A stretch of 35,534 nucleotides of DNA from Candidatus Acidiferrum sp. (GTDB taxonomy: Bacteria > Acidobacteriota > Terriglobia > Acidiferrales > UBA7541): positions 1-35,534 of the forward strand of contig JBGQDD010000001.1 of assembly GCA_041495665.1 (NCBI GenBank). Direction: 5' to 3'. A model generated the notes under the pieces. The model did not search any database. It saw only the letters and a list, made by a program, of their open reading frames with translations, and was not told the origin of the DNA. Positions within the stretch are counted from its first letter, which is position 1; every line of letters begins with the position of its first letter. Below, piece by piece: positions 1 through 35,534 of the stretch. The position numbers were made by a program, and so were the translations under genes.

Positions 1-1
1 C

Positions 2-1837
2 TATTCGGTGAACGCTGCGACACAGGATTTGAAACAATTGACGAATCATCCCACGCCCGTCGTGGATTTCGACATAGACCCGAAGTGCGAAGCTGTCGTC
101 TATGCCGCGGCGCCGGGCCCTCCCGATGAGAAGTCCGCGCTGGAAAAGTTCAATCACGGTTTCGCGATCACGATCGAGACGCCGGACAACCTCCCGAGAA
201 CCAAAGCCGAGTTCCAGGAGCCTGACGAAACGCAGGGAGAAGATGTCTTTGTCAAATACCCGGGAGAGAAAGAATCGGCGGTGGTCCTCGCGGATCGGTA
301 CATGCCATTCAAGCCAATTTCCATCGCGCCGGATGGGCGACATGCCGTAATCGCGGTTCTTTTGCGAGAGGTTCCGCCTTCTTGGATTGAGTATGAGGAC
401 GAGTTGATCCGGGCTGAGGTCAAAGCGTTTCGGCGAAAAGGTTCCACGTCCTGGCTGATGCGTTACATGCTCCTCGATCTAAAATCGCGAACGATCAAGG
501 CGTTGCTTTCGGGTCCGGTGGCATGGAGCACGGGCGGTGCAGCGTGGTCGAATGACGGAAAGAGAATTGCCGTATCGGGCGCGTTTCTTCCGCTTGAGGT
601 TGCCGATCCTGCGGAGCGGGAAGCCAGGAAAAAGCATTCATTCGCCGTTGACGTGGACGTAGAAACGGGAAGATTCGAAACGATTACAGACAAAGAACTA
701 GTCGTAACCGGCTGGGACGCAAGATTGAATCGTCTGTACTTCCTCCCCGCTTCGCGCGCGGCCGCGCCTGGTCACATCGTCTACGCAAAGACTTCTTCCG
801 GCTGGACACAAGATTCAAATTCTCACGAGAGTCTCAAGAGCAATTTGCCCGAGGTCACGCTGGAGCAGGATTTGAACACGCCGCCGAAGCTTTATGCGAG
901 CGATACGGCGCATCCGCAGAAAACGCTTCTTCTTGATCTCAACCCGCAGTTCGCGGAGTTCGCATTCGGAAAAGTGGAAAAGATGCTATGGAAAGCCACC
1001 GACGGGCACGAGGTAGAAGGCGGGCTGTATCTGCCGCCCGACTACAAGGAAGGGGTGCAGTATCCTTTGGTCATTCAAACACATGGGTTTTCGGAAACGC
1101 AATTCTGGATCAATGGCCCATGGAACAGCGCGTTCGCGGCACAGCCACTCGCCGCCCACGGTATCGTGGTTTTGCAGGTGGGACACGGAACGGAGCCTGG
1201 CGGTTACATGAAACACCATCGAAGCTTGGAGGAAGCTCCGCGTGAGATGGCCGCGTATGAAGGTGCAATCGACTACCTGGACGGCCGGGGAATCGTAGAC
1301 CGCGAGCGCGTCGGCATTATCGGCTTCAGCCGTACCCAATATCACGTCGAATATGCGCTAACGCATTCCTCGTATCATTTCGCGGCGGCAACGCTGGCGG
1401 ACGGCTTCGAAGGCGGCTACCTGGAGTATCTGCTCGATCCCTACACGGAAAAGGATGCTGTCTTCGTTAACGGCGGGCCGCCGTTTGGCGCGAACTTTTC
1501 CAACTGGTTGGATCACTCGCCTTCCTTCCGCATCGATCGCATCCACTTGCCAGTGAGGGTGGAATGCTACGGAGGAGGAGTGCTCAGCTGCTGGGAGCCG
1601 TTTTCGGTTCTCACGCATCTCAGCCGCCCGGTCGAGCTGATCTATATTCCCGATGGAACACATATCCTCGTAAAACCATGGGAGCGGTTGACTTCGCAAC
1701 AGGGGAACGTGGACTGGTATCGATTTTGGCTGAGGGGTGAGGAGGACGAAGACCATCAGAAACGTGAACAGTGCGAACGCTGGCGTGCCATGCGCGCAAT
1801 TCAGGAACGTGCGGGCAAAGACGCCACGCCTCGATAG
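2..1837 (+). CDS. S9 prolyl-oligopeptidase-family protein, probable lasso peptide isopeptidase (AtxE2-like); 5' end lies outside the window
   Basis: Frame is open to the window edge. It has beta-propeller-like repeats (ISIAPDGRH, AWSNDGKRIA), YPLVIQTHG, nucleophile elbow GIIGFSRT, catalytic His region PDGTH and C-terminal DWYRFWLRGEED. It is adjacent to lasso B/C genes. Confidence 0.85.
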   Translation, partial: YSVNAATQDLKQLTNHPTPVVDFDIDPKCEAVVYAAAPGPPDEKSALEKFNHGFAITIETPDNLPRTKAEFQEPDETQGEDVFVKYPGEKESAVVLADRYMPFKPISIAPDGRHAVIAVLLREVPPSWIEYEDELIRAEVKAFRRKGSTSWLMRYMLLDLKSRTIKALLSGPVAWSTGGAAWSNDGKRIAVSGAFLPLEVADPAEREARKKHSFAVDVDVETGRFETITDKELVVTGWDARLNRLYFLPASRAAAPGHIVYAKTSSGWTQDSNSHESLKSNLPEVTLEQDLNTPPKLYASDTAHPQKTLLLDLNPQFAEFAFGKVEKMLWKATDGHEVEGGLYLPPDYKEGVQYPLVIQTHGFSETQFWINGPWNSAFAAQPLAAHGIVVLQVGHGTEPGGYMKHHRSLEEAPREMAAYEGAIDYLDGRGIVDRERVGIIGFSRTQYHVEYALTHSSYHFAAATLADGFEGGYLEYLLDPYTEKDAVFVNGGPPFGANFSNWLDHSPSFRIDRIHLPVRVECYGGGVLSCWEPFSVLTHLSRPVELIYIPDGTHILVKPWERLTSQQGNVDWYRFWLRGEEDEDHQKREQCERWRAMRAIQERAGKDATPR

Positions 1838-1875
1838 AAAATGCCGGAGCGCCCGTGGCCAGGGAGCGCCCCGGC
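1838..1875 (-). terminator. Intrinsic terminator hairpin between the convergent precursor and isopeptidase genes
   Basis: Minus strand reads GCCGGGGCGCTC-loop-GGGCGCTCCGGC (12-bp stem with 2 G-U pairs) followed by ATTTTCT, starting 7 nt after the precursor stop. Confidence 0.7.
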
Positions 1876-1882
1876 GGCCGGT

Positions 1883-2026
1883 TCAATCGTTGGATTCGAA
1901 CACGCCATCAGACGGTGGCAAATGCCCAGGTCTGCTGCTGTCCGCGATCGCTACTTCTTTGGTCATGAGTTGGATCGCCTTGCCGGCGTCATCCACATGA
2001 GTGATTTGCGGTTTCTCGTATTTCAC
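1883..2026 (-). CDS. Lasso-type RiPP precursor peptide, 47 aa: MKYEKPQITHVDDAGKAIQLMTKEVAIADSSRPGHLPPSDGVFESND
   Basis: Translated by hand; below the ORF-track cutoff. GTG start at 2026 (alternative in-frame ATG at 2032), SD AGGAGG at 2040-2035, YxxPxI leader motif, directly downstream of the cyclase and followed by a terminator. Confidence 0.88.
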   Translation of the reverse strand: MKYEKPQITHVDDAGKAIQLMTKEVAIADSSRPGHLPPSDGVFESND

Positions 2027-2080
2027 TGTCATCACCTCCTTTCTTTTTGAATTACCCAGCTGGGATCTTTTTGCGAAGGC

Positions 2081-3994
2081 TCACGCGCTGCCCGCTGCGC
2101 GATGATCCAGAAGAAGTGGATTGGTCCGCATGGGCGAACTCGATTTGAACAGCCCCTGAACGGCCGCATCCTGCATCCACCATTCGAGCCGGAGCGCTCG
2201 CATTGCGGGAAGCAGCGGAACATCTCCACCGTGACGCGCTTGTTCGAGCGTCTCGCGAAAAATGTTGGAATCGAGCGTGTGGCTCGATTCGAGCATCATC
2301 GTCTCCGTTAAGTTCATGATTCGCCGCCAGTCCGCGGCCACCGCCTTGAGATGACTGGTCGCGACGAATGCTTTGCGAGGACGGTCGAGTACGACATCGG
2401 GCACGATTCCCCGCAAGGCACGACGGAACAGGGAGCGGCGCTGGTTCGGTCGCACCAGTTGTTCTCGCGGGATGTTGAACAGGAATTCGAGCAGGTCCCG
2501 GTCGAGAAAGGGGTAGCGCTTTTCACAGCATGGCGCAGGTGGAAGTTCCGCGCACGCAATCTGGCGCCGGAGTCCGTCCAGCGCGCGGAGATTTTCCTGA
2601 AACGTTGGCAGCGGTCCACGCCAGCGGAATCGTGTCACGGCGATGCTCAGGGTTTTCTGATTGCGGCGCGCGAAGGACGGCGTCAGCCACGGCATCGGCC
2701 ATTGTCTGCTGGTATTGGTGGCTCGCATGGTGGGGAGGAAAGTCCGAATCGACTTTCCGGCGACGTGAAGTAGAGGCTTTCGCGAAGCCATGGCCCAGAG
2801 GAAGGCGCGGCGCAGGAACTGGCGGAATTCTGCGCGGCTCAACAAGTCGGCAAGTTCCGGAATTCCTGTGGGTGCTCCGCCCGTGAATTCGTCTCCACCG
2901 CTGCCTGAGAGGAGAACCTGAAAATTCCCTTCCGTGATGTGCCGCGCCAATCGGACTTGGGAATCGGTTGGCCGGCCGCCGTGGGCCGGAGTCACGGGGA
3001 AGGAACCGCCCCGTTGTGGAAGGAGAAGCCCGTCACTTGCAACGTCGAGATGAAAACCCGTGCGGCCGCGGTGCACCTCAACGGCGGTAAAGAATGGTCG
3101 CTCATTCCAATTGGGTTCACTGTCGTCGAAATACGAAACCGTCTCAACCGGCCGCACACCTCGATTTGCGGCCACATGGTCGGCTGTGCAAACGATCGCT
3201 GAGGAATCCATGCCGCCGCTGAGTTGTGCCAGTACCGGAGAGCGGGACCGCAGGCGGCGATGTACCGCGTCGAAAAAAAGAACGCGAAAGCGCTTTTCGT
3301 ACTCGGCGTCGGATTTGCATGGAGATTCCTCAAGAGGGTGAAAATCCCAGTATTTCTCAACGGTTGCTGTGCGGCTCGTGATTCTTACCAGTGACGCGGG
3401 TGGAACCGCTCGGATTTCTTCATACGGTGTGAGATGCGCTTCGGGATAGCCAGCGAGCCAACCGGCGATGTACTCCTCGCAGAGTGTGAAGCGCTCCTCC
3501 GGGCAAAGGAGCAACGGTTCGAGAACGGTTGACCAGGCAATGTAGCGATTGTTTCGGAGGTAGTAGAGGGGACGCGATCCCAGGAAATCCCTCGCAAGAA
3601 TCAATGTCCGTTCGTAGTGATTCAAAACACTCAGAGACCAGTCGCCGACGAGGCTCCCCAGGCAGAGCGTGGCTTCCTTCTCCCAGGACTCGGCGACGAT
3701 TTCGAGATCAGATGGGTTGGAAGAACGGCAGGCCAGTCTCGGAAGAAGTTCCGCCCGGTTGTCCAACCGGCCGTCCCATGTGAGGAAGGTTCCCGCCGGG
3801 GAAATGGCCGGTTGCTGTTCGCGGCGCGATTCATCCGTGACATGCAGCGCCCCATAGAGAATTGCGAACGTGCTTTTCACGCAGATCGTCACGCCGTCCG
3901 GTGAATGCGCGTCGAGCATCGCGCGAACCTTGCCGATGTACTCGGGGTCGACCGCCTTGCCGTCGTAATTCCATCTGCCAAACAAAATGCTCAT
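2081..3994 (-). CDS. Lasso peptide cyclase (C protein), asparagine synthetase-like
   Basis: ATP-binding SGGMDSS, LSGSGGDE, ARDFLGSRPLYY, YPFLDRDL and RPRK motifs. The N-terminus MSILFG lacks the glutaminase Cys of true AsnB. SD GGAGG at 4005-4001 supports ATG 3994. Confidence 0.9.
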   Translation of the reverse strand: MSILFGRWNYDGKAVDPEYIGKVRAMLDAHSPDGVTICVKSTFAILYGALHVTDESRREQQPAISPAGTFLTWDGRLDNRAELLPRLACRSSNPSDLEIVAESWEKEATLCLGSLVGDWSLSVLNHYERTLILARDFLGSRPLYYLRNNRYIAWSTVLEPLLLCPEERFTLCEEYIAGWLAGYPEAHLTPYEEIRAVPPASLVRITSRTATVEKYWDFHPLEESPCKSDAEYEKRFRVLFFDAVHRRLRSRSPVLAQLSGGMDSSAIVCTADHVAANRGVRPVETVSYFDDSEPNWNERPFFTAVEVHRGRTGFHLDVASDGLLLPQRGGSFPVTPAHGGRPTDSQVRLARHITEGNFQVLLSGSGGDEFTGGAPTGIPELADLLSRAEFRQFLRRAFLWAMASRKPLLHVAGKSIRTFLPTMRATNTSRQWPMPWLTPSFARRNQKTLSIAVTRFRWRGPLPTFQENLRALDGLRRQIACAELPPAPCCEKRYPFLDRDLLEFLFNIPREQLVRPNQRRSLFRRALRGIVPDVVLDRPRKAFVATSHLKAVAADWRRIMNLTETMMLESSHTLDSNIFRETLEQARHGGDVPLLPAMRALRLEWWMQDAAVQGLFKSSSPMRTNPLLLDHRAAGSA

Positions 3995-4016
3995 AACCAA
4001 CCTCCCGCGCGCCCAT

Positions 4017-4421
4017 TCAACAGCGATCCATCACCCCGTAGATTTCTGCGATGTAAGGTTTGTCGTTCGCGATCCGGCCCTCCACTTCGACCCAGGCATG
4101 GGCACGGAACGGCCACTGCTGAACTCCGATCACCATCTCCGCGGGGATTCCGTACTCGCGCAACAGGCAGGTTGTCGCCGCAGACCGCTGGAGACAGAGC
4201 ACCTCCTTGAAATAGAGGACGCAGGCAACATCGACCGCTCGGCAGACATCCTCGGCTGTTCGCGAAGTCTTGGGATTTCCGTTCCGCTCACGATTCTTCA
4301 CCCGCGCGTGGACAGCAGCGAATCCTCGGGAGGCGAGCTGGATGTCGACGCGGAGCAGTTCGACGTAGGCGCGCGGCAAAAGCGGATATTTCAATTCCTT
4401 CACTCGATGGGTCAGGAACAT
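4017..4421 (-). CDS. Lasso peptide leader peptidase (B2, transglutaminase-like)
   Basis: CLQRS (catalytic Cys), VIGV...PFRAHAWVE (His), and ND. Likely start is ATG 4421, overlapping the kinase stop. Confidence 0.92.
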   Translation of the reverse strand: MFLTHRVKELKYPLLPRAYVELLRVDIQLASRGFAAVHARVKNRERNGNPKTSRTAEDVCRAVDVACVLYFKEVLCLQRSAATTCLLREYGIPAEMVIGVQQWPFRAHAWVEVEGRIANDKPYIAEIYGVMDRC

Positions 4422-5815
4422 GATCGCGCCCCAGCTTTCGATTCTGTGAATCTGACGAGCTCCCGCTTCAACCTTCGGAGAAGAGCGCGCAGATAGTCGG
4501 TGAATCGCGGGCTGCCCAGCCCGTATGGCTCGGCGGCGAGTAGGCAACGCTGCGCGTAGGCGAAAACTGCGAGTGCGGGCGAGACTGTCCATGTTTCGCG
4601 GACATGGTTTGAAGGTGCCGAGCGTTCCCACGCAGTCAGGTACGCCTCAACCACGGAATGTTCCTCAGGAGAGTGACGGCCAAATGCACGCCCAAATGAT
4701 TGAAGAAGGTACTCGAGAGTCAGGAACGGAGGACCGATGTAGGTTTCGGCCCAGTCCAGATAGACGCAGTGCTCGGAAGACACAACCGCATTGCCGGCGT
4801 TCAAATCCAGATGTCCGAGTGCATCGGGGATGCCGGAGTTCTCCGCTTGGATGAGCAACTCCAGAACCTTGGCTTTCATGGCCGGCAAGTCGGTCAACGA
4901 TAGTTCGGGCGCCGTCGTGCCAATGCTCTGCTGAGTCAGCGTTTCGGCTACCGTAAAAAACCGATTGACCACAGGCAGCGAGAACAGCGTCTTCAAATCG
5001 TGGGCACCGGCGCGGAGCAACTCCCCGGCTCCTGCCGCCGATGCAATCTGCAGTTCGGCCAGCGTGCGGGAGGCTTTGCGCCAGAGTTCGATTTCCTTGA
5101 TTTCGTTCAGCGAACGGCTTAAGCATTCCTCCGCTAACCAAGCGTTCCACTTGGGACGGACCACGAGCAGTCGTGGCACAAACTCGGAGTAGCGCTTCGC
5201 CAGTTCCTGCGTGATGCGAAACTCGCGAGTGTTCGGATCGCCGACCGCCTTGAACCAGAGGGGTCGGGGTTTCGTTTCGAAGCGGATCAAGCTAAACGAA
5301 GCACTCGCCTGAAATTGGGTGAAACCGTGTTCCCACTCGAACGAGAACGGAGCGATGGCTTCCCGGAGCCACGCGGCGAGTTCGTCAAACCAGCCAAGGT
5401 GTCCGAAGGGCGTGTCCTTGTTTGCGGAACTGGAGAGGGTTGCGAGGAAAGCGCGGAGCGCATTGTGATCTTCCGCATCGGGGAACAATTCCGGCGTCAG
5501 CGCTGAAATGCTCATCCACCGCAGACCGCGCGGAAGGGGTGCGTTTGCAGTTAGCGGCTCCACGACGTGGTATTGGACGACGGCGTCTCCGTTCAAAGAA
5601 GCGCTGGTCTCCACCGGAATAATCGAAATCACATCGAGGTTCCAATTGCGCCTTACCTCGGCGTTCAAGTGCCACGCCACCCGCTGATGCTGGGGGATGT
5701 TGACTTCGGGCAGGGAGAGATTGTTTGACTCCTCGAAGATGACGATTTCGGAAGCACTTTTGTTAGGAATGATGACGCGCCATCGATCTGTCTGGGTTGG
5801 GTGTGGTTGCGGCAT
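4412..5815 (-). CDS. APH/choline-kinase-like phosphotransferase with an N-terminal, possibly degenerate Nudix-like domain; putative RiPP kinase
   Basis: WFKAV (ATP-binding Lys), REFRIT (alphaC Glu), HLDLNAGN (HxDxxxxN catalytic loop) and YLDWAE (Mg-binding). It sits between B1 and B2, with a 15-bp gap upstream and a 10-bp overlap downstream. Confidence 0.78.
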   Translation of the reverse strand: MPQPHPTQTDRWRVIIPNKSASEIVIFEESNNLSLPEVNIPQHQRVAWHLNAEVRRNWNLDVISIIPVETSASLNGDAVVQYHVVEPLTANAPLPRGLRWMSISALTPELFPDAEDHNALRAFLATLSSSANKDTPFGHLGWFDELAAWLREAIAPFSFEWEHGFTQFQASASFSLIRFETKPRPLWFKAVGDPNTREFRITQELAKRYSEFVPRLLVVRPKWNAWLAEECLSRSLNEIKEIELWRKASRTLAELQIASAAGAGELLRAGAHDLKTLFSLPVVNRFFTVAETLTQQSIGTTAPELSLTDLPAMKAKVLELLIQAENSGIPDALGHLDLNAGNAVVSSEHCVYLDWAETYIGPPFLTLEYLLQSFGRAFGRHSPEEHSVVEAYLTAWERSAPSNHVRETWTVSPALAVFAYAQRCLLAAEPYGLGSPRFTDYLRALLRRLKRELVRFTESKAGARSCS

Positions 5816-5830
5816 GGCTGTCTTCAGCGG

Positions 5831-6097
5831 TCAGTCGGCGTTCTGGCGGTAAAGCAAATCGTTACTTGCAAGCACGTTGAGGAAGTCCTGCACGTCGCGG
5901 GATGCGCGGGCAGGTGCAATTCCGCAGCGAGTGCTGATATCGGCGATGATTTGTTCTTCTTCGTAGCCGCGAACGAGGAGTTCGAAGATGGTTGCGCCGG
6001 TGGCGTTGAGCCGGAAGATTTTACCTTTCCGAAGATCGAGAACCACGCCGCCGTCTGCGTTGGTTACGGTTCTCAGATTCTCGGACAGTCGGACCAT
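5831..6097 (-). CDS. PqqD-family RiPP recognition element (lasso B1)
   Basis: 88 aa from ATG 6097: DGGVVLDLRKGKIFRLNATGATIFELL...DVQDFLNVLASNDLL, the typical RRE pattern. Confidence 0.92.
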   Translation of the reverse strand: MVRLSENLRTVTNADGGVVLDLRKGKIFRLNATGATIFELLVRGYEEEQIIADISTRCGIAPARASRDVQDFLNVLASNDLLYRQNAD

Positions 6098-6307
6098 GGA
6101 AGGACTCACCGTTGCTAGTGTTCTGCTGACCCGACGTTGCCACGCGGCAGCCTCGGAAGCCACTCAGTCACACAAGTGTTCGCGATTGTTCTGCGCTGCG
6201 ATGAGACGCGGACGATCATTGAGGAATTTGCGTATTCTGAATTGACTGTAAAGTCTTGGGCGTTCGTCTTTGTGACTTTGTTGTGGGTCCGCGACAATCC
6301 CGGCTAA

Positions 6308-7897
6308 TCACGGCAACCGGCGAACGATGCCGACTATCTGACCTACGACCTCCGCATCGGTGCGATTACGGAGACGCAGCAGCTTGGGCAGGCCGGCTGT
6401 AAAGGGCTGAATCGCCAAGATGCCATTCATGCGCACGCACGAACCGCACAGGTAACTGCCCTCACGGCGCAGAAAAACGTAGAGTGGCTGCGCCCACTTC
6501 GGGCACGTGAGAGAGGAGCGGGGTACCTTTTTCTTGCGATCCACAACCAGAAAGACAGCGCCTTTCAAGTACGGGTGGATGAAACGTTCCATACCGCCTG
6601 ACCAGAAAATGTCTCGAATGGAAAGGTCCGGCATGCCAAAGAAGCTGGGCATCACTCCAAACAAAAAATACGGAAGCTCCCGGAATCGACGTGCAAGCTC
6701 CGTCATGAAAAGCGACTGGCTCGCGGCGATGTCGATCTTGCCCTCTGGTTCCGAGTCGCCCAAGAAATGCGGCGGCATGGGGAGTTCGCCAGCACTAGCG
6801 AGTGGCACCCCCGCGGCTTCAAGACACTCCGCGGCGCTCGCATAGTACGCGGCGCAAATCGAAATCAGTTTGTGTACGTGCCGTGGCGCGGTTTTCCAAG
6901 TTTCATAGTCGGAGAGGGAGCCTGGGGCGCAAAAATAGCGCGCGTCGCGAAGTATTCGCGCTATCACTCGCGTTCTCTTGGAAGCCTCCCGGAAGGAAAG
7001 CCCGGAACGCCTTCGCGCCCGGCGAATAAATTCGCCGACGTTGCCCGTGGGTAATCCTGGCGGCAGGGCAAGTGGCTTCCAGTAACCGCCGAGACTTCTC
7101 GGAACAACGGGATTTTCGGATTTCGCCGTTCTGCGAAATTCCATGTCAGCAGTCCCCACCAGCGCCACCTGGGTTCCAAGCTCCAATTCCGCTGAGGAGT
7201 ACGGCAGATGTTTCGAGCACAGGAGGATACGATTACGTTCCGGTCGAAAGATTCGAGAGCACAGGTAACCACGGCCGTGTTCGACAAGAAACAGATTCTT
7301 GCCAGCCGTCTTACCATAAGGAATCTTCAAGTGCCGTTTGGAAGACGGATTCACCCGCACAATGCTGCCGGGAAGAAGGTCGGGAAACGAGAAGGCGTCC
7401 CGTGAGCCGATCTTGACGAACCGGAACGGAAGTCTTGTCGCCCGCGAGATGGCATCTGCGGGACGACTCCGTGCGGAGGACAACCACTGGCCGAGCGGGG
7501 TGAGGGGAGCGTCAAAGACACCCGGTGCCAGGTCCTGGAACATGGGAATGCGATCGTGGGAGTGGTAAATCCCCGCGTCCAACTCAACCGTGCGCAACGC
7601 AGGGAAGAAGATTTGGAACCGAAGAACGTCGCGGAGCGAGAAGCCGAACAGTCGAAGCCAATCGACGAACCGGTAGCCGGAGAGAAGACTCAGGGCAGCG
7701 ATTTGATACAGGCTCGGACTGAACTGACGCTTGCGGATAACGCCGTAAAGGTTATGCGGAACGTGATGGAGCGGGCCATACGGAGCACCCGACCGCGACA
7801 TTCGCGCCACATCCGCGAGAGAAAGTCCGCGCTGCGCAAGCAGCAAACGAATCGTTTCGACGAGAACAGAAGCTGACCTGAAGGATGTGATTGGCAT
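6308..7897 (-). CDS. Tandem-duplicated transcriptional regulator: 2 x (XRE-like HTH + degenerate S24/LexA-like C-terminal domain)
   Basis: HTH1 is QRGLSLADVARMS and HTH2 is RRRSGLSFREASKRT. The C-domains contain FPDLLPGSIVRV...YLCSR and HPYL...YLCGSC...DAEVVGQIVGIVRRL; both resemble 8090-8878. Confidence 0.7.
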   Translation of the reverse strand: MPITSFRSASVLVETIRLLLAQRGLSLADVARMSRSGAPYGPLHHVPHNLYGVIRKRQFSPSLYQIAALSLLSGYRFVDWLRLFGFSLRDVLRFQIFFPALRTVELDAGIYHSHDRIPMFQDLAPGVFDAPLTPLGQWLSSARSRPADAISRATRLPFRFVKIGSRDAFSFPDLLPGSIVRVNPSSKRHLKIPYGKTAGKNLFLVEHGRGYLCSRIFRPERNRILLCSKHLPYSSAELELGTQVALVGTADMEFRRTAKSENPVVPRSLGGYWKPLALPPGLPTGNVGEFIRRARRRSGLSFREASKRTRVIARILRDARYFCAPGSLSDYETWKTAPRHVHKLISICAAYYASAAECLEAAGVPLASAGELPMPPHFLGDSEPEGKIDIAASQSLFMTELARRFRELPYFLFGVMPSFFGMPDLSIRDIFWSGGMERFIHPYLKGAVFLVVDRKKKVPRSSLTCPKWAQPLYVFLRREGSYLCGSCVRMNGILAIQPFTAGLPKLLRLRNRTDAEVVGQIVGIVRRLP

Positions 7898-7972
7898 TGT
7901 TCCGCAAGTGCAAAATGAAACTCGCAGTTCCAGGCAGAAAACTTTCTACTGGCTGTCATTACAGACAAGCGG

Positions 7973-7994
7973 CCTGTCCGGTATACAAGACAGG
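7973..7994. promoter_or_regulatory. Candidate operator palindrome between the divergent regulators
   Basis: CCTGTC-CG-GTATAC-AA-GACAGG, with 18 of 22 positions dyad-symmetric. A related TGTC-N6-GACA lies at 7954-7967. Confidence 0.55.
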
Positions 7995-8089
7995 ACTAAA
8001 TAACTGGCAAGACGGAGGAAGGTGTGTGCTAAGTTCGGCTTACGTACATAGATGTGTAGTAACAGTCCGGTTATGGCTGCGGGATCTCG

Positions 8090-8878
8090 ATGCAAGAGAA
8101 CGGGGAAACTCTACAGGCGGGCCTTCGACTGAAGCAGTTGCGGGTGCGTCTGGGGCTTACCCTGCGTGCGGTTGAAGATCTCAGCCGCCGTCTCGCCGCA
8201 GAAAAACAGAATCAGGATTTTTTCATCTCGCGCGGATGGCTGAACAATGTTGAGAATGGCTCCAACACGCCGAGTCTTTTCAAGCTGTATTCGTTGGGGG
8301 CGATTTACCACACGCACTGGTCGAGTATCTTCTCCTTCTTCGGATTGAACCTCAGCGAATTTGGCCGGGACCAAGCGATGTTTGCGCCGCCCAAAACGCA
8401 GCTCGTTGTCGAGCCGGAGCCGAAGAATGACGATACTGTCGTTTTGCCTCTGCGATCACCCGAGAACATCAAACTCGACAAGACGAACCTTCTTTCACGC
8501 TTAGTGGAAATCTGGGGGGAGGTTCCGATCCGCATGCTCCAGCACCTGGACCTTCGGAAGAGCGTGTATGGGTTTATTGGCATGTCCGATTTCACGATGT
8601 TTCCAATTCTAAGGCCCGGCTCCATCGTACAGATTGACGGAAATCAGCGAAAGATTTCACCGGTGAAGTGGCAAAACGAACATGACCGCCCAATCTATTT
8701 CATCGAACTTCGCGGGGAGTTCCTTTGCAGTTGGTGCGAGGTCCGCGAAGGCCACTTACTGGCGGTGCCTTATCCGAATTCCATGTGTGAGATCCGGCGA
8801 TTTGTCTATCCGCGGGATGCGGAGATCGTTGGCCGCGTGACAGGCGTAGCCATGCGCCTCGCTGAATCGCAACCTTGA
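8090..8878 (+). CDS. XRE-family HTH regulator with degenerate S24/LexA-like C-terminal domain
   Basis: LKQLRVRLGLTLRAVE...ISRGWLNNVENGSNTPSL HTH, followed by DFTMFPILRPGSIVQID...FLCSWC...DAEIVGRVTGV. Confidence 0.8.
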   Translation: MQENGETLQAGLRLKQLRVRLGLTLRAVEDLSRRLAAEKQNQDFFISRGWLNNVENGSNTPSLFKLYSLGAIYHTHWSSIFSFFGLNLSEFGRDQAMFAPPKTQLVVEPEPKNDDTVVLPLRSPENIKLDKTNLLSRLVEIWGEVPIRMLQHLDLRKSVYGFIGMSDFTMFPILRPGSIVQIDGNQRKISPVKWQNEHDRPIYFIELRGEFLCSWCEVREGHLLAVPYPNSMCEIRRFVYPRDAEIVGRVTGVAMRLAESQP

Positions 8879-9016
8879 GCAGAGGCCGGCTCAAGATTCG
8901 GCGAGGCTTCAGGCCAGCATCGGGTACGCTCAGTGTTCCCTTGGAGAAAGGTGCCTGCGCATATATTCTGTTCGTGTCCCGGGATTGCGCAATCTTAAGA
9001 ACGAAAAGAGGCGACG

Positions 9017-9415
9017 ATGATTATTGGAGATCGTTTGCGGGAGTTGCGGGAAGGAAAGACTCTCTCACAAGGAGACATCGAGAAGAGAACCGGGCTGCTG
9101 CGATGCTACATATCGCGCGTCGAGAATGGCCACACGGTCCCTGCCATCGAGACCTTGGAGAAATTGGCGCGAGCTCTCGAAGTCCCGATGTACCAGCTGT
9201 TCTATGACGGCGAAGAGCCACCCAAGCTGCCGAACCTTCTGAAACGGAAGACGTCAGACGAGATGGTATGGGGGAGTTCGGGCAAACAAGCGGTGTACTT
9301 GCACAAACTCGTAAAGTGCCTGAGCAAAGCGACAGACTCGGACCGAAAGCTTTTGCTGTCCCTGGCCCAGAAGGTCGCAACAGGCCGTAACCGACGAACT
9401 TCGACCGCAGCATAG
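9017..9415 (+). CDS. XRE-family HTH transcriptional regulator
   Basis: IGDRLRELREGKTLSQGDIEKRTGLLRCYISRVENGHTVPAIETLEKLARALEV; GAGG SD upstream. Confidence 0.92.
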   Translation: MIIGDRLRELREGKTLSQGDIEKRTGLLRCYISRVENGHTVPAIETLEKLARALEVPMYQLFYDGEEPPKLPNLLKRKTSDEMVWGSSGKQAVYLHKLVKCLSKATDSDRKLLLSLAQKVATGRNRRTSTAA

Positions 9416-9421
9416 AATGAA

Positions 9422-9450
9422 AGCGGGCCGCGCCTGTGACGTGGCCCGCT
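9422..9450. terminator. Hairpin between the convergent XRE and parB-like genes
   Basis: AGCGGGCCGCG-N7-CGTGGCCCGCT, an 11-bp stem with one G-U pair. Confidence 0.6.
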
Positions 9451-9474
9451 CCAAACAGCGGACAGGTGTTGTTA

Positions 9475-11115
9475 TTACCGCTTCGCGGAAGCTACACGCT
9501 TCGGCAGATTCTTCCCGGATTTTTCCTTCTTCGAAAGCTCGGTCCATACTTCCGCCGCGAGTTTCGCGGTGTCAATTTTGTAGCGGATGGCTGTGCGAGC
9601 GAGGTTGGAGTCTTTCGCAAGTGCCTGCCGAGGGTTGTATCCCGGGCAGTACAGGTCGGACACGAGCGCGCAAACGACGAGGAAGTGCTGGACTCCCTGC
9701 CTAGTCATTTCACGCACGGCCTTTCCGGCGATGGTCTGGTAGTCCACGGTGCCGCCGCCCCACGAGGCTTTGGTCTTTTTCTTATCCCATCCGTACACGC
9801 GGCAGAGGCGGCGGTGATTGTCATGGCCAAGCCGCTCGAAATAGTCGAGCGCGGCCATGTCGAGGTCCGGGCGCGACAGCGTCGCCGGGAGTTTCTTGCG
9901 GATGGCGTTTAGAGTACGAGCGCGTGTCAGTTTTTCGATGCGTTCTGCCAGGACTTCCTTCGCCCGTGCCGCTCGTTCCTGCGGCGTGGGCTGGTAGCGT
10001 GTGACGCGAGCGTGGACTGCGCAGTTTTCATCGCGGCACACATGGAAGAGTTTCCCCGCATCCGGGCCGTCGATCACAACGGCGGGTTTGGTCTGCGGGC
10101 ACTCCGCCTTTTTCTGCGCTTTGCGATATTGCCCTTCGTAGAGGACGTCCGGTTTCCGGCTCTTGTCCTGCCACGCCGGGGCTTGCGAAACGCGGAGTGG
10201 TTTCTCGCCTGACTTTTCCAGCGGCTTCACGCGAATCTGCACGAGCGCCTCGACCTTGGCGCGATAGCATTGGCGGTCGGTACAGATGGATTTCTGCCGC
10301 ACTTCGGGAAAGAGGAGAGGATTGTTCCCCGTCCGTTTTGGGCAGCGTGCGCAACTTCCTGCTGGAGGAAGTAGGCTTTCGTCCTGCGGGTCAAATGGCG
10401 CGTTCGTAAGGTCCAGATGAATTTCCCGCTGAATCCACTCGCGGAGTTCCCGTACGGTGACCGCTTCGGCTTTGTGGTCTTTGGCAATGGCCGCCGCTGT
10501 CCGGTGATGCGGAAAGCATTCCTGCAGAGCGCGGCGCTGGTCGTTGGACTGGAGACGCGCGATTTCAAACGCATGCGCGACGGTCAGCTTCGCGGCGTAG
10601 AAAGCCTGCTGCACTTCCTCGACAAGATGGGTCAGACGCAGACGGGCATAGACGTATTTTTCAGACCGTCCGATTTTCTCGGCGAGAACTTCGACGGTAT
10701 AGGTTTCCGGTTGCAGTTGCATCAGGGCCGCGTAGCCCCGCGCCTCGTCGAGTTCGTGCACGTCGGCGCGTTGTAGGTTCTCGATGAGTTGCAGTTCGAG
10801 GCATTGCGTGTCGGTGAGTTCGCGGACGCTCGCGGGAATGGTTTCCCGCTCTGCCATTCGAGAGGCACGGTAGCGCCGCGCTCCGGCGACGAGTTCAAAA
10901 AAGCCATCCTCGCCGCCCGGCAAAGGGCGGACGAGAACGGGCTGCAGGACGCCGTGCTGGCGGATGTTGTCCGCCAGTTCGGCGAGCTTGGTCTCGTCAA
11001 ACTGGCGTCTTGGATTCGTCCTCGATTCGTGAATGTTTGTGAGCGGTATGTCCTGTACTGAGGACACACCCTGCGGGACTATTTTGTTTGCGTTCACTGC
11101 GACTGCGGTATTCAT
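9475..11115 (-). CDS. ParB/RepB/Spo0J-family protein of mobile-element type, with Cys-rich C-terminal extension
   Basis: NPRRQFDE...GVLQPVLVR...LVAGARRYRA...LQLIENLQRADV; HTH LAEKIGRSEKYVYARLRL; CARC...CTDRQC and CPQ...CRDENC motifs. Confidence 0.9.
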   Translation of the reverse strand: MNTAVAVNANKIVPQGVSSVQDIPLTNIHESRTNPRRQFDETKLAELADNIRQHGVLQPVLVRPLPGGEDGFFELVAGARRYRASRMAERETIPASVRELTDTQCLELQLIENLQRADVHELDEARGYAALMQLQPETYTVEVLAEKIGRSEKYVYARLRLTHLVEEVQQAFYAAKLTVAHAFEIARLQSNDQRRALQECFPHHRTAAAIAKDHKAEAVTVRELREWIQREIHLDLTNAPFDPQDESLLPPAGSCARCPKRTGNNPLLFPEVRQKSICTDRQCYRAKVEALVQIRVKPLEKSGEKPLRVSQAPAWQDKSRKPDVLYEGQYRKAQKKAECPQTKPAVVIDGPDAGKLFHVCRDENCAVHARVTRYQPTPQERAARAKEVLAERIEKLTRARTLNAIRKKLPATLSRPDLDMAALDYFERLGHDNHRRLCRVYGWDKKKTKASWGGGTVDYQTIAGKAVREMTRQGVQHFLVVCALVSDLYCPGYNPRQALAKDSNLARTAIRYKIDTAKLAAEVWTELSKKEKSGKNLPKRVASAKR

Positions 11116-11148
11116 TTTCGATTTCTCCTTTTTCTATCTTTTTTCGAA

Positions 11149-11439
11149 TCAATACTCATCGGGAAGCAGAAGGGTGGTGTGGGAGCGGTTGGCTTCAGTG
11201 ATGATCCAGATTTTGTCGTTGGCGGTGGTGCGGTAGCTGCTCATGAGCCGGAAGCCCTTCTCCAAGCTGAGCTGGTTTTCGGCCTTGTCTTCTTCGGGAA
11301 GGTTGCCCCAATCGCCCGTCACATGGCGTGAGAGAAACTCCATGGGTGTCTGTCCGGATTTTTCGAGTGCGGCCAGCGCACCGGGTGTAGCGACGAGCTG
11401 GCCCAGGTCAAACAACGGTTTTCGTTCTGTCTTTTGCAT
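11149..11439 (-). CDS. Small conserved plasmid/ICE-associated hypothetical protein (96 aa)
   Basis: LFDLGQLVATPGA...RHVTGDWG...IWIITEANRSHTTLLLPDEY pattern; AAGGAG SD before ATG 11439. Confidence 0.8.
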   Translation of the reverse strand: MQKTERKPLFDLGQLVATPGALAALEKSGQTPMEFLSRHVTGDWGNLPEEDKAENQLSLEKGFRLMSSYRTTANDKIWIITEANRSHTTLLLPDEY

Positions 11440-11536
11440 TTCTGAAATCTCCTTCTTGTGGATTTGGCTTTTGCTTTCCAAGAGGCGCGGCGGTGAGCCG
11501 CGCATGAAAAGCAAATGCCCTTCATGGCGGGGGAAG

Positions 11537-11629
11537 GCGCCTGTCCGTCCGCGCTGTCAAGGCCGCGGGGTGGGCGTTCATCGGAGCGAAGCGCAGAGCC
11601 TTGACAGAAGAAACGGACGGACCAGGCGC
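11537..11629. promoter_or_regulatory. Long imperfect hairpin with TTGACA in the stem (Frpo/ssi-like ssDNA element)
   Basis: Nested inverted repeats GCGCCTG/CAGGCGC, TCCGTCCG/CGGACGGA and CTGTCAAGGC/GCCTTGACAG, upstream of the small protein-parB operon. Confidence 0.6.
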
Positions 11630-11825
11630 AGGGTTTGGCCAGGAAGGGCAATTGCACAGAATCTGCCGAAACGGACACCACGGCTGTTGCGTTCTTACAG
11701 CCTTTGGACTCGGTGGCAATGATTCCGCAAGCAGCGTTTGCAGAATTGAGTGGGACGAGTGAAGTGTCTATTGTCGATGCAATGCGGCCTGAATCGGGGT
11801 AGCGGTGACGTTTGGTTCGTGCGGG

Positions 11826-12416
11826 CTAGGAGCGAGAGAATCTGAGGAGCGGCTCGAAGTTACCTTGGTCGGCGGCGCGCAGAGCGGCGAGATAGGCTTC
11901 CCGCGCTTCCCCGGGGACGATGATGTCCTTGCTGCCCCACGGAAAAACCTGGCGTCCGTTTTTCACCGCGATGATGTCAGCGATCAGGCGCGCATGTCTG
12001 CCGTTTCCGTTGGGAAACGCGTGAATGACCACCAGCTCATAGTGAAAGCGGACAGCACACTCATCCACGTCGTATGTCTTGTTCTTCAGCCAGTACGCGG
12101 CATTGCCCAGGAGCTGCGCGAGCCTCTCGTGAATGTCAGCCACCGGGACGCCGAGATTTTTTTCCGTCTTGCGATACGTGCCCGCCCACTTCCACGTTTG
12201 GTCGAACATGCGCCGGTGGAGTTCCCGCACGTAGTCTTCTTGGATTGGTTCCGACCGTGCTAACTGGCGGTCTGCAAGCGCCCATTGCCGGGCTCTCAGG
12301 ATGTTATCGCGCTCCCATTCGTTCAGTTCTTCGCGAGTGGCCAAACTGGGAATGAGATCGGCCTGCTCCTCGGGACTGAGAGGAGTATTGGCAGCGGGAG
12401 GTGGGTCGTGAGGCAT
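11826..12416 (-). CDS. Mobile mystery protein B (Fic domain)
   Basis: TPLSPEEQADLIP...ELNEWERDNI, WKWAGTYRKT and Fic motif HAFPNGNGRHAR; paired with an HTH gene. Confidence 0.9.
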   Translation of the reverse strand: MPHDPPPAANTPLSPEEQADLIPSLATREELNEWERDNILRARQWALADRQLARSEPIQEDYVRELHRRMFDQTWKWAGTYRKTEKNLGVPVADIHERLAQLLGNAAYWLKNKTYDVDECAVRFHYELVVIHAFPNGNGRHARLIADIIAVKNGRQVFPWGSKDIIVPGEAREAYLAALRAADQGNFEPLLRFSRS

Positions 12417-12429
12417 GTGAAGGTTCTTC

Positions 12430-12870
12430 TTAACGCTTCTTCAACAAGCGCTTGGTCTCGCGATTGATCTTGTCCTGGAGTCCATACGCGGCCTGGTCTT
12501 CCAGTGCCATCGTGTGTTCGACCGCGCGCACATCCCTCTCGGCCGTGTGGCGAGCCCGCTTTTCGGCCAGTTGTCTAAGCGATCCGGCCTTGGGCACGAT
12601 GGCATACACGAGCTCGCAGTCCATCGTTTCGGCATAGTGCTGCAGAGTTTGTAGGGTGATCCGATTGGCGGCCTCGGACTTTTCGAACGAGGCTACCGTT
12701 TGGGGAGTCTTGTGCATTTTGCGCGCGACTTCGCGCATACTGATGCCAAGGGCTTCCCGAACGGAGCGGAGCCAGCCGCGTCGCGGCCGGGTGACGGCCG
12801 CAGTTCCTGCGAATGGTTCCAGGCTGCGATCGATTTGATGGAGCCGCAAGTCGCGAAACTCGGAGTTCAT
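12430..12870 (-). CDS. Mobile mystery protein A (XRE HTH)
   Basis: PRRGWLRSVREALGIS...ITLQTL...MDCELVYAIVP...VEHTMALEDQ. Confidence 0.9.
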   Translation of the reverse strand: MNSEFRDLRLHQIDRSLEPFAGTAAVTRPRRGWLRSVREALGISMREVARKMHKTPQTVASFEKSEAANRITLQTLQHYAETMDCELVYAIVPKAGSLRQLAEKRARHTAERDVRAVEHTMALEDQAAYGLQDKINRETKRLLKKR

Positions 12871-12915
12871 AACCCGTTCCCCCTCTACGAGTATAACCTG
12901 TCATGACCCTCAATG

Positions 12916-12965
12916 AAACAGCGTATATACTGATGTACGTAACAACAAAACAGCGTATATACTGA
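12916..12965. repeat. Perfect 18-bp direct repeat (x2) upstream of mobile mystery protein A; candidate operator
   Basis: AAACAGCGTATATACTGA at 12916-12933 and 12948-12965 (32-bp period), each with palindromic core GTATATAC. Confidence 0.75.
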
Positions 12966-13032
12966 CGACGGCATCGCGGTCGCAATCATAGAGCATTCCG
13001 TTCCGGCCATCTGACCAATAAGACGGAGCAGG

Positions 13033-13113
13033 GAGATTATTGCTCCCGGATTGTTCCGGGCGAGCGACGCGTCGAGCTTTGTTAGCGGGCAAGAACTTGT
13101 CGTTGAGGGGGCC
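13033..13113 (+). pseudogene. Remnant of the C-terminus of an SDR-family oxidoreductase
   Basis: LFRASDASSFVSGQELVVEG resembles the SDR tail LFLASDxSSxxTGxxLxVDGG; no N-terminal part is present. Confidence 0.55.
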
Positions 13114-13886
13114 AACGGTGGCGGCTGGAAGTGGACGGAGATGCTCAACCTTTGGGACGAGGCAAGGCGGCGGATTACAGCGTCCGGAGCAGCGGGGCAA
13201 GTCTTCGGAAGAAACAACTGCCGGACCGGTGCAAATCTGAGATGAGTTCTGGTTTGTGGCGAGGCTAGGCTATTAGACCTTTCGGTTCACTACCGAAAGA
13301 TTTGCCAGGTCAAATCGCGTCCGCTGCCTGAGGAGTCGATCAGTTAGAGACTTCCAGATGACTCGGTCGGCGTCCAACAATTGTTGCCGCGAATCACCAA
13401 AGTCACTTTCTGCAGCCGCGCTAGGATGAGGAAGTAGGAGGTTTCCGCGGCCGCATGCAAAACGAGGTTCCTAAATGATAAAAGTACGCCTAATACTTTC
13501 GAAGAAATAAAACTATGACTGCTCAGCTAGATAGGACGTGAAGTCGCTGGGGAAAGGGCCGAAACATGGAAGAGGACTACTGCAGCGGTCTCAGGTGCTA
13601 TCCGATACATTCGCACTGTTGCTGGTGCGTCGTAGACCCAATAGGCTGTCAGCCCTCGCACTCTCTTTTCCCTCCTTTCCTGATTTCAGGGAAGCCATTG
13701 CAGAGGATCAAGTATTTAGTTAAGCTTTTGCCAAAATGAAGCAACATACCTTGGATTTACAATATCCTTTCCGTGCAACATCCGACCCGATGCATGAGAT
13801 GTTGGTACTTACGATGCCCTGATCATCAAATCCGCGGGCCATGCGTCATGTTGGCTCGTGAATGAGTGCACTCAAGAGGATTGGCC

Positions 13887-14068
13887 ATGCTGAAGAAAAC
13901 GGCGCGACACATAATTGTGGTTGCCCTAATCCTATTGGTAGTTGTCCTGTGGATACGAAACCGGGACAGCACGCAAAAAATAGGGACTATCACAATCGGG
14001 GCAATTCTCCCCATGACAGGAAGCGCCGCCAACTATGGCGAACTCATGAGTAGAGGAATCACCATGGC
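13887..14068 (+). pseudogene. 5' fragment of a branched-chain amino acid ABC substrate-binding protein (LivJ/LivK-like)
   Basis: GAGGA SD, N-terminal TM/signal segment, then ITIGAILPMTGSAANYGELMSRGITMA; runs into antisense abiEii sequence. Confidence 0.7.
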
Positions 14069-14623
14069 TTCGAACTTTTCAGCGAGGACCGTCTCCCGGG
14101 GATAGGTCAGCAACCGGGGACCGGGAAAATCCAGCAGCGTGGGATAGGCGCCCTCGACTGGCTCGGGAGTGATGGCATCGCCGAAACCGATGTCGATTTG
14201 AATCGGGATCTTCGCCCGGTCGAGATATGCGGTGAGGGTCAGGCGGACGCCTTCGTAGTCCGCATCTTCGGTGATGCGCTCGGCGGCAACGGTGTCGCTA
14301 TCGAAGCGGAGGCCATCGGGTTCTACGTCCATCGCACAGATTTCCCGGAAGATTTGAACGAAGCGGTTCGGGGAGTTGTCCCCGCGGGCGAGAAAGTCGG
14401 CATCCCGGGTAGGGCGGTATCGCTGTTCGGTCCAAAGTTCAAACAGAAGCGCGCCCTTTAAGAGGAAAACGTCCCGATGCGGAGAGCGGCTGAGACGGAA
14501 GAGTATCCGCTCGAGACCGTATTTGACGAGGATCAAGCCGAAATCCGCGTCGCGCTCGCGGGCGAGATTGCGCAGTTTCTGGCGGACAGAGGCGGGAATG
14601 TTTTTCGGAGATGGGTTGGCCAA
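14033..14623 (-). pseudogene. abiEii: AbiEii-family nucleotidyltransferase toxin, C-terminally truncated
   Basis: YGLERILFRL, FLLKGALLF, RPTRDADFL, IQIDIGFGD and YPRETVLAEKFEAMV, then an abrupt end that lacks the downstream R-x-KD-x-YD motif. TTG start. Confidence 0.8.
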
Positions 14624-15223
14624 TTAGAGCGACTCCAGATAGGGACGCATGACGTTGGCGACGCGGCATACTTGGGCAGCGGCCCAGAGTTCGTCCATCG
14701 TTGCTTTCTTGGTACGTCGGGATTCCTTGAGCGCTTCGATGGCGACGTCGAGGCCAATCTTATTCCGGAACTTGAAACAGTCGGCAACGGTTTTTGCTGG
14801 ACTGAACACGCGGAGAGCAGCGCCGGAAAACGTGTATTCCTTCACCCCGTAGTGAAGGGCTGGTCCGGACATGCGCACGAGGCGAATCGGTGGAGCGGAA
14901 ACTTTGGGAGCCCAGGCCTTTTGGCCGATGGCCATCCAAACCTCGTGCGGAGACTGGGTGGTGAAGTTGTGAAAGCGGAGGGCGGAGAGCAGACAGACGA
15001 CTCCCTTGGGAACTCGATAGGCAGCCTCGATGAGCGTGAGATGCTCAGTACCCGAGAAGTCCGGGGAGGTATAGAGGCCGCGGCCGACTTTTTCGAGGAC
15101 GCCTTTGCGAACCAGGCGCGTGAAATAGTTTCGCGGAATGCCCAGGGCACTGGCATCTTTGGTGCGCACGATCTGGCGCTTCTTCGCAAGCTGAAGGAGC
15201 TTGTCGGTCTTAGGACTTGGCAT
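14624..15223 (-). CDS. abiEi: AbiEi-family type IV TA antitoxin / transcriptional regulator
   Basis: N-terminal wHTH (LEKVGRGLY), GVVCLLSALRFH and AKTVADCFKFRNKIGLDVAIEALK; abuts abiEii. Confidence 0.9.
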   Translation of the reverse strand: MPSPKTDKLLQLAKKRQIVRTKDASALGIPRNYFTRLVRKGVLEKVGRGLYTSPDFSGTEHLTLIEAAYRVPKGVVCLLSALRFHNFTTQSPHEVWMAIGQKAWAPKVSAPPIRLVRMSGPALHYGVKEYTFSGAALRVFSPAKTVADCFKFRNKIGLDVAIEALKESRRTKKATMDELWAAAQVCRVANVMRPYLESL

Positions 15224-15238
15224 ACAACATCCAACGGC

Positions 15239-15277
15239 AGTGTACCAAACTCTAGGTAGATGTCAATAAATACCTAG
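15239..15277 (-). promoter_or_regulatory. Sigma70 promoter of abiE with overlapping inverted repeat
   Basis: TTGACA (15266-15261)-16 nt-TACACT (15244-15239) with TGn extension; CTAGGTA-N12-TACCTAG (15252-15277) straddles the -35. Confidence 0.65.
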
Positions 15278-15402
15278 CATATGTAACATTGGAATTCGTG
15301 GCAGCAACAAAATACAGACTCTAGCGGCGGTCCAAACGGAAAACGGACTTAGGACGCTGAGAGGACGGCGCCACGGAGAGACGAGTGCTGGAGCTAAGAC
15401 GC

Positions 15403-15431
15403 TTGACTATTATTAGAAATAGAATTAGATT
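15403..15431 (+). promoter_or_regulatory. Sigma70-like promoter for the 3-gene cargo operon
   Basis: TTGACT-17 nt AT-rich spacer-TAGATT, 70 nt upstream of ATG 15502. Confidence 0.55.
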
Positions 15432-15501
15432 ACCTGCAAAGTAACCGGATACAATGCACGCTGCACTGGACGCTTCGATACCGTAGGGTGGACCGCCATT
15501 C

Positions 15502-16458
15502 ATGACAGCCGATTCAAGTTCGACTGGCGCCGTAATCCCAAAGACGTTTGTGTCTAATTTCTGTGCTTTCGTGTTCTTGGGCGCATCGGTACTTGGATGG
15601 TGCTATCGCTACACCGGCTGGATTGAGATTGTGGGCGGGTTTCTCTCCTTGGCAGGGATCCTATCCTGGCTTGCGTTCGTGCTGAAAGTCATTCCTGAGA
15701 AGCGCATGGAAGAGTTTCAGACGTGGGCGGACGGGAGAATCTTCAACAACGGGCGCGTCAAGTGGTTTGTGCTGGGCTTGTTGGTGATTGGCTTAGTTGG
15801 CGCCAGTTTTCTGGGCACGGTGGAAGTGACCTGGATGGCAGGCGAAGGGAACCGTTCAGTATGGATCCACAAAGTGGGGAAATCGGAGGGGGAAGCGGTT
15901 CCGTTGATGCCGGGCGGAGTGGTGCGCAGCCTGTTCTTGACGTTCTGGACGGAGCCGACGAGAGTGCGAGTGAAGGTGAACGGTTTTCCGGACCGTACCG
16001 CCGAGATCAGCCCGTGGCAACGGTATGAACTGAAAGTCGCTGATTCGTTCTACCGCCCGGTTGTGGTGTTCCGGCCCACGGTGGAATTGTTGAACATGTT
16101 GCGGAACGAACCGATGAGTCTCTCCGTAAAGGTTGACTCGCAGTCTTGGATGATTTCCCAATATGACGGGCGGTCTCTGTGGATTGGGTGTGACGCGGAC
16201 GTGGAAGTCCCCGAGGCGAAGCGGGAGGTTTGGCGCGCAATCCTGACTGCAGCGGGCCAGGCCGAGACGTCGCACTACTGGGTGCACCCGCTGACGTTGA
16301 CCGGGCCGATTCCGGACTTGCATCCGGGACAAATGATTGAAGTGGCGCTGCTGCGTGATGACCGCAGCGCCTATACGTCGCGGAAATTCAGTGTGTTGCC
16401 GGCTCCGGACCGGCAGGCGTTTCCGCAAGAGGAGAACCTCGATGTGCCAAAACACTAG
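15502..16458 (+). CDS. Hypothetical membrane protein (about 3 N-terminal TM segments plus a soluble beta-rich domain)
   Basis: 318-aa ORF with hydrophobic stretches in the first 105 aa; overlaps the next gene. Confidence 0.7.
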   Translation: MTADSSSTGAVIPKTFVSNFCAFVFLGASVLGWCYRYTGWIEIVGGFLSLAGILSWLAFVLKVIPEKRMEEFQTWADGRIFNNGRVKWFVLGLLVIGLVGASFLGTVEVTWMAGEGNRSVWIHKVGKSEGEAVPLMPGGVVRSLFLTFWTEPTRVRVKVNGFPDRTAEISPWQRYELKVADSFYRPVVVFRPTVELLNMLRNEPMSLSVKVDSQSWMISQYDGRSLWIGCDADVEVPEAKREVWRAILTAAGQAETSHYWVHPLTLTGPIPDLHPGQMIEVALLRDDRSAYTSRKFSVLPAPDRQAFPQEENLDVPKH

Positions 16459-17326
16459 ACTGTCTTGTCGTGTTTGTAGCCGCTTCGTCCTGCTGGCCGT
16501 CGCTGCGCTCGGTTTAGGCTCGCTAGCGGCGGCACAGGCACCCTTGCCTGTCTACGTAGCTTTTGAATTTCAAGAGCCAAGCATTGCCACGAAGCTGTCC
16601 GATGCCACGCGCGAGAGCAAACAAAAGGAGATGAGGGGCCGGCTCGCTGCGAAACTTCTCTCTCGGTTTCCTTTTTGGAGTTTTCAGAGCGGCGGACCGA
16701 CCGATTACCCACGCATGCAGGTCTGGCTGGAGAAGCATTCCCAGGATGAATGGCAGGTGCATCTGAAGCTCTTGATGCAGCAAAACCTACCGGAAGTCTC
16801 CCGCTGGCAGATCCAGCTCTACCCGCCGGGAGAAATCGCACGCCGTGGGTTTCCCTCCACGGTACAGTTGCTGGACGAGATCGAAAAGAGATTTGAAGAG
16901 TATCTCGGGGAACAAAGCAGCAACGATATCTTGGAAAAACTGGAACAGACCGCTCCGTTGAGCACGGAAGTCGTGTCACTGCCGGTCTCTCCGCAGCCGC
17001 CGCAACGCGCGTTAGCTGTCCTGCCGTTACAGTGGGACAAGTTTTGCGCGCTGGCCTCCTCGGAATTTGTCATCAGCGCGCATTGGAGCCAGGGGCGTGT
17101 TTCGATCACTTCCAAGGCCACAGGCGAAGCCGCCGACTACAAGCCAGATAATCCGCAATTCCAAGGGCTTCAGATCGAACATATTGAATGGAATCCGCAA
17201 ACAGGGCCGCCTGAGAGCCTCGCGGGGCATCTGCAACACTTGGGGCAGCTCACCCAAGTGGTCGTGAGAATGAAGCGGTTCACGCTTGATCCTGCGTCCT
17301 GTCAGAGTGTGTCCCTTGTTCATTAG
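16442..17326 (+). CDS. Hypothetical exported protein
   Basis: AGGAG SD before ATG 16442; signal-like FVLLAVAALGLGSLAAA|QAP. Confidence 0.7.
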   Translation: MCQNTRLSCRVCSRFVLLAVAALGLGSLAAAQAPLPVYVAFEFQEPSIATKLSDATRESKQKEMRGRLAAKLLSRFPFWSFQSGGPTDYPRMQVWLEKHSQDEWQVHLKLLMQQNLPEVSRWQIQLYPPGEIARRGFPSTVQLLDEIEKRFEEYLGEQSSNDILEKLEQTAPLSTEVVSLPVSPQPPQRALAVLPLQWDKFCALASSEFVISAHWSQGRVSITSKATGEAADYKPDNPQFQGLQIEHIEWNPQTGPPESLAGHLQHLGQLTQVVVRMKRFTLDPASCQSVSLVH

Positions 17327-17335
17327 GAGGATCCC

Positions 17336-18931
17336 ATGAGATTTCGGAGTGCAATGAGGATAGGCGCCGCCGTTTTCTGCTGGTTCGCAGTAACGGATCT
17401 CTGGGCGCAAGCGCCAGCGCCGAAACCTACGGCGTCCGCGGCCCAGGACCTGGCGCGCAAAGCGAAATCGCGTGGCGACTACAAGTCGGCGGCGGAAGGT
17501 TTCGGAGAGGTCCGCAAGAGCGCCCTTGCTTCAGACGACAAGACGTCAGCAGCGCAAGCGGCGATTGACTATGCCCAGTCGGTGGAACATTGGGCCAGCG
17601 CGGATCCGACGCAGCAGAATCGTTTGGCAGAAGCGGTCGAGTCGTATCAGAACGCTATCCAGTTGGGTGACGCTGGCCAGCAAGCCTACGCCCGGAACGG
17701 CTTGGGGGTACTGCTGCTCAGGCAGGGAAAGACGGTCGAATCTCTCGCGGCGTTTCGTGAAATAGACATGGATAGGATCGCGCCGCCCGCGCGCTTTGCG
17801 TACGTCTACAACTACGGCCGGGCTCTTGAAAAAAGTCAGGATTTGCAGAGCGCCTATGTGCAGTATCGACGCGCTCTGGAATTGCAGCCAAGATTTGAAC
17901 CGGCGATCGAAAGCGCGTTCCGCGTCCTACGGCAGTCCTCCCCTCCTAACATCAGAGGGGCGGTAGGGCTAGGTCGGCAACTCGTCGAGCGCGGGGCAGC
18001 GGCTTTCACGGCGGGACAGATTCACGCATTGCTGAAGGCGTGGAGCACAGCGCCCGACGCTATTGAGCTGCTCACTGTGCTCGTGCAATATTACGTTTCA
18101 GCGTCGGTGGATCCTGCTCATTTCGAGAAATTCGAGTCTGGAGATCTCCGGAGCCTCGGGGCGGCCACTCCTGCCCTGAAACGGCCCATCGATGAGATTC
18201 ACACTGCCTACTTCGGGGATTTCCCGCCGAGCTTCTATCATGGCGCGGCACGTGACATTTTCAGATCCTGGGCTTATCCGCGTGAGCACGCCGCATTGTT
18301 TTCGGCTCTGCTGAAAAAAGTCGGTGCGTATTACGATCAACGGGAGGCCCCGGAGAAGGCCCTGCCACGGTTTTCGGCCGCCTGGATGCTGAACCCTGCC
18401 GACTCCGAGGCTGCTGTGTATGCTGCGGCAGTCATTCGGGATCACGCCAAGACTCTCGATCCGCAGGGACAGCTGTTCAAACAGCTCCTCGAAACACTCT
18501 TCATGCAAAAGGGCGAGGCCTACTTCGAGAATGATTGGCCCAATATCCTCCGCTTCCATGTCGTCCTGGGAACGATTTTCGAGCGAGAGAAAATCTGGGG
18601 CTCTTCGCACGATCCGCGCAGCGCAATCTTCCAGTGGGAGAATGCGTTGGAAGCGGAAAAGCAGATTCGGCAAGTGGACAAGAAGTTCTCTCCTTCACCC
18701 GGAATCCATGCTTCTCTGGCCCTTGCTTATGAGAACACTTCGCGAGCAGCAGATGCGTGGGATCAGTATGTACTGGCCGCCCAAGGATTCATCGAGAGCC
18801 GCAATCCTGATCCTGCGGCATCAGCTCTCGAACGAGCGGAGTCACTTTCGGTTGCCCAGGACGAGCAACGACGAAAAAAGGTCGAGGAGCTTCGAGGCGA
18901 GATAGCCGACCTGAAGAAAGCAGCCGTTTAG
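17336..18931 (+). CDS. Exported tetratricopeptide-repeat protein
   Basis: AGGAGG SD, signal peptide ending LWA|QAP, and TPR-like helices (YARNGLGVLLLRQGK, YNYGRALEK...YRRALELQP). Confidence 0.8.
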   Translation: MRFRSAMRIGAAVFCWFAVTDLWAQAPAPKPTASAAQDLARKAKSRGDYKSAAEGFGEVRKSALASDDKTSAAQAAIDYAQSVEHWASADPTQQNRLAEAVESYQNAIQLGDAGQQAYARNGLGVLLLRQGKTVESLAAFREIDMDRIAPPARFAYVYNYGRALEKSQDLQSAYVQYRRALELQPRFEPAIESAFRVLRQSSPPNIRGAVGLGRQLVERGAAAFTAGQIHALLKAWSTAPDAIELLTVLVQYYVSASVDPAHFEKFESGDLRSLGAATPALKRPIDEIHTAYFGDFPPSFYHGAARDIFRSWAYPREHAALFSALLKKVGAYYDQREAPEKALPRFSAAWMLNPADSEAAVYAAAVIRDHAKTLDPQGQLFKQLLETLFMQKGEAYFENDWPNILRFHVVLGTIFEREKIWGSSHDPRSAIFQWENALEAEKQIRQVDKKFSPSPGIHASLALAYENTSRAADAWDQYVLAAQGFIESRNPDPAASALERAESLSVAQDEQRRKKVEELRGEIADLKKAAV

Positions 18932-19292
18932 AGGCTCTTGCATCCCCGGGGGCTGGGCATGGCGCGATTTTCAGCAGATGTCTATGCGAAATTATCTGAA
19001 CACGACTCTTCTATAGAAGCATGTGCTCTTGCCCATCATCTCGTCGTGTGGCGATTCCGACCGGTCAGGTCGGTATTTCCGGTGCATCGTGTCAGGAGGG
19101 ATCATGTGCTCGGACGATTTGTGTGGACAGACGAGCGCGTCAAGTAGTCCCGGCCTCGGTGTCTTTGGTGTCTGTTTGGGGCCGAAATTGGTGCTATTTA
19201 TGCGGAAGGGTTGAAAGAGTTGCAGAGAGCTAAATCGTATAAATCGCCTCTATTCATGAGGTTTTCATGCAAGTTGGTGAAAACGCGCTAGG

Positions 19293-20078
19293 ATGCCGCG
19301 AGGACAGGTGGACCACAGAGAGCAGCGGCTGAGAGTCTTGTTAGCGCGCCAAGAGATCACCGGCGCAGACCGGCAGTGGGCCGAGCAATACGAGCCGGGC
19401 GATGTCGTGCGCTACGCAAAGGGAAGCAAAACATACGGCATCGAGGCCGGAGAATACGCGCGCGTCGAGCGAGTGAACGCGAAGGAAAATGTGGTGACTG
19501 TCGGAAAGCAGAACGGTGAGCACGTCAGCTACGACCCTCGCCGCCTGCGAGGGGTGACGCTGTATCGAGATGCGGAACGCGCGTTCTCACAAGGCGACCG
19601 CGTCCAGTTTACTGCGTCGAACCGCGGGCAACACATTGCGAACCGCGAACTAGGGACCATTGAGAAGATCGACGTGACCGGCAACCTGCAATTGCGCCTG
19701 GACTCAGGCCGTTCCGTTTCGTTCGACGCCAAGGAGAATCCGCATCTTGACTACGGCTATGCCGTAACAAGCCACAGCAGCCAGGGACAGACCGCCGACC
19801 GCGTGCTCATCCACGTAGACACCGAGAGGGCAGGAGAAAAACTCGTGAATCGGCGCTTGGCATACGTGGCGGTGTCCCGTGGCCGCTACGACGCGCAGCT
19901 CTACACCAACGACAAGACCCACCTTGCCGGGGCTCTGAGCCGCGAGGTCTCGCATCAATCTGCAACGGAACCGACGCGCGCAGCAGGGCCAGCGCTCGCA
20001 CAAAAGACCGAGCCGCCCTCTTCTCTGACTCAGGAGAGACAGCGAACAATCGAACGAGATCTCAGCCCTAGCCGGTAG
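19293..20078 (+). pseudogene. C-terminal helicase part of a MOBF/TrwC-TraI-type relaxase (N-terminus missing)
   Basis: SF1B motifs LDYGYAVTSHSSQGQTADRV and LAYVAVSRGR, plus GDRVQFT. No HUH relaxase domain or Walker A upstream. Confidence 0.8.
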
Positions 20079-20128
20079 GCACGCTACTCGCTCCCACGGT
20101 CTTATCGGGTCCGCACGTCTTTGTCCCC

Positions 20129-20310
20129 ACATGCTTTACTCGGCGCAAGATAGGCCGTAGTTCGCTCCCACTGTAAAGCCCGCTTGTGCAGCTCCGCTCG
20201 GTATACCCCCAACCGTGCTCGCTTCCGCGCCCCTCCGGGCTGCGCTGAAATGCGCTTCGAAGCTTGACAGCCGCGAACCACGGCCAGAACCCGCCTCCAG
20301 TAAAGCATGT
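20129..20310. promoter_or_regulatory. Long nested hairpin with TTGACA in the 3' arm, upstream of ardC (Frpo/ssi-like)
   Basis: ACATGCTTTACT/AGTAAAGCATGT (12/12), GGCCGTAGTTCGC/GCGAACCACGGCC (12/13) and CTGTAAAGC/GCTTGACAG (8/9). Confidence 0.65.
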
Positions 20311-20366
20311 TGTTTTCTATGCCCTGAAAGGGCCTAGAAACACTAACTCACACTGGAGCGAACACA

Positions 20367-21239
20367 ATGTCTAGCATCTACGAAATCGTCACTGAGAAAA
20401 TTATCAAGCAGCTCGAATCCGGCGTGGCTCCCTGGCGCAAGCCCTGGACCTGTCAGACTCCCGCAAACCTGCTCACGCAGAAAGAGTATCGCGGCCTCAA
20501 TATCTTTACTCTCGCCTCGCAGGGGTTCCCGTCTCGGTTCTGGCTTACTTTCAATCAGGCAGCGAAGCTGGGCGGGAGGATTCGCAAGGGCGAGAAGTCT
20601 TCGCCCGTCATTTTCTGGAACGTTGGCGAAGATCGAGAGACCATCACACCGGATGGGACAAAAGAGACTTCGCGGCCTTTTCTCCTTCGGTACTACAGCG
20701 TATTCAATCTCTCGCAGACCGAAGGCATTGACCTTCCGGCATCTGTCCTGCAGGAGGCGCGCACCAACAGCCCTATACAGACGTGCGAACAGATCGTAGC
20801 GAACATGCCGAACCCGCCCGCGTTCGAGCAATCCGATAAGGCGTGGTACTCGCCGAGTGGCGACGTGGTCGGCATGCCAGCACGCGGCCTATTCCACTCA
20901 TCGGAAGAGTTTTACTCCACTCTGTTTCACGAGCTGGCCCACAGCACCGGACACGCAAAGCGCCTGCATCGGGACAACTTTGACAACCCAGTTTCCTTTG
21001 GCTCTGAATCCTACTCGAAAGAGGAACTCATCGCGGAGATGACCGCCGCCATGCTGTGCGGCATCGCGGGAGTCGAGCAAAAGACCCTTGAAAACTCCGT
21101 AGCCTATCTCAAGATGTGGATTGCGCGGCTCAAGTCAGATTCGCGGCTACTTGTTTCCGCAGCTTCACATGCCCAGAAAGCCGCCGACTTCATCCAAAGC
21201 AAGGCCGTGTGCCGGCAGAAGGAAGCACAGGCCGCTTAA
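20367..21239 (+). CDS. ardC: ArdC-family antirestriction / ssDNA-binding protein with zincin-like domain
   Basis: IYEIVTEKII...GVAPWRKPW, YRGLN, WLTFNQA, RKGEKS, YSVFNLSQ, LFHELAHSTGH and YSKEELIAE. Confidence 0.92.
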   Translation: MSSIYEIVTEKIIKQLESGVAPWRKPWTCQTPANLLTQKEYRGLNIFTLASQGFPSRFWLTFNQAAKLGGRIRKGEKSSPVIFWNVGEDRETITPDGTKETSRPFLLRYYSVFNLSQTEGIDLPASVLQEARTNSPIQTCEQIVANMPNPPAFEQSDKAWYSPSGDVVGMPARGLFHSSEEFYSTLFHELAHSTGHAKRLHRDNFDNPVSFGSESYSKEELIAEMTAAMLCGIAGVEQKTLENSVAYLKMWIARLKSDSRLLVSAASHAQKAADFIQSKAVCRQKEAQAA

Positions 21240-21246
21240 GCGGCTC

Positions 21247-21275
21247 TTGACAATGGTATCGTATGTGTTACCATT
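21247..21275 (+). promoter_or_regulatory. Promoter/operator of the TA pair, probably leaderless
   Basis: TTGACA (21247)-16 nt-TACCAT (21269) with TGn; AATGGTA-N10-TACCATT inverted repeat; ATG 5 nt after the -10 and no SD. Confidence 0.7.
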
Positions 21276-21279
21276 ATCC

Positions 21280-21609
21280 ATGATCGAAGTACGCGAATTC
21301 CTTGACAAGGGCGGACGCAGCCCGTTTGCCGCTTGGTCTGATCGTCTGAACAGAGAAGCGGCGGCCAAGGTGGCGGCTGCTCTAGCGCGCATCCAACAGG
21401 GTAATTTTTCCAACGCCAAGGGCGTTGGGGCCGGTGTTTATGAGTACCGGATTGATTTTGGTCCGGGCTACCGGATTTACTTCGGCAAAGATGGCGACCG
21501 GCTTGTAATCCTTGTTGGCGGCGGAACAAAAAAACGCCAGCAGGAAGACATCAATACTGCATTGGTGCGATGGCAAGACTACAAACAACGAAAAGAATCA
21601 GGAAGGTGA
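21280..21609 (+). CDS. RelE/ParE-superfamily toxin (addiction module killer, HigB-like toxin-first order)
   Basis: GRSPFAAW...GNFSNAKGVGAGVYEYRIDFGPGYRIYFG...ILVGGGTKKRQQEDI. Confidence 0.9.
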   Translation: MIEVREFLDKGGRSPFAAWSDRLNREAAAKVAAALARIQQGNFSNAKGVGAGVYEYRIDFGPGYRIYFGKDGDRLVILVGGGTKKRQQEDINTALVRWQDYKQRKESGR

Positions 21610-21614
21610 CTACA

Positions 21615-22001
21615 ATGGCTTTGACGCGAGATTTCAAGGAAACAATCCGGGCGCGCGTAAAACGTGATCCTGGCTTCCGCAAGGCGCTTCTCCGAGAGGG
21701 AATCGAAAACTTTCTCTCGGGTGACGTGGAAACCGGCAAGATCATACTGCGCGATTTCATCAATGCCACAGTTGGCTTTACTAAACTGAGCGACGTTACC
21801 CATCGCTCAGCGAAAAGTCTGATGCGGATGCTCGGTCCCAGTGGCAACCCTCAGGCTCGCAACTTGTTTGAGATCGTTGCCTATTTGCAGCACGCGGAAG
21901 GCGTGCGCTTCGAAGTCCGATCCGCGCGCGCCGCCTTACGCTCTAAGAAGCAGCCATTCCCGCAGGGAACAAAAAGGGATGCTTCAGCCGCAGGCGCTTG
22001 A
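21615..22001 (+). CDS. Cognate HTH antitoxin / transcriptional regulator
   Basis: MALTRDFKETIRARV.RDP.F...LRDFINATVGF..LS......KSLMRMLGPSGNP; starts 5 nt after the toxin. Confidence 0.85.
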   Translation: MALTRDFKETIRARVKRDPGFRKALLREGIENFLSGDVETGKIILRDFINATVGFTKLSDVTHRSAKSLMRMLGPSGNPQARNLFEIVAYLQHAEGVRFEVRSARAALRSKKQPFPQGTKRDASAAGA

Positions 22002-22367
22002 TGCGATGAACACTATTACCCTTGAAGCGAATCGACAATACTGTCAAATGGCGTCAGCGGGGGCACAGCTAAGCGAGCCTTCTACAGCCTGTCCGACAAC
22101 CCTTCAATTCGCGCATCCGTAAGTGCCTGATTCTGCGTGCTGGCTCTCGACGCCTCCGGGCTGTCCACAAACGGATGATTTCCAACGCTTAATCGAAAGG
22201 AACATGCTCTTGGTCGCACAGATTCGGTGCTGACTTAGGGCTGCTACTCAACTATTTTCGTAGACGGCAAGTCTGGTTAATTGAGCCCAATCTCTCCCCT
22301 CCACGCATTACGCCCTATTCGGCGAACCCTTGCCTGATTTCGAATTTCATGTAGTAGAATTCGCGGC

Positions 22368-22499
22368 ATGAACGACACTTCGCTTGACAAGCCGCATCGA
22401 AAGAGATTCAAAGAAAGGCATATCATTGTTGGCTTGTTGGCAGGCCTTTTCATAGGAATTGCCGTCCTGATGATGTTGCATGAACTCCGCTTGCTGTGA
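22368..22499 (+). CDS. Putative 43-aa single-TM small protein MNDTSLDKPHRKRFKERHIIVGLLAGLFIGIAVLMMLHELRLL
   Basis: Translated by hand. Basic N-terminus followed by a hydrophobic helix; TAGAAT lies 7 nt before the ATG (leaderless-like). Confidence 0.45.
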   Translation: MNDTSLDKPHRKRFKERHIIVGLLAGLFIGIAVLMMLHELRLL

Positions 22500-22706
22500 A
22501 TCAACCGATCTACTCCGTGGAGGAGGCAGGCAAACTTGCAAACAGACTCAGAGTTGAGCGGCCCTATTTACCCGAGTGCGATTCCGTTGACGAATAGCAC
22601 AATGTCCAGGCGCTTCGTGTTAGCCTAAGAACAAGATATGTCCAAACCTCTCATCATTGATTTTTTCTCTCTATTCAGGTGATGCTAGGGTTCTGGACGG
22701 GTATTT

Positions 22707-22898
22707 TTGCATATTAGAAAGGAGCGAATTGTGTTCTGGTGGGGCTTGCTGACATTTGCTATCGCAATTCCGTTCCTCCTATTTGGATTGTTCCGTTGGG
22801 CATCCTCGGATCCGGGTATCGACCGCGAGATCGCGAAGGATCGTTTTCGTGCTGAGCAAGAATCTAGGGCTCTACGGCGCTCCGGCAGAAGCGATTGA
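22707..22898 (+). CDS. Putative small membrane protein (63 aa)
   Basis: One hydrophobic segment and a charged tail; start codon uncertain. Confidence 0.4.
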   Translation: MHIRKERIVFWWGLLTFAIAIPFLLFGLFRWASSDPGIDREIAKDRFRAEQESRALRRSGRSD

Positions 22899-23064
22899 CC
22901 CCATCTGGCGACACCAATCAGCTCCATAGGAATTTGTAAACAGTTCGCCAAGTCCGAGTTGGAGACCGTGTTAAAAAGAGTCCGCGCGTCCCACCCGGAT
23001 GAATCCCGCCGGATGCGAGATGCGCTGGAGAAAATCCACGACACCAATAAAAGGCCGGCCCTAG

Positions 23065-24795
23065 ATGCTCAGCCTCTCGACGCTAAATGTTTTCTTTACA
23101 TGGGTAGTGGTCGCCATCATTCTCATCGGCCTCGGCTCACTTCTTCTCTCGCGATTCACCAAAAACTTCTTCCCCACGGACGCCTTCTGGATGGGGCTCG
23201 CCGTTTCTGTGGCTCTTCTCGTAATTTGGAATCTCGTCCTCCCCATGACCGCGTACATTACACTCTTTCTCTTTTGCGCCGGTATTTTGGGGCTCACGCT
23301 AAACCGCTCCTCACTGCTGACGAGTTGGCGCGCCGCCTGGCAACACTCTCGCTGGCTGCTCCTCCTTGGCATTGCGTTTACACTCCTCCTCGCTCTTCGC
23401 TCCTGCGGCCCCTGCGAGTATTACGACACCGGCCTGTACGGTGCCCCGGCAGTCCGCTGGATCCAAACGTACCCGACAGTTCCCGGCCTGGCGAACCTTC
23501 ATGGAAGATTCGGCTTCAACAGTTCCGTCTTTCTTTGCATTGCCGCGCTGGGGCAAGGACCCTGGAAGGATTTAGGCTTTCATCTATTCACCGGCTTCAT
23601 GCTCTCTGCAATGTGGGCTACTCTATTGCCAGCCTGTGCCCGTGTGGTCCGCCGGGTAACAACCTCTCCAGCAGACTGGTTTTACACCATCCTCGCACTG
23701 CCCGCTTTGTTCTGGACCACGCGCTCCCGCATCGTCGGCACCCAAACCGATGAGCCCGCCACCGTTGTCTGCCTCATCGCAACAGGCATTCTCTTCGAAT
23801 ACCTCTGTAAAGAAGATGGAAGAGACCAGCGTAAAACTCACAGTTCCCGGCTCGTTCTGGCCACAACTCTGTTTTCCTTGGCCGTAGCATTCAAAGTTTC
23901 CACCATCGTTTTTGCCCTGCTCGCCTGGTGCCTCGCCTTTCGCGGGATTTGGTTGCTAGGCCGGTCCGCACGGCAGCGCACCAAGTACCTTTTCGCCGCA
24001 CTGGCACTATCCACTCTGATCCTGCTTCCCTGGTGCGCCCGCGGGATCATCTTGAGCGGGTATCCCTTCTACCCAGCCACCGTTTTCGCATTCCCTGTGG
24101 CCTGGAAGATCCCCCTCTCCGCCGCGAGGTGGTACGCCATCGGCATTCAATCCTGGGGACGCATCCCCGACGTCCCTGTTCGTGACACCCGAGGTCTTCA
24201 CTGGCTGAGTAACTGGATGAATCACGCCCTTCGAAACCGGCCCTCGTTCCAAGTGCCGCTGGCAATCTCCCTTGCGGGTCTAGTCGTGGCGCTGACTGCT
24301 CGCTTTCGCGGAAAACCACATCCTGCGTGTCCTTGGCTTTCGCTCCTGTTTCCTTCTATCGTCGGCATCATTTTTTGGTTCGCCGCTTCCCCTGACCTCC
24401 GATTCGCTCAGTTCGCCATCTGGACCACCGCCGCGACCCTGGGTGCTTGGGGCATTGTGTCCATGGAACTCAACCTCCACCGCTCGCAAACTAACCTCAT
24501 GCTAGCCGCGCTTGTCTTGTCCTCAATCTGGTGCCTGATCTCTTTCGGCTGGAAGGAACCGCTCCTAGCCCTCCGCGGCGTCCAACAACCGCCGCCTCTC
24601 CCCAAGCCGGTCCTCATCATTCGACACACGCTCTCGGGCCTCGCCGTCTACGTCCCCGCCGAAGGCCAACAGTGCTGGGACGCTTCCTTGCCGTGCACTC
24701 CTTACTTCGACGAATCGCTTCGCCTTCGCAACGCCTCGTCCCTCCGCTGGGGTTTCACCTCCGAAGGCCGCGCCGCCCAATTTCAGATTTTCTGA
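23065..24795 (+). CDS. Polytopic membrane protein (LIC_10190-like, possible GT-C-type glycosyltransferase)
   Basis: Many TM segments; YYDTGLY...VPGLANLHGRFGFNSS loop; C-terminal CWDASLPCTPY; next to the glycan locus. Confidence 0.7.
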   Translation: MLSLSTLNVFFTWVVVAIILIGLGSLLLSRFTKNFFPTDAFWMGLAVSVALLVIWNLVLPMTAYITLFLFCAGILGLTLNRSSLLTSWRAAWQHSRWLLLLGIAFTLLLALRSCGPCEYYDTGLYGAPAVRWIQTYPTVPGLANLHGRFGFNSSVFLCIAALGQGPWKDLGFHLFTGFMLSAMWATLLPACARVVRRVTTSPADWFYTILALPALFWTTRSRIVGTQTDEPATVVCLIATGILFEYLCKEDGRDQRKTHSSRLVLATTLFSLAVAFKVSTIVFALLAWCLAFRGIWLLGRSARQRTKYLFAALALSTLILLPWCARGIILSGYPFYPATVFAFPVAWKIPLSAARWYAIGIQSWGRIPDVPVRDTRGLHWLSNWMNHALRNRPSFQVPLAISLAGLVVALTARFRGKPHPACPWLSLLFPSIVGIIFWFAASPDLRFAQFAIWTTAATLGAWGIVSMELNLHRSQTNLMLAALVLSSIWCLISFGWKEPLLALRGVQQPPPLPKPVLIIRHTLSGLAVYVPAEGQQCWDASLPCTPYFDESLRLRNASSLRWGFTSEGRAAQFQIF

Positions 24796-24965
24796 TCGCT
24801 CATTGCAAGTCGATCGGCGCGCCAGTCATCCTGCCATTGCGGTATTCTGCCGCGCTCGCTCCGAAGCCGCCGTCTCTTTGAGGATCGCTTCGAAACTACC
24901 TCTGATGCTCCAATGAGGATTGTGATTCTTGAGTTTCTGTAAGTTGCAGATGGGGCGACTCAAGC

Positions 24966-26063
24966 TCAAGAGCGGCCGAGCACGGAATGGAGGAATCGCT
25001 TGACTGCCAGCCGCCATTCGTCGAGGCGATGGAAGTTTCGATAACCCACGAAGAGCGACCCGAACGCGTTCGCGTAGTGTACCGCCAAGTGACGCCAGGT
25101 CATTTGCGATCCAAAATACCAAGACTGCTCGAGTAGATGGCGGAAAAATCGCAACCGTCCCGGCGGCGATAAAGCGAATTCGCCGACTCTGCTCGATATC
25201 GTCCATTGCATTAAAAATGCCCGGAGATCTGGGCGTTTTACGTCAAAACCGTTTTCCTCCAGCCATTGCTGGACGCCTTCCCTAATTGCTCGAGTTGTGA
25301 TCACGCGGCGCTGCAGCCGGGCCTTGGCAGCCGGATCTCCCTCGAAGATGTTGCAGCCCCGTGGAGTGTTTGCTACGCAGTTCCACAGGTTGTCGGCGTG
25401 AACGCGATAGACCGTCAGCGGCTGGTCGATATACACAATTGGAGCGACGAAGATGACGCAAGCGGTGAGGTGTGCGTCGGCCTGAACGATCAGGTTCTCC
25501 GGTACCGGCAACAGCCGCTCTAAGACGCTCCGTCGAAACGCCAGAGCGGCTGTTGGATACAGATCGTAGCCCAGCAGCATCTTGCGATTGTCCGGGAGGA
25601 ATCCGGAGACGCCCGCAAGTCCGCTATCGGGTACTGGGTCCGCCAAGGGGCCACGCTTGCAGCAGAAGTCGTGGTAGACCATGCCAGCTTCCGGGTGCTT
25701 CTCAAATTCGGCCGCAACGCGCTGCAGCTTGCCAGGCAGCCAGTAATCGTCACCGTCGAGGAACGCAACGATTTCCCCTCGCGCTCGCGCGATCCCGAAG
25801 TTGAGTGCGGAAGCCTGGCCGCCGTTAGGTTTACAAAAATACTGAATCCGATCGCCATACCTGCGGACGCGATCGGCCGTGTCGTCGGCCGATCCATCGT
25901 CCACCACCAGAATCTCCATCTGCTCTGGAGGGAAATCCTGTGCCAGAACACTCTCGATGGCTTCCTCGATGAAGTGGCCATAGTTGTAGGTGTCGACCAA
26001 GACCGTGACTCGAATTGGTCTTGCTTGGCTCACTTGAGGGCTCTGAATGATCGCACTCGTCAC
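24966..26063 (-). CDS. Glycosyltransferase family 2
   Basis: VLVDTYNYGHFIEEAIESVLAQ, VVDDGS, NGGQASALN and FLDGDD. Confidence 0.93.
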   Translation of the reverse strand: MTSAIIQSPQVSQARPIRVTVLVDTYNYGHFIEEAIESVLAQDFPPEQMEILVVDDGSADDTADRVRRYGDRIQYFCKPNGGQASALNFGIARARGEIVAFLDGDDYWLPGKLQRVAAEFEKHPEAGMVYHDFCCKRGPLADPVPDSGLAGVSGFLPDNRKMLLGYDLYPTAALAFRRSVLERLLPVPENLIVQADAHLTACVIFVAPIVYIDQPLTVYRVHADNLWNCVANTPRGCNIFEGDPAAKARLQRRVITTRAIREGVQQWLEENGFDVKRPDLRAFLMQWTISSRVGEFALSPPGRLRFFRHLLEQSWYFGSQMTWRHLAVHYANAFGSLFVGYRNFHRLDEWRLAVKRFLHSVLGRS

Positions 26064-26854
26064 TTTTGGAATTTCTGCTTGAACCGGGATTTGAGTAACT
26101 TACCAAGATTGCGAGAAGTGGCTTTCACAGATGCGTGCTCTCGTTCCAGTCGCAGCCAAGCCTGCCGATATAGGAGGCCGTGCTTCGTCGCAATGAATGC
26201 CTCGACTTGCGGTAGAAATCCTTGTGTGCGAGTGACCATCGACTGTTCGGCCTTCCGATAGTCGAACAAAACTTCAGGCACATACGCAAATTGCCAGCCG
26301 TGTTCCAAAGCACCCAACCAGAAATCCCAGTCTTCCAATCCCTGAACTGGCATCGTGCCATCGTAGCCGCGATTTTGCTCCCAAACAGAACGACGGTAGA
26401 GGGCAGAGGCGTGGATGTAATTCCATTTTAGCAACTTATCTGGTTCAAACAGGCCAACATGCCAGCGGCCCGTCCGGGTCCCGAAGCATTCCGCATCCCC
26501 GTAGACAACGCCAACTTGCGGATTCGATTCCAGGATTCGAATTCCATGGTCGACCCAGCCAGGGCGCAAACGGTCGTCGGCATCCAGGGGAAGAATATAC
26601 TCCCCTCTTGCAATCGCGATCCCGGCGTTTCGCGCCGCCGCGAGTCCTTTGTTTTCTTGCCGGATTACCTTAATCCCCGGTGCGGGCAGTGCATCCATTT
26701 CTTTGCGCGTTCGCTCATCGGTGGAACCATCGTCGACGACAATTATCTCAATATCGTCTCGCTCGATGGCGGTCGCGCTGCAGACGGCCTCGCGCAGAAA
26801 TTCGCCATGATTGAAGCAAGGGATTACGACGGATATTTTACAGGGCTCGGTCAT
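26060..26854 (-). CDS. Glycosyltransferase family 2
   Basis: SVVIPCFN, VVDDGSTD, NKGLAAARNAG, LDADD and EDWDFW. Confidence 0.93.
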   Translation of the reverse strand: MTEPCKISVVIPCFNHGEFLREAVCSATAIERDDIEIIVVDDGSTDERTRKEMDALPAPGIKVIRQENKGLAAARNAGIAIARGEYILPLDADDRLRPGWVDHGIRILESNPQVGVVYGDAECFGTRTGRWHVGLFEPDKLLKWNYIHASALYRRSVWEQNRGYDGTMPVQGLEDWDFWLGALEHGWQFAYVPEVLFDYRKAEQSMVTRTQGFLPQVEAFIATKHGLLYRQAWLRLEREHASVKATSRNLGKLLKSRFKQKFQK

Positions 26855-27197
26855 TACTCAGGAATCTGGCCTGTTTCTCCTTAACAAGTTGACGAACACG
26901 GCGGTTCTTCATCGCCGTCTGCTGCAACCATTTATTCGGATCGACCCCGACGTAGTTGCCCCTTTGAAGGTATTGCATCGGCTGGATTCCAGCAGGTAAG
27001 TTCCCGCAGCCAACCTCCAACACCTTCGAGTCAGGCTTGCATCCATCTCGCTTTAGGACTTCCGATTGAGGTTGTCCGCTTACATCGTCAGTGAAAACGT
27101 ACCGATCAGCATCTACGATTCCTGGCCGAGAAAGCGGTCTGAGGAGTCGCTTGATCGTCGGTCGCGCCACTTCTTTGAGCCGGTCTATCGGCCGCAT
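26838..27197 (-). pseudogene. Truncated class I SAM-dependent methyltransferase
   Basis: Motif I VLEVGCG and YVGVD, then ends at 119 aa inside the GT2 start. Confidence 0.6.
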
Positions 27198-27301
27198 ATG
27201 TCACACTTGCTGAAGAGGCCTTTGCTATTTACGGTGGTCAGCTATCTTATTGCCTGGGGCGGATTTGACCGATCGGTCTGTACCAAATAGCAACACAAAG
27301 A

Positions 27302-28189
27302 TTAACAGATTCGCAGTCCAAAAATGTGGTCACGGACGTAACCCCGCGGATCGTCCGGGCGCGAAGCGAGCGTGAAGCCGTGTTCGACAAGAAAGCACTC
27401 GACGAGGGCGCGCGTTCGAAATTGCTCGCCGTGGCCGAGGTCATACCGGAAATCGTGACACGCCACGCAGATTTGCCGAATTTGTTGGATGACCGGCTCC
27501 ATGCCAAGCAGTGCATCTCGCTCGGCTCCCTCGATATTCATCTTCAGGAAGGTGATGTCATTGAGTCCTTGTTGCTTACAGACGTCGGTGAGCGTAGTAG
27601 CTCGCACCGGAATTCCTGACGATCCCTCGCCAGACTCGATTGCATTTTCCATCCATGATGATTCGGATTCGGCTATCCGAACGGTGCCCGGCTTATCCAT
27701 CAGCGCGAGTTGTAGCAAAGTCACATTGGACAGCCGATTGAGCCGGCAGAAACTCTTCAGAATCTCGAAAGAGAGCGGATGGGCTTCGATGGCGATAACC
27801 CGACCAGTCGCGCCGACGGCGCGCGAAAATGTTAGCGTATCTTCGCCACGACCCGCTCCGACGTCGACGATGACATCCCCTTCTTGCGGACGGTAGTGTT
27901 GTAGCCAGTATTCTCTTGTTTCGGAGGCATATACCTCTGCTTGGCGTAGCCAATTGTCGAAATCGGAGTAAACGTAATTGAACTTCGGACCATCAGGAAA
28001 GAAATGAGGTCCGACCCGACGAGTCCACATCCCTTCAACGTAGGAGATCTCGACGCCGTCGCCGATGATCCGTTGCAGGTAGCGTGTTGCGATCTTTCCC
28101 AGGAGGAATCTTCCCCCCGGACGATCAAACAAACGCGTCAAAGCCCTTTTGTATGACAATTCTCTAACGGCTCCTATGGCTCTAGGCAT
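27302..28189 (-). CDS. FkbM-family methyltransferase
   Basis: VIVDVGAGRGE, VIAIEAHP and FLKMNIEGAE. Confidence 0.88.
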   Translation of the reverse strand: MPRAIGAVRELSYKRALTRLFDRPGGRFLLGKIATRYLQRIIGDGVEISYVEGMWTRRVGPHFFPDGPKFNYVYSDFDNWLRQAEVYASETREYWLQHYRPQEGDVIVDVGAGRGEDTLTFSRAVGATGRVIAIEAHPLSFEILKSFCRLNRLSNVTLLQLALMDKPGTVRIAESESSWMENAIESGEGSSGIPVRATTLTDVCKQQGLNDITFLKMNIEGAERDALLGMEPVIQQIRQICVACHDFRYDLGHGEQFRTRALVECFLVEHGFTLASRPDDPRGYVRDHIFGLRIC

Positions 28190-28201
28190 CCCGAAGATCT
28201 A

Positions 28202-29476
28202 TCACAAATGTGAGTCCTCGACCGGCGGGGGCTCAAAGATGGAGACTTTTTGTTCGAACCGACAGAGATACATGCCCGGGAAGGTCTCGGGGTGGCGGTT
28301 TGTCTCCTGGGTTTCGATGAAGTCGAGCGAGGTGGCGTGCTCAATGTCATTGATGGTTTCCATTGCGGGGCGCCCGAGCCACAGGCCCACGAGGTACTTA
28401 CCGGGTCGTAGCAAGACTTCGCGGAGGAGAAAGTTGGCCTTTGCAGTCTGTCCGGCCTGCAAGCTCACGAACTCCCCTTTTTGTGCCGTATTCGTGTCGA
28501 TCACGCGGTAGCCAGTGGAGTCGTAAAAGATGATAGCGAGGTTGGCGGATGCAAAATGCGATTGGCACGTGATTTCCACGCTGACACTTAAATCGCAGCC
28601 AGGGTAAGCAACTTCGAGCGGGCGTCCGGCGGAATCAAGGGGTTGCACCGAGATCGAATTAAAACGGGCTTTGCTATTGCCTTTTCTCGGACGAGTGGAC
28701 AAATCCGAGCCATCGACGACATCAAGCGACTCCGCGTAGTACCGGGCCGTTGCTTCGGGTGTGGAACCGTCAAACTCGACGCCCCCATTGTCCAAAATGA
28801 TGCAGCGCGAGCAAAGGGCGTTGATGGCACCCATGCTGTGGGAGACGAGGACGACGGTGCGGCCTGCGCGGGCGACGTCGCCCATTTTGCCGAGGCATTT
28901 CTTCTGGAAATTGATGTCGCCGACGGCGAGGACTTCATCGACAAGGAGGATTTCGGGTTCGAGATGGGCGGCGACGGCAAAGGCCAGACGGACGTACATG
29001 CCGGAAGAGTAGTGCTTGACGGGAGTATCGATGGATTTTTCGAGCTCGGCGAAGGCTACGATTTCGTCGAATTTGCGGGCGATTTCCGCTTTGCCCATGC
29101 CGAGGATCGCGCCGCTGAGGAAAGTATTTTCGCGGCCGGTCAGCTCGGGATGGAAGCCGGTGCCGACTTCGAGGAGGGAGCCAACGCGGCCGTGAATCTC
29201 CGCCCAGCCGGTCGTCGGCCTCGTGATGCGCGACAAAATCTTCAACAAAGTCGTCTTGCCCGCGCCGTTCCGGCCGATGAGGCCGAGGACTTCGCCTTCG
29301 CGGACTTCCGGTGAGACGTCTTTCAATGCCCAAAACGATTCTTCTTTTTTTCTGCGAAGCGAGGCGACGGGCGAGCGGAGGAAAGCTTCAATAACATGGC
29401 GAAGGCCTCCTTGCACCTGCAAACCGCAGCGATACTCTTTGCCGAGTCCTTCTCCGTAAATCACAGGTGCATTCAT
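28202..29476 (-). CDS. wzt: Polysaccharide ABC exporter ATP-binding protein with C-terminal carbohydrate-binding domain
   Basis: FWALKDVS, Walker A GRNGAGKTT, GFHPELTGREN, YSSGM, LLVDEVLAVGD, and a C-terminal extension (LRPGKYLVGL). Confidence 0.92.
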   Translation of the reverse strand: MNAPVIYGEGLGKEYRCGLQVQGGLRHVIEAFLRSPVASLRRKKEESFWALKDVSPEVREGEVLGLIGRNGAGKTTLLKILSRITRPTTGWAEIHGRVGSLLEVGTGFHPELTGRENTFLSGAILGMGKAEIARKFDEIVAFAELEKSIDTPVKHYSSGMYVRLAFAVAAHLEPEILLVDEVLAVGDINFQKKCLGKMGDVARAGRTVVLVSHSMGAINALCSRCIILDNGGVEFDGSTPEATARYYAESLDVVDGSDLSTRPRKGNSKARFNSISVQPLDSAGRPLEVAYPGCDLSVSVEITCQSHFASANLAIIFYDSTGYRVIDTNTAQKGEFVSLQAGQTAKANFLLREVLLRPGKYLVGLWLGRPAMETINDIEHATSLDFIETQETNRHPETFPGMYLCRFEQKVSIFEPPPVEDSHL

Positions 29477-30735
29477 GGCCAGACCGTCTCCGGCGTGGAC
29501 CGGGGGAGCACCTTTGTCGACGATGACTCTGCGAATGCGTAACGGGAGCGGTGGCCGAATCGTATCAGCGGGTTTTCAAAATAGCGCCAGGAAAGGCGCG
29601 CGATTGTCAGAGTCAACGCGAGCGCCGCAAGCGCGGTCAAGATGGTAGCTCCGCCCGTTATCTCCGGGTAGTGTCCCCAGAAATAGCCGAAAAGAATCCA
29701 CTGTACCAACAGGTGAAGAAGGTACGTGCCATAAGCAATTCCGCCGAGCCAGCCGAGCCATTTGACTCGAAGCGCACGGCTGATGAGACTACTCGGCCTG
29801 GTCACGGAGTAGAGGAGGACGTCGACATAAAACAGAGCCAGCCACTTAAAACCGAGGCTCTGCATCACGGGGCTCTCGATGTCAGGCGCTTTCAGTGCGA
29901 GGAACGCGATACCGAGCAAAAGCACAGGGATCGAAACTGCGAAAAACCGATCGTTCCGCTGAATTCGAGCGCTCCAGCCCTCATTTCGCAGCAGAATTGC
30001 CGCCAAAACTCCGAGCAGCAAAGCGTCTGCGCGGCATGGCATCAGGACAAAACCGGCGGCCCAATTGTGTGGCCAAATAAACCGGATGGCAATCCGCGCC
30101 AATGGAGCCAGACAAATCCCGGCCAGAACGCAGGTTAGAAGCCTGCGGCCCGTGAAGAACCGGACGATAAGCGGGAGAGTAAGATAAAACTGCTCTTCGA
30201 TGGCCAGGGACCAGGTGACTGCCAGCGCGCTGCCGCCAAAGGTTACCGCATGTGCCATCCAGAAGTTCTGCGTGAAAGTCCAGTAGGAGTACCAGGGCAA
30301 GCGGTCCGCGGCGAGCCCGGTGAAATCGACGTGGTGCATGCGCTGCGCCGCAAACGCGAACGCCGGAAAGACGAGGAGAAGGGCAGCATAAATGGGGACG
30401 ATGCGGAAGAAACGGCGCGTGTAAAAGATCTGGAAGTAGTTAGTCGCTTTGCGCGCATCGAGAAGAATTCCCCCGATGAGGAAACCGGACAATACGAAAA
30501 AGAGGTCCACGCCGCTCCAGGTTAGCCGTCCGAAGACGAGGGCATAGGAAAACGGTGTGGCAGGAGCAGCCACGGCCGGACTGACAAAGTAGTGCCAGAT
30601 CAAGACACTGCCGATGGCCGTGCCGCGGAGGCCGTCAAGCTCGGGGATGCGCCCTATTAGATTGAATGACTTGTTCTTCCCCGCCAAAGCGTTCCTGACC
30701 CCCCAACGATCGATCTGATGATGTGAAGGTGGCAA
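29473..30735 (-). CDS. Acyltransferase-3 (OafA-like) membrane O-acyltransferase; start may be slightly downstream
   Basis: RIPELDGLRG, GVDLFFVLSGFLI, RRFFRIVP, TWSLAIEEQFY and SWRYFENP. Confidence 0.92.
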   Translation of the reverse strand: MPPSHHQIDRWGVRNALAGKNKSFNLIGRIPELDGLRGTAIGSVLIWHYFVSPAVAAPATPFSYALVFGRLTWSGVDLFFVLSGFLIGGILLDARKATNYFQIFYTRRFFRIVPIYAALLLVFPAFAFAAQRMHHVDFTGLAADRLPWYSYWTFTQNFWMAHAVTFGGSALAVTWSLAIEEQFYLTLPLIVRFFTGRRLLTCVLAGICLAPLARIAIRFIWPHNWAAGFVLMPCRADALLLGVLAAILLRNEGWSARIQRNDRFFAVSIPVLLLGIAFLALKAPDIESPVMQSLGFKWLALFYVDVLLYSVTRPSSLISRALRVKWLGWLGGIAYGTYLLHLLVQWILFGYFWGHYPEITGGATILTALAALALTLTIARLSWRYFENPLIRFGHRSRYAFAESSSTKVLPRSTPETVWP

Positions 30736-30791
30736 ACAGGAAGTTTACTTGAAAACCGCATCCCACGAAACTGCGCCCTGGACCGGACAAG

Positions 30792-31730
30792 TCAGCCGTT
30801 GATCCGGCCTTCAGCAAACACCGCATGTAGTTGCAAGGACCATGCCGGCAATTCCAACCCAAACTCTTGTTTCAGTCGGGAGTTCGAGAGCACAGAATAG
30901 GCAGGACGACGCGCCGGCGTGGGGTACTCTTCAGCTGGTATCGCGGTGACGCGACGCGTGACCAACGGTTGCCCTTTAGTAGCTGTCTCAAACCAGGGAA
31001 TGCCTCGCGGGATTCGAGAAGCCTCTTTGAGTATTACCTTCGCAAATTCAAACCAGCTAGTTTCGCCTGCTGCTGTCATGTGATAGATGCCGCCTAATTT
31101 GGAAATTGCTTCCTGGCCTTGCTGGGAGAGTTGCCTCAAGACTATCGCAGTGCCCTTGGCGATTTCGTGGCTCCAGGTAGGCGCGCCGAACTGGTCGCGC
31201 ACAACCTTCAATTCTTCGCGCTCGGTCGCGAGGCGTAGGATTGTGAGCAGGAAGTTCCGCCCCGTTGTGCCGTAAACCCAGGCCGTCCTAAAGATCAGGT
31301 GCGGAACCCCAACAGCTCGGATGGCCTCTTCCCCGGCGAGCTTTGTCTTGCCGTAAACGTTGATTGGATTAGGCCGATCATTCTCGGCGTAAGGGAGGCT
31401 GCTCGAACCATCGAAAACGTAGTCCGTGGAATAGTGCACCAGCAATGCGCCTATCCGCTTCGCCTCTTCCGCCATTAAAGCGGGCGCATCCACATTGATG
31501 ATACGGGCCTGCTTCTCTTCTCTTTCGGCCTGGTCCACCGAAGTGTACGCAGCGGCATTGACGATCATGTCCGGTTGGACGTCACGGATTGCCCGGCGGA
31601 TATGATCGGGGTTTGAAAGATCTAACTCATGGCGATCGAAGGCCGCAACCTCTCCCAGGCGCGGAAGAAGCACTGCAAGCTCCGCACCAATTTGCCCCTT
31701 CTTTCCAGTCAGCAGAATTCTCAATTTCAT
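30792..31730 (-). CDS. rmlD: dTDP-4-dehydrorhamnose reductase
   Basis: GKKGQIG, NAAAYTSVD, STDYVFDG, YGKTKLAGE, DQFGAPT and PARRPAYS. Confidence 0.96.
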   Translation of the reverse strand: MKLRILLTGKKGQIGAELAVLLPRLGEVAAFDRHELDLSNPDHIRRAIRDVQPDMIVNAAAYTSVDQAEREEKQARIINVDAPALMAEEAKRIGALLVHYSTDYVFDGSSSLPYAENDRPNPINVYGKTKLAGEEAIRAVGVPHLIFRTAWVYGTTGRNFLLTILRLATEREELKVVRDQFGAPTWSHEIAKGTAIVLRQLSQQGQEAISKLGGIYHMTAAGETSWFEFAKVILKEASRIPRGIPWFETATKGQPLVTRRVTAIPAEEYPTPARRPAYSVLSNSRLKQEFGLELPAWSLQLHAVFAEGRING

Positions 31731-32296
31731 GCTCCCGTGTATCGGGGCAGAGATTCTCTGGGAATCATCGCTAAGCTTGGAAGTTGCTGGTCTTTTTCCG
31801 AGACAATCGGGCTCTCAATACCCCAGGAGATTTTGAGCTCGGGATCACTCCACAACACACCGCACTCGTCCTCAGGATGGTAGTAGTCGCTGCATTTGTA
31901 TAGAAAATGAACGGTGTCAGTTAGCGCCACGAAACCGTGCGCAAATCCGGCCGGAACATAAATCTGGTTCTGGCTTTCCGCGCTTAGGAGGACACTGGTC
32001 CACTTGCCGAAGTGCGAGGAACCCGTGCGTACGTCCAGTACTACATCAAGTGCTTGTCCTTCCACAACCCGGCACAACTTCGCTTGCGGATGGTGCAATT
32101 GGTAATGAAGGCCTCGCAGAGTGCCTTTCTGTGAACACGAATGATTGTCTTGGACGAAAGTTTCTGCGATTCCGAACTCGCGGAATTTTGCGAGATGGAA
32201 TGTTTCCAGAAAGAAACCTCGCCCGTCGCGAAAGACTTTCGGTTGTAGTTCCACCACGCCTGGTAGTGAAGTTTCAATTCGCTGCAAGGGAATCAA
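31727..32296 (-). CDS. rmlC: dTDP-4-dehydrorhamnose 3,5-epimerase (TTG 32287 may be the real start)
   Basis: DGRGFFLE, FVQDNHS, LRGLHYQ, GFAHGF and YKCSDYY. Confidence 0.96.
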   Translation of the reverse strand: MIPLQRIETSLPGVVELQPKVFRDGRGFFLETFHLAKFREFGIAETFVQDNHSCSQKGTLRGLHYQLHHPQAKLCRVVEGQALDVVLDVRTGSSHFGKWTSVLLSAESQNQIYVPAGFAHGFVALTDTVHFLYKCSDYYHPEDECGVLWSDPELKISWGIESPIVSEKDQQLPSLAMIPRESLPRYTGA

Positions 32297-32384
32297 GTCC
32301 TTATTTAATTTCGCAGATGACCCGATGAATGAAACAACTATGGCATTCTAGCCGAACCCCGCAGCACGTTGTAAGCTCCTGAAT

Positions 32385-33437
32385 TCAGCGTAAAGTTTTC
32401 GGCTCCGCCGGGGCAATGGCACGGAGAGAAGAATCGCGATTGTCATAGTATTTTTCGTAATAGGAGCGATATTCGCCCGCATTCACACTGGCCAGCCAAT
32501 CGGGATTGGATTCATACCATTCAATAGTTCGCCGCAAACCTTCATCCAGAGAAATCATTCGTTTCCAGCCGAGCTCCTCCTCTGCCTTGCTGCAATCGAG
32601 GGCGTAGCGGCGGTCGTGGCCTGGACGGTCTTTCACGAACGCCAGGAGCGTTTCCGGTTTGCCCATTGCCCCGAGAACACGCTTCGCCATCGTCAGATTC
32701 TCTTCGACGTCCATACCACCGATGTTGTAGACCTCGCCGGTCCTGCCACGCTCGAGTGCCGCCAGGATTCCACGACAATTGTCATCAACGTGAAGCCAGT
32801 CGCGTTGTTGCATTCCATCACCGTAGATGGGAAGAGGCTTGCCAACAAGCGCGTTAGTGATCATCAGGGGTAAGAATTTCTCGGGGAATTGGCGCGGGCC
32901 ATAGTTGTTCGAGGAACGCGTAACCAGCGCTGGGACACCATATGTGCGGACAAAGGAGAGCACCAGAAGGTCTGCAGCTGCCTTTGAGGCCGAATAAGGG
33001 CTACTCGGCTGCAGCGGTGATTTTTCGTTCGCGAACGTTCCCGGCGATAGGTCACCATAAACTTCATCTGTGGAAATATGGACAAACCGTTTGATCTCGA
33101 TTCGCCGCGCTATCTGGAGAAGAACGAAGGTGCCAGTGACATTCGTTTCAATGACTGGCGCCGGCTCGTAAATGCTGCGATCCACGTGAGATTCCGCAGC
33201 AAAATGAACAACCGCGTCACAGCCTCCCATGGCGGCTTCGACTGCGTCGGCATCGCAGATGTCTCCCTTTGCGAACCGGTATCGGGGATCCTCTGCAATA
33301 CCTCTCAGATTAGCCAGATTTGCAGCGTAGGTCAGCTTGTCATAGTTGACGACCGAGTAGTTCCTATTTGACTCGAGAGCGCGGCGAATGAAGTTGGAGC
33401 CGATGAAGCCAGCGCCACCGGTAACAAAAAGCTTCAT
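32385..33437 (-). CDS. rmlB: dTDP-glucose 4,6-dehydratase
   Basis: GGAGFIGSNF, AAESHVDRSI, STDEVYG, YSASK, NNYGP and DRPGHDRRY. Confidence 0.97.
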   Translation of the reverse strand: MKLFVTGGAGFIGSNFIRRALESNRNYSVVNYDKLTYAANLANLRGIAEDPRYRFAKGDICDADAVEAAMGGCDAVVHFAAESHVDRSIYEPAPVIETNVTGTFVLLQIARRIEIKRFVHISTDEVYGDLSPGTFANEKSPLQPSSPYSASKAAADLLVLSFVRTYGVPALVTRSSNNYGPRQFPEKFLPLMITNALVGKPLPIYGDGMQQRDWLHVDDNCRGILAALERGRTGEVYNIGGMDVEENLTMAKRVLGAMGKPETLLAFVKDRPGHDRRYALDCSKAEEELGWKRMISLDEGLRRTIEWYESNPDWLASVNAGEYRSYYEKYYDNRDSSLRAIAPAEPKTLR

Positions 33438-34213
33438 CAGCCCGCTCCCTGCCGGGCTATAACATTGGGATTATTCTTTTCAGTTCTCATCTTGTTTGCG
33501 CCGGTTTTCGCCACAAGATTATTGGCGCGCAACAGTGATTCGAATGTGCCGGCATCGGTCCACCAGCCTTCTAGAATCTCAAATGTCATTGCTGTTTCTT
33601 CGACATAGAAGTTGTTAACGTCAGTGATCTCGAGTTCACCTCGCCCCGAAGGTTTCAGACGACGAATTCTTTGAAACACCGTCGCGTCATAGAAGTAAAC
33701 ACCGATGACAGCATAATTGGATTTAGGAACAGTGGGTTTTTCCTCGATACCAACAACGCGGTCGTCATGAATCTCTGCCACGCCAAATCGTTGAGCGTCA
33801 GAAACTTCCTTGAGCAGGATTTTCGCTCCCTGCTTTTGTTTTCTATACTTCTCCACCGCCTCACAAATATTGTTCTCGATGATGTTATCGCCCAGAATTA
33901 CGCAGATTGGCTCGCCGGATGCAAAATACTCTGCCAAGCCAAGCGCATCGGCGATTCCGCCTTCGCCTTCTTGGTAGGTATAGTTCAAATGCTTCAAACC
34001 GAAGTCGCGGCCATTCCCTAAGAGTCGCAGGAAATCGCCGGAGTTCTTTCCTCCGGTGACGAGAAGAATCTCTTCGATCCCGGCGTTGACGAGGGTTTGA
34101 ATTGGATAATACACCATGGGCCTGTCATATACCGGTAGCAGGTGCTTGTTTGTCACCCGCGTGAGTGGATTTAGCCGGCTCCCGGTTCCGCCGGCAAGTA
34201 CTACACCTTTCAT
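33437..34213 (-). CDS. rmlA: Glucose-1-phosphate thymidylyltransferase (short, SpsI-like form)
   Basis: LAGGTGSRL.P, NKHLLPVYD, LGDN, EEKP, SGRGELEITD and WTDAGT. ATG 34213 has an AGGGAG SD; TGATG overlap with rmlB. Confidence 0.93.
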   Translation of the reverse strand: MKGVVLAGGTGSRLNPLTRVTNKHLLPVYDRPMVYYPIQTLVNAGIEEILLVTGGKNSGDFLRLLGNGRDFGLKHLNYTYQEGEGGIADALGLAEYFASGEPICVILGDNIIENNICEAVEKYRKQKQGAKILLKEVSDAQRFGVAEIHDDRVVGIEEKPTVPKSNYAVIGVYFYDATVFQRIRRLKPSGRGELEITDVNNFYVEETAMTFEILEGWWTDAGTFESLLRANNLVAKTGANKMRTEKNNPNVIARQGAG

Positions 34214-34796
34214 ATATGTCCCTGTCTCCCTCCTGCAAATCGAAGCACGTTGTTGATTTCCGGCTCGCAAGGATTATCCCTGTGTGTGGGATAGCTCGCA
34301 AGCTCGAAACGCTAGTTTTGACTTTTTCGCGCTATCACACTAATTCAATAATTGCGTGAAATCCTCGCACGGGCTAGATGGAGGAGAAACATCCCGAACA
34401 GATGCAGTATAGATCAAAGGTAACAGAACATCTTCGATTTGCGAGGCGCCGGGCTTCTTTGATGTCCGCCCAACTCTGAAGCTTCAGCTTGGTGCGATTG
34501 CCGCAACGATCCCGTGTGGGCGGAAACTGATGGAGATGGAGCTAGACAAACCCAACGTGGCAAAGGGCTACGTGCGAAGTCAGTGCTTCAACTAACTCGT
34601 GAAGGGTGGGCTCGCGTGAGGTTTCGGGACAGATCGGTGAGAGCTGCTATGTGAAACCAACAGTGGCCATTACGGCCTCATGATGGGAACGGGAACGCCA
34701 GCCCAGATACGCCGCGAGAAGTCGATCTCCTTCCGCTTGCGGGGCCCCTCGACTTGAATCACAGCAGTTTTCATAATTCCACTCAACCTGAACGCA

Positions 34797-35534
34797 TCAT
34801 TTCTCAATAGCTACGATGGTGATCTCTCTCAGGCTATCTCGAAAGATGGTCCTCACATGGGGACCTGACAGCCCGGGATCGCCTGCGGGCGTAAAAACGA
34901 AATAATCGTAATCGGCAGGCTGCAATGCATTGGGAGTCTGCCATGGAGAAGAGGCATCCTTCACGTCATAGGGCATCATCCAGCTTGCATGGTAGCGTCG
35001 CCTGTAGAAATTGATCTCCGGCTCGTACCACCATGTGCCCCCGACGCGCACGGTGGTCAAGCTCCGCGCTCGGGCGTCGCTGGCAATGGCTTGATAAAGA
35101 TCGAGGGAAATGACGTCGTAGGCGTTGTACCGAAAATACGTAGTATGCAGGGAGAGCGCATAATCAAAGACCACGATCGCCGCGATCAACAACCCCATGC
35201 CCTTCAAATAAGATCGGGGAAATCGAGAATAGACCTCTCGCGCAATCAGGAGGCTGCCGATCGTGAATAACGGAATTATAAAAAGGCAGTACCGGCTGAA
35301 GGGGTAGTCGATCTTGGCAACTACGTGAAGGACGACGATGAAAACAATGCTAGCGATCGCCGCGCCTCCAAAGATCCGGCAATGCGCATTTTGATTTCCC
35401 TGGGATTCGGCCGGTCTGCGGGATGCGAGAATCAAGCCGAAGGCTACATAGGAGAGCAGAAGCGGAAATAACAGATAGACACCCAAATCCGAGACTCGCG
35501 CCTGCCAGCTCCCGGGGGAAGGCAGAACCGCACC
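34797..35534 (-). CDS. Membrane protein, 5' end outside the window (possibly GT-C-like)
   Basis: Frame is open to the window end; several TM segments, YPFSRY, and a soluble C-terminal tail. Confidence 0.65.
   Translation of the reverse strand, partial: GAVLPSPGSWQARVSDLGVYLLFPLLLSYVAFGLILASRRPAESQGNQNAHCRIFGGAAIASIVFIVVLHVVAKIDYPFSRYCLFIIPLFTIGSLLIAREVYSRFPRSYLKGMGLLIAAIVVFDYALSLHTTYFRYNAYDVISLDLYQAIASDARARSLTTVRVGGTWWYEPEINFYRRRYHASWMMPYDVKDASSPWQTPNALQPADYDYFVFTPAGDPGLSGPHVRTIFRDSLREITIVAIEK

Follow-up and report, generated by a model that had tools for sequence, protein, structure and literature searches.

A predicted lysine-to-aspartate side-chain ring in a lasso-like peptide from Candidatus Acidiferrum and its Acidobacteriota relatives

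Results

A precursor gene ends a lasso-like gene cluster

The window, by which we mean the whole 35,534-nt stretch of Candidatus Acidiferrum DNA analysed here, begins with an isopeptidase gene whose 5' end is lost at the contig edge. Converging on it is a co-directional run of genes for B1, an APH-like kinase, B2 and a cyclase C, with the short precursor gene A in last place. The features of this locus are listed below.

2..1837, plus: AtxE2-like isopeptidase (NF033523, E 1.4e-46, below cut-off; best PDB match 5txc, AtxE2, E 1.6e-29)
1843..1875, minus: GC-rich hairpin, possible terminator, between the convergent A and isopeptidase genes
1883..2026, minus: precursor gene A, 47 aa, GTG start (ORF and family comparison)
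1886..1900, minus: C-terminal motif F43-D47, a relaxed form of the family Y-E-A-D-E end (family comparison)
1886..1969, minus: predicted core, 28 aa, L20-D47 (placed by the leader-motif register)
1910..1912, minus: Ser39, predicted phosphorylation site, 4 residues before the conserved aromatic (conservation)
1940..1942, minus: Asp29 (core Asp10), predicted ring acceptor, Lys+6 (ortholog and family conservation)
1958..1960, minus: Lys23 (core Lys4), predicted ring nucleophile (ortholog and family conservation)
1970..2026, minus: leader, residues 1-19, with Y3-x-x-P6-x-I8, A14, I18(-2) and Q19(-1) (leader motif)
2035..2040, minus: Shine-Dalgarno sequence AGGAGG, 8 nt 5' of the GTG, identical in L022 (sequence)
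2081..4000, minus: lasso cyclase homolog C (NF033535, E 2.5e-72, below its cut-off; PF00733)
4017..4631, minus: leader peptidase B2, longest ORF (NF033537, above cut-off)
4412..5815, minus: APH-family kinase (PF01636, E 3.2e-4, below cut-off)
5831..6163, minus: RRE / PqqD-like B1 (PF05402, E 2e-14; NF033530, E 9e-15)
6308..7897, minus, and 8090..8878, plus: divergent XRE-type regulator pair (PF13560; co-occurrence)

Gene A is read on the minus strand from a GTG at 2026 to a stop at 1885-1883, and the 47-residue translation given in a preliminary description of this DNA was borne out. That description had also credited the gene with a strong Shine-Dalgarno sequence and a terminator of its own. 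The former stands, the AGGAGG being well placed for the GTG and only 2 nt from an in-frame ATG at 2032; the case for the latter is weaker, since a terminator scan returned 0 sites and the plausible hairpin 3' of the stop (12 bp and a short U-rich tail, 1875-1843) folds no better than shuffled sequence (z -0.77; 43/200 shuffles equally good). Because a 49-residue database entry, P0123, begins at ATG 2032, the gene had already been called elsewhere. Pfam and NCBIfam scans gave no match for precursor A. It has 12 database orthologs at 70-98% identity, and its own genome holds 53 short ORFs led by a Shine-Dalgarno sequence and bearing a YxxPxL-like motif, among which gene A alone (1/53) carries the family pattern described below. 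Gene A is more than a chance ORF.

Alignment of the cyclase reveals an Asn-synthetase fold with SGGMDS and GGDE motifs intact and the N-terminal Cys absent. Its AlphaFold model (pLDDT 74.8) and a fold search, which matched AsnB/TsnB9 and returned no solved lasso cyclase among its matches, confirm solely the predicted Asn-synthetase fold. A loop at residues 290-300 (Y-x-D-x-x-E-P-N-W-N-E) is specific to the family and differs from four canonical cyclases; these are the only comparators, they are distant and phylogeny may explain the difference, and the loop was not counted as evidence on the nucleophile. The true start of B2 is probably the ATG at 4421. Its triad (C146, H178 and D190) is conserved in at least 90% of 42 homologs, as are H335, D337, N342 and D354 of the kinase in at least 90% of 27. 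Homologs of the isopeptidase begin with a hydrophobic, signal-like stretch, as judged by eye, and in L022 and most relatives the next gene after the isopeptidase encodes a TonB-dependent receptor; here the contig ends earlier. The XRE-type regulator pair lies upstream of many family loci. No exporter gene was found in the 35,534-nt window, and the genome is 70% complete. The leader motif and the adjoining B1, kinase, B2 and C genes support the original view of the 47-residue peptide as the precursor of this cluster, whose B1, kinase, B2 and cyclase genes are all intact.

Beyond the regulators, a domain scan of 9017-15223 identified an XRE regulator, a ParB-domain protein, a Fic protein and an HTH protein, and these are followed by two genes whose translations resemble an AbiEi/AbiEii module; the lasso cluster thus borders a probable mobile island. 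Judging by their translations, ORFs at 19293-22001 resemble a relaxase fragment, an ArdC-like protein and a toxin-antitoxin pair, and 23065-35534 is presumably a polysaccharide cluster with glycosyltransferases and rml-like genes.

Canonical lasso genes occur elsewhere in the same genome. One fragment (L152:1-805, on contig G000:C106) holds a cyclase end, a precursor with Thr(-2) and Asp9, and an HPr-kinase-like gene; because this precursor lies directly behind its own cyclase and beside the HPr-kinase-like gene, it belongs to a separate system. The discovery of a canonical precursor elsewhere for the cluster had been named in the preliminary description as grounds for abandoning its proposal, and the precursor on C106 gives none. 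A second candidate canonical precursor is present on contig C268, a B1/B2 pair on C19 (L153:2590-3340) and another cyclase on C403 (L154:1582-3537).

Gene A has many relatives in Acidobacteriota

A cyclase search of 151 genomes gave matches in 19, of which 14 fall among the 90 same-genus genomes, and a scan of a genome collection with the cyclase gave 37 loci. These include the nearest named relative, L022, from a Candidatus Acidiferrum MAG, whose cyclase is 90% identical to that of the window, so that the host is probably a soil-dwelling member of the Acidobacteriota. Short ORFs near the cyclases, led by a Shine-Dalgarno sequence and matching M-x-Y-x-x-P-x-[ILVFM], came to 65 copies and 57 unique precursors (the locus set); the Y/P/L-type leader residues are part of this pattern, and their family-wide presence is by construction. 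With the exception of L022, the cores of this set are 20-38% identical to that of the window precursor. At E <= 1e-4, a profile built on 49 of these precursors had matches in 2,783 protein clusters; the best 120 of these, less three already in the locus set, form a set of 117. A metagenome scan with the cyclase alignment gave 485 loci, the best 80 of which yielded 94 further unique precursors. Close orthologs (n=14) comprise the window peptide, the 12 database orthologs and L022, and four distant canonical clusters of the same taxonomic class (L016-L019), with longer leaders and missed by the search pattern, served as controls. By comparison with these sets, gene A is placed in a large Acidobacteriota family.

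The leader register points to a cut at Q19|L20

With Y3, P6 and I8 at -17, -14 and -12, the cut falls at Q19|L20, Ile18 takes position -2 and the nearest core acids are Glu5 and Asp10, just as the preliminary description had it. When precursors are registered on Tyr at -17, position -2 is Ile or Val in 55/57 of the locus set, in 117/117 of the profile matches (best 120 of 2,783) and in 89/94 of the metagenome precursors (best 80 of 485 loci); Thr at -2 occurs in none of the 57 and none of the 94 (best 80 of 485 loci). Among the locus precursors, -1 is Gln in 46/57 and -6 is Ala in 51/57. In the same register the four canonical controls have Thr(-2) and an acid at core 8, and the separate canonical precursor of this genome has Thr(-2) and Asp9. 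For BsfA, cleavage two residues after an Ile at this register has been shown experimentally (PMC10368454). Because the family -2/-1 register, the canonical controls and the cleavage of BsfA agree, a B2 cut at Q19|L20 is well founded and, by this comparison and analogy, the most likely one, as originally supposed. The presence of Ile at -2 had been taken as a break with lasso rules; it is already known and not new, as it was shown for BsfA, and Ile/Val(-2) was reported in silico for Acidobacteriaceae precursors (Duan et al. 2023, PMC10368454). The alternative of Thr22 as -2 was rejected because that position varies (T/S/Q) among the 14 close orthologs.

The predicted ring acid follows an early lysine

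Core positions 7-9 of the window peptide are Ala-Ile-Ala and contain no acid acceptor of the canonical kind, which upholds the statement that a 7-9-residue ring from the L20 N-terminus is impossible. An acid at core 7-9 is found in 11/57 of the locus set, 20/117 of the profile matches (best 120 of 2,783) and 18/94 of the metagenome precursors (best 80 of 485 loci). A Lys within the first 8-9 core positions, with Asp or Glu at +6 to +8, is present in 57/57 of the locus set, in 117/117 of the profile matches (best 120 of 2,783, chosen by a profile that includes the Asp column) and in 94/94 of the metagenome precursors (best 80 of 485 loci, chosen regardless of core). Shuffles of the variable core with the Lys fixed, which overstate significance because the relatives share ancestry, gave a mean of 18.6 and a maximum of 31/57 in 5000 for the locus set, a mean of 36.4 and a maximum of 53 for the 117 (best 120 of 2,783), and a mean of 26.5 and a maximum of 41 in 2000 for the 94 (best 80 of 485 loci; run on the 93 with a tail anchor). 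The first 21 loci had already suggested the +6/+7 rule when the later sets were examined, and +8 was taken from the canonical ring range.

Across the locus and metagenome sets (the latter from the best 80 of 485 loci) the Lys lies at core 3-8 and the acid at core 9-16. The standard deviation of the Lys-acid distance is 0.66, against 1.51 for the position of the acid (53 precursors), and a rule-free test of first Lys against first acid from position 7 gives a rho of 0.52. These comparisons indicate that the ring acid tracks the Lys and not the cut site. Conservation is lacking at the two positions that precede the Lys, and the arm in front of it is 2-7 residues long; a single Lys is present in 35/53 cores, and 0/53 are without a Lys in positions 1-8. 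In the 14 close orthologs the invariant core residues are M21, K23, I27, D29, P37, P38, S39, G41, V42, E44 and D47, while T22 (T/S/Q), G34 (G/Q/D/N/S), D40 (D/A/S/T) and E24 (once Gln) vary. Glu24 was on this account rejected as the acceptor, and a 7-residue ring from Gly34 to Asp40, one of the options first listed, was rejected because both residues vary. Another of those options, the Lys4-Asp10 side-chain link, is favored by the relatives through the Lys-acid rule in all three sets, and comparative support for the Lys23-Asp29 pair is strong. The alignment of short ORFs near homologous cyclases, suggested at the outset as a check, showed Ile/Val(-2) and Gln(-1) to be mostly kept, the Lys and the acid always, and the acidic tail to be relaxed in the type to which the window belongs.

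Rings closed through the Lys N-epsilon at +6 and +7 would contain 26 and 29 atoms, and canonical 7-9-residue rings contain 22-29. Members with the acid at +8 (6/57 by first pair; 8/94 from the best 80 of 485 loci) would need rings of 32 atoms, more than in any natural lasso ring described in the review consulted (PMC13352647). For the window peptide, calculated monoisotopic masses are 2968.42 Da for the linear core L20-D47, 2950.41 Da for the ring with its arm (the same for a 10-residue N-terminal ring), 3030.38 Da with a phosphate added and 2605.24 Da for a ring beginning at Lys23.

Three locus architectures and the conserved tail

By gene content, type I loci have a kinase, a prolyl oligopeptidase (triad intact, no signal peptide) and one cyclase; type II loci, the window included, are without the oligopeptidase; and type III loci have two cyclases and neither kinase nor oligopeptidase. 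A Ser or Thr four residues before the tail aromatic is found in 27/30 type I, 10/10 type II and 3/13 type III precursors of the locus set, and in 50/50, 13/13 and 4/22 of the metagenome set (best 80 of 485 loci), where types were assigned by script on often truncated contigs, eight precursors have no assigned type and some type I kinases are out of view. Types I and II together thus have 37/40 and 63/63 (the latter from the best 80 of 485 loci), versus 3/13 and 4/22 in the kinase-less type III. The exact Y-E-[AG]-D-E end occurs in 28/30 and 40/50 of type I and in 0/10 and 0/13 of type II, and an acid five residues before the aromatic in 13/13 and 16/22 of type III and in 1/40 and 2/63 of types I and II, the second figure of each pair coming from the best 80 of 485 loci. 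A tree of 88 cyclases, its deep nodes weakly supported, gives type II about seven origins and type III a single one.

From these counts and the tree, Ser39 is the likely target of the kinase. The exact tail, relaxed in the window locus, is likely what the oligopeptidase reads, because the exact end is found in type I and in no type II precursor and type II has arisen repeatedly. The type III links, of a second cyclase with Glu five before the Tyr and with a D-W-E end, come from one clade and therefore amount to one event.

Several features of individual loci were also observed. In the type III loci L039, L041-L045, L047-L051, L053 and L056 two tandem cyclases occupy the B2-to-A interval, and the precursors end Y-x-D-W-E with an acid five residues before the Tyr. 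The second cyclase frequently has no Asp in its GGDE motif and diverges in the 293-304 loop; because several lack this Asp, the second cyclases may be inactive partners. The type III Glu may simply mimic phospho-Thr. A GT4 glycosyltransferase (PF00534) in or beside the type III clusters L042 (3721-5376), L043, L047 and L051 makes peptide glycosylation possible there. In L029 (3543-5579) and other type I loci, the oligopeptidase gene is flanked by those for the kinase and B2, and its presence goes with the exact Y-E-A-D-E end; the enzyme may remove the tail or macrocyclise. L080 is a hybrid, with two cyclase matches, an oligopeptidase and three precursors ending Y-E-D-G/A-E. Two cysteines in the cores of L004, L006, L101, L124, P0083, P0110 and P0113, frequently with the first in the arm or ring and the second beyond the acid, suggest disulfide-bridged variants. 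In L035, L041, L044 and L056 the cyclase or other cluster genes lie in pieces across frames, through decay or assembly error.

Comparison with known peptide systems

The Bsf cluster of Bradymonas sediminis resembles the window locus in its YxxPxL register, Ile/Val(-2), split B1/B2 and cluster kinase (PMC10368454). It differs in that BsfA has Gly1 and Asp8 for a canonical ring, whereas no acid lies at core 7-9 here, and in that BsfK is HPr-kinase-like and acts on core Ser3 (PMC10368454), whereas the window encodes an APH-like kinase whose predicted site is close to the tail. The Acidobacteriaceae precursors in that study may belong to the family described here; the main text, alignment figures aside, does not discuss their ring (PMC10368454). 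The clusters of AtxE2 (astexin) and sphingopyxin share a convergent S9 isopeptidase and, in relatives, a TonB-dependent receptor, and their peptides have canonical N-terminal rings (PMC9266682, PMC13352647). By comparison, the window locus has XRE-type regulators, and many of its relatives also encode an ABC exporter, a kinase and a prolyl oligopeptidase or a second cyclase.

A Lys side chain in an isopeptide bond is also a feature of the class V lasso peptides lariocidin B and gelatinamin A (PMC13178200, PMC11451635). There, a clostripain-like transpeptidase joins Lys2 to the C-terminus as a second ring atop an N-terminus-Asp8 ring (PMC13178200), whereas in the present peptide the cyclase itself would form the first ring, by linking the Lys to the side chain of an Asp. 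Pfam and NCBIfam scans identified no clostripain-like gene among the cluster ORFs of the window, and the core offers no canonical acceptor. Nor does the locus follow the paeninodin/Bsf type, in which an HPr-kinase-like enzyme modifies the C-terminal Ser or core Ser3, as its kinase matches APH, its C-terminal residue is Asp and core position 3 is T/S/Q in orthologs. Graspetides such as microviridin contain Lys-to-Asp/Glu side-chain amides made by ATP-grasp ligases; no ATP-grasp match was found among the scanned cluster proteins or the conserved gene families of the loci. The locus shares with canonical lasso clusters the grouping of A, B1 plus B2 and C with intact motifs, and a leader with Y(-17), P(-14) and I(-12). 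The pathway is lasso-like but the acceptor rule fails, and we therefore set the peptide apart from canonical lasso peptides.

Discussion

We propose that B2 cuts at Q19|L20 and that the cyclase joins the side-chain amine of Lys23 to Asp29, so that a Leu-Met-Thr arm stays free; we give this reading a probability of about 0.68. In the pathway envisaged, B1 would bind the leader at Y3-x-x-P6-x-I8, the kinase would phosphorylate Ser39, B2 would cleave after Ile18-Gln19, and the cyclase would adenylate Asp29 for attack by the Lys23 N-epsilon. The product would be a 7-residue, 26-atom lactam with the free arm on one side and an 18-residue tail on the other; the tail is probably threaded through the ring, with Phe43 a candidate steric plug. 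The exported isopeptidase and the TonB-dependent receptor known from relatives would import the peptide and open its ring again, along the lines proposed for astexin-type clusters. Closure through the epsilon-amine would be new chemistry for lasso cyclases, since in the reviews consulted every lasso ring is closed by the N-terminus. A full-text literature search, in which subscription papers were mostly outside reach and most matches were judged by abstract, found no paper on a lasso cyclase closing its first ring through Lys, and the portion consulted of a 2026 review describes lasso cyclases with attack by the N-terminus and rings of 7-9, with no mention of 'Acidobacter' (PMC13352647).

The main rival, absent from the preliminary description, is that the Leu-Met-Thr arm is trimmed, by a B2 with a preference for Lys at P1' or by an unlinked peptidase, and that the alpha-amine of Lys23 then closes a canonical 7-residue ring on Asp29. 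This would keep the cyclase chemistry unchanged and spare the +8 members their 32-atom rings; the Lys-to-acid spans of 7, 8 or 9 residues are exactly the canonical set (PMC13352647), and type I loci do contain a cytoplasmic prolyl oligopeptidase with its Ser-Asp-His triad intact. We nevertheless consider it unlikely. No single peptidase able to expose the Lys occurs across all loci: types II and III, the window locus among them, lack the oligopeptidase, to which the best matches in the window's own genome are 25% identical, and isopeptidase homologs have the signal-like N-terminus noted above. The residues before the Lys are unconserved in an arm of varying length, trimming would give no reason for the Ile/Val-Gln site at the -17 register, and the arm is never lost, with Lys never the ring partner at core 1-2 in the 57 and 94 precursors (the latter from the best 80 of 485 loci).

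A 10-residue ring from the Leu20 alpha-amine to Asp29, with Lys23 kept for recognition, a salt bridge or later modification, was among the options first put forward. It would use the known nucleophile, the fusilassin enzymes tolerate engineered rings of 7-10 (PMC13352647) and in class V lassos a Lys of the ring takes part in a second cross-link (PMC13178200). We hold it to be improbable because the acid ranges over core 9-16 across the family, and even within one locus, L025, is found at 10 in one precursor and at 15 in another; it moves with the Lys, changes of ring size are usually poorly tolerated (PMC13352647), and core position 1 varies among Leu, Val and Glu in close orthologs. Improbable too, in our estimate, is an acceptor at Glu24, Asp40 or the acidic C-terminal end, or a linear phosphopeptide with no ring. 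In favor of such readings, close orthologs never vary at E44 or D47, and within the core conservation is highest at the Y-E-x-D-E end; against this, Asp40, Gly34 and Glu24 vary as set out above, and because the distance from ring acid to aromatic ranges over 9-18 residues, the Lys is not spaced to the tail. A linear product would also sit poorly with the intact cyclase motifs and with an isopeptidase retained beside the cyclase.

Analogy with astexin-type systems suggests a threaded product with a role in signalling or as cargo more than as an antibiotic; astexin-type peptides are mostly without antibiotic activity, and their isopeptidases are reported to need threaded substrates (PMC9266682). 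More tentatively, and we regard this as possible but doubtful, a threaded Lys-Asp side-chain lactam would free the N-terminus for a second closure, and the family would be a new and widespread RiPP class made by lasso-like enzymes. Its relatives would then be locked bicycles, closed by the oligopeptidase on the exact A-Y-E-A-D-E end in type I and by the duplicated cyclase on the Glu five residues before the Tyr in type III, and the window locus would be the simplest, single-ring member.

The family offers hundreds of natural substrates and three enzyme sets, which makes the choice of nucleophile and ring size by the cyclase directly testable. If the proposal is true, it would provide rings that are threaded yet lie within a chain whose two ends are free, as wanted for fusing lassos to proteins, and it would account for the thousands of Acidobacteriota precursors to which rule-based mining assigns no ring.
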